From NCBI GenBank assembly GCA_965112155.1, contig OZ218101.1: a DNA stretch of 64,000 bases. One strand, given 5' to 3'. The notes beneath the pieces are model-generated. The model searched no databases. It saw nothing but the letters and a program-made list of their open reading frames with translations, and was not told where the DNA came from. The DNA comes from Podarcis liolepis. Lineage: Eukaryota. Below, one piece after another: positions 1 through 64,000 of the stretch. Each line of letters opens with the position of its first letter. Within the stretch, counting starts at the first letter, position 1. Both the position numbers and the translations under genes were made by a program.

Positions 1-72
1 TCCTATTATGACATGAGGAGTAGATTATCTCAATCTCTCCACATCCCATTGACATGAACTAGGACCTTGATT

Positions 73-599
73 TCTTGGGAGAAAAGCAATGACAAACCTA
101 GATAGCATCTTAAAAAGCAGAGACATCACCTTGCCAACAAAGGCCTGTATAGTTAAAGCTATGGTTTTCCCAGTAGTGATGTATGGAAGTGAGAGCTGGA
201 CCATAAAGAAGGCTGATCGCCGAAGAATTGATGCTTTTGAATTATGGTGCTGGAGAAGACTCTTGAGAGTCCCATGGACTGCAAGAAGATCAAACCTCTC
301 CATTCTTAAGGAAATCAGCCCTGAGTGCTCACTGGAAGGACAGATCCTGAAGCTGAGACTCCAGTACTTTGGCCACCTCATGAGAAGAGAAGACTCCCTG
401 GAAAAGACCCTGATGTTGGGAAAGATGGAGGGCACAAGGACAAGGGGACGACAGAGGATGAGATGGTTGGACAGTGTTCTCGAAGCTACCAGCATGAGTT
501 TGACCAAACTGTGGGAGGCAGTGGAAGACAGAAGTGCCTGGCGTGCTCTGGTCCATGGGGTCATGAAGAGTTGGACACGACTAAATGACTAAACAACAA
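73..599 (+). mobile_element. BovB (RTE clade) LINE, 5'-truncated 3' fragment
   Basis: ORF 89-592 is the BovB ORF C-terminus ([23 protein letters not shown]...GRQRMRWLD). It ends in an (AAC)-type tail and has a 12-bp TSD AGGACCTTGATT at 61-72 and 600-611. Confidence 0.95.
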
Positions 600-809
600 A
601 GGACCTTGATTAAACAAGGGCACTTCTCATCTCCAGGAGAGCTATGTGATCTATTAGCCCAAACAGACTGAATGCCTCTTGTTAGCTTCAGGCAGAACTC
701 ATTGGCTACAACTTGAAATTTTCATTAAATTGAACAAAATAACAAGGCAAGGAGAAGAAGAAAAATAGATTACAGAGGATTCCAGTTTAAAGTTGGAAGA
801 TTTACATTC

Positions 810-1041
810 TTGGAAGTCGAACAGCTTAGTTTCTGAATGTTTTGGCTCCCGAACGTCGCAAACCCTGAAGTGACTGTTCTGGTTTGCAAACTATTTTTGG
901 AAACCAAATGTCTGACGGGGCTTCCGATTGGCTGCAGGAGTTTCCTGCAGCCAATCAGAAGTCGTGCTTTGGTTTTCAAACGTTTTGGAAGTCGAACAGA
1001 CTTCTGGAACAAATTCCGTTCGATTTCCAAGTTATGACTAT
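810..1041. mobile_element. Degenerate Tc1/mariner-type MITE
   Basis: Internal palindrome GATTGGCTGCAGGA..TCCTGCAGCCAATC, repeated TTGGAAGTCGAACAG, and a right end resembling the other TA-flanked MITEs in the window. The left boundary is uncertain. Confidence 0.55.
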
Positions 1042-3754
1042 ATTAGGCAACTTCCTATATATCTTCAACACACACACCCTACAAATAAATCACACTCCGG
1101 TCTCCCTTTCCCACCCTGCTGAAGTAGCACCTCTGGGAGCAAAGGCATAGGGGTCAGTAAAATTGCTACAGCTGAGTGAGACAATTATCAGACAAATGCA
1201 GAGGCCACAGAGAATTCTTCAGCTGTTGCAAGATCCCAGCTTCTTTCTGCCTTTGCGTGATACCAGCAAACACTGGGCAGGTTTGGCCTTTACCCATAAG
1301 GACATAAGAAGAGCCCAGGTGGATCAAGCCAATGACTCATCTAGCCTTGCATCCCATTCTCACAGTAGCCAACCATAGATGCCTATGGGCAGCCTGCAAT
1401 CACCACCTGCGTGCAAGAAGACTCTCCCCACCTGTGGATCCCAGTAACTGGTATTAATCAGCCAAGTACGAAGTTAGTGCCTGCTTCAAGTTTCAAAATC
1501 ATTGTTTACCAATCAGTCCCGAAGGAGAAGGCAACATTTGGAATGAAAGCAGCAGCAAGAGAAATCCCTAACTGACCTTGCCGATCAAATAATATTGAGT
1601 GTGTTCACCTTAGGCTTCCTACATTTTTCCTTGAACTGCTTTGCCCATGTATGACATGTGTTTTGCCTCCTCAAGACCTATGCTCTGTCCTTTGCTGTAT
1701 CCCATTTGTCTCACGTTGCTACTGCTTTTGTGCATTATGCCCTCTAAATACCCCTTCAGGTCCAGGGATGGATGGAGCCATCTATTTTCAGTTTGTGTCA
1801 ATTTCTCATGTTTTCCTTCATCGGTCTGTTCTGTCCTGTTTCTGCATTAAACTGCATTTTTTAAAAAATCAACATGAAAATTCATATTTAAATACCACTT
1901 TATCTCACTGAGAGTGGGAGGGCAAATTAGAATCTAGTCTTCATATAGATAAATTGTGATCATTATGACCATCCTTTATCAGCAGCTGGAGATCTCTGTC
2001 TTTCCAGCAAAAGTTGTCTGCATAACCAGTCTGTATGGAAATATATCATTCAAAACTTCTTCCTGTTAAATATAGAACTCTTGCTACTTAATTTAGCAAA
2101 CACTGTCTGCTGGCCTCTCAAATAATAGCTAGACAAAACTGAGCTGAGGCATGCACATTCCCCAAAGCCTATCAGGTATTATGCAAAATGACTGGAGTAT
2201 TAGAAAATTCAGTTGCTATGTGCACATTTCCCATGGTGTGTTGAAGATTATGTATATTGACCCAGAAATGTGTACAATTCCTTCTTCTGGATTATATGCA
2301 CATTATCCATGAGGCTTGGTGAATGTGCACAATGACTGACTGTTATGCACGTTAACTGTTCTACAGTGACCCTGGCACCTCACTCTGGGAATATTGCCTT
2401 TCTGTGGTGCCTTTAGGATATATCTGTTCCAGGGCTTCTCTGTGCTACGGAGCCATCTAGGGAAAATCTATGACTCTTGTAGCGATTTAGCTGTGCAGAA
2501 ATGTGTGGAATCAATGTAGGCCATGCAAAGATGCCATGTAGCTTGTGTGTGCTGAATGAGTGCATATGAGCAAGGAAAATTTGCTGTCAAGGAAGAAAAT
2601 AAGATATTGGGGTGACATTCTTAGAGTGGACCCACTGAAATCAATTTCTACATTTACACATTTAAATTTAAATAGTAGGAAAGAATTGTATGCGGGATAC
2701 TGCCCCAAATTTAATCACAGGAAATTACAATGCAAAACTTCCACCATTTTCTGAGTTAGCAGGGCTACAAATTGAACCCCACCCCTGGAAACAATTAACA
2801 TGGAAATTAGCACAGAACTTCCACTAGATTTCAGGAAGTGGCTTTTTCATTGTGTGAAAGATCACATAAAACACAAAAATTATCAGGCAAGGAAACATCA
2901 GGAAAATGAAACGAAGGGCTTGCTTAATGCAGCCTAAGTCTGGCTCCAACCCATATATAGATAGATCTCCCTTCCCTTCTGTTTAGAAACATTGGAAGAG
3001 ATAATACAGAGCAGCTCCAGCACCCTCTAAAGTTTGTAAGTGATTGTCTGCTATCTGTGTCAGCATCTCTCTCTTAAATATTTATCATTATTATTTTTAT
3101 AGCCCTCATACTGGACCTATTCTGCAGCAGTTTTCAGGGCCAAGAAGAAAGGGTAAAAAACCCCAGAAAATGAAATCCTTGGCTTCTGACAAGCCTACTC
3201 AAGACAAGTCAAGCTAACCATTGTTATTTCAGCTGCTGAGAGTCCCAGCAGAGGGTGGAGAGGTTAATTAATATATTTGTTTTTCCAATTTACAATGATG
3301 TGGTTGGAGTGATCTCTAAGCATACATGCAAAAAATGATAAAACCAGATATGTACATACTGTAATGAGCGGAGACAATGTCAAGTATCGATGGTAACAGA
3401 GCAGGAGGAACAAAACTTAGCAACATAGGAAGCTGCCTCACTCTGAGTCAGACCATTGGTCCCAGCTGCCATAGCCTCTACTTTGACTGGCAGGCTGGCC
3501 TCTCTATGGCCTCCCGCAGATGTTCTGCTTTCAGAGTTCCTTTTAGCTGGACATGTCTGGGATTCAACCTGAAACTTTCTGTGTAAGGGATGGGGAACCT
3601 CTGGTCATCCAGGTGTGCTTGGACTACAAGCTCTATATGAAAGTCATTTGCTCTACTACTGATTCATAGCCCTGCTGCCATCATCTCCATCATCATCAAT
3701 AACAGACTGCTTCACAGCATTAAGTCATCAGATAATGATAATAATGTTATTTTT

Positions 3755-3912
3755 TTTAATATACCGCCCGTCTGACTGGTTTGCCCCAGCCACTCTGAAT
3801 GGCTCCCAACAAAATATTAAAAACACAGTAAAACATCAACCATTAAAAACTTCCCTGAACAGGGCTGCCCTCAGATGTCTTATAGTTGTTTATCTGTTTG
3901 ACATCTGATGTC
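3755..3912 (-). mobile_element. L2/CR1-group LINE 3' tail fragment
   Basis: Same tail (CCGCCCxTCTGxCTGGxTTxCCCCAGCCACTCTG...CAGGGCTGCCxTCAGATGTCTT) recurs at ~21085, at ~33465 and, on the other strand, at 57455-57830. Confidence 0.7.
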
Positions 3913-4567
3913 AAAGCAATGTACCGGGTAGAAACAGAAGGAAACACAGAAACAGAAACTCAAAGAGCAATAGCACCTGTTCAACAAACACTAAAACAAT
4001 GAAACTACCCATACAGACTCTTTAAAAAACCCATGAAAACATTTCATCAAATATAGAATTGGTCTTCCATAAATGGCTGGGGAGAAAGCCTTCCTGGGCA
4101 AAATGTATTCAGTTGGCCCTAACTAAACTTGGAATTAGAGACCTGGGATCCAAAAAGCAATTTAGCAATATAAATTCAAGGTCCATTCATTCAAGGTGTA
4201 TCCATCACTCAGTGAAATGTTCAACTTACTTTCTTTGGACAGCAGACTTCAATGCAACATCATCAACTTCTTTATGAAGCTGCCTGAAAAGCAGTTTCCT
4301 GTGTGGGACGAGGGGTGTTGTTCCAGCAAGTAAGTTTCAACTTTCTATGGACACACAGGGTGAATGTCACAGTTCTTTAGCTACTGCTCCTTAGTCTTCC
4401 TACCACATGTGTCCCAATTCATTGACAACATGTTTAAATGAAGAAGGGAACAAGACTCAAAGTCAGTGACCTTTCAGCTACCCCATCTTCCTCCCTATTT
4501 ACACATTTAAATAACCTTCTAACCAGGATCAGGGTGTTTTACAATTGTTGTATAATGTATATAAATT

Positions 4568-5019
4568 GTGTTGTTGTTTAGTCGTTTAGTCGTGTCCGAC
4601 TCTTCGTGACCCCATGGACCAGAGCACGCCAGGCACTCCTGTCTTCCACTGCCTCCCACAGTTTGGTCAAACTCATGCTGGTAGCTTTGAGAACACTGTC
4701 CAACAATCTCATCCTCTGTCGTCCCCTTCTCCTTGTGCCCTCAATCTTTCCCAACATCAGGGTCTTTTCCAGGGAGTCTTCTCTTCTCACGAGGTGGCCA
4801 AAGTACTGGAGTCTCAGCTTCAGGATCTGTCCTTCCAGTGAGCACTCAGGGCTGATTTCCTTAAGAATGGAGAGGTTTGACCTTCTTGCAGTCCATGGGA
4901 CTCTCAAGAGTCTCCTCCAGCACCATAATTCAAAAGCATCAATTATTCGGCAATCAGCCTTCTTTATGGTCCAGCTCTCACTTCCATACATCACTACTGG
5001 GAATCACTATATACATCAC
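4568..5019 (-). mobile_element. BovB LINE 3' fragment
   Basis: Minus-strand ORF 4578-4994 is nearly identical to the copy at 73-599. (TTG)n tail. TSD TATATAAATT at 4558-4567 and 5020-5029. Confidence 0.95.
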
Positions 5020-7527
5020 TATATAAATTAGTATCTCATAAAATAAAGTCAGATGTGGTATAACTCAATTCCAGTGATCTAGGGGGAATGGAATAATAAA
5101 GAGATCAGGATTTTCCAAAGGCACGTACATGGGTGTTTCCATGTGCAAAGGATATGGTATTCAGCAATTACATTAGGTGTGAATTTGACGCCAAAAGGGG
5201 CTTACAGGCTGGTTGTCAGGTCTGCCAGAGGGCTTTGAAAGGCACTTTGTAAGCTGTGCATTTGCCTGCACAGTTTGATCTCAAACAGTACAGGCAAAAA
5301 GGGTTATCTGATATCATAGTGACACCTGTCAAATTTGTCCCTCAGAGCTGGGGGAAATAATGATCTGATCTCCTGACCAAATCCAGATCCCCACCCCTTT
5401 TATAAATGGCATAAGTATCCCTGAGGCTGCAATACCCACAGTGGAACTGACTGCTGAGAAGACATGACTAGGAGTGCACCATAAGTCTTCCTTAGTCTGT
5501 GATGGTCTGAGTTGAAAAGATGATTATATAAAACAGGGAAGGAAACTCAATCCACAAACATTTTTGTGGCACATCTACACAAAGTACAGCACTGATCTGG
5601 CTAGGTTTCCATGTGATGGTGCCCTAAGGGCCAAAGAAGACATAACAGGGACAAAACTGTTCAACAAAGCAAAATTGATTCTTTAAAACAACAGCAGGAG
5701 TGGAGTGGTTCTGATTTTTAGAGCAAAAGTAGTATGTGGGTCAGAGGACCCAAATAACTTCAGATTTATGGTTCCAACTTGGTCTTCAAAAGACTTGAAG
5801 GCTGCAGAATTTCTTTAACCATCCTTAGCTTCCCTGCAGTCTCTCACCCCAACACCTATCTCTCAACCAAATTCACTTATTGGAATCTTGGTGACAGACT
5901 GGGGGAGGGGGTAGTCATGGGAAGGGAAGACATTTTGCTATCCATGCCTCTCCTGCTCTAAAATTAGACACACCCACTTCATCAGTATCTGAAGCAGATC
6001 TGGCTTTAAACCAGGGGACTTCAACACAGCACCCACAGTTGCCCCTGGGTGTGCAAATACTTCCCCTGGTCTAGAAACCTAGGTAATTGTCTTCTGCTGA
6101 GTTTGACCACAGCCCTACCTTGCTCAGTATTGCCTACACTATCAGCAGCTCTCTAAAGTTTCAGCGAGGGTCCTTTTCTATCTCTCTGTGAAGAGGCTAT
6201 GCATCAAACGTGGACCCTTTTACATCCAGTGAGTTGTCAATTCATGAGCTACTGTATTATTTTCATTATTTGTGGGGGGGGGGTTTGAGGAGAGGTTTCA
6301 CTGTTATATGGATCATACTGAAACAGAATCTGGGGTTGTGGCCTGTTTTGCCTTAATGCAGCACTTGAACTTCACAGCACAATATGCACATGATTCTGAA
6401 ACATGATAGTGGCGTTAACTATTTGATCTTCTCACTTCCCCATTCAAACCAAACCATTTCCATCAATAGGACCAAATAGGCTGGATTGCAAGTATTTTGG
6501 GGCTTAATTGGATTGTAGATTGGGCTGCCCATTACAGAGCCCTACTTACTTTCACAGTGCTGGAAATGGGAGTGCAAGTTTGCTGTGCCCTTTCTACGCG
6601 CTTTGACAAACCGGGTGAGTTTTTGAGACATAACGTTAAGGGGAGAAAGGGAGAGAAATCAAGGCCTGCAAAAATCCTTACACTTATTTGTTTCTTCTTT
6701 CCCCAACCCATCTGTAAACATTTTGTTTTATCCATTTTCCTAATGATTTCATTGACAGGCAACTTCAAAAGGCAAGCTCCAGCCTTCTTGTTGTACAGGC
6801 TGCAAAGGGATCTGTCACCCTCAGCAAGCCTCCCTGCCACGAGCCATTTATCGCAACAAAAGGCACCGTGTTAACGACATGGCTCATCATCAGTCAGTCC
6901 TGGTGCAGAAGATGTCAAATCCACTGCTGGAGAACAAGGATAATGTGGTCTTTGCTTTTTTTGAAATGAAGAGATGGCAGGGGCTGGGAAGAAAGTCATC
7001 GGCAAATTGGTTGATGATTCTCTCCACCGTCAATCCCCACCGCTGACCCCATTTTGTGCGAGAAGGTTCGCCGGCTTCTTAAATCGACTTGGACGTTTTA
7101 TTCTCCCCTTTAAATATTTGAAGGAAGAATGTAAACAGATAATATCTCCGTAGCGAGCTGTAGAAAAGGTTGCTTTCGGTTGAACGTTCCTGGCAAAATG
7201 CAGAAATTAAAAATAACTGTACAAGCTGATGCTGGGAATCCCCCACACATTACGTCCCTTTTGAGAAAGTGGTGTGGAAGAAGGAATTGTCCTCCCAGGC
7301 CCAATCATGTTGACAGACAGACAAGAAATAAATTGCATTACAGGGTGGCTATGCTTGGCCCATGGTTCTCACACAAATTGCCACTGTGAAGCGGTGTCTG
7401 TCAGTCTTAGTTTTGTGCAGAAATCTGGGCTTCGGTTTCTCAGTTTTCTTCATTTGCAAAAGGGGCCTCCATTTTCCTGTCCTACTCTCAGGGTACCTTA
7501 TGGTTGTGGGGTAACCCAAGGGTCTTT

Positions 7528-7877
7528 AAGGTAAAGGTAAAGGAACCCTTGACCATTAGGTCCAGTTGTGGCCGACTCTGGGGTTGCGACGCTCATCTCA
7601 CTTTATTGGCCGAGGAAGCCGGCGTACAGCTTCCGGGTCATGTGGCCAGCATGACTAAGCCGCTTCTGGCGAACCAGAGCAGCGCACGGAAACGCCGTTT
7701 ACCTTCCCGCCGGAGCAGTACCTATTTATCTACTTTAACATGCTTTCAAACTGCTAGGTTGGCAGGAGCAGGGACCGAGCAACGGGAGCTCACCCTGTCA
7801 CGGGGATTCAAACCGCCAACCTTCTGATTGGCAAGTCCTAGGCTCTGTGGTTTAACCCACAGTGCCACCCACGTCCC
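7528..7877 (-). mobile_element. Sauria SINE (Squam1 family)
   Basis: Reverse complement starts GGGACGTGGGTGGCACTGTGG (tRNA-like head) and ends in an (ACCTTT)n tail. Five homologous copies in the window. Confidence 0.9.
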
Positions 7878-7908
7878 TTTTACTTTCCAGTAAACATTCT
7901 TCCAGCAC

Positions 7909-8540
7909 CATGCCCGAAGATTAAGGCCTTCTGGGAAATGATCTACAATGAAATGAAAAAGGTACTTAAATGTACCTTTCCTAAAAAACCAGAGGCCTTT
8001 CTCTTGGGCATTGTCGGTCAATTGGTGACAAAGAAAGATAGAATCTTTTTTATGTATGCCACAACAGCAGCAAGAATACTCATCGCAAAGTATTGGAAGA
8101 CACAAGATTTACCCACTGTGGAAGAATGGCAGATGAAAGTGATGGACTATATGACGCTGGCCGAGATGACAGGCAGAATCCGTGACCAACGAAAAGAGAC
8201 GGTGGAAGAAGAGTGGAAAAAATTTAAAAGCTATCTTAAGGACTACTATAAACTTGATGAATGCTAAAATGTTGTGGTTTTCAGAAGCAAAAGGGTACAG
8301 GGATACAAGGCTAGACTATAAAAGAGGACTAAGATGATAAAGATTGGAAAGTAACAATTGGGAGTTGCTAGTTGAATTTTGGACATTGGGATGCAGAGAG
8401 GGGGGGTATGGGGAAGTCCAAGAAAAGAGGTTTATGAAAATATGTTTGAAATTATACGTGTATGTTTGTTATTTTTAGTGTTTGTTTGTTTTTCTTAAAA
8501 GTGTTGTAAAATCAATAAAAATTTTATAAAAAAAAAAAAA
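7909..8540 (+). mobile_element. L1-clade LINE 3' end (ORF2 C-terminus, 3' UTR, poly-A)
   Basis: ORF 7938-8267 (KPEAFLLGI...YATTAARILIAKYWK), AATAAA and poly-A tail. TSD CATTCTTCCAGCAC at 7895-7908 and 8541-8554. Confidence 0.9.
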
Positions 8541-11500
8541 CATTCTTCCAGCACACTCCAGCACTCAGTTCTTTATTTGATAAAGCCCTTCATAGGAAAA
8601 GGAAGCTCATGATGTCTTCCCCTGAGCTTTGATTGATGCCCAGGCACCTGGGAGGTGCGCAGAGAGCAGGCCAGGGGTGGGATGATTTGTAGAATGAAAG
8701 AAAGTCCCAAAAAGAAGGTAAATGCAACAACTCCCTTGTATCCCAAACAGGAATATCTCGCTGAAATGTTATTTTGCCTTGGGAATTTTTTGAATGTAAT
8801 CTTTGTTCTTTTTAACTGATGGTAAATGGTCGGAGGGGGTTGGAATTTCAGCACAGTGCTGGTCAGAGTGGCTCAGCCATTCATTCTTTCGTGCTACCGC
8901 ACTCACAGGGACACCCCAGGTCAAACTAGGTATGACATTGATTACGTGATTGCAATTAACATGGCCACGGGGGGGGGGGGGCATAAATAGCCTCCCAGGA
9001 AACCCTTTGCAACTTCAGGGCAGTGGAAGTGAGGGGTCTGTGGTGTGAGAGAAGAGTTTATCCCTTTCCCTTCTATCCTAGTCATGACAAAATGACTCCC
9101 CAAAGCTGAATGAACTTTATTACGGTCATAGACCAGGATTAAGAAAAGCATATTGATAAAATAGCAGTTGGGATTTTTGACCAATAATTGTTAGGGCAAA
9201 GCTGCTTTGGGGGTTTTAAGGGAAGCCTTCACTGACACAGTGGGAGCTATCCTGAAAATGCGCATAGAAGTGGTTTTTTTGTTGTTGCTCCCATGTCAGA
9301 AAGACAAAGTGTTAAATCCTTCTTCCTACCCGCCAAATCCTGAGGCTGCTGACATCTCCCTGGGACTGCAATTTTCATAATGGGGAACCATGGCCATTGA
9401 TTCTGTTCACACAATTAACAAGATGCCTAGCTTTACCCTTTAGCACTGTAAAGGATCTATGGGTATTTAAGACAGGCTTAGGAGTCCCATTAAATGAGGA
9501 CCAAAGGATTGACTCCTTAAAGACAGTAAAAAGGAATTTTCACCTAACGAAGAACTAGGACTTGCTTATTGCTCTGTGACTGGAAATAACCACAAGTGCT
9601 TTGAAATAATACATTTGCCCACCTTTCCAATTTACCATTTCAATTGTACCATGTATATTAGTCTACCTTTCCCCCACCATTGGATTAAACTGCTGGGATA
9701 GCTCAGTCACTTTAAGCCTCACGTTGAATGAACGATTCCTGCATTGCAGGAGGTTGGAGCAAATGGCCATGTAGTCCCTTCTAACTCTACAATTCCATGA
9801 AAACAAACCAAAACCTCATTTCCTCCTGACATTTGTGTGACAATTAACCACAGTAGGACAATAGCTGGCCTATCCATTATGGTTGCTATGGGGACTTTGC
9901 CAGGCAAACATTATGTCAGCAGAGGACTTCAAAACCACTGGTGAAGTACCATGTGCTGATAAGATGTTTCAAACATGTGAGAGGGGGAGCAAGAGGGCTT
10001 GTAATGGAGGCTTGTCCATTAGGTTGAGTGGGACAAAGACTCACAAACTGCAGGTTACCTTCAGCCAGCTTCCACCTGCCTGCCTTCTGACTTACAACCA
10101 GTCGGCGCTTTGGTTATTGGTTCTGGCATCATCTATGGTTAGTCTCCCTGCCTTCTACCCTATCAATCCCAATCGAAACTAGCCTCCACTATTCCACCAC
10201 ACAGAGGAGCCCCATGTCTCTTCTTGGGTTCGATCCAGACTACATTAGTTGCAGCTAGCTCCCACTGATTTCACTAGGGCTGAAGAAAATGTGTTAAGGA
10301 TTGCAGCCTTAGTTCGTGTCCTACCAATGATAGCAAACTTGCGAAATGGGAAGTCTGAAATCTGTTGTGCATGCAAAAACAAAAAACAGTTTCACTCCAA
10401 ATACTGCCAACCTCAAAAAAGTAGAAATAATAAAAGAGCATTGTTTCAGAAGTGTTATGCAGTTCTCCATAACCTTTGGTGTTAACAGTTTTACTTTTTA
10501 AAGTGAATCATAAATGCATAAACTGAAAGGTAATTACATTAGATTTGGTTACCCATCTAAAGTTTCCCAGGGCTGAATTCATGAACAATTGATGGTGAGC
10601 AAAATCTGGGATCCCGCTTGCGAGATTCTCCCAGGAAGATGATTTTCTTTTATTTATGAACTTGTGAGAGTGTTTTTCAAAAGTGAATCTGTGGCCACAA
10701 AAATGTCATGTTAGAATCAGCACTTCAAAAAACAAATATCTTCCCTGGCTTGTGATTACTACTTATAGTGTGATCCATCCTAGCCATGCTTACTTTGAAG
10801 CAAGCCTCATCAATTAGCAATGGGACTTTTAATTAAAATGTGATTTCAGAGCTGGATTCTGTGTATGCTTAGTTAAAAGCAAGCCCTGGTGAGTTTACTT
10901 CCAAGTAAGCATGCACAGGATTACAACCTTAGGCTTAAATAAATGCATATGTTTTTGGAGAGACAGAGGTGTTAGAAGATAAATGAAAGGATGGATGTAA
11001 TGTATTTGGATTGAGCTAATGCAATCGAAATGATGTCTCCTGAAACTGTTGTCTTTTAATGAATTCAGTTTGGTTTCGATGTGCATTCTTTCTTGTGGCT
11101 GGAAGATTGTTCAAAGAGCTTGACAATTTAGTATTTATCAAGTCGAGGTGAAGTGTCTTGTGAGCCACAGTAGGGAAGCTGCATTGTCTTCTTTATTTAA
11201 TATTGTCATTAAAGTTCCGGGATAATTCTGTTAGTGAATAAAAATGATAATGGTTACATAATTCAATAGACACATTATACGAGACAGAGACGAGTGAGGA
11301 CAAATCATACAGGAAAACATAACCATAGAGACAAAATAAAATAAAATGATAGTTGGCTGGAGGGGGATCAAAGCTCAGATAACAGGAAGTAAAACAAAAC
11401 AAAACAAAAACCTACAGTCCAAAATGCAGATGTTGCAAAGTAATAATAAAATGATAATACAGAAAGTGATGGTCAAGTGATGGTAACCAGCAAATTAAAA

Positions 11501-14500
11501 GCAAGTTATCCTTTTAAGATGGATGGTTAGAAAAGCATTGCCTGTTTATCAGATACCCATCTTTTATTTATATCTGTATATCTGTCTCTGTCTTCCTCAG
11601 CCTGGTAACCTCCAGATGTGGTTGGATTGCAGCTTCAGCCCTAGCCAACAAAGTCAATTGCAAGTAGTGATAGAAGTTGTGGTTCAGCAACATCTGGAGG
11701 GCACCTGCCTGATCTATACCTATGCATAGACAAGACCTTCCCAACTCAGTGCCCTGCAGATACATCAGACTGCAACCACCAGCCGGCATGGCCAATGGTC
11801 AAGGATGATGGGAATTGTAGTCCAGAAACATCCAAATTGGGGGACCCTGGCAAACTATTGATCTTTGAGCATGTTGATAGGTGTTAATACAGAAGTGAAA
11901 TTGAAATTAGATTAAATAATACAATGCAACTGTATCAAAAGCGGGGGAGATTTGCATGAATAAGACACACAGAGACACATGTCAGCACACACACGAGTCT
12001 GTTCTTGGAGTCCTTTCTGATTGTATGCTAGTGTTGACTTTAATGCACAGATGCCCACTTGTGTGAGCAGTTTGCTCTTATGAATGGTCCAGCAATAGAA
12101 TAACTAACCTCTATGAGACTGCCCTTCTCTTCTGTGAACTGGAAAGGAGTCAACATTCTCTTCAGTCCAAATCTTCTCTCTGCTTTGTCACAATAAGAAT
12201 GGCTGGTGCCAGGGCTGGCCCACCCATGAGGCAAAGGGAGGTGACTGCCTCAGGTAGCAGGATCCATATGGGCAGCAGATCCTGATGTAGGTCTTTATTG
12301 CTCTCTTCTTCCTGCTGTAGATCGTCACTCACCCCTTCTTCCATGGTGGGGAGGGAAGTGCTACACTTTGGTCCACCTCAGGTGTCAAAACGTCTCAGGC
12401 CAGCCCTGGTTGGACCCTTCTTCTTCTCCTTGATGGACCTGTCAAGCAGGCTGCCAAAAATCCCCTTTCCCTAGATCATTGGAATGCAGCTTTTCAAAAG
12501 CAAGTAAAACTTTTAGGCATGAATTATGCCTTTGGCCCTAGCCCAGTCTTCTCACACAACTTTTTTAAAGCAATTCTCTCTTGTCTATTGCTCATGAAGC
12601 TTAATTATACCCCTTTACTTACAGTTCCTCTGAATTCCAACATGTGTTGAACCGACGTTTCTATTAATAAATTCTCTTCCTTTTTCCTGGTTCTGATTTT
12701 TCAGGGTGGGTTCTCCCCCCCCCCCCCGCTTTCTCCTTTTAAATTGAGATAATGTTTTATAAGGTATGCCGGGGGATGGGGGCGGGAGGAATTTCCTCTG
12801 AAGAAGGATATTCTTACACAAATGCACACACACATCCATGCATAGGCCCATTACTTTTGGAGGTCATGATCACGCCACTGGTCCATGTGCAGCAACTTCC
12901 ACATGTACGCCGGAAGGAACATAGAGATATCTGTTTACATGAGTAGCTGGGAACTACTTAATCAGAGCACCCTATTTTTCCAGAACACCATTCATTTGAT
13001 TCTAATCTGGACAATAGGCCACATATTGCATATTCTCTCTGATGCACGCACATCTGGCACATGGAGAAAGCAGAGTTTGCTGTCATGATTGAGAACACCC
13101 ACTCTGTGTGTAAATCATATGGGGCTCTACTCTCATACAAGTCATCTGGAAGAAGAATACAGTTTAAAGAGAAATAAATGGCTAAATCCTGCCTTTTCAA
13201 AAAGCCTCTCTTTGGTAAGATCACCAGTGTCCTGGGGTTCGTATCTTTGTTTTCCTCCACCCAAGTAATTCATTGGGGATTTAAAAAAAGAAACAAAGCC
13301 CTTTGAAAATCAACAGAGCAGGACTGAAATTGAAAGACTACTTGACATTCCAGGCTGTTCAGATACCCCCCCCCCCGCCCATGTACCCAGCATGGAGGAA
13401 GAAGTAGAATGATGCCCAATGGCACTGCAAATTTGGGAAACAATCCCTCCACAGGCTCTCCATGCCAGAGGCAACCTAGATGAGCTCCCGCTGATGTAGA
13501 AAGACTAGACACATGCAGTTACACAAGCATAGGCACACTTTACTCAATACTCCATTGACTGTTCAGTGGTTGGAAACGGGGGATATGCAAATATCAATTC
13601 CAACAAGTAGGGATAGGCAAATCTGCCAATTTTGGTTTCTCGTTTCCTCCTTAAGTTCAGTTCTCCACATCTGTTAGCGATTTTATTTATATATTTTTGA
13701 AATTTGCCTTTTGCTGCGACTTTCTCCTAACAGACACGTGCTTGCATGCAGTTCTCCCTTGTGTACACATTTCTACAAAGCCATTTCTCCAAATATAATG
13801 CATTTTTTATCAACACACACATTTTTATGCATGCCTCATTCATTGTTGGGCACAGTGCTTGGCTGGAGAAATACATTGCAAAATTCAGAGAAGTGTGACT
13901 TTTGAAGGGCAACTGTGTTTTGGCTCATATATTCGTCTTGGAAGTTGCGAATTAGGTAACTGTGCTTTCAGGTGTGAAGCCATTTGAATTTCTCCCCAAT
14001 AACTCCCAGCAAGCACAGTCACACACACACACCACACACTACATACCTTAGGTATGAGTACTAGGTATATCATCTGCACAGCCCATCACTGTGTACAGCT
14101 TGCTAGGAGACAATGGAACTCCTCTAGGGAAACTGCAGCGTAAGAGGGTCCAGTGTTGAGGCGACATTCTTGCAACTTCACATGATGAAAACTGGGGCAG
14201 TGTTCTGGCAAACAGTTATTTCCTGCCACTGAAAATTGAAGACAACATGGCAGCGCATTGATTAAAAACAGCCACAGTTCCATAACACAACAGGCAATGC
14301 AGTGTAAAGGGAATATTAGCACCCAGGATGGAAGTGTGTAATCTGGAAAACTAACACAATAACCCCCATGTCCGAATACATCCTCAGTGTGTCTGTGGCT
14401 CCCTCCTCCAAAACCTATGTCTATTCTTTTTGCAGACCTAGATGACATCATTCTTAGCTGGAAGGGAAGTGTGTTCTCTATCCCCTTCAGAAACCTCAAG

Positions 14501-17500
14501 GAAGATCCAGCTATTTCCTGGCAATTCTGGGTTATTTATTTGTAATTTCCCTGACAAAAGATCTGGCTGCTACACCTGGTTGCTGTCTGTTTAAAATGTC
14601 CTCCCGGCCACATTAATTCTCCTCTTCTCAAAACCCAGACTCTTTCACCGCAATCATGAAAATCCTATAACAATACTTAGCATAATGGTTAATCCACTCT
14701 TGACAGTGCAAGGTTATATCAGTCAACTTCTCTGAATCAGATCAAGATAGTTCATCCTTCAGTCTTTCTTTTTAAAAAAAACAACCCTGTAACAAGCAAT
14801 AGATTTTTTTTATATATAAAGCAAAACCTTTTTCTCCTAACCATCCATTTAGGAATGCATGGATCTGAAATTTGTCCTAATCCTGAATTTAAGGTCGAAC
14901 CTTATTTTTAATGTCATTAGAATCCTTGCACAAAGCTTCTCTAAACACTTGAACTGCAGCTTTGGAGGAAAAAATACAGTTGATCCCAGACTAAAGCTCC
15001 AACTTTGGGGGCAAATAATTCAGGTGCATCAGCTTGCCCCGAGATTGAGGGAGCTGTTGCGGCACAATGTGCTCGTGTTATGCGTGCATGCCACATAATG
15101 TGCAGACGTCTCTGTGGGATACTGAGGGGACTCACCCCCTTCATGAAAACTTGGGGGAGGCCCAAGGCCCCCCAGCCTCCATAGATGGCACCTCTGATTT
15201 AGCTTATATGGTTCCTTCTCAGCTTCATAGCCAAGTAATTCATGTTGATCCATTTAGTACCGCTGTTAAACCTCCACCTCCTTATTTTTTCATTATTCAT
15301 TCATTTTTATCTATTTAGCAAATGTGCCTTCCACCCTTCATCCAAAGATCCCAGGGCAGTTCACAGAATAAAAATACAAAACAGAAATACATAAAACACT
15401 CCCTTCCCCTTTACAAGAGTGCATGTTCTGCGCATTGCCATTCCTTATAGCACAAGAGTGGGGATACCTGCAGTTCTCCAGGGGTTGTTCAGCAAAGCCA
15501 GGCATCCCCTGACCACTGGCCATGCTGGCTGAGGCTGGTGGCAGTTGGAGCCATGGGTTCCTCATCCCTACAATCCAAAGGTTTGAAGGGCAAAGACTCT
15601 GGAGAAAGGAAAATGTGGCAAAGTAGGGAATGGAGGGTGGGGAATGGCTTGTTGCTTCTGTTTTCTGTTTCACTGTTAATGGCACAAATTATAAGACCTT
15701 GTGGGTATAAGTATCTACATGTAGCTCAGTGTGGATTAATCATATAATGGTTTGATCTTTCCAGCTGTGTTGCACTCTAGCCCATAAAGCAAAATGCTTT
15801 AAAAGAGGCACTTAATCTTAATTGATGAATCGCATGAAAGCCACCCATAGCTGATAGGCCTGGTGATATGCTGAGACTGCTCATTGACTTTGGAGATGAT
15901 AAACCTGCCACTCAGTTCATAGCTAGGATGGCAGGGCCATGAAATAAGTCCAAATGGACACAAACCAAAAATTACATATATTGGAACGTAGAAAAACCAA
16001 GGGCTAAAAGTCTGATTTAGGCATCTGTGGATTGGATTCCAGCAAAGGCTGCACTCCTATGTGCATGTATCTGAGAATAAGTCCTGTTATATTTTGTGTG
16101 TTTCATTCTGAGCAAACGTGAATAAGGTTCACTGCAAGTTCACTGCAAGTCCCATTGAAATCTGTGAAATGATGACGAACCTGCCGACTTGATTTCAATG
16201 GGGCCTTAATTCAATTAACTTACTCTGGATCCAACCAATTGCATTTAAACGGGGGGGGGGGACACCATTCAAATTAGAATGGGAGGAAGAGGATTCAGAA
16301 CTGGAAATCCACTCGTTTTAACTGTGGTTCCCGGGAGCTGAACAAAGATGTTAGGTAAGTAATTCTCTTCTAGTAGCATTCATTTTTGGTTGGTATATAG
16401 ATCATGTAAATGAATAAATAAACAACTGCCTCTCACTTGGTAATATATACTTCATTCACTGTTAGCATTCCAGAAGTTGTTTAAAATTTGCTTCTGTTGC
16501 TAATCTATGGAAATATTGGGGAGAAGCTTGAGACAAACAGACAGACACGTTCTTTGGTAATTGAAGTACTATTTGTAGTCCACACTTCTTCCTTAATTAA
16601 CTCCCTCTTCCTTCCCCCCTCTCTAATATATACACTTCCCATCTGACTGGGTTGCCCCAACCACTGTGGGCAGCTTCCAGCTGTGTGTGTGTGTGTGTTT
16701 GTGTGTCCACAGTCAATACATACCAGACACCTCCTAAGTTCGAGTATCTGGCAAAGTCAGCTAGCAATGGCCAACTGCTAAAATGCTGCAGGATCATGGT
16801 CATTGGTGGCCAGCTTTTGGGAGGCAACAATTAACACACTTTTCTGAAGGAATGGGAGGTCTTTTCAACTGCTCGGGAAGGTTTTAGTTGATCCAGTTTT
16901 TATTATCCCAAGGCTGCAAGTGTTGGAGGCTCACTATCCAGGCTCAAGGAAGAGATTGCTGCCACAGGGGGACAAAGTGTGGGGAACCAAGCGTAGCCTG
17001 GAACTTCAGCAAAGACCCCCTACAATTTCAAAATAATATTGTAGACCAAAAATCACCTCATGGGTACCAGTTGCCCATCCCGGCATTAATTACCTGTGAA
17101 AGTTCATGCCAGAACAAAACAAATAGCCTCTACGCTGATACAGGAATGTTTGCATTCCAACACCAGACAAGAATATCAGCGAGAGCTTGCTGAGTTTTTC
17201 TTTTCCTTGTCTGGAAATGAAACTTAAGAGAAAAAAGCAAGAGGAAGAGTTCTGCTTCCACCTCCTGGATGCTAGTGAGCACTGCATGCTCTGCATGCTG
17301 TGTGAGCAGAGGAGATGATGGTGGGTAGCAGGACCAAACTGATTTAGCTCAATGCCGTACATGTGTGGGGAGAGTGAGCTTTGCAGGGATAACAGATTTC
17401 AGAAAGCCATATTAAGGGACCCTAATTCATATACTTTGGTCCCCGATTCAACCCCTGGCATCCCATTTATTTAAAAAAGTCAGCTAGCAAGAGATGTGAA

Positions 17501-20500
17501 CATCCTCTGCTGGGAATTGACTGCCAGTTAGAGAGGATAACACTGGGACAGACAGACAAATAACCTGACCTAGTACCAAGCATCTTCCTGTTTTCCACAG
17601 ATGCTCATCTTTCTTAGGTCATACCCACAGCATACTTTTCAAAGCACATTCAACACACCTTTAAAGTGCATGGTTTCCTCCAGAGAATCCTGGGAATTGT
17701 AGTTTGTTAAGGGCTCTGGGAATTATACTCTGTAGGAATTCTACAGTTCCTAGGATTCTTTGGGGGAAGCAACATGCTTTCTAACTCTCATTTCTAACTT
17801 AGCTTAGCATTTCGTATGAACCAAGCCTATTTACTATTGAAATTCTGGGGAGCTCTTGAGAAGGTGGTGGAAAGAATTAGGAAGATCTGAAATTATTAAA
17901 GCAGGGCAGTGGGTGCAGGAATGGCTCATGCCTGTTAGGTTAGGCCACGAGATACCATGATTTACTAAGGACCACTGCAAGCTTCTTGTTTGCACAGTTC
18001 AGAGCAGGAAATTCAGGAGTGATGGAGACCTAGCATTGACTGGCAGACTGAGATAATGCAGGAATAATGTCCAGGGACTATAGGCCACCTGTTTTTCTCA
18101 ACAGCCCACAAATCCTCACAAATATTCTTTGAAAGTGGTCTACCGTAGTCTTAAATCTCGAATAATTGTAAGAGTGCAAGCTGCCTGCTCTGGCATGCTG
18201 GGTCCCCCCTCTCCCCAGTGTCTTTTAAAATGAGAACTTTAAAACTGATAACTTCCAATGGGAACGTTACTTGTTGTCTACCTTCTGCTAAATGTGAGGT
18301 TCTTTTGTTTCCCCCACAGCTGATCCACCCAATGATATTCTGGCAGATCAGCATTAACAGAGAAGGGTGTGGGTTGATTTGTGATTTCGTTGAAGGCAAT
18401 TCAAAAGGATCTTATCTTTGGGTTGCAGGAAACAGTTAAGGTGAAGAGGAGATTGTACAACTAAAAAAAAAAAAAAAAAAAAAAAAAGTTCTGGTTCCAG
18501 GCAGCACTGCTTGAACTCAAGTGTGCCAGCCCCACTGTTGGCATGACTGAGTCAGTGATCTTGTGCTGGTGGCTGCTACCTTGCCCTTTGCACTGCTCCT
18601 GTATCTTGCATGAGTCTGGGGAGCCTGGCTAAGCTATGTTGCAAGAGGGAATTGACCAGATGCTTGCCACATTGGAGGTGGATGCAAAGGAGTGGCACAA
18701 TTCCTTACGTTGTATCCTACAGGCCATTGACCGCAGAAGGGCTTGCTCTGAACTGTGTGCCTGGCACTTATATTTTCAGCTTAATCGTTTGCGTGCTTTC
18801 CCAGAAGTAGGGTTTGCCATACATCTGGAATTTCACAGACATATCCGGAATACTTCAGTTGGCAGCAGTGTCCTGGCAGAAATCGGCAGAATGGCTGGAG
18901 AAATCCGGACGTATAGCTGGCCATGTTGGCAATGTTGTTTTTGCCGATTATCCATAAAAATAGCTCTAGAACAGCAAGCTCAACAACTTTTCTTTCCGGA
19001 TTGTCACTGTTTGAAATATGGCAACCCTACTACTGAGCCTGTGGTGAAGGACAAGATAGCTCTGCCTCCCAATGCCAACCAGAGAGGCAGTTGACTCTTG
19101 CTTTAGTTAATGTAGGAGGCCTGGGACAGGCTGTGTCCAGCTCTGTCCTCCAACAGAAGGGAACAGCTGTTGGCTGAGAAGGAACATTCAGGAAGCTGCC
19201 ATGGCTGCCTCCCAGTAACTGATGCCTGAAGTGGTTGGTTCTTTCTGCCTAATGATAGAACCATCCCAACAGGCCTGGGGGTCCAATAGTTAGCAAAATG
19301 GCATGATTTTGGGGGTGGGGTGGGAAAGACAACATATTCCCACACTACACTAGGCATGAGTGCATCAGTGTGCATGAAGCAATATGGTGGAAGGGCTGTA
19401 ATATCCATTAAAATTAAATGATGTCCTGATTTCCTGTGGGCTGGTGCCGTGTTCTCTTTGCGAACAATGTTTGTCAAGTGTGCTGTGCTAGTGTTCCCAG
19501 AGGTATTTTGCTGCTGACACACTGATGGTAATCGCTGTCAGGATAAAGGCTGCATCTGTCTCCATATCCTTGGTCCCCTGCTTCCTCCTGTAACAGTCAT
19601 TGCTTTCCCTCTAAAGATCTTGGGAATTGTAGTTGGTTGAAGTTCTCCTCACAACTGGCATACACTACACTTCCCAGGTTTCTTTGGAGGAAGCCATGAC
19701 TGTTAAAGTGGTCTAATAGTGCTTCAAATGTATGGTGTGAATGTGACTCTGGTTAGAATTTCCTTCAATGATAATATAGTGATTCCTTCTAGAAATAATT
19801 TGGTTGCTGCCGTTTAATGGCAGTGACCAATGTTTCTTTGGGATATCTGTGTTCTTCTGCCCAGTACAGAGACACTGAGCTGAGCTTAATAAACAGGAGT
19901 AGCCCTGGAGCCTCATTTCCCCCAAACAGACTGCTTATTCAGTTTGTGTTTTATATATGTGCGTGTGTGTTTAATCACATCATCCATCACAAACATTTGT
20001 TGCCGCTTGTCGCTACAGTTTTCAAACTGTGCTGGTTCACTTCATTACATGGCTTCACGTGCACAAAGGAAGTTTTGTGGTGTTTTATCATTTGTTTGGC
20101 GGACATTTTTCAACCCAGCGTAATTGGCAGTCGTTCTGCTCCAGCCTCTTGGGTGGGGTGAATCAAGGCAACGACGCAGCTTGTTACAGCACTGCTAAGC
20201 AGGCCTTGTTTATTTCTTTCTGGGTGAAACATCATGTAAAACAGAAGTCCCTATGCTGCAAAAACAACCCTGGGCATATTAACGTGCAGCCTGACCTGGA
20301 GCCAACTTGTTTAATCAAGAAGCTCAGTAAATATTATGCAGTCTCTTAAAAAAAAGAAAAAGAGGTCTATTTGCATACTAGCATCCTCATATTGCATTTC
20401 AGCCAGTGCTGGTCTTCATCAATCTGTATAGCACTGAATCTGTTTTGACAAAAGCTAGTGCTGGCTTGAATACTTAGAGCGCCCATTATGGGGCTGCTGT

Positions 20501-21084
20501 GAATGCCTAGGACAAATATATTGCTTTTGAGACCATTAGTGAGCTTGATAGTCAAGCACGTAAACTGCATAGCACAACATTTTTAGTATGAAGAATAAAC
20601 GAATACGCTTTAGTTTCGTAAATAACTTACATCCTTTCTTTTAGCATATGTGCATATGCTCCAAGTGTCCCTATTTTCCAGGGACAGTCCCAGAAATATG
20701 ACAGCCACCCCAGCTTCTTATCTGATCCCAGAATATCCCTATTCCCCCCACAAACTCCAGCACCACCAAACTTGGGAAGGAAGATGAGCCAGTGCTTATC
20801 CTGAGCGGTGACAGAAGCAGCAGTGGTGGTTGTGAGAGAGCATCCTCTTGCCTCTCCATTGCCTTTCCACAGTGTCTCCATGACCATTGCTATTGGCCTC
20901 CTCTCTTAGGCCATTTGCAGTGGCTACTGGAGAGCATGCGAGGAGGCGGGGAGGCTGCCGCTGTTGCAGAAGCCCAGCCTCGCATGACACGCCCACTCCG
21001 AGGTGTAGGTAGAGGGCAGGGCCCTGGTTCATCTAGCTCAGTATTAGCAGCAGCAGCAGCAACAACAACAACAACAACAACAAC

Positions 21085-21560
21085 TGATTATTTATACCCT
21101 GCCCATCTGATTGGGTTTCCCCAGCCAGTCTGGGTGGCGCCCAACAGAATATTAAAAACATGTTAAAACATTACACATTAAAAACTTCCCTAAATAGGGC
21201 TGCCTTCAGGTGTCTTCTAAAAGTCAAATACAGTGGTACCTCGGGTTACAGATGCTTCAGGTTACAGACTCTGCTAACCCAGAAATAGTACCTCAGGTTA
21301 AGAACTTTGCTTCAGGATGAGAACAGAAATCGCACAGCGGAGGCATGGCGGCAGTGGGAGGCCCCATTAGCTAAAGTGGTACTTCAGGTTAAGAACAGTT
21401 TCAGGTTAAGAACGGACCTCCAGAACAAATTAAGTTCTTAACCCGAGGTACCACTGTAATTGTTTATTTCCTTGACATCCGATGGGAGGTGGTGCCACAG
21501 GTGGGCACCACTGCCGAGAAGGCCCTCTGCCTGGTTTCCTGTAGCTTCACTTCTCCAGTT
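21085..21560 (-). mobile_element. L2/CR1-group LINE 3' fragment interrupted by a MITE
   Basis: Reverse complement of the element at 57455-57830. LINE sequence resumes after the MITE at 21457. Confidence 0.8.
21231..21456. mobile_element. Tc1/mariner-type MITE
   Basis: TIRs CAGTGGTACCTCGGGTTA / TAACCCGAGGTACCACTG with a TA duplication on both sides. Confidence 0.92.
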
Positions 21561-23344
21561 TCCAGGAGTGCCTGGTGAGAAAACACAATAAGGGGGCCCT
21601 GGAGTGTGCCCTGCTGCAACACTGGGACCTTGGCTTCTGTCCCAAGTGCTGGTGCTGGTTCTGCTTGGGAATAGCAGCATATACTAGTCGCTGCTGTAGC
21701 ATTGGGTTCTGAGAATGTTTAAATGGAACATCTCCTTAGGAAGTTTCAGGTATACTGGGCCAAGGCTTCACTGCCTGGAAGCAGCTCTCCAAGAACTGAG
21801 ACTGGAGTCTCTCCTAACCCAGCTGGGGATACCAGGGATTGAACCTGGGACCTTCTGCTTGGAATGCAAATGCTCTGTTGCAGAGCTGCAGGGTGGCCCT
21901 TTCCAATGATGCTGAATGGACTTCTGAAGAAATGACTAAATTAGGTTACAAGCAGCCATTATACAGATCTCCATTGTCAAGTAAAACCTCAGCCAAACAA
22001 GTCCATGCTTGTATTCAGGGTCTTGCACTTCAAATGGTCCCCAGATCCTAAGCATGTGCCTTGATTTCAAATGGATCAGTATGATTACATTGTTTGTGGT
22101 ATGTGCTACTTCATCTGTCAATGTGCCTCTCCCAGCTCCTTATTTTCTGGATTATTTGGTTTGAACAAATGTATTTTCAAGAGTCTGAGGTTTATTCTCT
22201 TATCCTGAACACAGTTGCATCAATGCCAAGTCCCATTGTTGTGCTCAGTGGAACTGCTTCCAAATAATAGGTTTACAAGCTCATGGCCTACGTTTGCATA
22301 GAGAAAATCCGGTTGAGTAAAATAATAAGCAACAGAATATCTTGCGCCTAACAGGATTAGTGGGCAGGGGTGGAGGAGAGGGAAAGGAAGTACTGGCCTC
22401 ACCACAGAATATTTCAATAACAACATGAACAAGTAAAAATGCCTAATGACATTTTTAAAAGATAGTATGTTTCCATTTACTTTTATTTTGATAATCTTTC
22501 AATGTATTAAGCAATTATGACTTAGTCTTATACTGTAAGATCAAAAGGGTCTGTGTTTAATATTTTACAGGGGCAAGTGTCCATGTGGTCTGAGATTAGG
22601 TATTTGGAACATCAAAGTTGCTTTCCTCCAGCGTTGTCCTTGGGCAGCTCCTATGATCACATGGAAGCTATTGCTAGGACTTAGTTTCTTTTTTATGTGC
22701 ATGAAATACCTCCCCACTAGAATGGGCTCTCAGGAGAAAGAAGGAAGGGGGACTAAGGGATATGAAGACTCAATGAGGATCCTACATGGACCTTGGCCAT
22801 TGGCAAAAAAAGGAATTTACTTCTAAAAATTGTTTTAAAAAATTGTATTTTGAAACTCACTCAATATTAACAGCATTTGGTATCCAATAATAATATAATT
22901 TCTGGTTTCCTGTACAGTAAATCAGGAGTGATTGGGGAGGGGTGCAGGATGCTGTTTCACACCCATCCTACCAACTTATTTTACAGAGTGGATCATCTTA
23001 GGGTCTCAGTATTTGTGTTTGATCCCCTCTAGCATTTGTAAGGTTAACAGAAAACAGTAGAAAGATTTAGAAAATTTACTTTCAGATAAGTTTTTTATTT
23101 TATTTTAATCAAAAGATTATAATTAAACAGACAACGGCAGGCTCCAGAAAGCCTCAGAATTTTGTTGCTGTACTTTTGTTTTGGGTTGCGTCTTGGATTG
23201 GGTGCTTTACCCTGAAATATTATTATTGTTACTGTACTTATTAAATTTGTTAGACACTTTATATTGCCCAAGGCAACCCAAAGCAACTTACAACCAAGAT
23301 GGCGCTCAATGAGTCACATAATAGCCTGTGGTTGTGGTGGTGGT

Positions 23345-23958
23345 NNNNNNNNNNNNNNNNNNNNNNNNNNNNNNNNNNNNNNNNNNNNNNNNNNNNNNNN
23401 NNNNNNNNNNNNNNNNNNNNNNNNNNNNNNNNNNNNNNNNNNNNNNNNNNNNNNNNNNNNNNNNNNNNNNNNNNNNNNNNNNNNNNNNNNNNNNNNNNNN
23501 NNNNNNNNNNNNNNNNNNNNNNNNNNNNNNNNNNNNNNNNNNNNNNNNNNNNNNNNNNNNNNNNNNNNNNNNNNNNNNNNNNNNNNNNNNNNNNNNNNNN
23601 NNNNNNNNNNNNNNNNNNNNNNNNNNNNNNNNNNNNNNNNNNNNNNNNNNNNNNNNNNNNNNNNNNNNNNNNNNNNNNNNNNNNNNNNNNNNNNNNNNNN
23701 NNNNNNNNNNNNNNNNNNNNNNNNNNNNNNNNNNNNNNNNNNNNNNNNNNNNNNNNNNNNNNNNNNNNNNNNNNNNNNNNNNNNNNNNNNNNNNNNNNNN
23801 NNNNNNNNNNNNNNNNNNNNNNNNNNNNNNNNNNNNNNNNNNNNNNNNNNNNNNNNNNNNNNNNNNNNNNNNNNNNNNNNNNNNNNNNNNNNNNNNNNNN
23901 NNNNNNNNNNNNNNNNNNNNNNNNNNNNNNNNNNNNNNNNNNNNNNNNNNNNNNNNNN
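23345..23958. other. Assembly gap (N run)
   Basis: Continuous Ns. Confidence 1.
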
Positions 23959-23979
23959 AACAACTATAGCAGGGATTAT

Positions 23980-24370
23980 GGGAAGTGTCGGACTCCTTTA
24001 CACAAAGCTGGCTTCAGGCACCAGGCCTGCCGGCAGACCAATTCTGCATTATAAAGATGTATGCAAATGTGACATGAAGGCTGGCAACATTCATCGCTTG
24101 CAGACAACAGCAGTGCCTGGAGACAGAAAGGCAGGCAGTGTGTATATTCATAGCAGTGGCCAGAGGAAAAATGGCTACTGGGAGGAGCACAGAGAGAGAA
24201 AATGCCATGGTGCATCTGTAGCAATGAAAGCAGATGTCTTCATCTGCCCCAGAAACATATATCTCCCATATTGGTCATTACATCCACAGCAAGTGCTGCA
24301 ACTCTCCAACAGTTTGACTTTACTCCCAATGGTGCATTCATCCATTGTCTCTCAAGACAGACTGATGCCA
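23980..24370 (+). mobile_element. Degenerate RTE-clade LINE 3' fragment (non-BovB)
   Basis: Translation LLYTKLASGTRPAGRPILHYKDVCKCDMK matches the RTE C-terminal LLYGEL..G.R..GRP..RYKD..K motif. Frameshifted downstream. Confidence 0.75.
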
Positions 24371-25309
24371 GTGGAGTCCAATTACATCTGAAAGGCCACC
24401 ATGTCCTCACTCCTGCCTTATGTGTTTTGGTTGCTATTCAATCTTATCATGGAGCCCTGTTCACATGGAGACATCCACAGTAATACAGCTCCCTTCTTGT
24501 GCATGGTACACAGACATTTGGGTTAACTTAAATATCCATTATAAATTGGATGCTGCCAACGTGTGCAATTCTAAAAGTAAGGTTCTCGTGTACGGTTTCT
24601 GATTTCACTTAGTAAACTAATGTGCGTGAGAAGTGTGAAGGACTCTCAGACAAAACAATGCAGGACTTTCTTTGCTGTTCATTTTTCCAAAATACCCATA
24701 GGCGCTTGACCACATTATCAGAGCTAAAGCAATACAGCTAAACATCTGCTATTACTATTGTGTATTTTGCCTCTAAGCATGTGTGTGTGGTCTGATAAGT
24801 TGTAGACATGCAACATTATCGTTTTTCTCTGGAGGCAAAGATTCTGTTACAAAGCTTCTGCCTACAGAGATCTGCTTAAAAGCCAAATTATTAACATATG
24901 GAAAAGCAAGAATGACACATAAGCCAATGCATAGAAAGAGCATCACTGCAATTCATACTCTGTTCTTACTGAAGACTGGATGTCCAGTGACCAAGTCAAG
25001 TCCTTAGACACTACCATATAAACCTATGAAATCACCACCATCTTGTACTTTATTACAGTCCATGCATTCAGTTGGCTTCATGATCATGCCCTCTACCATG
25101 TGCAACATCTGGATGCTGATGGGACATTGAACAATGTAAGTTTTATGTGACTGCTGGTGAGCTTTGAACTTCTCTTCTTTTAGCAAACTGACAGCCCAAA
25201 CCTGACTATTTTCTAGGCGCTGAGGATCTAAACCAGAGGCCACAGGAGCTCAAGTCCAACAACATCTCAATAGTCATAGGTTTGCTACCCCTGATCTAAA
25301 CATGAACTG

Positions 25310-25894
25310 TCACTGGACCTGTAAAAGGGTAAAAGAGTATTGGGAATAATCCATAATGAATTGAATTTTTTTAAAAGTACTTTTTTTTATAAAAACACAA
25401 AAATCCAGGGTCCTTTTCGTTGGGGATAATTCAGATGTAAATTCCTAGGTGTCAAAAAAGGTTATTTATGTATGCCACTACTGCGGCCCGTGTTTTATTA
25501 GCCTCAAAATGGAAAACGAGTGAAGTCCCAACTAAAGAAGAATGGCAACTTAAGCTGATTGAATATGCGCAGCTTGCAGACTTAACATATAGAATATGAG
25601 AACAAGAACAACATACATTTAGAGAAGATTGGAAAATGTTTATTGAATGTATAGGGGGAAATTGGGTACACTTGAAAATGTTGGCAGCATTAAGATAAAT
25701 TCAACAGTTTAAATAGGTTTTGATTGATGTAATGATAGAATACTGAATGGTTTAGTTTATGTAAAATATGCAAGGATTTATGATATGCAAAATGAACCAC
25801 GGAAAGAGAAGAAGGGAAGTCGTTGATATTTTAAGGATGTTTAAATGAGTATTCTAAATTGTAAAACAAAAAAATTAATAAAAACTATAAAAAA
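25310..25894 (+). mobile_element. L1-clade LINE 3' end
   Basis: Encodes LFMYATTAARVLLASKWK...PTKEEWQLKL, homologous to 7909-8540. A-rich tail. TSD TAAACATGAACTG at 25297-25309 and 25895-25907. Confidence 0.9.
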
Positions 25895-26971
25895 TAAACA
25901 TGAACTGCCTGTTCTCTAATGCCCTTCTCCTGTCTTCATCATTTATGTGCCCATGTGCTGAACATGTGAAGCATGCATCTGTGTGGTCTGTAATGTGTAA
26001 GGGTGTGCTTGTGTGTACGCACATTAATTTGGCATAATGCAGAAAACTAACATGGATTCCTCACAATCTTAACTGGCCCCTCTTCCTCTTCTTGTTTATC
26101 CAGTTCCCAGATGAAAAGCCAGCTCGTGCAATGGACAGGCTAAAATTCTACATGAGGGACAGTTCTATATTAGGGACCAGTTAGATCTCACAGTTTTCAA
26201 GGCAGAAGGGTGGGGAGGGAAGAGCTTTCTTGCATTCAGTGCAGTATAGGAGAAACAAAGAAGATCTCAGACCTCATTAGTACTGAGATGAATTTACAAG
26301 AGAAGAACTCAGAAATATACCAATCAGTCTACTCCAAAGCTCATTGAGGACTGGAATCAGTAACACAGGGATATGTTTTAGGCATGGCTGAATATCTACA
26401 CCCTGCATAAACTTTACATTGCTCATTGTAACTTGGTGCACCATATAGACATGTAGTACATGACAATCTTTGCATAATGGAAGCAGCCTTCTATTAACCA
26501 AAGAAGAGGATATGTGTGTTTCTTTATTTTGAAACAACAATGTGAGTCAAACAACAAAGAACAGGCAATGGTTATGCATTGTCTCCCTGAGTTAGTATCA
26601 TTGATTGGCTATTTCTTTTTATCATTTGTGATATGAGTATCATTCAACATCCTCTAGAATGGCTATTTACATATCATCTACCCAACTTACATGTCATCTA
26701 CCTCTTCATTTCTCACTGTTATTTAATACGCATTTGACACTCAGAAGTCTTCTTGGCAGAGGATCCACAGATGACACAGAGGACACGGTGGAGGGAGGAC
26801 GGAGATAAGCATGTGAGCAAAGTTGGGTGGTTGAAATTGTGAGAGCGACCTGTTGATATTGCCTTCAGTGGTTGTATAACAAGCATTGACTCTGAAGTTC
26901 TGGTACACGTTGGACCCCTTCAGTATCTTCTTGATTGCCTACCATAATAACATCAGGGAGGGGGAACATAG

Positions 26972-27458
26972 TGTTATGCATTTGTGGGAGGTAGGCTGTA
27001 TATCTGAGCCCCCTTCCAATTCCTGGATATGGCATGGATTCAGTTCCTGGAATAGCCAGGCTGGCTTCCTCATGATGTAATGGCCCCCTAAGTACGGACC
27101 ATTAAGGTACACATGGGTGCCTCCCACCTCCCACAACTGTCTGTTAGTTAGAAAGAAAAACAGTTAGAGATTGAACTATGTGAGCTTTAAGCTGGAAGCA
27201 AGGGCTGGGAAGCCAGAGAGACAGAGCCATGCCTGATCTATGCTTGAATCCAAGGCTGTGGCGATGGGAGTAGCAAGACCCTCTTGGGGTGCTAATGCTA
27301 TGAGTCCTTCCATTGTGCGTTCAGGTTGTACATATGTGTAAATAAACAATATCTCCTAAAGAAACAACAGTCTTCGGTTTTGAGGAAACAGAACCCTGAG
27401 TAAGCACCTGGAACCCCTAGAGTCTCACAACATTTGGAGACTAGGGTGGCATGCAACA
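26972..27458 (+). mobile_element. Solo LTR
   Basis: TGTT...AACA termini, internal AATAAA near 27341, near-matching 4-bp flanks ATAG/ATAT, ~490 bp long. Confidence 0.6.
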
Positions 27459-27704
27459 ATATTGAGAAAACAATGATGTCCTGAACATATTCTGTGCCCC
27501 AGTTCATACATTCAATCAGAGGAGGTGCCAAGACAGTACAGAGAAGGGGCACCATAAGCCCTCCCTACCATTGGACAAACAGTGACATTGTGAATCGGGC
27601 CCTTCATATGAGCAGTCAGCTGCATGTAAACCTGGGTCCTGAAGTTCTTTCTTCTCCTTTTTGAGGGAGAGAACTGTGCAGATTTCAAGAACGTTACCTC
27701 TGGC

Positions 27705-27827
27705 TTATACTTTGGCTCCCTGGAAATCTTTTCCTTCTTCCTCTTCAATTGCACATTCTTCTTCTTCATCATCATCATATTTTACCTTTGTTTGAACCAG
27801 CACATTTTCTGTCTTGCTAATCCATTC
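27705..27827 (-). CDS. CRLF2: CRLF2 coding exon 8 (cytoplasmic tail, stop)
   Basis: aag|GAATGG acceptor; EWISKTENVLVQTKVKYDDDEEEECAIEEEEGKDFQGAKV* (human EWITDTQNV). Confidence 0.88.
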   Translation of the reverse strand, partial: EWISKTENVLVQTKVKYDDDEEEECAIEEEEGKDFQGAKV

Positions 27828-30800
27828 CTTTAAAAATGTGGACATCATCATTTGTTTAGGTAGAAATTTTTCCTACTAGATAAACTCGGCTGATGTAAAA
27901 CCACCTTACAGTTCATTAACACAAGCCAGAGGGCTGGCTACAATAGTCTGTAGTTTTCATTACAGTTTTTTTATAATATTATACTTCGTGCATTAAAATT
28001 CTGCACCAGATGTCATTTTTTTTCTTCCTTTCAAGATGCGGTTTTCTATTCCAGTATTTGGGTACCAATGTCTTAACATTTTCCTATAACTTTTCTAACA
28101 ACATTTATTTCTCCTAGTATGACTATGGGGTCTGTACTTAATTTATGTCCTGAAATCTTCTCAATTTTTATCACCTCAATCCAAAACATTTTTTTACAAC
28201 CTCTCTAAATATATCTAAAGTTTCTGTGGCTTTACACATTTGTAATGTTTACTTCTTTTTTGCAACTTATAAAAAGTACAAAATCTTGTAAAAAATAAAT
28301 AAATCTTTAACTTCAACATCCGTAAAGTATTTTGGACTTCCTTGAAAAATATTGATCCAGTGTTTTTGGTAATTGATAATTGCTTTATTAGGCTTAATAA
28401 AGATGTGAGTCCTTTGTTGCAGCAAGATAAAACCATGGTTCTAGATTTGCTTTCCTCTCAATTTAATACCCTCTGGGGTATTAAACATCACTAAATGTGC
28501 AGCTGGGAACACAAGAATGCATGCATATTTCAGAGGGATCAAACTAAGTTTGAGAAAACGAAAATCAGAATACAAGGGAAAGAAACCTGGAAAAAATATG
28601 ATGCTCTACCTGAAAGTTCCCATTATGATCGCTGAACAAATCAGAATATAGATGTTTGGGGTCTGGTACAGAAGGCATTAGGATCTTCCTAATTCTGTAA
28701 AAAAAAGAAATGAGTTAAATGATTACAATAAAAACCATAAAAGAAAAAGAAAAGCTGTGTTCAAAAAGTAGACATTAAATATAGGATCTTCAGCATTTAA
28801 ATAAAAGCAGAAACAGACATTTTATGCCCCAGATAATTTGAAGGGTCCTTAAAAACAAAGAAGGGAAAATAGTTTATTCTAAAAATTAATGGCACATATA
28901 GCAAATGGGATGGGGAATGGCACCTTTCAGCTGATGAAAGACAATATGCCAGGCTTAGAGCTTGAAGTCAGAGCCTAGTTCATTTAAAGGGATTTCATAG
29001 AACCAGGCATGCAAATTCCCTTACACTTAAAGTCAGACTGGGGACAAACTTGGCCCAAAAGTTCAGGATTTCACTCTCCCTCATCATGACCAGGACAAAC
29101 ATCTTTGAAAGTGAACAGGATTTTGGACCCCACATATATGAATCCACCACAATCTGATCATATGGCTCCATCACAAAATCATCATACTCAGTAATATTTT
29201 CTTACTAGTAAAGTGTCCATCTATTATGATAAACAGAGTCTGTTGAGTTTCTCCAGAGAGAGCACTGATTCCTTGCCAAGGAAGAATGGACAGCTAAAAG
29301 TTACATCCACTGCAAATGCAGTTCTAAAAAGAGGGGTTTTAGATACACGCACCCATAGAGCATGGTAAAAAGATGGGCAAGGGTGGTTACACTTAGAAGA
29401 AGAAGAAGAAGAAGAAGAGTTTGGATTTGATATCCCGCCTTTCACTCCCCTTCAGGAGTCTCAAAGCGGCTAACATTCTCCTTTCCCTTCCTCCCCCACA
29501 ACAAACACTCTGTGAGGTGAGTGGGGCTGAGAGACTTCACAGAAGTGTGACTGGCCCAAGGTCACCCAGCAGCTGCATGTGGAGGAGCGGAGACGCGAAC
29601 CCGGTTTCCCAGATTACGTGACTACCGCTCTTAACCACTACACCACACTGGCTCTCACTTAGGACTATAGGTAGCCACCTTAAACCGAGTCGGGCCTTTG
29701 AGCCAACTAGCTCAGCATTATTCATACTGACTGTCAGTCGCTCTCCAGGGTTCTGGATGGGAAGTCTCTCATACCTACCTGGAGATGCCAGGGATTGCTT
29801 GCCTCTCCCCCAACAGTAAACAGTGGCTCATGTTCTCCTGTCCTGTCCCCTTTATAAAGATCTGAGGAATGAAATCATTACCCCACTCTTACTTACCATC
29901 CCAGGCCGCCCATCTGAGGCCACATTGTTCTTTCTTTTATCAGATCAAAATGATCAGACAACAGCAAAGGTTGCTAGGTTTATCGAGGGTGCAATGAGAT
30001 TAAGGGCCGCTATCTGAATGATAATCTTGGTCATTTGATTGCCCTCTTTACCCATTGCTGTCTTTTTTATTTGTATATATTTTATTTGTATATATTGCTT
30101 GTTTTATGTTGCTATGGCCGTTGGCTAATGCGAATAAAGTTTCCTGATCTATCTCTCCCCCAACACATGCAGCTGCAATGCCCCGATCGGTTGGCATGTG
30201 AAGGACTCTAAGCACACACATCAGTATTCACACGAAGCCCCTTCACACATTGGCCAAAGTGTGGAGGCAGGCCTTCTCCAACTATTGGTGGTGAGGCTAG
30301 CCAAGATGGTTTCACGATGCTCCTCATGCATTCTTTTATGAGCCCAATCCTTAATTTTATCCAGGATGAGTGAAGGGAAGCCACTCCATATTCTGATTGG
30401 CTAGAAGACTTTACATAAACATCCTGTACCACCTTGTGACTATTATGTTACTTGTTGGCCAGAGGGCTTCCATTGAATCTTCTCTAGAGTTCCACCCTTT
30501 GTCGACGCCCCTTTCTTTGCCTTCAGGCTCAGCTCCTGCCTATCCAACCTGTCCATTCTTACCTACACACAAAAAACTTCACACAGCTTCTCCGGTAAGG
30601 ATTTACACAGTAAATCCTGAAGACATAGTTGGCCCCACTCTGACTCAGATCCCATGCATTCATTCTCTACTATTCTCAAAATTATAAACCTGGAAGACCC
30701 ACATCATATAGTGTATATAGCAAATTCCAAACATTCCATCCCATAATCTGTAATATGGGAGTAAAATTCCTGGGGGCGGGGGAGTAAACTGCTGAAGGTC

Positions 30801-33800
30801 TATCTGCCACACCTTGATCATCTTTATCTCCAACAGCCAAGATGCAATGGATAAGTGCAGTTCATCCTTTCTCAAAATGCACACTGTACCCATTAGATCC
30901 CTGAAATGTGTAGGCCTTCCCGCCACAAATATTGTTCTGTCATTTTGATCATTTTGATCAAGGGTTTGTGAGTGCACAAAGCAGCATTTACCTTTCCCAT
31001 CTGCAAACGCACAACAGAAGGGCAAATATTACCAGGACGCCAGCCATCACCAAAGTCAAAGGGATTACTGTAATTGATTTGGGTTCAGAGACATCTATAT
31101 CACAGGAATCTTTGAGGAATGACAAAAAGAAAAAAGTTCAAAGTGTTTTCCAGTATATTTGAAAAAAGAAACATCAGATTCTTTAAAGCATATTTTGGCC
31201 AACTCTTTCTTTCGAAAAGCAATTATTAAAAAATGGAATAATATATACTATTAATCTTTAGGCCACCATTCTTTTAAGCTTCTACATTTCACAATAATGT
31301 GGAATTTTGTGTTGTCCACTGAAATACACTTCTGCTAGGATGAAAGAATACAAGAATACCGGTATGAGATTTTTCTGCTTTGTGAATAAAAATTAGCTCT
31401 TTATATTGTCATTTAGCTCTTTATATTGTCATTTATATAACTAACCTTCTTCGTTCCAACAGAAAGTGTGACTATACTGGAATAGGAAATATAGTGTCAT
31501 GTACATGTGCTGATGCCTGCTAATGAATGCTTTTAAAGGAATATATTATAACAAAATGTTGTCTGGAGAGAATATCAACTGAAATTCATTTAAAGTCCTG
31601 TGTCCAATTCTCTGCTGTTTCCCAGTTGTGAAATGGGCCACTGGGATGTCACTGAAAACAGGTCCCTGTGTTGACAAATCACCCTCAGTGCTGTAGCATT
31701 TGGAAATAAGGCTTGGGACCGTTATGGGAGAACTCTGCTCAGTTTGGATCTTGACTTTTATAGTCACTTACTGGGGTTGATGGGGATTGTAGATCCACAA
31801 TATGTGATGAATCAAAGTTTCCCTCCCTAAAGCGTGCCCCACTTCCGACGCCCTTCCCCAAAACACACCCTGAAATGGTAAGGTGGCATGGTTTCGCTGG
31901 AGTTGTCTGTGCAAAACCTCCCAGCCCCTAGAATACTAAATGGCAACTTTCCAGTGGAGAACTACATTTCCCAGACTCCTCAGTGCCTGGAAAAAAATCA
32001 TTGAAGGGATTTTGGCATTGCCCTGTTATCACTGCTAATTTGGGAGTGGGGGGATTTGACAGCAGGGCAGGGGAGGGTTAGTTGTTGGTTCTTAAACAAT
32101 TTAAAATCAAATAAAATAGTGGATTTGTTGTGTTATGGTGACTGCGGAGTATAAATAAAATGATGATGATGATGATGATGATGATGATAAACTTTAATTG
32201 TGCAAACCTAAAACTTATGTGCTTGAATCTGTACTGCAGAAGAGTGGCAGTCTGGGGGCACCTTGTATATAAGATAGTATACCCTGAACACTAAATAAAT
32301 GACAAGAAGTAGGTCTACATGTTAGCATTATCTAGAAATAGAAGTTTCAGAAAGAGGATTTACAGTAGCAGTGTATTTTATGTTATTTTTACCTACAGAG
32401 CTGCCATTTTTCCAATGTGTTTCTGCTCCCCATTCACTGGAATAAGCAAATACACTGCAAATGTGATTCAGCCTGAATCGAAAGGAATAGCATTTCGCAG
32501 GATCAAATCCTTGGTCTTTAATCTCACAACATTCTTGGTCCCTAGACTGAACAGCAAGAGTACCAGTCATTAATAATTTTGTTCACTGTATATTTTCTAG
32601 GCTATCCTAATAGGTTTTCATTAGGCATTAGGTTTTCATCTTACCTCCCTTTGTATCATATTTTGTTCTTTATTTTTTCCCTCATTTCTTATCTCAGGGT
32701 TATAGCCTGTGCTTGCCTTGCACGGAGTAGACCCATTGAAATCAATGGACATGATGAACTTAGTTTGATGCAACCCTTAGTTCATTATTCTGGCAATGCT
32801 TTGAAAGAAAGAAGCTTGTACACCATGAGGAAGTAATCAACATATGAATTAGAACAATGAAGTAGCAACTTGGGGATTTCCCCAGCTTTCTTGCATATAA
32901 AGTCCCCAAGGAATTATCAGATCTTTAGTTGCCTAAACACAGCTACAGTGGTGCCTCGCAAGACGAAATTAATTCGTTCCGCGAGTTTTTTCGTCTAGCG
33001 AATTTTTCGTCTTGCGAAGCACGGTGTCGGAAAAGTTTTGGAAAAGCTTCAAAAATCGCCAAAAACCTCAAAAAAGGCCACCACACCGCGTTCTATGAGT
33101 TGCTCCTCGAAGTCAAGTCGCAACTGTATTAAGGGTGTTAAGAAAAAGGAAACAAACTTGCAAAAAACGCAAGACGTTTTCGTCTTGCGAAGCAAGCCCA
33201 TAGGGAAATTCGTCTTGCGAAGCAGCTCAAAAACCGCAAAACCCTTTCGTCTAGCGAGTTTTTCGTCTTGCGAGGCATTCGTCTTGCGGGGCACCACTGT
33301 ACTTAAACACAGTTTGTGAAATTAAGTTCCACTCAGATAATTGGGACTGTGTGTCAAAATACACAGATGAGGGGGATGTGAGCAACAGTCCACTGGCAAT
33401 CAATTTAGAGTGCACTGTGATGTCATTGCATAACCGCCAACATTTCTCCAATGAGAATTTTTGTTATTTATACTCCACCCATCTGACTGGGTTGCCCCAG
33501 CCACTCTGAGTGGCTTCAAACAGATATAAAAACATAATAAAACATTAAACATTTAAAAACTTTCCTATACAATGGTACCTCGGGTTAAGTACTTAATTCG
33601 TTCTGGAGGTCCGTTCTTAACCTGAAACTGTTCTTAACCTGAAGCACCACTTTAGCTAATGGGGCCTCCTGCTGCCGCCATGCCGCTGGAGCACGATTTC
33701 TGTTCTCACCCTGAAGCAAAGTCCTTAAGGTACTATTTCTGGGTTAGCGGAGTCTGTAACCTGAAGTGTATGTAACCTGAAGCGTATGTAACCCGAGGTA

Positions 33801-35874
33801 CCACTGTACAGGGCTGCCTTCAGATGTCTTCTAAAGGTTGTATCCCATTGGATCAGGAGTCACATAACTCCATACCCTCCAACATTTCTCCGGTGAAAAT
33901 AGGGATGTCCAGGATCTAAACAGAAACCGTGACGGCTTCTGTAAATCTGGGCCTGTCTCTGGAAAATAGGGACATTTGGAGAGTCTATCCTTGCTCAGAT
34001 ACCATATTTTTCATTCCATAAGACGCACTTGACTACAAGACGCACAAGACGCACCACAAGACGCACCTAGTTTTTGGAGGAGGAAAACAAGAAAAAAAAT
34101 ATTCTGAATCTCATAAGCCAGAACACCAAGGGGGATCGCTGCACAGTGAAAGCAGCAATCCCTCTTGCTGTTCTGGCTTCTGGGATAGCTGCGCAGCCTG
34201 CATTCGCTCCATAAGACGCACACACATTTCCCCTTACTTTTAAGGAGGGAAAAAGTGAGTCTTATAGAGCAAAAAATACGGTAATTGTTTTCCCTGCATT
34301 CTGTGTCTTGCATAAGTTCCAAGTTGAAACCAATATCAACTAGCCAACAGTAAAGTTTACAAGGTTGAGGCATGAAATATCAGGTGCCAAACTGTGGCAA
34401 ATGCAGGAGATTTGATCTGCACAATAATCAGCCCACTTTCCACAGCTGGGCCTCAGCGGTCCATTTGCAATTCTGGACATCTCAGCTTTGCCAGGCTTCA
34501 AGGCCTTTTTTTTTTGCTGCTGGCAACCCAAGATGATGAGTTTCAAATTCATCGATTCAAGACTATGTTGATCTGGTGGAAAACTCCTAACAAAAAACAC
34601 CCACATTTATTTCTGCACTGCAAAAGAAAAAGTCCCTTTCCAGGTTTCCATTCTGCAACGCAAAGCTGCACTTATCTACCCACCTGCCAATCTTTGTCAA
34701 GTTGGCTTTTGTACTGAAGTTCAAAGCGAAAACAATGTTCCTTGTCAACTCCCTTGCACTGCACAGTTACTTTGTCATCTGCCCATTGGAAAGTAACGTG
34801 TTCAGGTGGGTTGGGCTTCACTGGTGAAGATAACATTAATACACTCAATTACACAGTCGAGCTACAAAATGTTTTAATTGAACATATTGTACTTGTTAGC
34901 ATCTCATGATTGAAGCCTGCTCAAATAACAACAAAATATGAAATCACATAAGCTATCACTCAACTAATAACTGCTACGGCATGTTGTTGCATGCTATATA
35001 AGGGTAAATATGTGGCGAGAACACTTTTAAATGCAGTCAGATAGCAAAAGCTACTGCATACTGAGAATCAAATGCTGTTGTGTGTGATAGTTATAAACTG
35101 ATTCCTGGGGATTCCTGGGTTCTTTGAAAGCATGAAAGGCAGTCCCTCATTGAAAAGATGAGTGAGAGAACAGAAGGTTCCTGGAAAGACACTTTGTCCC
35201 CGTCATAGATTTTCCCCCCAATATGGTAGTCGTATTTGTCACAGTGAAACTCCAAAGCATTCTGTGTTAACTGAGTGTGTGCCTTAGAACATTAATCAGA
35301 ATCCTCTACAACACTGAATTCCTAGGCAGAGATTGATGTGGAAAGGTAGAAACAGCAGAACAGCTCTCCGTACTATGAAAAACAAGGTACTACTGCATAT
35401 AAATGGCATCAAAAATGGTAAAAAATTGAAATTAGGCAGCATTGGGGAAAGAAGGAGAAGGAGAAGGAGAAGGGGGAAGGAGAAGAAGTAGTAGTAAAGG
35501 ACCCCTGGATGGTTAAGTCCAGTCAAAGGTGACTATGGGGTTGCGGCGCTCATCTCACTTTCAGGCCAAGGGAGCCGGCGTTTGTCCACAGACAGCTTTC
35601 TGGATTATGTGGCCAGCATGACTAAACCACTTCTGGCACAATGGAACACCGTGATGGAAGCCAGAGCACACAGAAATTCCGATTACCTTCCCGCCACAGC
35701 AGTACCTATTTATTTACCGGTACTTTCACTGGCGTGCTTTCAAACTGCCAGGGTGGCAGGAGCTGAGACAGAGCATCGGGAGCTCACCCCGTCGCGGGGA
35801 TTTGAACAGCTGACCTTCTGATCGGCAAGCCCAAGAGGCTGTGATTTAGACCACAGCATCACCCATGTCCCATT

Positions 35875-35917
<43 letters not shown>

Positions 35918-38900
35918 CAGATATTTACTAAGCAGAATTTGAAGAAGTCAAATTGCTGTTGCTTCCCTTTTTTTTTCTTTTGTAATCCTAGTGAGGCACT
36001 GACACCTGAAAAGATTACTGCCAGAGTGATAATAGTTGTTAACTTACACAAATTGCTGCTCTCTTGTTCATCAAAGTAAGCCTCCTCTGTCTGATTTGGA
36101 TTCCTAATGTAAATGTGCAGATAACTCCCTTCAGTAGGAAATAGACACCCACTGTTGTATCCTTGGTCATGCAAATATTCAATGCACTGCTTCTCTTCTT
36201 GTTCATCAAACCTGCAATTGAAATAATCATACTCAATAAGATGGCAAAAATCTTTTCCATTGAAAATCAGGATATTTGGAAATGCTTTAAAGGGGATAAT
36301 CCTTGCCTAGCCCTCTGCACTCTAGAGCAGATTCCTGTCCTGCCAGGTCCTGTCCATGAAATGTAAGATACTTTTATTTTTATTTTATTTTATTTTATTT
36401 AAATAATAGAATGCAGTAGTGTTTAGTTGGCCTCCTTTGAAACACTTTTTCCAAAAAGCAAGGCAATTGACAGGATTTGACAACTACAAGTCACGTGTTG
36501 TTCCTTTGAGGTAGGGACAACATGATTTCCAACATCTATTTAATTTCCACCACTTCAATATTAACAGCTTCACTCTACAACAGTTCACAGTTTTAAATAA
36601 ATAAAGTTATTGTTTTGGATATTTACAATTCTGAGAGTTCAGCCAGCACAAAGATGCTTGTCTTCTACAGTAACAGGGCTCATCTGCTGCTAAGTTATCA
36701 AAAGACAGTGCTTACATCTAGAGCAAGAAGAGTGAATAGCAAGGTCACTGCAAGAAGTCTTGCCTGTTCCAAGGTAGCCTCACTCTGCTGGTTCTGCAGC
36801 TTCAATGGGCAACTTGCCAGAGAGCATGAAAAGCCCCACCAGCCAGGAGAGAGGGGTGTTGTGTGTGACATATTCCAGCAGCTCAGCCATTTATTCTTGT
36901 ACTTTTTGCACTGTCTGGAGGCTCTATATTCCACTCAGTGGCTTTAGATACCACCGACTATCCTTCAGGAGTGACTGTTCGAATTAGGGATGGGTGGCAC
37001 CACTTTGCGGTAGTTCCAGTCCTACTTGGATGGTCATTCCCAGAAGTTGTTGCTTGGGGAATGCTTTTAACCCCCTGGAACCTTCAGTCTGGGGTTCCAC
37101 AGGACTCAATCTTACCCCCTGCATTGTTTAACATCTACTGTACATGAAACTGCTGGGTGGGGTTATCTGGAGGTTTGGAGTATGTTGTCAGCAGTATACT
37201 GATGACACTCAGTTCTATTTCTCCTTTACATCTGCAGGTGAGGCAGTGGAAGTGCTGGACCAGTGTCTTGCCTCAGTAGTGGACTGGATGAGAGCCAACA
37301 AACTGAAGCTCAATCCAGATACGATTGAGGCACTGTTAGTGGGTTGTTCCTTAGACTGGATGGGTGAGAGATTGCCTGCTGTTGATGGGGTTACACTTCC
37401 TCTCAAGGAGCAGGTTCATAGCTTGGGGGCACTCCTGGATCCTTTGTTGTTGCTCGAGGCTCAGGTGGCCTCAGTGGTCCAGAGTGCCTTCCATCTGCTT
37501 TGGCTGCTGGCCCAGCTATGCCCCTGTCTGGACAGGGATAGCCTAACTACTGTTGTCTATGCTCTGGAACCTCAAGGTTCGATTACTGCAATGCGTTATA
37601 CATAGGGCTGCCTCTGGAGATGGTTCAGAAACTTCAGCTGGTGCAGAATTCAGTGGCCAGGTTACTCACCGGAGCAAGATGGTTTGAGCATATTACACCG
37701 AGCCTCACATGCTACAAGAAAGTCCAGTGAAACCAACAGGCACATTTAGAATTGGCCACAAGAACTGGCCATAGGTTGTAGGTTTTTAAAAGTGTTGAGG
37801 ATACAGCTTTCTCCCAACAACCAAACAGAAAAGCTATTTGTGGCCTCCAAACAATATGGAATGGACAGTGAATATGTGCAATAAGAAGGAAGCCAGATCA
37901 ATGTTCTCACCAGCTTGAGTTCAGAATATAAATATAAAATCTTATCTATCTCATGCTTTAGTTCCTTTGGATAAAAGGGAGTGAAAGGAAAGGGAAAGGG
38001 GGGGGGGTGCATTTATAGACCAATTTGTTTGAAAATTCCCAGCATTCAAACCTAGAAATCCAAAGAAAGTCTGTTTGCCAGTACTTACTTATAAGACATC
38101 GTCATGTTCCTGCCTGGAAAATTTTTTTTTGCATGCCATGAAATCTCCATCCTCTTACCATTGAGATTCTGTATTTCGTATTCTGGGCAACCATCTAGCA
38201 AAAACAAAGGGTTGTAATTGTTTAAAATAATCTGCAAAATAAATGGCTATCAGTCTCATCCAAGTTAGATCTTCTAAATATACATGTTTCTGCTGCACCT
38301 CTCAGTACTAAAAAGGAGAAACTTTGGGCTTGGATTTATCGTATAAGGCTAGAAAATAACCAAGCAAGCTTAAGTGCATATGCTGGACAACTTGCATACA
38401 TTAGACCACCCAGAAAAGGGTCAAGTACTTCACTAGGTAATAGTAATTACCATTTGCCAAAAGCTCTTTGCTTTATTTCATTCCCACCACAGCAGAAAAG
38501 GTCTCCTTTTTTGGCACTGCACTTTCCATGCTCCTCTTTCTCTAGCCTTGAGGGACTTCCAAGGTATTTAGTGCCATTGATGTAACATTTTCACACAATA
38601 TTATTTGACAGCTCAAGGTTGATATTGCTTAATACAATAAGAATGTCCAAGCATCTTCTGCTGAGAGATTATTCCTCCCTGTCCCTGCTAGAATGAATGC
38701 TCAGGTCCAAATGCGAGTTGTCTTAAATGGCAACACCAAAGAGAAGCCTATTCTGCTGAAGCATGGAGATTAAGAGGAGAGTTTCTAGGTTGTGTGTGAA
38801 TATATCTGAGAGCTCTGTTTCTGTATCATTACCTGCTAAGACGTCTTCAGAACCATTAAATTGATTGATGGGGTATAGACCTTGAAAACAAAGCAAATAA

Positions 38901-39663
38901 TAAGACTATGAAAGGAAGAATGGCAAAAAATCCTGCACTGCAGATGAAAAGCATGGGGGGGGGGAATCCATGTAATTTTGTACAGTATTAACTAGCAGAT
39001 CATTATTTCCCATCATAATCGTGATTTTTAAATGGTAAGTTGTTTTTTTCTTCTAGAATTCATTTAAAAGAAAAAAGAATAACCAGACCATGGATATAAC
39101 ATTAAATTACATTTATTGAACTACTTCCAGAACACAAAAGACACAAATTCCCATGGCTTTTAGTTATAAGTAATGCTGCTTAGAATTTTTAATGCAAAAA
39201 AAAATCCCACCCCAAAACCAAGTAATAAGAAAACACTTAATTTATTTAACATTTTTTAAGAAAAATCTTTGTTGCATGTTACAGATCTCTGTAGTTGTAT
39301 TGAGATCTTCACCTTACGTAACTATTGCATAACTATTGTGTTCTGTCCTGAAAGTTGCAATATATACTATACTGTTTGAGCTTACTTTATACCGAACATT
39401 ATGAATTTTGCCTCTGACATTTAGTGGTACAAAGACTTGGTTCAAATAAACCTTTACAATTGATTTAGCTCTAAATTTCATTCAAGTCTTTGTAATTTTT
39501 GTACATTATAAAGTGAATGGTTGCTAATACTGAGTTGTTAATACTGGTATGTGTGCTAAAAATTCATATTGTCAGATTTTAACTTACATGGTGCCCATGA
39601 CTGAGAAACCCACAGGAGGATGCAGAGCAGAACAGCAGCAGAGGACTTAAGACTCAACCCCAT
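27705..39663 (-). CDS. CRLF2: Cytokine receptor-like factor 2 (TSLP receptor), 8 coding exons, 963 nt, 320 aa
   Basis: Exons 39663-39588, 38194-38089, 36211-36048, 34820-34684, 32546-32393, 31109-30992, 28694-28610 and 27827-27705. All introns are GT-AG and phase-compatible (1,2,1,0,1,2,0). The product has a signal peptide, QC..YL...GYNSGCL, LKPNPP, ELQYKS..D.DWQ, KCYSFRFR, a TM helix, Box1 LMPSVPDPK and GNFQEWI, all recognisable from human CRLF2. It lies next to a CSF2RA-like gene. Confidence 0.95.
28610..28694 (-). CDS. CRLF2: CRLF2 coding exon 7 (Box1)
   Basis: 85 nt; IRKILMPSVPDPKHLYSDLFSDHNGNFQ; poly-pyrimidine acceptor and CAG|gtagag donor. Confidence 0.95.
29397..29656 (-). mobile_element. 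tRNA-derived SINE, Squam3-type, (CTT)n tail
   Basis: Reverse complement starts GAGAGCCAGTGTGGTGTAGTGGTTAAGAG (A box) and has a B-box-like GGTTCGCGTCTCC. (GAA)n on the plus strand. Flanking repeat CACTTAG. Confidence 0.85.
29816..30152 (+). mobile_element. Non-LTR retrotransposon 3' end, probably RTE-X
   Basis: HVLLSCPLYKDLR zinc-knuckle end, AATAAA and short (ATCT) tail. 13-bp TSD CTCTCCCCCAACA at 29803-29815 and 30153-30165. Clade assignment is by motif only. Confidence 0.75.
30992..31109 (-). CDS. CRLF2: CRLF2 coding exon 6 (transmembrane)
   Basis: 118 nt; DSCDIDVSEPKSITVIPLTLVMAGVLVIFALLLCVCRWER; AAG|gtaaat donor. Confidence 0.95.
32393..32546 (-). CDS. CRLF2: CRLF2 coding exon 5 (FNIII D2, degenerate WSXWS)
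   Basis: 154 nt; SRDQECCEIKDQGFDPAKCYSFRFRLNHICSVFAYSSEWGAETHWKNGSSV. Confidence 0.95.
32946..33299. mobile_element. Tc1/mariner-type MITE
   Basis: TIRs CAGTGGTGCCTCGCAAGACGAA / TTCGTCTTGCGGGGCACCACTG, TA flanks, multiple internal TTCGTCTTGCGA repeats. CpG-rich, so probably young. Confidence 0.92.
33570..33806. mobile_element. Tc1/mariner-type MITE, same family as 21231-21456, opposite orientation, inside an L2/CR1-group LINE tail (~33465-33840)
   Basis: TIRs CAATGGTACCTCGGGTTA / TAACCCGAGGTACCACTG with TA flanks. Confidence 0.9.
34002..34281. mobile_element. Tc1/mariner (pogo/Tigger-like) MITE
   Basis: TA-CCATATTTTT...AAAAATACGG-TA termini and internal AAGACGCAC repeats. Confidence 0.8.
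34684..34820 (-). CDS. CRLF2: CRLF2 coding exon 4
   Basis: 137 nt; LKPNPPEHVTFQWADDKVTVQCKGVDKEHCFRFELQYKSQLDKDWQ. Confidence 0.95.
35494..35871 (-). mobile_element. Sauria SINE, followed by an (AAC)n microsatellite at ~35875-35917
   Basis: Homologous to 7528-7877. Confidence 0.88.
36048..36211 (-). CDS. CRLF2: CRLF2 coding exon 3
   Basis: 164 nt; FDEQEEKQCIEYLHDQGYNSGCLFPTEGSYLHIYIRNPNQTEEAYFDEQESSNL; gtaagt donor. Confidence 0.95.
36990..37710 (+). mobile_element. L2/CR1-group LINE reverse transcriptase fragment (degenerate)
   Basis: GVPQDSILPPALFNIY, QQYTDDTQFY (YADD equivalent) and WMRANKLKLNPD, with frameshifts. Lies in CRLF2 intron 2. Confidence 0.9.
38089..38194 (-). CDS. CRLF2: CRLF2 coding exon 2
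   Basis: 106 nt; GCPEYEIQNLNGKRMEISWHAKKNFPGRNMTMSYK; ttttgctag acceptor and gtaagt donor. Confidence 0.9.
39588..39663 (-). CDS. CRLF2: CRLF2 coding exon 1 (signal peptide)
   Basis: 76 nt; MGLSLKSSAAVLLCILLWVSQSWAP; phase-1 gtaagt donor. Confidence 0.9.
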
Positions 39664-40366
39664 ACCTGGAAATATAGTGTATGATCAAATTATTACCAAT
39701 ATAAACCACAGCAGTACTTCTCTAGGACTGATCTTTACTACTGAATAGCTTTGTATCAAAAATGAAAATCTAGAGGAAATGACTATAGGAAATATTTGCA
39801 AATAGTGAGATATTTATAATCTGTTCTCACAGATCTTAAAAGTTGCATAGATTAGGCTTCCTTTTTACTAAGTGACTATGGGTGTGAAATATAAGTCCTC
39901 TGAAGAACCTGAACTGGAAATATACCTTGAACAACTCAGCCATGGAGTTTCTTAGGTATCCCAGTGCCCCTGTCACAGCTTAGTAGGGGAAGGCATTTGG
40001 TAGGATCCATAATTTAAGAGGGATTATCATAAGGGATATTAGCTGTGGCATAGCAAGTGCCTAGCTCCAGTCAGGGGAACAGCGACTGGATTCCACACAT
40101 CCAAGTTGCTGTGGGACCCACCAGATCAGTCTGTGTTGCGGAGGGAACCTCCTGTTGGCAATTCCTATGGGTTACCCAGCAGGCAAGCTGGGAAGGAGAT
40201 TAGGCCAGCAGTCAGGCTGCCCGGGCATAGAGGAGACAGATCCTTATGTCATGCCATGCCCCAATGTTCCTGTTACCAATAAAGTTGTGGCCTTGTTATA
40301 CCCTGCATTGCCGCTGTGTGTCATTACTCCCCAATCCAAACACTGTGGCGTTTGCCCTCCTAGGTG

Positions 40367-41725
40367 TGTGACATCATACTGGGTTCATAAGGAAAGGGTT
40401 AACTATTTTTTTAATAACAATTTTTATTAATTTTAACATATGAATTATAATACATACCACAAAACTTCACCACTTGTACAATTGTTTTATGGACTCCCAT
40501 CAGCACCTCTGATGATCCCCCGTTTTGACCACTTCTTAAATTCATATTGCCTTTAATTATCTTAACTAATCATCCTCCCCTTTATCCATTTTTGCAATAA
40601 TTCCAATAATTCACCTCACAAAACTTCTTGCAAACCTACAAACATAGTTTGATCATCACTATTACTTTTCAAATAGTCTGTAAATTTACACCAGTCTTCT
40701 GTGAATTTCTGGTCCCGCAGATTTCGAATCCTTCCTGTTAGTCTGTCTAATTCTGCATTGTCCATTAATTTCATCCTCCATTCTTCTTTAGTCGGTAATT
40801 CTTCTTGCTTCCATTTTTGTGCTAATAATATTCTTGTTGCCGTCGTTGCACATAAAAACAGCTTACATTCTTTTCTATTTATATCACTTCCTACCATGCC
40901 CAGTAAAAGTGCTTCTGGTTTCTTTATGAATGTATATTTCAACATTTTTTTCATCTCATTATATATCATTTCCCAGAAGCTTTTCACTTTTTTACATTCC
41001 CACCACATGTGATAAAATGTTCCTTCTTTTTATTTACATTTCCAACATTTGTTGCTAACTTCATACATTTTAGCTAATTTAACAGGTGTAATATACCATC
41101 TATACATCATTTTCATCACATTTTCTTTTAAGGTGAATGCAGTGAACTTTAAACCTTCTTTCCATAGTTTTTCCCAATCATTCAGCTGTGTATTATACCC
41201 AAAATCTTTAGCCCAATGAATCATAACTGACTTTACCTCCTAAGGAAAGGGTTAACTAATTGTAAAATGACTAAGCAATGGGAACCCAAGGGGCAGAGTT
41301 AACTGTGTATAAGGTTTTAGCACAGAGGTTTTTTTGGAGTGAGAGAGTTAGAGTTAGGGTGGTTGAGAAGACAGTCTGGAGTTACAAGAGACAGAGAAGA
41401 TAAGTCTGTGGGCTGGGCTAGTCTGGTGTGAGAGAGTGAGAAAATTTGTTAAGAGGAGTCAGTCAAACAGTTGAGATAATCAGTTAGAAGGTATAGGCTG
41501 GTAAAGAAACTAAAGTTAAGATACTGACAGGAATATTATCTGAGAAACAATAAACTTGTTAATATTTGTAAAATAAACTTGTCTTTTTGGTTCACTTTTA
41601 ACAACTGTTTGGACTCAGTGTTTTACCAGAGAGTAACGGGTTTGTGGCAGCGGGGAAGCGAGCACAGTGGTGGCACAGGGATAAATAGACCGTTAAACGT
41701 CCGGGGACCCTGTGTGATCTCCACA
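40367..41725 (+). mobile_element. LTR-like element split by an L1 insertion
   Basis: TGTGACA start, TATA-like GTATAAG, AATAAA at ~41549 and ~41572, CCACA end. Continuous once the L1 and one TSD copy are removed. No TSD of its own seen. Confidence 0.55.
40406..41240 (-). mobile_element. L1-clade LINE 3' fragment
   Basis: ORFs 41030-41224 and 40616-41008 give the CWKC...HMWWEC zinc knuckle and KPEALLLG. 18-bp TSD TAAGGAAAGGGTTAACTA at 40388-40405 and 41241-41258. Confidence 0.93.
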
Positions 41726-41898
41726 CCCACCCACGTGCCTCCCTGTGCCTAGTGGTCAACTGCAAGCATGGTTTGTTGTACACACAGACGAACAAACTCA
41801 ACAACATAAGTGAATGCTGTTTTAATAGAATATATAGGATGAAAATCTGATTGATTAGGGTAAGAAAGCAGAAACGGGGTGGAAGAAATTCTAAAGTA

Positions 41899-42686
41899 TG
41901 GTTACCAGATGTCCCCATTTCCCAGGGACAATCCCTAGATTTACAAATCTATCCCCAGACAAAATCCGTCCCCGGAATGTCCCCGGATTTCATTTAATGT
42001 CCCCGGATTTATATTTTAAGTGTTGTAGATTTATTAGCAGGGAATGAATGTTGTGTGATTGGTTCAATGGCACAAGACACATCATATGGGGACTTCTGGT
42101 GAGGCAAAATGGCGGGTGCCATGGCAGTGAGCAGCTCCTGAAGCCAGCCAGAGCCAACTGCACTACCAGGCTGGCTCCGAGCTGCTGAGACTACTGCTGC
42201 CACTGCCACTGCCAAGGGGGAACCAGGGGTGCCCAGCGCGTCAACTGGGGGAACTGCTGACCCCCCGTGATCCAAATCAAGCCGGGAGCGAGAGCACCCA
42301 GCCACCCGGCCGATTGCCCTGTGACGCTCCAGGGCCAGGAAAACCCCGGGGCTGAAACACAGAGAAGGAGGAGAGGAGAAGGAGCCCTGACCTTGCCGCA
42401 CCACTGCTGCCACCGCCACTGAGGAGTAGAGGCAGGAGAGCACCGGAAGGGCAAGGACACGTGGCTGAGCCCAGGCCTGACCTGAGCCTACTCCATGGCA
42501 ACTAGCACTCCAAGAGAGCAGGCCGGGGCCCAGAGAAAGGCTGCATGACAGAGGAGACCACAGAAGAGAAGATATTACTTCTTAATTACTATTATTTTAA
42601 ATAGCTTTTTTAAAATAACTTTTTTTTCCTCTTCTCAAAAAAAAAAAAAGTGTCCCCAGATTTTTCGAAAAAAATCTGGTAGACTC
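41899..42686. mobile_element. Non-autonomous DNA transposon (hAT-like) with GC-rich core
   Basis: Imperfect inverted ends GGTTACCAGAT / ATCTGGTAGAC and subterminal GTCCCCGGA repeats. The same end type occurs at 47851-47970. Confidence 0.6.
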
Positions 42687-43856
42687 ATTCTAAAGACTAT
42701 ACAGATGCAACTTGCTCCAAGCAGCTAAGGACAAGAGGCAGCAGGATGGCTGATTCTAGATGGTTCTATCTGAAGTAAGAAATTTGAGAAGCCAAAGGAA
42801 ACATCAGTGATCTCCGATAAGTTCACATGCGTACAGTAATCAGACAGAAAATCTCCAAAGGACCAAAATTGTGCTTAGTAGTAAGTTTGAAAGCTTAAAC
42901 AGCAGACAGGCTGTTTTATCAACGGGGGGGGGGGGCATTTTCAAATAAAGAACACATTTCTGATATCTGAGAAAAACCACATCAGCTATTATTTATTTAT
43001 TTGTGTGTGTGTTTTTCAAAGGTATATACTGCACCTTTACCTAAAAATTGGTTTCAGGGCAGAATGCATAAGAAATAGAATGTCAAACATAACCAACAGC
43101 AATGCAACAAAACTAAAAGGAATAAAACTATTCAACCAGCTTAAATACACCATGATTCTCAATGCCTGGGTTAATAAAAATGTTTTAACCCAGCAGTTGG
43201 AAGAATACAGTGCCAGCACTAGGCATACCACTCTTGGAGAGCATTCCACAATTGGGGCACCAACACAGAGAATATTGTCTCCTTTGTATATGTGTGCTTT
43301 CCCTAATGATAGGACATGGGAAAGGACCTCCCGCAACTCTCTCAAAGCATAGGCAAGTTGATAAAGGAAGAGGAACATCTTCAAATATTTGTGTTCAAAG
43401 CCTTTTATGTATCTATTGCAACATACATTTTCCTAGGAATCGCCCCACTAAACACAGTATGTTTTACTTCCTAAAATACACTGAAAGTTCATTAAAAAAA
43501 GTTCCAATTCAAGTTCTCACTCCAAAAAGGAATTAGTTCAAGTTCAAGTTCACCCCCTTCAGAAGGGAACCGATTCTGCTCCAGTTGAATTGACAGCTTG
43601 ATCCTCAATGCATCCCTGCCATCCTTGGCATTTTTATTTCAGGCCTTCCTAATTTTATAAGCTTCTCTGATAAAGTGTAAAATATACTTGAAAAGACCAA
43701 TTAAGAAAACATCAAAGCACACACAGTGTACTGTGAACAGCAAAGATGCACTACAAAATGAACTTCATTCTCATTCAGTTCTCATGGAAACTTCAGAAAC
43801 TGCATCAAGTGGCTTAAGAAAATCATAGAATCCCAACTACCACCCCTTTAGCTTTG

Positions 43857-44085
43857 NNNNNNNNNNNNNNNNNNNNNNNNNNNNNNNNNNNNNNNNNNNN
43901 NNNNNNNNNNNNNNNNNNNNNNNNNNNNNNNNNNNNNNNNNNNNNNNNNNNNNNNNNNNNNNNNNNNNNNNNNNNNNNNNNNNNNNNNNNNNNNNNNNNN
44001 NNNNNNNNNNNNNNNNNNNNNNNNNNNNNNNNNNNNNNNNNNNNNNNNNNNNNNNNNNNNNNNNNNNNNNNNNNNNNNNNNNNNN
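43857..44085. other. Assembly gap (N run)
   Basis: Continuous Ns, located between the two divergent genes. Confidence 1.
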
Positions 44086-44329
44086 TTGGAGGAAAGAATC
44101 CTCAAATTCGGGTGTCCTTTTAAGAAAGAATAGAATCATAGAACAAGCCAGTTCAAATGATACAAAGATCTATCAGACCCAAAGTCATTTAAGATCAATC
44201 CAAACATTGAAAGTGTTTTAATAGAGCGTTCCATATTTACCAAAGAATTGATGCAGTTTTACTTAGAAATGAAAGAAGGAAGTAGTAAAATACCACAAGA
44301 AGGCGTTTGGTTTTTAAAACATTTGTGCG

Positions 44330-44400
<71 letters not shown>

Positions 44401-44405
44401 ACACA
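44330..44405. repeat. Compound (CT)n(AC)n microsatellite
   Basis: Seen directly. Confidence 0.95.
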
Positions 44406-44944
44406 ATTTAAAAACAGATTTGTGTAAGAGCAGCTTTCCAGATACAGTACTGTCTGTTCTTATTTTATCAGTTAATGATGCCCCTCACCACAGAGAAAAG
44501 TACACACACAAAGGGAAATACCACAATTATTTGGCTAAAACAAGTGGTGCTGTTTCTGCTGTGTTTCCATGAACTTTAACTTTTAGCAAGAAATTTCTCT
44601 TTTATAGTCCCACTCAAACTCTGTGAAACGTTTCCGCACCCAAGTGCTAACAATAGTTCAGTCACCAACCTCTTTGAGCCTGAAATTTTGAGAAAGTGCT
44701 GTGGGCATCAGTAATAAAATGAATGCAACTGAGAAAGTAGAAAAAAGACAAAGGACCACAAAATGGTGCAGACATGTTGCCACCTCATCTTCAGGTCCCA
44801 ACCATGTGGAAAAGGTACCTCCAACAACCACCACTGTGCTCACTCATATGAAAGCCTTTGCACCTCACCTTTGTTCAGACTGAGCCCTATGTGTTCAATC
44901 ACTTCATCAGAAAAATGTAGGCATGTTTAAGGTAGCCAGTTCAA

Positions 44945-45078
44945 TGGAGAGGAGGCCCCCTTCCTTGGAGGTTCTTAAGCAGAGGTTGGACAGCTGTCTT
45001 GTAGGGTTTAGTTGAGATTCTTGCATTGCAGGGGGGTGGACTAGATGCACCTACCAACTTTATGGTTCTATGATTCTA
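44945..45078 (+). mobile_element. CR1 LINE 3' end
   Basis: CCTTCCTTGGAGGTTCTTAAGCAGAGGTTGGA...TTCTATGATTCTAT octamer tail. Confidence 0.8.
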
Positions 45079-46129
45079 TTATAAGGAAAGCATTAGGTGA
45101 AGTATTAACTCAGTTGGGTTATTTATTGTGCGTGTTATTCTTCATGAACCTTAAAATCACCATCAGCAAAACATTTTGGCAAGGACCTCTCTAGGGTTCA
45201 GTGGGCCTGTTTAGGGTGAATTATTCTTCATGCACCATCAAAAACATAAGGAAGTCACCAGAAGCAAAAGTAAGTGCTCCATTATACTTCCTTGTTCAAT
45301 GGGATTAGAAGCGAAAAAGGAAATTCATGAAAGACTGATGCAACACTCCTCATGAGAACAACATATATACCCTCGCTTTCTCAGTAAAGCACACTTTGCA
45401 AGTGCACTACCAAAGCTTCTCTCAACTACACATCTCTCTGAGCCCATATGAGGAGGAGGAGGTAAGAATAACACCCCACTCAGCAGAAAAGGGGCTACAT
45501 TCACAACCTTTACGACAAGCTTGGTGGAGAAGGGGTGGGCAGCAGCAAGAGTAGTTCCCGTAACCCCACCACCCAATCCCTATCTGCTAACCTTCCATAT
45601 GCTAAGTGCCCAATCCCTCCATCAGCATGGCAGCAGTCACCAGTCCTGTCCCAGCCCAGGTCTTTGCCACTCTCAATTCCTCATCATCAAAGTTCAACCC
45701 CCCCTTCAAACTTCCATTGTTTTGGCCCTCCAGAATATTCCCACAGACCCAAACAGGTGCTTCAATCTGTTCTGTCAGTCTCAACATCCCTGCCATCCTT
45801 CTGGCCTCAAACATCCACACATCCACCAATCCTCTAAGCTGCCAAAACTGTTCAGTTGCAAGTTCTACACTCTCTGTACCCTTAGATTGCAGCAGTTTCA
45901 TGTTGGGGAAATGCTTTCAGGTTCATTTGGTCCTTGCTTGTGGGGGGGAAGGTTACTGCCATGTTCTATGAGTATTTCTTTCCAAAGCTTCATTGCTCAC
46001 ATGAGCAGTCCCCATCAATGTATTTATTTATATTCAAATATTTATAAATGACATTTTCATATAAAAGATAGCAAGCACAGCAGAATACTAGGGGGAAAAA
46101 CACATGATAAGAAAACTGCCTGGTGAATA

Positions 46130-46183
46130 ATCTATCATCTGTCTATCTGTCTATCTGTCTATCTGTCTATCTATCTACCTATC
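46130..46183. repeat. (TATC/TGTC)n microsatellite
   Basis: Seen directly. Confidence 0.9.
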
Positions 46184-46642
46184 TTATTAGCCAGCTCTAA
46201 CAAGAAAGAACGTTTTTAAAAAAGCTGAACTTCAGTATTGCATGTCCCATTGAGGGAACATTGTAGAACATTAAAAAGAAACCCTCTTTATAAAAGCTAC
46301 TGAACACAAAACACAGTAGCCATCAGAATTGCTTTGTCCACAGAAAGTCTGCACAAAGTCTTTCATTTATACAACAGAACTCCTCCCCTTCACTCCTTTC
46401 CTAACACACCCCACAAATCTGTTCTGGAGGCTTTGCTAACCCTCCAACCCAGATTTGGGGAGAGCACAGGAAAAGGGAAGGCAGTTGTGTTACACAAATG
46501 AAAGTCCTTGCGGCGTGATAACAGAATGGCTTTGCAGGATACCACTCAAAGGAAAAATGTACCAAAGCAATGAAATAAAAGAAATCCCCCTCTTTCACTT
46601 TAGGACTCATTCCTCCCCACTTTTAAAGAAAAGAAAAATAGC

Positions 46643-46730
46643 ATGGTAGCCACTCTAGGATTTGCTGACACAGTTCGGCTCATTGTTCTGTTGTACTCTA
46701 TTTTCTACAGAACCTTTGGACAGGAGGAGG
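46643..46730 (+). CDS. CSF2RA-like exon: signal peptide
   Basis: 88 nt; [29 protein letters not shown]; Kozak-like AGCATGG, AGG|gtaagt phase-1 donor, possible upstream acceptor at 46628. Confidence 0.75.
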
Positions 46731-49700
46731 GTAAGTATATATTTTCAAGTTGATTAGCAGGTTATATTGCAGATATTAATATTGCAGAGATCAAAGTGGC
46801 TGGGTGCATAAGAACTGACTACTTTTGGAAATAAACATTGTCCAATCCCGTAAAAATATTATTCAAAGCTTACTTGCAGAAATTTTTCGAGAACAGAACA
46901 AAATACATCAAATGATACATCCAAAACATCCGTGCAATGTCTTGTGCTGTCCAGCACAGGCTCAGCATCTTAGAAATGAAAGATAATTCCAAAAATCCAA
47001 ACTGTATCTCTGTTCCACATTCCAGCCCCCAGTGGCCTTAGCCTGTGCATTTCTTTTGGTGAGCCATCTACATCCTTTTGTTCTTTGTGGCATCCAGAGA
47101 AAGGCTAAAAGCCACCATTCTTTCAAGATGGTGATTTTACAACTCAGTAACTTCATCACATGCTCAAAGGTTACATTAGAGTAACAGGATACATTAGAGA
47201 AACAGAAAACACTCAGTGGGTAATTATTGTCCCATTTAGGAGCTTAGAGTACTTTAGAAAACTTGGGGGAAATCCAAATTAGAGATACACATTTATCCAT
47301 TCTCCATGTTAAACTATCATTAATACACGGGCATTTGCTCATTTCTGTGTAAATAAAACCAATTACTGTATACTTAACAGATGATACCGGTATACAGGTA
47401 TATGAGTCATTCATTCCTATACCAGCATGTTTGAGTACAGAACTGCTGCCAGGGTATGCATAACTCTGGTGACAAGGGGTGTGATATGGGGTTAGCATTC
47501 TGACCTCATATTGATTGAATTTAGAACACCCTAGGGTGAACATTGGTAATGGAACTTGTAGAGAAACACCACTTGACCTTAAAAAGGAATCACTTTCATA
47601 GAATCATAGAAATGTAGAGTTTGAAGGGACACCGAGGGTCGTCTAGTACAGCCCCCTGCAATGCAGGAATAAGAGCTGAAGAATCCCTGACAGATGGTCA
47701 TTCCATCTCTGGTTAAATGTCTCCAGTGAAAAAGAGTCCACCACCTTCCAAGGTAGTCCATTCTATTGTCCAACAGCTCTTGCCATCAGAAAGTTCTTCT
47801 TCATGTTTAGTCGAACCTCATTCAAACTTATAGGATGAGCACATTAACTTAAGGTTACCAGATTTTTTTCAATGAATCTAGGGGCACTTTTCAACCAATG
47901 GATTTTGTATGGGTACTGATTTGTAAATCTGGTGACTGTCCTTGGGAAACGGGGATGTCTGGTAACCTTACATTAACTCTTCTCAGAAGAACCCATGCAG
48001 GCAGCGGCGGAGCAAGCCGATCGGGTGCCTGGGGTGGCGAGCGTGCCCTGTACCCAGCCGGGACAGGACGCTCTGCAGGGCCTCCAAGGAGTCTGCCTGC
48101 CTCCTCCCACTCAGCTGCCCTACAGCTGAGGGGGAGGCAGTGGGCAGACTGTTTGGGCCGAGCGGAGCCTGCAGGTGCCCAAGCCACCGTGTCACTTCCA
48201 GGAGAGACGTGTGGCTCGGGAGCGCTGCAGGCCCTGCAGTGAATGCCACCCAGCATTTTGTCACCCCCTTCAATGGTGACACCTGGGCGGATCGCACCTA
48301 CCTGCACCCCCCTTCCTTCACCCCTGCATGCAGCTACTCAGACTCAGAACCAAACTCATGTACATGGATGACACATATATGAGATGATGATAAAAGTACT
48401 CTGAGCATTTCAATGCATGTTACTAAACATGATCTTTCCTAATTTTTCTCCCCAGGACTGGAAGGGACATCAGCTGAAAATTTATCCTGTGTCATTTACA
48501 CAGTTCATGTTACCTCAATGGATTGCACTTGGGATGCTGGCAGGAATGCCCCTAATGACGTCCAGTATTTTCTCAACTTGATATATTTGTAATTCATTTT
48601 CATTTGTTAAACGGGGGTGGGGAAGGGAATGGTTAGAGTATGCTACTCCTGGTTGGATTTTTAACAAAATATTTTTGCATGCAGCGAAAACGATGGAGAA
48701 AGCATTGAATGTCCCCAATACAAAAATAATGAACTTGGAAGACATGTTGGGTGCCATTTTCCTAATATGAAAGTTCCTGAGAATCATATTACCCTCCAGG
48801 TGACTGGCTCAAGCAAAGAATCACCAATTCAGACTTTGGATCACCAAGCCTGGCCTTTCGATTATGGTAAGAGAGGGTGGAGTATATTGGTTTACTTTTT
48901 TCTGCCAGCAGTACTAGAAATTTTGATATAGCTATAAATCTGGGATGGGAAAATGTGGCCTCAATATTAGATTCTGACTCCCATCGCCACTGATCACAGG
49001 TTAGGTTGGCTGGGGCTGCTGGGAGTCCAACCACATCTGGAGAGTCAGATGTCGTGCAACCCTTTAATAGGCCTTTACTTTAAAATGCTTGTAAAATTAT
49101 CATTAAACAACCTCAAAAACATATCTGACTGCTTCTACATCACAGCTTTTCAGTGGCAGATACACCCACCCCCATCCTGTACCCTTGCATGACCTCACAC
49201 CATAACATTCCTGGCTATAAACCTGGCCACACTCACCCATAGTGTATGTGAATCTAAAATATTTAAGAGAGGGATGGAAGACTGACCACTCTAATGCCCT
49301 TGTAATCTCTACCGTCAAGTAAAAGATGGGTTATTTCATTCCAGAAAAACTTGCCCCACCGCAATTTATCACTGTGAATTGTCGTGAACTGCTATTGTAT
49401 TGTAAAGTAGAATGGAAACATCCTCCAACTGCTACTACAAATGCAGATTACTGTTTTAAGTACCAGATAAAGGTAAGAGGCCATTGTGGTTCTCTTCGTT
49501 GAATTGTTTTTTGTCATCTTTGCTCGTCCCATGTGCATATTTCAATTAGACATCCAAAGGGGGGGGGGATGACCATTTCACATTCTGAAATTGTTATGAG
49601 TTGAATAGAATCCAAAATGCAGCAGTCTGATTGGTCCGCAGGAGCCACCCAATCCAGCTCCAGGTGGAAGTGAATCCACAACCTGATTGGCCTACAGGAG

Positions 49701-52700
49701 AATCCTGGAATTAGCCAATCACATGCAGCCCATTGTGTAAATAATGTATATAAAGCAGATATTTGGGGGGAACTTTCATTCCTCCTCACCACTATGAGCT
49801 GAATAAAGAGCATGAAATCCACTCTTGGCTCCGAGTATATTTCAGAAATATGTCCAGCTTTCAAATGTATATAGAATTCAGTTTTGCAGAGGACCCAGTA
49901 CTGCTACTCTGGGATTGGTGAGGCACATGAGGAATCAACAAGATTCAACAAGATGGATGGGCTAAGAGAAAAGGGTCTAGCTGCAGTGTAGAATTACCAT
50001 CAGCAAAATGCCCCAAGCCAATCCTGTTTGTCATGTCAAACAGTGGAGCAAAGAAAGGATTGGGAGGAAAGTTAAACCATCTACCCACAAGTAAGTCACA
50101 GACACATGTAATCAATTGCTGTTGACAACTTTTGCCTTCCTTGCTGATTAAAGTATCCAGCTGAATTTGTGAAATCAAGCATACTTTGAAAAAACCACAA
50201 AGAAAAATTGACACCAGTACCAACTAAAAATGTTACCTTTTTCCCTTAAGGATGTACTGAGAAATGGAATTATAACAGTAAGTATTGTTACTCTATATAA
50301 ACACTTACACATGGGGGAATGAATTTAGGAATGAGACAGCCACGTGTATGTTGCTGTGGGTTACATACTGGAAGAAAAATGGGGTATAAATGCGCGGTAT
50401 AGTAAAATTTGGTCACAACGTTCTGAAATAGGGCCAGTCTAGAAGTTCTATCTAGGTGTCTCCCTGTTTGTTTTGTTTTTTTAATCTACTTTGCTTTCTG
50501 ATGTCTTCTAATCTGGGTTAAAGGGATGCGGGTGGTGCTGTGGGTTAAAACCACAGAGCCTAGGACTTGCCAATCAGAAGGTCTGTGGTTCAAATCCCCA
50601 CAACAGGGTGAGCTCCCGTTGCTTGGTCCCTGCTCCTGCCAACCTAGCAGTTTGAAAGCATGTCAAAGTGCAAGTAGATAAATAGGCGCCGCTCCGGTGG
50701 GAAGGTAAACGGCATTTCCATGTGTTGCTCTGGTTCACCAGAAGTGGCTTAGTCATGCTGGCCACATGACCCGGAAGCTGTACCCCGGCCCCCTCGGCCA
50801 ATAAAATGAGATGAGCACCACAACCCCAGAGTCAGTCAGGACTGCACCTAATGGTCAAGGGTCCCTTTGTTGTTGTTGTTTAGTCATTTAGTCGTGTTCG
50901 ACTTTTCGTGACCCCATGGACCAGACCATGCCAGGCACTTCTGTTTTCCACTGCCTCCCGCAGTTTGGTCAGACTCATGTTTGTAGCTTCAAGAACACTG
51001 TCCAACCATCTCGTCCTCTGTCGTCCCCTTCTCCTTGTGCCCTCCATCTTTTCCAACATCAGGGTCTTTTCCAGGGAGTCTTCTCTTCTCATGAGGTGGC
51101 CAAAGTATTGGAGCCTCAGCTTCATGATCTGTCCTTCCAGTGAGCACTCAGGGCTAATTTCCTTAAGAATGGATGCGTTTGATCTTCTTGCAGTCCATGG
51201 GACTCTCAAGAGTCTCCTCCAGCACCATAATTCAAAAGCATCAATTCTTCGTCGATCAGCCTTCTTTATGGTCCAGCTCTCACTTCCATACATCACTACT
51301 GGGAAAACCATGGCTTTAACTATACGGATCCCTTTACCTTTACCTAAAGGGTCCCTTTACCTTTACCTAATCTGGGTTAATGATAGATGGCTGGTGAAAG
51401 AGGCAGAGAAGGGAAAATCTCCCAGGGTGGGAGACTGGGAACATATAGAGGGAATCTCCCAGGTAAGAGCTGGGAGGGTCCACCCCCTTCTGTGTGAGAC
51501 AAAGGTTAAGATATGCTTATGAGAGAGGCCTTTGTATCCTCCACCCATTTCTATCTCTATTATTTCTATTATTTCTATTATTTTCTATTTCTATTTCTAT
51601 TTCTATTATTTCTATTTCTATTATTTCTATTTCATTTCCCTTTTTTCTTTTTATTCAGATTAGTTTGCTTTTTAATGTATGGTATAATGAAACATTTTAA
51701 TAAAAATTTCATGGCAAACCCCCTCCCCACATGAAGGCTTGGGAGAATCACAGAAGTAAGGCTGTGGACCATAGTTTGAATTGGCTATACATACTCAGGT
51801 AAATCTAGGAAGGACCACAGTTCTCCTCTCCCTTGCCCTTAAGACAAACATATTGTGACTTTTCTTGAGTTTCGACTTCTAATCTCTTAATAGTAGTTGT
51901 AAAACCGAAGAATTATTAATATCCTGCTACTGAGCATATTTACCTAAAAGGCAGCTATAGTGATTTTCCAAGGGGAAAGTATTTTCCTAGTGAGTGAATT
52001 AAGGCAGCAGCTTGTTGAATGCTTTTGCACAAGAGAAATAGCCGTCTTTACATTACACAGTGGAATTGGGTGGGCACCACTAATACTATTTAAAAAATCA
52101 AATCGTTCAATGCAAATTGGCATGTAACTTCACCTACAAAGGAATAAACCAGATTAATATCTTCCTTTTAAGAAAAAAACTGGGAAAACCTACCACTTGT
52201 TTCCGAAGGATAAAGAATACATCTTGAAGCTTCGTGCAGCTGGACAGTATTGCACTGTTGGAGAAGAATGGAGTGACTGGAGTGAACTAATTAAATTTGG
52301 TAAGGTTACAGATTTTTCTCTCTCCATGTTCTTCTTCCTTTGCCCTGATCTCTATCATACTGCCTAAGTGGCTAACTCAGGTTTGAGAAGTGCCTCTATC
52401 AGTTTGGGAAACAAGGCAATCGAAAATGGTTTTTTGCACATTAAACAACATCCTTGGTATTCAGAAATATATATGGGGTTTTTTTTTTAAAAAAATCATT
52501 GTTTAATAAACAAAAACAGCTTATTCTTCCAGTTTCCAAGATTTATGGAGACCTGTGTCAGGTATCAGGGAATCCGATCCCCCCACCCCCACGGTAGGCT
52601 GCCAGGAACAGATAGACAAAGAAAGTTCTTACCAATGTCTTTTATTCAATATTCACAGAGAGAGGCTTAGAAATGCAGCCTCTTGGAGTAATGGCATTGT

Positions 52701-53717
52701 TCCGAGTAATCTCCACCCCCTCTCTTCTCTCCTCAATCGTCAGCAGCAGCACCCACCCTACGGTAGCTGCTTAGGGCCATTTGCCTCCAAGCCCTTTGCT
52801 CTCCTACTTTCAATGTTCACCGGGTTCTGGGAGAAGGAGTGTCTGGAATGCTTTCTAGTAATAATGCGTCAGCCAGCTGTTCTGGCTCTGCCTCCTCCTC
52901 CTCCTCCTCTTCCTCTTCCTCTTCCATTATTCCCTAACTTTGCCCCTCATCTGTTTCTGAGCCGTTACCTTCCACAAACCACCGCTGTAAATCTATACTG
53001 GCTTCCTCTTCTCTGGAAGGTTCAGGAAGAGGGAGAAGCGGTCTCCACCATTCCTCCTCTGTCCAGTCCCTGACAACTTGATGCCAGTTGAGTCTACTTA
53101 CTTATTATTTATTTATTTCATGGAAAATATACACTGCTTGCTTGTAAATAAAACCTTAAATCAGTTCACACACACACACACACAAATATTTATTAAATTT
53201 TGATACCACCCTTCAGTCAAGGGTCACCGAGTGATATAAAAATATAAAATATAAAATATATAAACATAAAAATATGTAACATAGTAACAAAGACAGTTTA
53301 AAAGGCCATAGATTGTTTAATTAGCCAAAGGAATTTAGTTTGGTCACACAAAATCCGCTCCCAGTTAGTCAAAGCTTTCTTTATCTGAACAGTGTAATTT
53401 TGGACCAGAGGGTGAATCATTTTGTTGATCCTACTGTTTGGAGTCAGAAAATTTCAAATGGACAGTCCCCTTTAACTCCAATGGGATTATTCTAGGGTAC
53501 AAAGTTTAGAGCTTTCACTTTCCAATAGGTGAAGGCTGCAACGCTTACCTTACTTATATGAGAGCATTCCCCCTTGCTATTTTGTAACAGAACTTGATGT
53601 TTTGTAACAATTGTCACTGGATTTTCAGGATGCAGAAAGAAACCAGGAAAGAATACATACACCTGTGAAGAAAACAATGCTAAAAGATGGATCACATCAA
53701 CAAAATATTTACCATAG
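46643..53717 (+). CDS. CSF2RA: GM-CSF receptor alpha-like (CSF2RA/IL3RA family) gene, predicted secreted form of ~257 aa
   Basis: Exons 46643-46730, 48456-48588, 48685-48866, 49345-49472, 50251-50277 and 52173-52299 are all GT-AG, in phase and free of stops. A candidate last exon is 53629-53717. Motifs [36 protein letters not shown]...[19 protein letters not shown] and [11 protein letters not shown] match human CSF2RA. Family is certain; orthologue versus lineage-specific paralogue is not. Confidence 0.8.
47597..47812 (-). mobile_element. CR1 LINE 3' end
   Basis: CATAGAATCATAGAA tail followed by typical CR1 3' sequence. Confidence 0.8.
47851..47970. mobile_element. Short hAT-like MITE
   Basis: Inverted ends AAGGTTACCAGA / TCTGGTAACCTT. 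Near-identical flanks CATTAACT on both sides suggest an 8-bp TSD. Confidence 0.75.
48456..48588 (+). CDS. CSF2RA-like exon: cytokine-binding domain, first half
   Basis: 133 nt; [44 protein letters not shown]; strong acceptor, gtaatt donor. Confidence 0.93.
48685..48866 (+). CDS. CSF2RA-like exon: cytokine-binding domain, second half
   Basis: 182 nt; [60 protein letters not shown]; gtaaga donor. Confidence 0.93.
49345..49472 (+). CDS. CSF2RA-like exon: membrane-proximal FNIII, first half
   Basis: 128 nt; [43 protein letters not shown]; AAG|gtaaga donor. Confidence 0.93.
49586..49844 (+). mobile_element. ERV-type solo LTR
   Basis: TGAAAT...ATTTCA inverted termini, several CCAAT/ATTGG boxes, TATATAAA at ~49747 and AATAAA at 49802. 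No clear TSD. Confidence 0.7.
50251..50277 (+). CDS. CSF2RA-like 27-nt microexon
   Basis: cctttttcccttaag|GAT...ACA|gtaagt, phase 0-0, DVLRNGIIT. Sits where human CSF2RA has a short exon inside the second FNIII domain. Confidence 0.8.
50522..51366 (+). mobile_element. Sauria SINE carrying a nested BovB in its tail
   Basis: 14-bp TSD CTAATCTGGGTTAA at 50508-50521 and 51367-51380 encloses the SINE body, the BovB and the ACCTTT tail. Confidence 0.9.
50869..51328 (-). mobile_element. BovB LINE 3' fragment
   Basis: ORF 50880-51311. TSD TCCCTTT at 50862-50868 and 51329-51335. Confidence 0.95.
51548..51635. repeat. (TTTCTA/TTA)n simple repeat
   Basis: Seen directly. Confidence 0.9.
52173..52299 (+). 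CDS. CSF2RA-like exon: WSXWS exon
   Basis: 127 nt; [43 protein letters not shown]; phase-1 gtaagg donor. Confidence 0.93.
52556..53075 (-). mobile_element. Solo LTR (520 bp)
   Basis: TGTCAGG...CCTGACA inverted termini, 5-bp flanks ACCTG/ACTTG, AATAAA on the minus strand near 52645. Confidence 0.85.
53629..53717 (+). CDS. CSF2RA-like candidate terminal exon (hydrophilic, stop)
   Basis: ttttcag acceptor. In phase 1 it reads [29 protein letters not shown]. Unique AT-rich sequence follows, then AATAAA at 54011. No homology support. Confidence 0.45.
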
Positions 53718-54117
53718 TCATGCAAAGTCAAGAGTTGAAAACTTCTATGGAAACCTGAGACCTGAAGATATAGGGTGGCATACAAATTTATTAATAATAA
53801 GTCACTGAGATTTCTTGCTGCAAGTGGTGTTCATTAACTTATGTCCGAGTTCCATCGTGAAATGTATCAGGTTTAACAGTATGCCATAGAGCTCACAAGC
53901 AAATTTGTGATTCTTTCAGAAATATATTTCATATATTTTTGTACCATAATGGAAGATCTGTATCTTATAAAGTTTTCATTGTCTGTACAATGGATAACCA
54001 AGCAGCTACCAATAAAGAGATCAAGAGTTATGCAAACAAAATGTATCTGATGTTTCCCTCAGTGATTTGGAAAAGGGACAGGTTGAACTATTATATGATA
54101 CTCACTATTTTCCTTTA

Positions 54118-54479
54118 GGGACGCGGGTGGCGCTGTGGGTAAAACCTCAGCACCTAGGACTTGCCGATCGCATGGTTGGCAGTTCAAATCCCCGCGGCGG
54201 GGTGCGCTCCCATTGCTCCGTCCCAGCGTCTGCCAACCTAGCAGTTCGAAAACACACCCGGGTGCAAGTAGATAAATAGGGACCGCTTACTAGCGGGAAG
54301 GTAAACGGCATTTCCGTGCGCTGCAGTGGCTTGCCAGAGCAGCTTCGTCACGCTGGCCACATGACCCGGAAGTGTCTGTGGACAGCGCTGGCTCCCGGCC
54401 TCTAGAGTGAGATGAGCACACAACCCTAGAGTCTGTCAAGACTGGCTCGTACGGGCAGGGGTACCTTTACCTTTACCTT
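54118..54479 (+). mobile_element. Sauria SINE, full length
   Basis: GGGACGCGGGTGGCGCTGTGG head and (ACCTTT)n tail. TSD TATTTTCCTTTA at 54106-54117 and 54480-54491. Confidence 0.93.
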
Positions 54480-55524
54480 TATTTTCCTTTAACCCAGTCG
54501 ACCCAAATCAAATAGTTGGTGTGGCTGTGGCTGTCCATAGTACCTATCAGGGGCCATATTTGACATAATGCAAGTTAATTCAACCAGGGTGTAACAGGTG
54601 TATTATTTATTTGGAAAATTGCACACCTTAAAATTTCCTTTAGCTATCCTTTGCCAGAACTTTCCTCAAAGTGGGCTCAAAAAAGCAGGGTGACAATGTT
54701 ACTGTGTTAGAGGTGAACAGACTGGCAAAATGCAAGACTGCCATTTCTCCGTGTCAAGAAAGTGCACAAAGTAAATGGGTTATGTATTTTTGAAAGGTGA
54801 ACCAAGGTGAGGTGACCTGCCTCAGGCAGCAGGATCCACAGGAAACCTTTCCTTTCAAAATTGTTTTTGCGGGTCTTTGTACTGTCATAAAGAATGTGTG
54901 TTCACTTCCTCTTTCCTGGAGGGGAGGGACGTCAATTTGTTGTTTGCCTCAGGTGTCAAAATGTCTTGGGCCAGCCCTGTTGAAAGGCAGTGTCCACAAA
55001 GGGCCCTGGCCTAACATTTTTTCCTCCGAGGCTACCCAGTGTTTTCGTACCGTCATCAACCTAAGAGAGGTTTAATGAAGCTTAAAAGCATATAGCATAT
55101 TGTTTAGGAGTACCCCATCTCCTTCCATTGGGTTTTTCATACAGAATTTTCCATGCCATGTGTGGATCAAGCATTGTAGATCAAGCACTGAATCAAATGA
55201 AGTGGATTAGCTTCTGCACACCTACAAATTAAGCTTTCAAAACAGGTATTTTAAAAGGAAATTCACTTCAATTGCCAGACAGCTTTGTAACAGTCATCTG
55301 TCATCTGCAGATATTTTCATCCATAAAACCACACCGTCAGAGCCAGCAAAATTATGCAACACTGGCTTGTTAAGAGGCTTTCCTCATCAGATAATGATAA
55401 TCATGCTTGCAGAGAGATCTACAGTATTCTTTAGACTGTGGTGCAGTATAAATATTTTAATCACTTGGGAGTGATCTCTGAGTGTTGTGAGCTTTCAGGG
55501 ATTGCACTTACCCAGGGTTCATAT

Positions 55525-55830
55525 TTCTCTTTTTTATATATAATTTTATTTATACAATTAATTTTACAACATACAAAAGTTCAAAAAAAGAAAAACTAAA
55601 AATTCAAACAATGTATCATATACTGTATATATATAACTTCCCTCCTCCTCTTTCTGTAGTTCATTTTTTATCATATTTTACTGCATTTCCAAATTAAACC
55701 AATTTAATTTTTATCCCCTATGTTCCATATACATTTTATTCTATTACTGCACGTTTTTATATTAAGCCTGCTAAACTCTTAATGTGTTTACAATAATTCT
55801 GAATATACTCTATAAATGATTTTCATTCTT
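55525..55830 (-). mobile_element. Probable L1 3' UTR remnant
   Basis: T-rich start with TTTTATTT and composition resembling the reverse-strand L1 end at 40406-40620. Confidence 0.5.
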
Positions 55831-57454
55831 AAAAAACTTGATCATTTTGATTTCTTATTCTTCCGATGAAAACCAGCAGCGCAATGAAAGGGAAGCGCTG
55901 CCACGGCTGCATTTGACCCCGCCCCCAAGCCTCCACCTGATTGGCGGGCTGCCAGGGGGCATGGCGCAGCAGCCCCGGGCAGCTGAGCAGGGGCCAGAAC
56001 ACCCCCTGCCAATGTGGGAAATGGCTCCCGCTCACAACTCCTCCCCTCTGGAAGGAGGAGAGGCTTTGCCTTTATAGCTAACAAATAACAAGGCACAGGT
56101 TTTGAAAAGGGCAAAATTGGAGCTGTGCTGCTCTGATGGTCGGTTTCTGTGGCTCTCTGGGCTTTTCGATCACCCACACAGGTCAATATGTTGTTCCATC
56201 TCTCTACTTTTTTCTTTTAGAATGGCCATTGTAAATAGTCATCATGACACTGTCTGTACTTTTCTCACCTTACTGTTTCATAATTCTACCCAGCCAGCTT
56301 TACATGTAGCTACACATCAGGATAATGCTTCATGCATCCGAAGACATGGACTTTTGTATGCCATCTTCCCCATTACAAATGGCCCAGAATTTTCCCCTCC
56401 CTTTACTTTCTCCATCTTCATACTCTCTCAAACACATACATTTTCTTTCTCTTCCCCCCTTGGCCTGTCTAGACATAAGGAGGTCAGGGTTTTCTTTTCC
56501 CGAATCAGAGAAGCCAAACCCACAGACACAAGTTATCCAGAAAGCTTTACCTTCCTCTTCCCCTCCCACACCAGCAAAATAATGATTTTGTGGCACCACT
56601 CCTCTCGTTAAATAAGCAATTCATAACACTCCAGCTTAATGAAGCCTATCTGGAAATGTGGGGGTGGGGGTAGAGGAGGTGGTTCACATTAGCATGAGAC
56701 TGGCCAAATATATCCTTCTCAGTAAGCAAGCACAAAAGATTGTTGATAAGTAAAAAATAAGTTTTGGCTGTCTACACCAATGAAATTTATCTGATGGCAA
56801 TGTTCAAGGGATTCCACAAGGCAAAAATCTGAATCTGTTACTCCTTTAAGAGAAATTGCAGCAGTGCATTTGAATGTCCTGCAGATGTAAAATAAATGCC
56901 CCCATGTCTCTATTTTCCTTCATTTTCCAATGGCATTCAGATCAGCTTTTTCCTTTTTCCAGATATAAATCATTAAGATTTCAGGAGGCTTTGGCCGAAA
57001 TAGAGGCGGTACAGATTACCTCCCCTCACACACAACTGCAACTTTTTAACTATATGGCACACATGACCATCACAAAATAATTAGATTTGTTTCATGAACA
57101 ATCCTGCCAGTGTTTTTCTGTGTGTGTGCATATCTATCTATCTAATCACTCTAGGACTTTTGCCACCCTGAATACTGCACATCTGAAAGTACTTTGACTC
57201 ATGAAACATCTTCCAAACTTCCTAAGGAGATATTCCATTTAAACATTCTCAGAACCCAGTGTTAAAGCAGTGACCAGTGTATGCTGCTATTCCCAAGCTG
57301 AACCAGGGCCAGCACTTTGGACAGGAGCCAAGGTCTCAGTGCTGTAGCACGGCACACTCCAGGGCCCCCTTATTGTGTTTTCTGACCAGGCACTTTTGGA
57401 AGCTGGATGCAGCTGCTCTTTTAATTTCCTACCACGGCCCCAGCTCTAAGAGTT

Positions 57455-57830
57455 CCAAAGCATTGTGTATGTTTCTGAGCACAATTCAAAGTGTTGGTGC
57501 TGACCTTTAAAGCTCTAAACAGCCTATATCTGAAGGAGCATCTCCACCCCCACCGTTCAGCCCAGACACTGAGGTCCACCTCTGAGGGCCTTCTAGCAGT
57601 TTCCTCACTGTGAGAAGTGAAGTTACAGGGAACCAGACAGAGGGCCTTCTCAGTAGTGGCGCCCACCCTGTGGAACGCCCTCCCTTCAGATGTCAAGGAG
57701 ATAAAGAACTACACAACTTTTAGAAGACATTTGGAAGTTTGATGTTATGTTTGATGTTATGCTTTTATTTGTGTTGGAAGCTGCCCCGAGTAGCTTGGGC
57801 AACACAACCAGATGGGTGGGGTATAAATAA
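57455..57830 (+). mobile_element. L2/CR1-group LINE 3' end
   Basis: Encodes QFKVLVLTFKALN...RAFSVVAPTLWNALP, then the shared tail ending GGGGTATAAATAAA. Confidence 0.85.
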
Positions 57831-58214
57831 AATGATGCTAGACTCAAATAATTGATAGGCACAGTGCCTGAACAATGCCACTGCAGCTAAATATGCCAAG
57901 GCCACCTGAGGCAGGTGATACCAGAAGACATTTTGACCAGCCCTTTCCCTCAAACCTGGAGCCAGCCCTGTTCTCATGTGGAGCTCAGCTGGGTGACAGT
58001 TATGGAGGAAAGTCAGTGCACACACCACCTGACTTCCATAGCATTGCCATACAAACTGGGCTGCCAGCATCTGCCTCTCCTGCTCACAACATGTGATGAA
58101 GCTGATTGGGGTACCATTAATGTCATTACATAGTTTATTCACTAGATGGCACAGGCCTTAGTTGTTTCCTGAGTTTGTTCTCTTTCGCTGCTGGATATAA
58201 TACAATAATTATTG

Positions 58215-58660
58215 TCTTCTTCTTCTTTGGCGATCACTTGTAGCCAAGTCTTCCATGAAAAATGTTTTAACAGTGAGTCCATAAGTGACTGTGGAGGCCA
58301 ATTCTGGATCCACACGTCCTTCCACAGTGGGGACATAGGTTTCTGGGCAGGAGTTGATCATGGTAAGGGTTTGCTAAGTATGCCTTCCTCTTAGCACATT
58401 TCTCCCTTTCGTCATGGGTGTCTTCAAAGCCCATGACACCTTTGGTAAAGTCTGTTCTCCAGTTGGAGCACTCGCAGGCCAGCATTCCCCAGTTGTTAGT
58501 GTTTAAACTACATTTTTTTTAGATTTGCCTTGAGAGAGTTTTAAACCTTTTTTGTTCACCACCAGCATTACGCTTTCAATTTTAAAATTCAGAATAGAGT
58601 AGTTGCTTTGGAAGATGCTAATCAGGCATCCGCACAACATGACCAGTCCAACAAAGTTGA
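58215..58660 (-). mobile_element. Degenerate RTE-clade LINE 3' fragment
   Basis: Minus-strand ORF ending CPHCGRTCGSRIGLHSHLWTHC, with a (GAA)n tail. Confidence 0.85.
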
Positions 58661-60374
58661 TGTTGAAGTCAATGAAGTTGATGTTGAATTATTGTCCTGC
58701 CTTAATGATTGGAATTCCCTCTGAGCCTTCCATCAATAAGAGTTTTGTTGGCACTGCTCCAAGTTGCAGAAGGATGAAAAAAGTGAAGGGAGGTAGGTAG
58801 ATTCCCTTCTTCCCAAACCACTCCCCAAATTATCGGAAAGTTCAAACTTTCAGCCCACCTTTAGTTTATATACCCAGGGATTTGCCTAAGGCTATCTTCT
58901 AGGAATGTAGTTTTGCAGCAAGCATGTGATTTGAAGAGATTTCGAGATTATAATTCCTGCACTACATTTACTCAAGCATTCATGTGTATTTTTTATTAGT
59001 AGTAGTAAGTAATTTCCATACTGAGATTTGAGTTGATTAGTGTCAGTAAGAAATGTAATTTGCTGCAATGGGATTATTGTAGTGAAATTTAAAATGCCAT
59101 GTTTCTAGGAGGGGGCAGCAGTGGGAGAGAAAAAATAAGCTGCAAACTAGTTAAGTGTTTTTATAGGTGTTTCTGTATCATCAATGGGGGTGTGTTTTTA
59201 TTTATTGTTTTAGTTTTGTTTAGTTGGGTTTTAAAAAGTGGGGGGTTGTATTCTCATATTCTGGTACTTACATGGCACTTGGGCATGAAAACTATTGGAG
59301 AGAACAGCTGCACCATCTTGTGGTGAATGTTGAAAGTCTCACCAATTAATACGAAACTGTATTGCAGCTTCATAGATACATGGCTGTTTTAGCATTATCA
59401 AACTCCTGGAACTGCTTTTAGGGTTTGATTCTACACATAGCAGAACACACAACATGAAGGGTTTTTTTTTTTGGAATACTTTAAAAAGCATTGTGGAGGT
59501 TAGTAAGAGGAGTTTAATAAGGGGTTGGGTTAATAAGCCTCTTAAGGCACACAGAAAAGAGCCCGAAACAACTGGGAAGACGAGAAGTGATAAAATTGCA
59601 CATCCATAACTATATCAGCACCTATTGCATTTATTCTGAATTAATGTACTAATAATGAAGTGGGCACGTGTATATGAATAGCTCCAAAGAGTAGTGTTTT
59701 ATCGGTTTGGGGCCACATTTACCTTCTGTTCTACTGCTAATTTGCTTTCTGTGTACAAGGAGAGAATATTGAGATTAAGCCAAGTAGAAAGCAGATTAAC
59801 AGCTGGATGGAAATACAGCCTTGAAATGCAAAGCTATAGATACAAATTACATGGAAATTCAGCTTCTTAGAAAGATAAAAACAGGAAATCAAACAGTGGC
59901 CATTCAATTAGTTTTTTACTCAGAACTAGGTTTTCTGTAATTAGACCAGGATATGAAGAAAGACACTGTTCTGTGAAAGGAGGAAAGAAGCCTCTTTCTC
60001 ATGACAAGTTCGTCTCAGAACAAAAATGAAGCAAGCTTCCATGCAAAGTTACACCCTCCTCTTGCTTTGCATGCAAATTCATCTTCTCTCTTGCCCCACT
60101 TTTTCATTCTTGTTGGATGTGTCATTCCCTATGTCCACAGCCTGTGCAGTGGTTTATTTTAGATTCAATTCTCAACCCTAGCAAAGATTCAAGAACAGTT
60201 GGACTGTAGGACAGTCTAAAGGACTCTCAAATGACCTCTATTTGAAAGAGCCCTCTTTTTGAAGCACTGTCTGGTTCAAGTCCAGTTTAAAGACCAGTAG
60301 GGAAAGCAGGCATGCAGGCCACCTGGCTATCCGCACCCCAAGGTGAGTTGTGTTGTGTTGTTTGGATAAAAGTA

Positions 60375-60722
60375 AAAGTAAAGGGACCCCTGACCGTTAG
60401 GTCCAGTCATGACAGACTCTGGGGTTGCGCGCTCATCTCGCTCTATAGCCAAGGGAGCCGGCGTTTGTCCACAGACAGCTTCCGGGTCATGTGGCCAGCC
60501 GCTTCTGGTGAACCAGAGCAGCGCACAGAAATGCCATTTACCTTCCCGCCAGAGTGGTATCTATTTATCTACTTGCACTTTGACGTGCTTTCGAACTGCT
60601 AGGTTGGCAGGAGCAGGGACCAAGCAACGGGAGCTCACCCCGTCACGAGGATTTGAACTGCCAACTTTCTGATCGGTAAGTCCTAGGCTCTGTGGTTTAA
60701 CCCACAGCGCCACCCGCGTCCC
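60375..60722 (-). mobile_element. Sauria SINE
   Basis: 15-bp TSD GTTTGGATAAAAGTA at 60360-60374 and 60726-60740. Confidence 0.92.
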
Positions 60723-61852
60723 ATCGTTTGGATAAAAGTACTAGCTAAATTTGCACCTGTACATATATATTAGCAAAAGTAAATTTGATGGCAATGCATA
60801 AGTGCAAGGGGCAGCCCATCCCATTTCGCCGCCTGAGGCAAAACAGGAAAGTGTCCCTAGCCGAAGCCTTGCTTACCCTGCTTGCACAGCAGTGGCTTCC
60901 AGGGAGATCTCTCCTACTGCTCTGCATTCCCCAGTGGTGGTAGGGGCAGCCGGGGTCCCTGTGTGGGCACTGCCCCATGGGATTCCACTGTCCAAGATGG
61001 CTGCTTCAGCCTGCCTCGTGGGCAGGACAGCCCTGCATAAGTGGCGACCCTTCCCCATTCCTAGTCTTCTGCTGGACCAGTGGGCCAGGAACACTCTGGA
61101 AAGAATGGCTTCTGTGGTTTGCTTGTATAAAACTGGAAACAATAAAACTATCCAACATCTTTTTTTAAAAAAAAACCACCAGGCCTTTATTATTTCTGAG
61201 GCTCCTTGTGTATGGCAGCACTCCATTGCCCACCCAGTGTCCTATCACTACCCTGAAAAAAATCTGATTGCATTAACAAAACCTCCCCTCCACTATCATA
61301 TCCTCATGCCACACCTACTGCTAACAGGGGCAGGCACTTATCCTATCTGGAAACAGGTCCTCTGGCTACAGCAAGGGCTGTAGCTTAGTGGCAGAGCATC
61401 TGTTCTGTATGCAAAACATCTGGGCTGAGGTGGGAGAGAAACTTGCCTTCAGCCCCAGAATGCCACTGTCAGTCAGTGTAGATAATTCTGATGTAAATGA
61501 ATCAATGGTCTGACTCAGTAGAAGGCAGCTTTCTGAGCTCCTATGCTTCTTCCTAACAATGGTTATAATATAAGCTCCCTCGCATAGAAATAAGTATTTT
61601 CCACTTAACATGCTCCAAATTAGGTTATTGTCCTGTCTTTGACAGAGTGAATCACTGAACTCCAAGTCAGGGCTCTCAAAATGGCTGTGTCACATCAGAG
61701 CTTCTCTATGTTCCTATCAGACCAGAGGAGCTTTGCTCATAACCCAGCCAACCACTTCTCACCAGTTCCTTTTCTCTTCTCAGTAAGAAAGCTCCGCCTT
61801 TGCCCTGCTCCCTTCCACGACTCTGTCTGAGGCTTATAAATAAGCCTTTAGG

Positions 61853-62342
61853 ACAGGCATAAGCAAACTCGGCCCTCCAGATGTTTTGGGACTACAACTC
61901 CCATCATCCCTAGCTAACAGGACCAGTGGTCAGGGATGATGGCGGGCAGCGGCGGCAGGACCAGTGGCAAGAAAGGGCTCCTTTCGGGCCGCTTGTCCCT
62001 CCGCCGCCACCCGCCTCACTCAAGTATAAGCTGGGGGGGGGGCTTTTTCAGCATAAAAAATGTGCTGAAAAAGTCAGCTTATACCCAAGTTCAGTCATAC
62101 CTCAGGTTGATGTAGCTTTGGGATGAATATTTTCGGATTGCGCCCCACAGGTAATGGAAGTAATGGAGTCCGTTACTTCTGGGTTTCGCCACTTGCACAT
62201 GCGCAGACGCTCAAAATGACATCACACGCATGTGCGGAAGCGGCGAAATGTGACCCGCGCACGCGCAGTTGCGTGTTACGTTTACTTCAGGATGCGAATG
62301 GGGCTCTGGAATGAATCCCCTTCATATCCAGAGGTACCACTG
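61853..62342. mobile_element. Cluster of DNA-transposon fragments (hAT-like left end plus Tc1/mariner MITE at ~62092-62342)
   Basis: CAGGCATAAGCAAACTCGGCCC...GGACTACAACTCCCATCATCCC, followed by CAGTCATACCTC...GAGGTACCACTG-TA. Confidence 0.7.
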
Positions 62343-64000
62343 TATATACGGTAGACAGAAATATTCTTCAGCTTTAGCCACATGTTCCCCACTGTTTGAG
62401 TCACAGCTGTTTCCTATAATTTCTGCTGCTTCCCACAAAGAGGAAGAGGTCAGTTGGGGTCTATCCATCAATTGTGTAACTGTGTGGTACCACACTACCT
62501 GATGTTACGTTAATTTGGGCATGGGTTTTAATCCAGGGAGATCTCTCTAAACTCACGTTTAGAGTAGACACAGTGAAATCCATGGATTTGTTAGTTAATG
62601 AGTCTACTCTTAAATATGATTTAATTAGATCCAACCCTATAGTTATGGGAGCGGTTTATTATGCAAATCTGAATATTTTGTTAAAACAGCTCAGTCTTGT
62701 GGTACCTTATAAAACTTAGGACCAAAGTAGACACGAAGCAGGAGATCCTTATCTTCCCATGGGGTTTTTTGTGGGGTGTTAATAGCAGCTGTGGAAGATG
62801 GAGCTTATTCAGATTGGGACAATGACACTTCCAATTGAAATCATCCCTTTTCTATCGCCACCCAGCTTTTATGCACCACTCAGAACAAAACCTGCAGGTT
62901 CTCTACAGGTTGGCAATTTTATTGTGCCAAAGTAAACCTTTCTGTGTCTTAAGGGCAGCTTCAGAGGTCTTGCTAGTAGTCCAATTGGTAAGATCAATTA
63001 GATTGGTGAGCATGAGAGAAAGGAGCTATTCGGTGGTGTCCCCACAGTTATGAAACACCCTTCAAAGTTGTTCGTGTACAACTCCATCAGGACAGACTTT
63101 TAACCAGGCATTGGAAACCCACTCAGTACAAATACTATTGGCCTGTTTGGGTGAGTTGGGGTTCTATCTTATTATCTATCTATCCCCCCTATTTTTGGAG
63201 TTCGGCAAATCTTAGAATTCTTCCAAGCTTGCTGATACCTCTCTCTTGTGCATCAGCTACATAAGCAAAGGCTGAATATCAGAAATAAAGGGAATGGTGA
63301 CTAGATATGATACACGTCGTTTCTGTTGATTAGAATATTATTTTCCTGAGCATAACAGTGGAAATATCCTGGGTTGAGTTCCCAGTGGATATTCATTGCA
63401 GCCTCAGGAGCAAAACTGAAGCTCTCCCTCATGAAGTATACTATATTGACAGAAACTTGTTTGCACCTTCAGAACACCATGGTGACAACTGTCATTCAAC
63501 AAAAGAACACTCTGCAGCCCACAAGCTATTGTCTTTCCTGGGCTAAGAAGATGTAAAAATAGGAACTCCCCAAAAAGGAAACTTTTGGCTGACATTAAAG
63601 ACAGGAAGTGGTTGTTCTTAGTGAGGCAACTGTGACAACTGAGATGGCCTGTGATGAGAATTTCCTGAATTTCCCCATGTCTGTTACTTTAATTAGAAAA
63701 CTGTGGGTGTGAAGGCTTCAGACACTTTTCTCCAGGTCCCAAGGATCCTCAGAACACCAGGAGGTCTCTTATGTCCAGAAACCCTTGGTGAACCCCGCCC
63801 ATACACTGAATTTGGAGTTTTTAATCATCATATCATTTATGAACAAAAGCTTTTGACAATGATCTCTCTAGGAGATATATTTGTTCAGTGGGCCTGTACA
63901 TGGCGAATTCTTCTTCAGACAGTATCAAGAATATAAGGAAGGCATCAGAAAGGCCTTCAAGAGTAAGAGAAAGCATCCCACTACTTTGTTCTTTCTTATT

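Follow-up and report, generated by a model that had tools for sequence, protein, structure and literature searches.

Has a lizard receptor gene lost, in the genome itself, the N-terminal domain (NTD) that CSF2RA, IL3RA and IL5RA possess, and what kind of protein does such a gene encode? In mammals the NTD provides 34-64% of the cytokine contact area of the alpha chain and prevents its spontaneous pairing with beta-c, according to the accessible part of PMC5785977. The window studied here is a 64-kb stretch of Podarcis liolepis DNA (64,000 nucleotides, G000:C4:35836001-35900000; positions below use window numbering), in which a preliminary description had placed a CSF2RA-like gene without an NTD. 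We find that the loss is indeed genomic. It is not confined to this gene or to P. liolepis, being common to the annotated orthologs of other non-gecko squamates, and what the window contains is no membrane receptor gene. On its exon content this gene (gene A) is best described as a lacertid partial duplicate, without NTD, transmembrane or Box1 exons, of a lizard GM-CSF-receptor-alpha-like gene, whose membrane-anchored twin (gene B) is found immediately 3' of the window.

Gene A comprises six GT-AG exons (46643-52299), whose open frame of 228 codons ends shortly after the WSxWS motif, and a likely terminal exon. The start codon is that of the annotated Podarcis and Zootoca proteins, and the signal exon, which ends in phase 1, runs in frame into the first D2 exon (ATG at 46643; 46643-46730 joined to 48456-48588, with GT and AG ends), as had been proposed. 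The features of gene A are as follows.

45167..45511, + strand: non-coding stretch common to genes A and B, probably a promoter or 5' untranslated exon, with a GT donor near 45270
46643..46730, + strand: signal-peptide exon, 88 nt, phase 1, GT donor; aligns with the gecko signal peptide
46731..48455, + strand: first intron, 1,725 nt, the expected place of NTD exons, none of which is present; 47556-48330 repetitive
48456..48588, + strand: D2 exon 1, with the first cysteine pair; AG acceptor; Pfam IL6Ra-bind, E 1.2e-6
48685..48866, + strand: D2 exon 2, with the second cysteine pair; Pfam IL6Ra-bind, E 7.2e-7
49345..49472, + strand: D3 exon 1; contig record 6 of run X1 shows it spliced to later exons
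50251..50277, + strand: D3 micro-exon, 27 nt, of equal size in gene B; 27-letter gap between the mapped pieces of X1 record 6
52173..52299, + strand: D3 exon with the WSxWS motif, the last exon common to A and B; homology stops at 52432
53629..53717, + strand: likely terminal exon, with a short hydrophilic tail and a stop but no transmembrane helix; phase-compatible
54011..54016, + strand: AATAAA, candidate poly(A) signal of gene A, the sole AATAAA in 53700-54400

The D2-D3 module is present, and all its conserved cysteines, the WSxWS motif, the frame and the splice sites of six introns are intact. With the likely terminal exon, whose sequence is unique within 224 kb, the predicted product is 257 aa long; two annotated Podarcis proteins have the tail encoded by that exon at the beginning of their final 16 residues. 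A 469-nt repeat, ~94% identical to several copies, and several interspersed repeats of ~350 nt lie inside or after the gene (50867-51335, 50517-50868, 54114-54475, 60378-60722). In line with the label CSF2RA-like, the closest solved relative is the alpha chain of the GM-CSF receptor, which is the best match both in sequence (E 7e-27) and in fold (4rs1_B, TM 0.72, for an AlphaFold model of a gene A ortholog with pLDDT 87), and IL2RG chains are among the other fold matches.

The first intron contains no N in its 1,725 nt, in agreement with the preliminary description, and its 3' part is repetitive, as was also stated there: 692 of the 1,725 bases, all from 47556 to ~48330, match elsewhere in 1.16 Mb of DNA from the same genome, and the first 825 bases have no such match. 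Among 1,837 open AG..GT/GC candidate exons in this intron, none scored above 1.4 bits on an NTD profile built from 72 NTD-bearing homologs, and a profile search for NTDs in six frames of the 224 kb around the gene (9,953 segments) yielded no match at E<1. As a positive control, the profile without its gecko rows recovered 8/8 spiked gecko half-NTDs (E 7e-6 to 4e-3, 16.7-25.5 bits). In the first intron of gene B, the best of 587 open candidate exons reached 2.3 bits; Pfam IL3Ra_N found nothing over the cut-off genome-wide, and nothing at the gene A locus among the 15 candidates scored in a loose first-look search.

The preliminary description had allowed for a true signal exon further upstream, for example in or near the gap, which is a stretch of 229 N at 43857-44085. 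The signal exon of gene A aligns with the gecko signal peptide (52% identity, E 2e-4), which argues that the true start is not further upstream, and 45167-45511 is homologous to 63844-64194 upstream of gene B (66% DNA identity over 381 columns); together, these observations indicate that gene A appears to start downstream of the N stretch. With the signal exon correctly assigned and no NTD exons in the intron of either gene, the loss is genomic and not, as in the SP2 form of IL-3Ralpha, a choice of splicing. That NTD exons do exist, being too diverged to recognise, concealed in the run of N or left out of the main splice form, is extremely unlikely, and is largely refuted by these data: NTDs evolve fast and 229 N lie nearby, but the spiked gecko controls were detected, the signal exon comes only after these N, the two introns are just 1.7 and 1.26 kb long and gave at most 2.3 bits, and no isoform listed for 13 species carries an NTD. 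A similarity just 5' of 48456 (48330-48455), which could be taken for an NTD relic, was rejected, as it contains two stops and is at chance level, being equalled by 1.4%, 12% and 23% of 2,985 random windows for three queries.

How old the loss is can be judged from its distribution. In annotated proteins of 11/11 non-gecko squamate genera with a complete N-terminus (13 species: Podarcis (3 species), Lacerta, Zootoca, Rhineura, Varanus, Anolis, Python, Liasis, Candoia, Hemicordylus and Tiliqua), the signal peptide is followed directly by D2; partial models from Ophiophagus and Phrynocephalus, which are uninformative, were left out of the count. These NTD-less orthologs come from skinks, cordylids, amphisbaenians, lacertids, anoles, monitors, pythons and boas. 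Both geckos (Paroedura and Heteronotia) keep the domain, as ~108 extra residues between a homologous signal peptide and D2, which in Paroedura match Pfam IL3Ra_N (E 8e-9), and which in an AlphaFold model of the gecko protein have a pLDDT <50. One further, non-squamate homolog cluster, presumably crocodilian, also matches IL3Ra_N at that place.

A D2-D3 tree (31 rows, none of them CRLF2 or IL2RG) unites the squamates, including the NTD-bearing geckos (97/98), the non-gecko squamates (85/76), lacertids with Rhineura (100/98), and A with B (100/99). The absence of the domain from annotated orthologs in 11/11 non-gecko genera and its retention in 2/2 geckos point to one ancient loss; read against the accepted squamate species tree, the D2-D3 tree places this loss after the gecko split and the A/B duplication in the lacertid stem. 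NTD status outside P. liolepis is judged from gene models, the DNA having been searched in one genome, and the sample comprises neither dibamids nor tuatara. We therefore consider it very probable that the loss is both genomic and ancient, the NTD exons presumably having been deleted once, after geckos split from other squamates. Among the best 150 of 333 representatives, six family members of other lineages (P0087, P0088, P0113, P0120, P0121 and P0138) also join the signal peptide straight to D2; these may represent NTD losses of separate origin, products of splicing or receptors of another type, and such short proteins suggest that NTD-less forms may have arisen elsewhere.

The membrane receptor of this locus is encoded by gene B, which sits between gene A and a minus-strand gene that we take, from its motifs, to be SLC25A6.

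27700..39663 (ends approximate), - strand: CRLF2-like neighbour, serving as synteny marker; Pfam CRLF2_D1, E 7.7e-8, and CRLF2-like_D2, E 2e-12; signal, transmembrane and Box1 exons
63844..64000, + strand: start of the gene B upstream region, homologous to 45167-45511
65771-74281 (window numbering continued; G000:C4:35901771-35910281), + strand: gene B, nine coding exons beyond the window, encoding signal, D2, D3, transmembrane, Box1 and tail

The gene order is thus CRLF2 (-), A, B, SLC25A6 (-), and mammalian CSF2RA and IL3RA likewise lie between CRLF2 and SLC25A6. In locus and descent gene A is of the CSF2RA/IL3RA type, having these same flanks and falling in a clade with the gecko receptors (97/98). 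The CRLF2-like gene stands head-to-head with gene A, ~5.5 kb away. Gene B, whose first intron is 1,258 nt long, encodes an NTD-less, membrane-anchored protein of 311 aa that is identical to an annotated Podarcis muralis protein at 309/311 positions. DNA homology between A and B spans 45167-52432 only, ending before the transmembrane exon of B; A/B DNA comparison revealed no counterparts of B's transmembrane, Box1 and tail exons after gene A, and no transmembrane or Box1 exon was found following 52299. Two candidates for such exons were rejected, namely a Box1-like peptide at 52502-52561 (no in-frame acceptor, no match to the Box1 exon of B) and a hydrophobic stretch at 59165 (wrong phase, no homology). 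These findings suggest that the 5' part of the receptor gene was duplicated in the lacertid stem and would then have captured a new last exon, giving rise to gene A.

No third family member was seen within 224 kb, and genome searches with gecko and IL5RA proteins gave convincing matches only to A, B and an intronless IL13RA1-like gene; no full-length, NTD-bearing alternative receptor was found in the genome. The intronless gene (L032:1093-2292; G000:C14, ~30936084-30937283, +) has a 399-aa frame with signal peptide, Il13Ra_Ig (Pfam, E 1.2e-8), D2, D3, a transmembrane helix and Box1, and is probably a retrogene of IL13RA1 that has stayed intact; C21 (L039) carries an intron-containing IL13RA1-like exon.

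Transcript evidence differs for the two genes. The signal-to-D2 splice of gene B (GT..AG) is present in contigs of 2/4 runs (X1 and X14, both presumed to be RNA), which continue through the D3, transmembrane and Box1 exons; the short side of this junction measures 28 letters, below our 31-letter bridging rule. Contigs of X14 and X17 also span most of the first intron of B (L004:1856-3113; depth ~25 and ~13), the other B introns being mostly uncovered, which possibly reflects intron retention or an alternative start; an annotated 262-aa isoform begins inside D2. For gene A, the junction 46730-48456 was not seen in the four runs and exon coverage is near zero: raw reads of X8, X10 and X12 cover its exons almost nowhere, and the single X1 contig on the signal exon is unspliced. 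One of the four runs (X1) contains a 312-nt contig that joins D3 exon 1 to the WSxWS exon with 27 letters between them, and the last 30 letters of this contig exactly explain the depth of 0.57 in bin 53389-53695 (30 x 5.84 / 307), offering indirect support, through bin depth rather than a listed joint, for a splice to 53629.

Two other Podarcis annotations (P. lilfordi and another, which we take to be raffonei) contain transmembrane-less A proteins of 244 aa that share the start and tail found here and are identical at 234/244 and 236/244 positions. Models of gene A differ at the 3' end (257 aa here, then 244, 244, 182 in a third Podarcis and 146 aa in Zootoca), and no Lacerta model was present in the homolog cluster examined. 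It is very unlikely that A is instead a membrane isoform, made by splicing its exons on to the transmembrane exon of B or by read-through of a joint A/B locus: the phases would permit it, as both WSxWS exons end in phase 1, and in one X1 contig of B the first 22 nt of D2 exon 2 are A-like, but 19.5 kb and the whole promoter and ectodomain exons of B intervene, A has its own last exon and AATAAA, and two annotations end in that last exon.

Given that gene A has a signal peptide and lacks transmembrane and Box1 exons, its product is likely secreted, and we consider it probable, on sequence grounds, that A is both translated and secreted. Comparison with B yields a pairwise dN/dS of 0.67 (bootstrap 0.48-0.96; 0.95 in the signal exon), a value whose upper bound is near 1 and which may come from the branch of B. 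Synonymous divergence is uneven (dS 0.18 in D2, 0.62 in D3 and 0.55 in the signal exon), and the D2 exons with their intervening intron (48430-48968 vs 67088-67635, L004) are 85% identical, compared to 66-72% in the other shared blocks. The low D2 dS and the high identity of this block lead us to infer that gene conversion between A and B has likely homogenised D2 since the duplication. D3, in contrast, is just 56% identical.

These data also bear on the possibility that the NTD loss is real and old but that A is a transcribed, slowly decaying partial duplicate without function, only B being of importance. We regard this as rather unlikely, although the annotated 3' ends vary from 146 to 257 aa, read support for A is very low, dN/dS reaches 0.96 at its upper bound and 0.95 in the signal exon, and gene conversion alone could keep D2 intact. 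Against decay, frame, cysteines, WSxWS motif and the splice sites of six introns have survived a D3 dS of 0.62 to B, the A orthologs of two other Podarcis are 96-97% identical, and A has a spliced D3 contig; in a crude neutral simulation with an assumed indel rate, the gene remained intact in 0/2,000 runs at each of three divergences.

IL5RA has been listed among squamate gene losses by segmental deletion, as reported in the accessible part of PMC13005343. A gap-free stretch of 140 kb that includes TRNT1 and contactin exons yielded no IL5RA, either to 187 receptor queries or to a family profile able to detect 10 exons of A and B at E<0.001, and an IL5RA query of the whole genome found none. 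The genome does contain a beta-c exon (E 7e-17). Searched genome-wide, Pfam GM_CSF and IL5 produced nothing but unconvincing matches, and a candidate GM-CSF-like ligand gene was located by synteny, as the one convincing cytokine candidate in a first-exon scan of the P4HA2-ACSL6 interval (62 kb).

G000:C2:56439699-56444336 (loci L126-L127), - strand: GM-CSF-like cytokine gene, with phase-0 exons, a TATA box and an AU-rich 3' end

The last exon of this gene matches Pfam IL5 weakly (E 0.029), an element in its promoter is presumably CLE0 of GM-CSF, and no protein record matching its exon 3 was found. In place of the usual single micro-exon, it has two candidates, both of 30 nt and phase 0. The same scan recovered two IL-4/13-like genes in the TH2 locus, whose similar first exons are convergent and lie 3' of RAD50 (G000:C2:55951451 (+) and 55968220 (-); named by position). 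The RAD50-IRF1 interval (41.9 kb, G000:C2:56008300-56050200), where IL5 is expected, contains no cytokine-like first exon in this heuristic scan, on which the ligand count rests, so that further ligands may exist. IL-5 is described as well conserved in reptiles in the accessible part of PMC13753702, which our scan of the expected IL5 position did not confirm in the P. liolepis genome; IL5 was possibly lost along with IL5RA. Given the absence of IL5RA, the presence of beta-c and a single GM-CSF-like ligand gene, B is likely, from the genes present, the only membrane alpha chain for beta-c.

The consequences of such an arrangement can be gauged from IL-3Ralpha SP2, the NTD-less form. SP2 shows no measurable cytokine binding alone and, together with beta-c, a KD of 7.6 nM vs 0.48 nM; it has lower potency and associates with beta-c independently of ligand, cytokine still being needed to signal (accessible part of PMC5785977). 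In B, the SP2 architecture is a fixed property of the gene, and no other membrane alpha chain is likely to exist, so that a pre-formed B/beta-c complex is to be expected. B may act as SP2 does, associating with beta-c beforehand and being activated by cytokine; D2-D3 or the cytokine has probably undergone compensating changes.

Secreted A could then compete for the cytokine of B or for beta-c, damping the signal. The reading that we favour with some confidence is that gene A, a partial duplicate without NTD, transmembrane and Box1 exons, encodes a likely secreted two-domain protein that tunes signalling via its membrane twin B; whether this tuning is negative we put at about an even chance. 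The failure of SP2 to bind alone argues against a free cytokine sink, unless the affinity of D2-D3 has risen, and so leaves standing both slow decay, rather unlikely as stated, and a positive role for A, which is less likely still.

In mammals, the alpha-chain tail is required for beta-c signalling. This counts against A being a secreted positive co-receptor, which would dock on beta-c without an anchor or carry the cytokine and thereby enable cells without B to respond, much as in trans-signalling: A has neither cytoplasmic tail nor Box1, and its D3, which would face beta-c, shares just 56% identity with that of B. Although the D2 of A has been kept similar to that of B, and deletion of the NTD makes IL-3Ralpha bind beta-c constitutively (accessible part of PMC5785977), we consider such a role quite improbable.

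Beyond the favoured account of A as a secreted modulator, a broader scenario can be offered only tentatively: non-gecko squamates would have a minimal beta-c system without IL5RA, in which a single alpha chain devoid of the NTD is paired constitutively with beta-c and, in this lizard, is served by one GM-CSF-like cytokine, and lacertids would then have evolved a separate secreted copy, matched to the receptor by conversion, that replaces the braking role of the NTD. A vertebrate lineage apparently lacking the NTD in its only membrane alpha chain for beta-c represents a natural experiment; comparing receptors and their ligands between geckos and lacertids would reveal in what way D2-D3, the cytokine or beta-c made up for the loss, and whether dimers formed in advance can be a viable default.

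Database names of the NTD-less genes vary between CSF2RA-like and IL5RA-like, the latter although IL5RA is lost, and our results correct this annotation. Short NTD-less proteins are already in public annotations, and the loss of IL5RA in squamates is already published (accessible part of PMC13005343). The accessible parts of PMC8226699, PMC7340708, PMC4690019 and PMC13753702 contain nothing on squamate receptor structure, and a search of the openly available full-text literature turned up no paper that describes NTD loss in squamates.

How, then, do A and B compare with known receptors? A shares with CSF2RA, IL3RA and IL5RA the D2-D3 cytokine-binding module, the WSxWS motif, the D3 micro-exon and the position of the locus, but those receptors have an NTD, which A and B lack, and A is also without transmembrane or cytoplasmic part; because of these absences, we do not class it as a canonical alpha chain. 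As products of a lacertid duplication, A and B are not one-to-one counterparts of CSF2RA and IL3RA. CRLF2 and IL2RG resemble them in having two fibronectin domains without an NTD, but A and B group with the NTD-bearing gecko receptors and match GM-CSFRalpha best, and CRLF2 is a separate neighbour. Soluble forms of GM-CSFRalpha and IL-5Ralpha are made by splicing. Like A, soluble cytokine-receptor forms consist of a signal peptide and ectodomain with a short hydrophilic tail and no anchor; unlike these splice products, A is a separate gene that arose by partial duplication, is NTD-less and has a D2 apparently homogenised with that of its membrane twin. The closest parallel to B is IL-3Ralpha SP2, which passes from the signal peptide straight to D2 and has the same string of domains (accessible part of PMC5785977). 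SP2, however, is an alternative splice form made beside the full-length receptor, whereas in A and B the NTD exons are gone from the genome, and by this analogy gene B is likely the genomically fixed counterpart of that mammalian splice form.

What the first reader, a model, noticed from the sequence alone, without database searches (positions are those of the whole stretch)
46643..54030. Predicted secreted decoy receptor of the GM-CSF/IL-3/IL-5 alpha-chain family, encoded by its own gene
Six exons give an uninterrupted signal peptide plus the two-domain cytokine-binding module, with the four conserved cysteines and WSDWS. That intactness argues against a pseudogene. I found no convincing transmembrane exon or Box1 (FPP.P) exon in the 11.7 kb after the WSXWS exon, although the gene's other introns are under 2 kb. 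The nearest plausible endings are both soluble. One is splicing to 53629 (GCRKK...YLP*, AATAAA at 54011, 257 aa). The other is reading through the donor ([28 protein letters not shown] at 52505). Mammals make soluble GM-CSFR alpha and IL-5R alpha by alternative splicing. A dedicated minimal secreted paralogue at the CSF2RA position would suggest a lizard cytokine-buffering system, with the signalling copy further downstream. Novelty is unverified.
Basis: partly seen in the sequence, partly recalled or inferred. Interest (0 to 1): 0.85.

Follow-up and report, generated by a model that had tools for sequence, protein, structure and literature searches.

The report
Transmembrane-less GM-CSF-receptor-like paralogue in wall lizards
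This wall-lizard gene is a duplicated copy of a GM-CSF-receptor-like gene that keeps the signal peptide and cytokine-binding module but has no membrane anchor within reach, so it probably makes a secreted binding protein; it is already in public annotations, and neither its expression nor its function is shown.

Summary
Six GT-AG exons (46643-52299, + strand) encode a signal peptide and a two-domain cytokine-binding module with four conserved cysteines and WSDWS. By sequence and by predicted fold it lies closest to human GM-CSFR alpha, then IL-5R alpha and IL-3R alpha.

No homologue of a transmembrane or Box1 exon exists anywhere in the 64 kb window.

The gene is not new to databases. A 15-nt indel at 53670 explains 244 versus 257 aa.

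Lacertids have two sister paralogues. Copy A (about 311 aa) has a transmembrane segment and Box1. This gene is copy B, which has neither. The duplication is lacertid-specific.

Copy B's ectodomain changes no faster than A's, and its exons differ less than its introns between species (3/562 versus 32/2157, p about 0.05). That argues against long neutral decay.

Against function: three RNA runs of a congener show no reads on the exons. Public models give three different 3' ends. Full-length B models come only from Podarcis.

My verdict is a real transmembrane-less paralogue and a plausible secreted decoy, with function unproven. This scan noted the same stretch once before (s1-843545).

The parts
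46643..46730 (+). Exon 1: start codon and signal peptide; donor GT at 46731; ends in phase 1
   Evidence: It is 28/29 identical to the Podarcis and Zootoca copy-B models. AlphaFold models it as a low-confidence helix at residues 7-26, as expected of a signal peptide.
48456..48588 (+). Exon 2: first half of cytokine-binding domain 1, with the first cysteine pair
   Evidence: IL6Ra-bind, E 1.2e-6; C41 and C53 invariant.
48685..48866 (+). Exon 3: second half of domain 1, with the second cysteine pair
   Evidence: best PDB matches IL-5R alpha and GM-CSFR alpha. It is 60/60 identical in three other Podarcis species.
49345..49472 (+). Exon 4: first half of domain 2
50251..50277 (+). Exon 5: 27-nt micro-exon within domain 2
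   Evidence: It is homologous to the same segment in paralogue A and in Anolis.
52173..52299 (+). Exon 6: second half of domain 2, with WSDWS; strong donor G|GTAAGG; ends in phase 1
   Evidence: It aligns to the WSSWS...EFG end of the human GM-CSFR alpha ectodomain.
53629..53717 (+). Terminal coding exon used by public 244-aa models. In this window it adds 29 residues including the split glycine, with the stop at 53715-53717.
   Evidence: P0001 and P0020 end with the first 15 residues of this exon at 100% identity. The acceptor is a pyrimidine tract followed by CAG.
53670..53671 (+). Site of a 15-nt indel. Another Podarcis carries 15 extra bases here that create an earlier stop (...CEEG*), which gives 244 aa instead of 257.
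   Evidence: table 4: 16.5 of 33.6 depth carries the insertion. The resulting reading frame was worked out.
53718..54030 (+). Putative 3' UTR, with AATAAA at 54011-54016
   Evidence: No RNA reads were available to confirm the end.
52300..52510 (+). Alternative read-through ending: 22 extra residues, stop at 52364-52366, AATAAA at 52505. Nothing supports it.
   Evidence: No public model uses it and no reads cover it.
54873..54890 (+). Counterpart of the 5-aa terminal mini-exon of the P. muralis 182-aa RefSeq model (exon 4 joined to VFVLS*). Here the acceptor position reads GG, not AG.

Best explanation
This is copy B of a pair of lacertid paralogues of the squamate two-domain GM-CSFR-alpha-like receptor. 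A duplication in the lacertid lineage produced two copies. Copy A has a transmembrane helix and a Box1 tail. Copy B has the promoter-proximal exons only: a signal peptide and a two-domain cytokine-binding module. B ends in a short improvised terminal exon with its own poly(A) signal. The product would therefore be a protein of about 26 kDa that enters the secretory pathway and is released. It could bind the same or a related beta-common-family cytokine as copy A. Without the alpha-chain cytoplasmic Box1 region it cannot start signalling, so it would act as a competitor, that is a decoy or buffer. Shown here: the gene structure, the family membership, the fold, the absence of transmembrane and Box1 exons in the window, the duplication history, and a rate of change no higher than that of copy A. 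Inferred, not shown: secretion, ligand binding and antagonism. My odds are about 0.75 that no transmembrane exon belongs to this gene, and about 0.45 that it is a working secreted binder.
For: The exons are intact with canonical splice sites. The best sequence match is human GM-CSFR alpha at E 7e-27, then IL-5R alpha and IL-3R alpha. The AlphaFold model of the 97%-identical orthologue P0020 has pLDDT 82.6. Its top Foldseek hits are 4rs1_B, 3qt2 and 5uv8. No transmembrane or Box1 homologue is in the window, and there are no gaps downstream. Two separate pipelines, RefSeq for P. raffonei and the P. lilfordi annotation, give the same transmembrane-less 244-aa protein with the 52299-to-53629 splice. 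The P. lilfordi pipeline combined RNA-seq, Iso-Seq, protein and ab initio evidence. All four public copy-B models lack a transmembrane segment, and all full-length copy-A models have one together with Box1. A and B are sister clades (support 90/98), with Rhineura outside them. B's ectodomain differs by 5/229 residues between P. lilfordi and P. raffonei, against 16/229 for A. Between Zootoca and Podarcis, exons 1-3 differ by 11-12/134 for B and 15-18/132 for A. Against another Podarcis, exons show 3/562 differences and unique non-exon sequence 32/2157 (Fisher one-sided p 0.049). Under neutral change of 6-10% per site, an open frame of 225 codons would survive with probability well under 1%. Soluble GM-CSFR alpha antagonises GM-CSF in humans (PMC2699419).
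Against: About 36 million sampled reads from two bulk and one single-cell RNA run of a congener left zero depth on exons 2-7, apart from one read in exon 2. The tissues of those runs are unknown. The 3' end is unstable across species. Podarcis raffonei and lilfordi models have 244 aa. P. muralis has 182 aa, ending after exon 4. Zootoca has 146 aa, ending after exon 3. A 15-nt indel moves the stop codon. No copy-B model of 134 aa or more turned up for Lacerta agilis, although its copy A is annotated. The exon-versus-intron contrast is marginal, and it depends on a truncated difference list; with 4 exon differences p rises to 0.11. Synonymous rates could not be measured.
Confidence: 0.5

Rival explanations
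1. Copy B is a partial duplicate on its way to becoming a pseudogene. It may be transcribed at a low level, its 3' ends are makeshift and differ by species, and its product has no role.
For: No RNA reads fell on the exons in three runs. Public models give three different 3' structures: 244, 182 and 146 aa. The stop codon shifts through a 15-nt indel. One species has an odd extra cysteine at residue 142 of the 244-aa model, and that position has three states (F, Y, C) among four Podarcis. No full-length copy B is annotated outside Podarcis.
Against: All six exons keep an open frame and canonical splice sites, although the duplication predates the Zootoca-Podarcis split. The ectodomain changes more slowly than that of the signalling paralogue. 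Exon 3 is identical in four Podarcis. Exons differ less than introns. Neutral survival of the frame is unlikely.
Confidence: 0.3
2. Copy B is a signalling receptor after all. Exon 6 splices to a transmembrane exon more than 11.7 kb downstream, outside the window, possibly to the 3' exons of paralogue A.
For: Exon 6 ends in phase 1 with a strong donor, as in relatives where a transmembrane exon follows. A tandem two-module model with one transmembrane segment exists in another species (P0005).
Against: All other introns of the gene are under 2 kb. Annotations of three species keep B and A as separate genes, and no model joins B's module to A's tail. Two models end B at 53629 and following. In P. 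lilfordi one accession number lies between B and A.
Confidence: 0.12
3. Copy B is secreted but acts as an agonist partner, in the manner of EBI3, IL-12 p40 or CRLF1. It would form a composite cytokine, or present ligand to the beta common chain on cells that lack copy A.
For: The anatomy is the same as for the decoy reading: signal peptide plus cytokine-binding module and no anchor. Several soluble receptor-like genes in the wider class I family work this way; this rests on my own knowledge.
Against: In this family the alpha chain's cytoplasmic Box1 region is needed for signalling, and the soluble human form antagonises (and my own knowledge). Nothing here tests it.
Confidence: 0.06

Closest known systems
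Human GM-CSF receptor alpha (CSF2RA), soluble splice isoform
   Same: It is the best sequence match (E 7e-27) and the best fold match (4rs1_B, 35% identity, rmsd 2.3 A). The end of the module aligns, from WSXWS to ...EFG. The human soluble form also lacks the transmembrane segment, ends in a short unrelated tail and antagonises the ligand.
   Different: The human soluble form comes from alternative splicing or shedding of the one signalling gene. Here a separate paralogue lacks the transmembrane and Box1 exons. The lizard protein also lacks the N-terminal third domain (IL3Ra_N), as do its membrane-bound squamate relatives.
Lacertid paralogue A (for example XP_028583614.2 of P. muralis and CAI5772185.1 of P. 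lilfordi, about 311 aa)
   Same: It is the sister gene. It is about 62% identical over exons 1-6 and has the same exon pattern, including the 27-nt micro-exon, the same cysteines and WSDWS.
   Different: A continues into a transmembrane helix and a Box1-like proline-rich (P-x-P) tail. B does not. A's ectodomain changes faster between species.
IL-22 binding protein (IL22RA2) and other soluble receptors encoded by their own genes (IL-18BP, CRLF1, EBI3)
   Same: Each is a stand-alone gene that encodes only a signal peptide and the ligand-binding module of a cytokine receptor, and arose by duplication of a membrane receptor. This rests on my own knowledge.
   Different: They belong to different receptor families. 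Their expression and function are established, and copy B's are not.
Anolis carolinensis 'GM-CSF receptor subunit alpha' (XP_016847845.1, 313 aa) and the Rhineura floridana homologue (P0033, 318 aa)
   Same: They have the same two-domain ectodomain without an N-terminal domain, and they are outgroups to the lacertid pair.
   Different: Both carry a transmembrane segment and Box1. No transmembrane-less partner was found for them in my searches.

Membership tests
GM-CSFR/IL-5R/IL-3R alpha chains (class I cytokine receptors that pair with the beta common chain) | Cytokine-binding module of two fibronectin-III-like domains, with four conserved cysteines in the first | tested here: met
   Pfam IL6Ra-bind matches e2 and e3. 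C41, C53, C83 and C97 are invariant in 20 relatives. AlphaFold gives two beta-sandwich domains at pLDDT 82.6.
GM-CSFR/IL-5R/IL-3R alpha chains (class I cytokine receptors that pair with the beta common chain) | WSXWS motif at the end of the second domain | tested here: met
   WSDWS lies in exon 6 and aligns to WSSWS of human GM-CSFR alpha.
GM-CSFR/IL-5R/IL-3R alpha chains (class I cytokine receptors that pair with the beta common chain) | Closest solved relatives by sequence and by fold are members of this family | tested here: met
   By sequence: 4nkq_B 7e-27, IL-5R alpha 4e-21, IL-3R alpha 3e-15, then IL-13R alpha 2. Foldseek ranks 1-10 are all GM-CSFR, IL-5R or IL-3R alpha.
GM-CSFR/IL-5R/IL-3R alpha chains (class I cytokine receptors that pair with the beta common chain) | Extra N-terminal fibronectin-III-like domain (Pfam IL3Ra_N) | tested here: not met
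   IL3Ra_N does not match P0020, P0022, P0030 or P0033, though it matches the relative P0012. Relatives that carry the domain find no exon for it in the window. The domain is absent from the whole squamate clade sampled.
GM-CSFR/IL-5R/IL-3R alpha chains (class I cytokine receptors that pair with the beta common chain) | Single transmembrane helix and a membrane-proximal proline-rich Box1 | tested here: not met
   No hit in the window by tblastn or by profile HMM over six frames (best E 0.18). Sequence beyond 64000 was not available.
GM-CSFR/IL-5R/IL-3R alpha chains (class I cytokine receptors that pair with the beta common chain) | Binds a beta-common-family cytokine and recruits the beta common chain | not testable with these tools
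   No lizard cytokine or beta-chain sequence was on hand, and no complex prediction was run.
Soluble (decoy) cytokine receptors encoded by their own genes, IL-22BP type | A gene of its own whose transcripts never include a membrane anchor | tested here: inconclusive
   No transmembrane exon within 11.7 kb, and four public models lack one. No transcript reads could be laid, so the 3' end was not seen.
Soluble (decoy) cytokine receptors encoded by their own genes, IL-22BP type | Expressed and secreted | tested here: inconclusive
   Exons had zero depth in three RNA runs of a congener, from unknown tissues and with 6-12% of each run read. The signal peptide is inferred from sequence only.
Soluble (decoy) cytokine receptors encoded by their own genes, IL-22BP type | Kept by purifying selection | tested here: inconclusive
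   B's ectodomain changes more slowly than A's. Exons versus introns give 3/562 against 32/2157, p 0.049. No synonymous rates were available and the 3' end is unstable.
Soluble (decoy) cytokine receptors encoded by their own genes, IL-22BP type | Neutralises its ligand | not testable with these tools
   This needs binding and cell assays.

The most novel reading that the evidence does not exclude
Wall lizards keep, under selection, a germline gene whose only product is a secreted two-domain GM-CSFR-alpha-like binding module. It would be the first soluble alpha chain of the beta-common cytokine family to be encoded by its own gene. It would do by gene duplication what mammals do by alternative splicing or shedding, and it would evolve alongside a fast-changing signalling paralogue.
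Probability: 0.35. Interest if true: 0.55.

Novelty: new member of a known kind. Interest (0 to 1): 0.4.

Why it matters
If the protein is made and binds a cytokine, it gives a natural case in which a soluble antagonist was split off into its own gene. Its regulation and evolution could then be studied apart from the signalling receptor. It also offers a way into the poorly known GM-CSF/IL-5/IL-3 system of reptiles, whose receptors here lack the N-terminal domain that mammals use for ligand binding. If the gene is a decaying duplicate, it is an ordinary by-product of tandem duplication in a fast-evolving immune locus. Either way the gene model is already public. What is new is the reading and the comparison with paralogue A.

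Tried and rejected
- **Contig look-up:** I could not read the orthologous loci, the distance or orientation to paralogue A, or synteny with CSF2RA.
- **Joined model:** Exons were searched one by one by reference. The PDB, Pfam and structure steps used the public orthologue P0020, which is 97% identical over exons 1-6.
- **RNA evidence:** Read laying on 48400-54100 with three RNA runs showed reads only on repeats. This is no evidence for or against expression in other tissues. Runs X1-X14, labelled as possible RNA, look like low-coverage DNA and were not used.
- **Hidden transmembrane exon in the window:** rejected.
- **TSLPR/CRLF2 identity:** considered because of the two-domain layout. Rejected, because TSLPR structures are not among the sequence hits at E 0.01, its Pfam D1 models score below their cut-offs for P0020, and the GM-CSFR, IL-5R and IL-3R alpha chains rank first.
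- **N-terminal domain exon upstream:** none found.
- **Literature:** searches found no paper on this gene or on soluble alpha-chain paralogues in reptiles.
- **Other look-ups:** earlier scan notes added nothing on neighbouring windows. No complex prediction was run, for lack of a lizard ligand sequence.


Full report
**Observation**

Exon by exon, the + strand translates without stops. The exons are e1 46643-46730, e2 48456-48588, e3 48685-48866, e4 49345-49472, e5 50251-50277 and e6 52173-52299. Each has an AG acceptor and a GT donor, and the phases fit one another.

Pfam's IL6Ra-bind model matches e2 and e3 above its cut-off. As a single exon, e3 finds IL-5R alpha and GM-CSFR alpha in the PDB. 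WSDWS sits in e6.

The 27-nt e5 looked doubtful but is real. It aligns with the same short segment in the paralogue and in Anolis.

Both proposed endings are present as written:
- Splicing from 52299 to 53629 gives 257 aa, with the stop at 53715-53717 and AATAAA at 54011.
- Read-through of the donor gives 22 extra residues, with the stop at 52364-52366 and AATAAA at 52505.

**What the gene is**

I searched 1.84 billion representative proteins with e3, then looked up the clusters. The window comes from a wall lizard (Podarcis, species not named to me), and the gene is already annotated:
- Cluster B holds a 244-aa protein of P. lilfordi (CAI5772183.1) and its counterpart filed under Podarcis, which I take to be P. 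raffonei (XP_053241252.1). It also holds a 182-aa RefSeq model filed under Podarcis, which I take to be P. muralis (XP_077783924.1), and a 146-aa model of Zootoca vivipara. These carry the names 'IL-5 receptor subunit alpha-like' or 'GM-CSF receptor subunit alpha-like'.
- Cluster A holds proteins of 310-357 aa from Podarcis, Lacerta and Zootoca. These continue after WSXWS...FG into a transmembrane helix and a Box1-like proline-rich (P-x-P) tail.

The window's exons are 96-97% identical to the Podarcis B models and about 62% identical to A.

A maximum-likelihood tree puts A and B as sister clades inside lacertids (support 90/98). The amphisbaenian Rhineura, Anolis and a cobra fragment lie outside. 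The duplication is therefore lacertid-specific and older than the Zootoca-Podarcis split.

For whole-protein tests I used the public orthologue P0020:
- Its best solved relatives by sequence are human GM-CSFR alpha (E 7e-27), then IL-5R alpha, IL-3R alpha and IL-13R alpha 2.
- Its AlphaFold model (pLDDT 82.6) shows a helix in the signal-peptide region and two beta-sandwich domains.
- Foldseek ranks GM-CSFR, IL-5R and IL-3R alpha chains first.

The N-terminal third domain of the mammalian alpha chains is absent. Pfam IL3Ra_N does not match B, A, Anolis or Rhineura. Relatives that have the domain find no exon for it in the window. This is a trait of the squamate clade and not of this gene alone.

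**Is there a membrane anchor?**

None lies within the window:
- tblastn with A-type proteins finds exons 1-6 only.
- A profile HMM built from eight transmembrane-plus-Box1 tails was searched against every stop-to-stop fragment of all six frames. Its best E was 0.18, at a place upstream of the gene.
- The few hydrophobic stretches downstream have no usable acceptor or frame.
- There are no assembly gaps after the gene.

The two 244-aa public models end with the first 15 residues encoded at 53629 and following, at 100% identity. The P. lilfordi pipeline combined RNA-seq, Iso-Seq, protein alignments and ab initio predictions. I cannot tell which of these supported this particular model.

Reads resolve the difference between 244 and 257 aa. 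DNA contigs of another Podarcis carry 15 extra bases behind 53670, which create the earlier stop (...CEEG*). About half of the depth at that place has the insertion.

The 182-aa model that I take to be P. muralis joins exon 4 to a five-codon terminal exon. The counterpart of that exon lies at 54873 in the window, but the acceptor position here reads GG.

The 3' end of copy B therefore differs between species, and always without an anchor.

**Expression**

I laid two bulk RNA runs and one single-cell RNA run of a congener on 48400-54100. About 12%, 12% and 6% of the runs were read. Exons 2-7 and both endings had zero depth, apart from one read in exon 2. Only the repeats in intron 5 and downstream of exon 6 were covered.

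The tissues are unknown, so this does not show that the gene is silent.

**Constraint**

Several lines argue against long neutral decay:
1. All six exons keep frame and splice sites, although the duplication predates the split of the lacertid genera. With the window's own codons, 5.4% of random substitutions would make a stop. At 6-10% neutral change, the chance of keeping the frame free of both stops and frameshifts is well under 1%. The assumed indel rate is my own.
2. B's ectodomain changes no faster than A's:
   - P. lilfordi against P. raffonei: 5/229 residues for B, 16/229 for A.
   - P. muralis against P. raffonei, exons 1-4: 5/177 for B, 10/178 for A.
   - Zootoca against Podarcis, exons 1-3: 11-12/134 for B, 15-18/132 for A.
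3. Exon 3 is identical in four Podarcis.
4. Against the other Podarcis genome, I count 3 differences in 562 exon bases and 32 in 2157 unique non-exon bases. Fisher's one-sided p is 0.049, or 0.11 if one unlisted difference falls in an exon.

Several points weaken this:
- The difference table was truncated.
- Synonymous rates are unknown.
- The terminal exon changes like the flanks.
- Zootoca's model stops after exon 3.
- No B-type protein of 134 aa or more turned up for Lacerta agilis.

**Mechanism**

The most likely reading is a secreted, anchorless cytokine-binding module that competes with the membrane receptor for a beta-common-family cytokine. The human soluble GM-CSFR alpha isoform does this. 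The requirement of the alpha chain's cytoplasmic Box1 region for signalling rests on my own knowledge.

The anatomy and the family membership are shown here. Secretion, the ligand and antagonism are inferred.

My odds are:

| Reading | Odds |
|---|---|
| Working secreted binder, acting as a decoy | about 0.45 |
| Duplicate in decay with makeshift 3' ends | about 0.3 |
| Transmembrane exon beyond the window, perhaps borrowed from A | about 0.12 |
| Secreted, but as an agonist partner | the small remainder |

Summed over these readings, the odds that no transmembrane exon belongs to this gene are about 0.75.

**Novelty**

The protein is already in RefSeq and ENA under '-like' names, so the gene itself is not new. 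Four literature searches found no description of it, nor of any soluble alpha-chain gene of this family in reptiles.

Soluble cytokine receptors encoded by their own genes are a known kind; IL-22BP is the textbook case. If this one works, it would be a new member of that kind and the first for this receptor family. I score it moderate.

Orthologous DNA, synteny and the position of paralogue A could not be examined.

Noticed in passing
window 53670 (table 4): A 15-nt indel lies in the terminal coding exon. Another Podarcis has 15 extra bases here that bring in an earlier stop. Only about half of the depth in that run carries them, so the site may be polymorphic, or two contigs may overlap there.
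   Followed up: partly
window 54873-54890: This is the counterpart of the five-codon last exon (VFVLS*) of the 182-aa RefSeq model that I take to be P. muralis. That model skips exons 5-7. In this window the acceptor dinucleotide is GG, so this splice form may not be possible here.
   Followed up: partly
P0021 versus P0002 (Zootoca copies B and A), exon 3 region: The first half of Zootoca copy B's exon 3 shares several residues with Zootoca copy A that the Podarcis B copies lack. This suggests gene conversion between the paralogues, or retained ancestral states.
   Followed up: no
P0023 versus P0026 (paralogue A, P. lilfordi versus P. raffonei): The signalling paralogue's ectodomain differs at 16 of 229 residues between two congeners, three times the figure for copy B. 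This could be positive selection on A or a model error in one species.
   Followed up: no
window 50500-51360 (intron 5): A SINE-like element and a LINE fragment lie here (ORFs at 50880-51522, both strands). They draw heavy RNA and DNA read depth from copies elsewhere in the genome. Related fragments are at 25-592 and 4578-5031.
   Followed up: no
window 51540-51650 and 52877-52932: There is a microsatellite of TTTCTA-like units and a CCT/CTT-rich tract. The reads tool skipped both as repeats.
   Followed up: no
window 23345-23958 and 43857-44085: Two runs of N (assembly gaps or masked sequence) lie upstream of the gene. I left them untouched.
   Followed up: no
window 47990-48330 (intron 1): A GC-rich block of about 340 bases sits inside an otherwise AT-rich intron. 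GC-rich stretches at 55880-56060 and 60800-61040 look similar by eye, so it may be a dispersed element.
   Followed up: no
P0005 (XP_014119112.1, 484 aa; species not shown): This public model carries two tandem cytokine-binding modules of this family followed by one transmembrane segment. It is either a real tandem-module receptor or a merger of two neighbouring duplicates.
   Followed up: no
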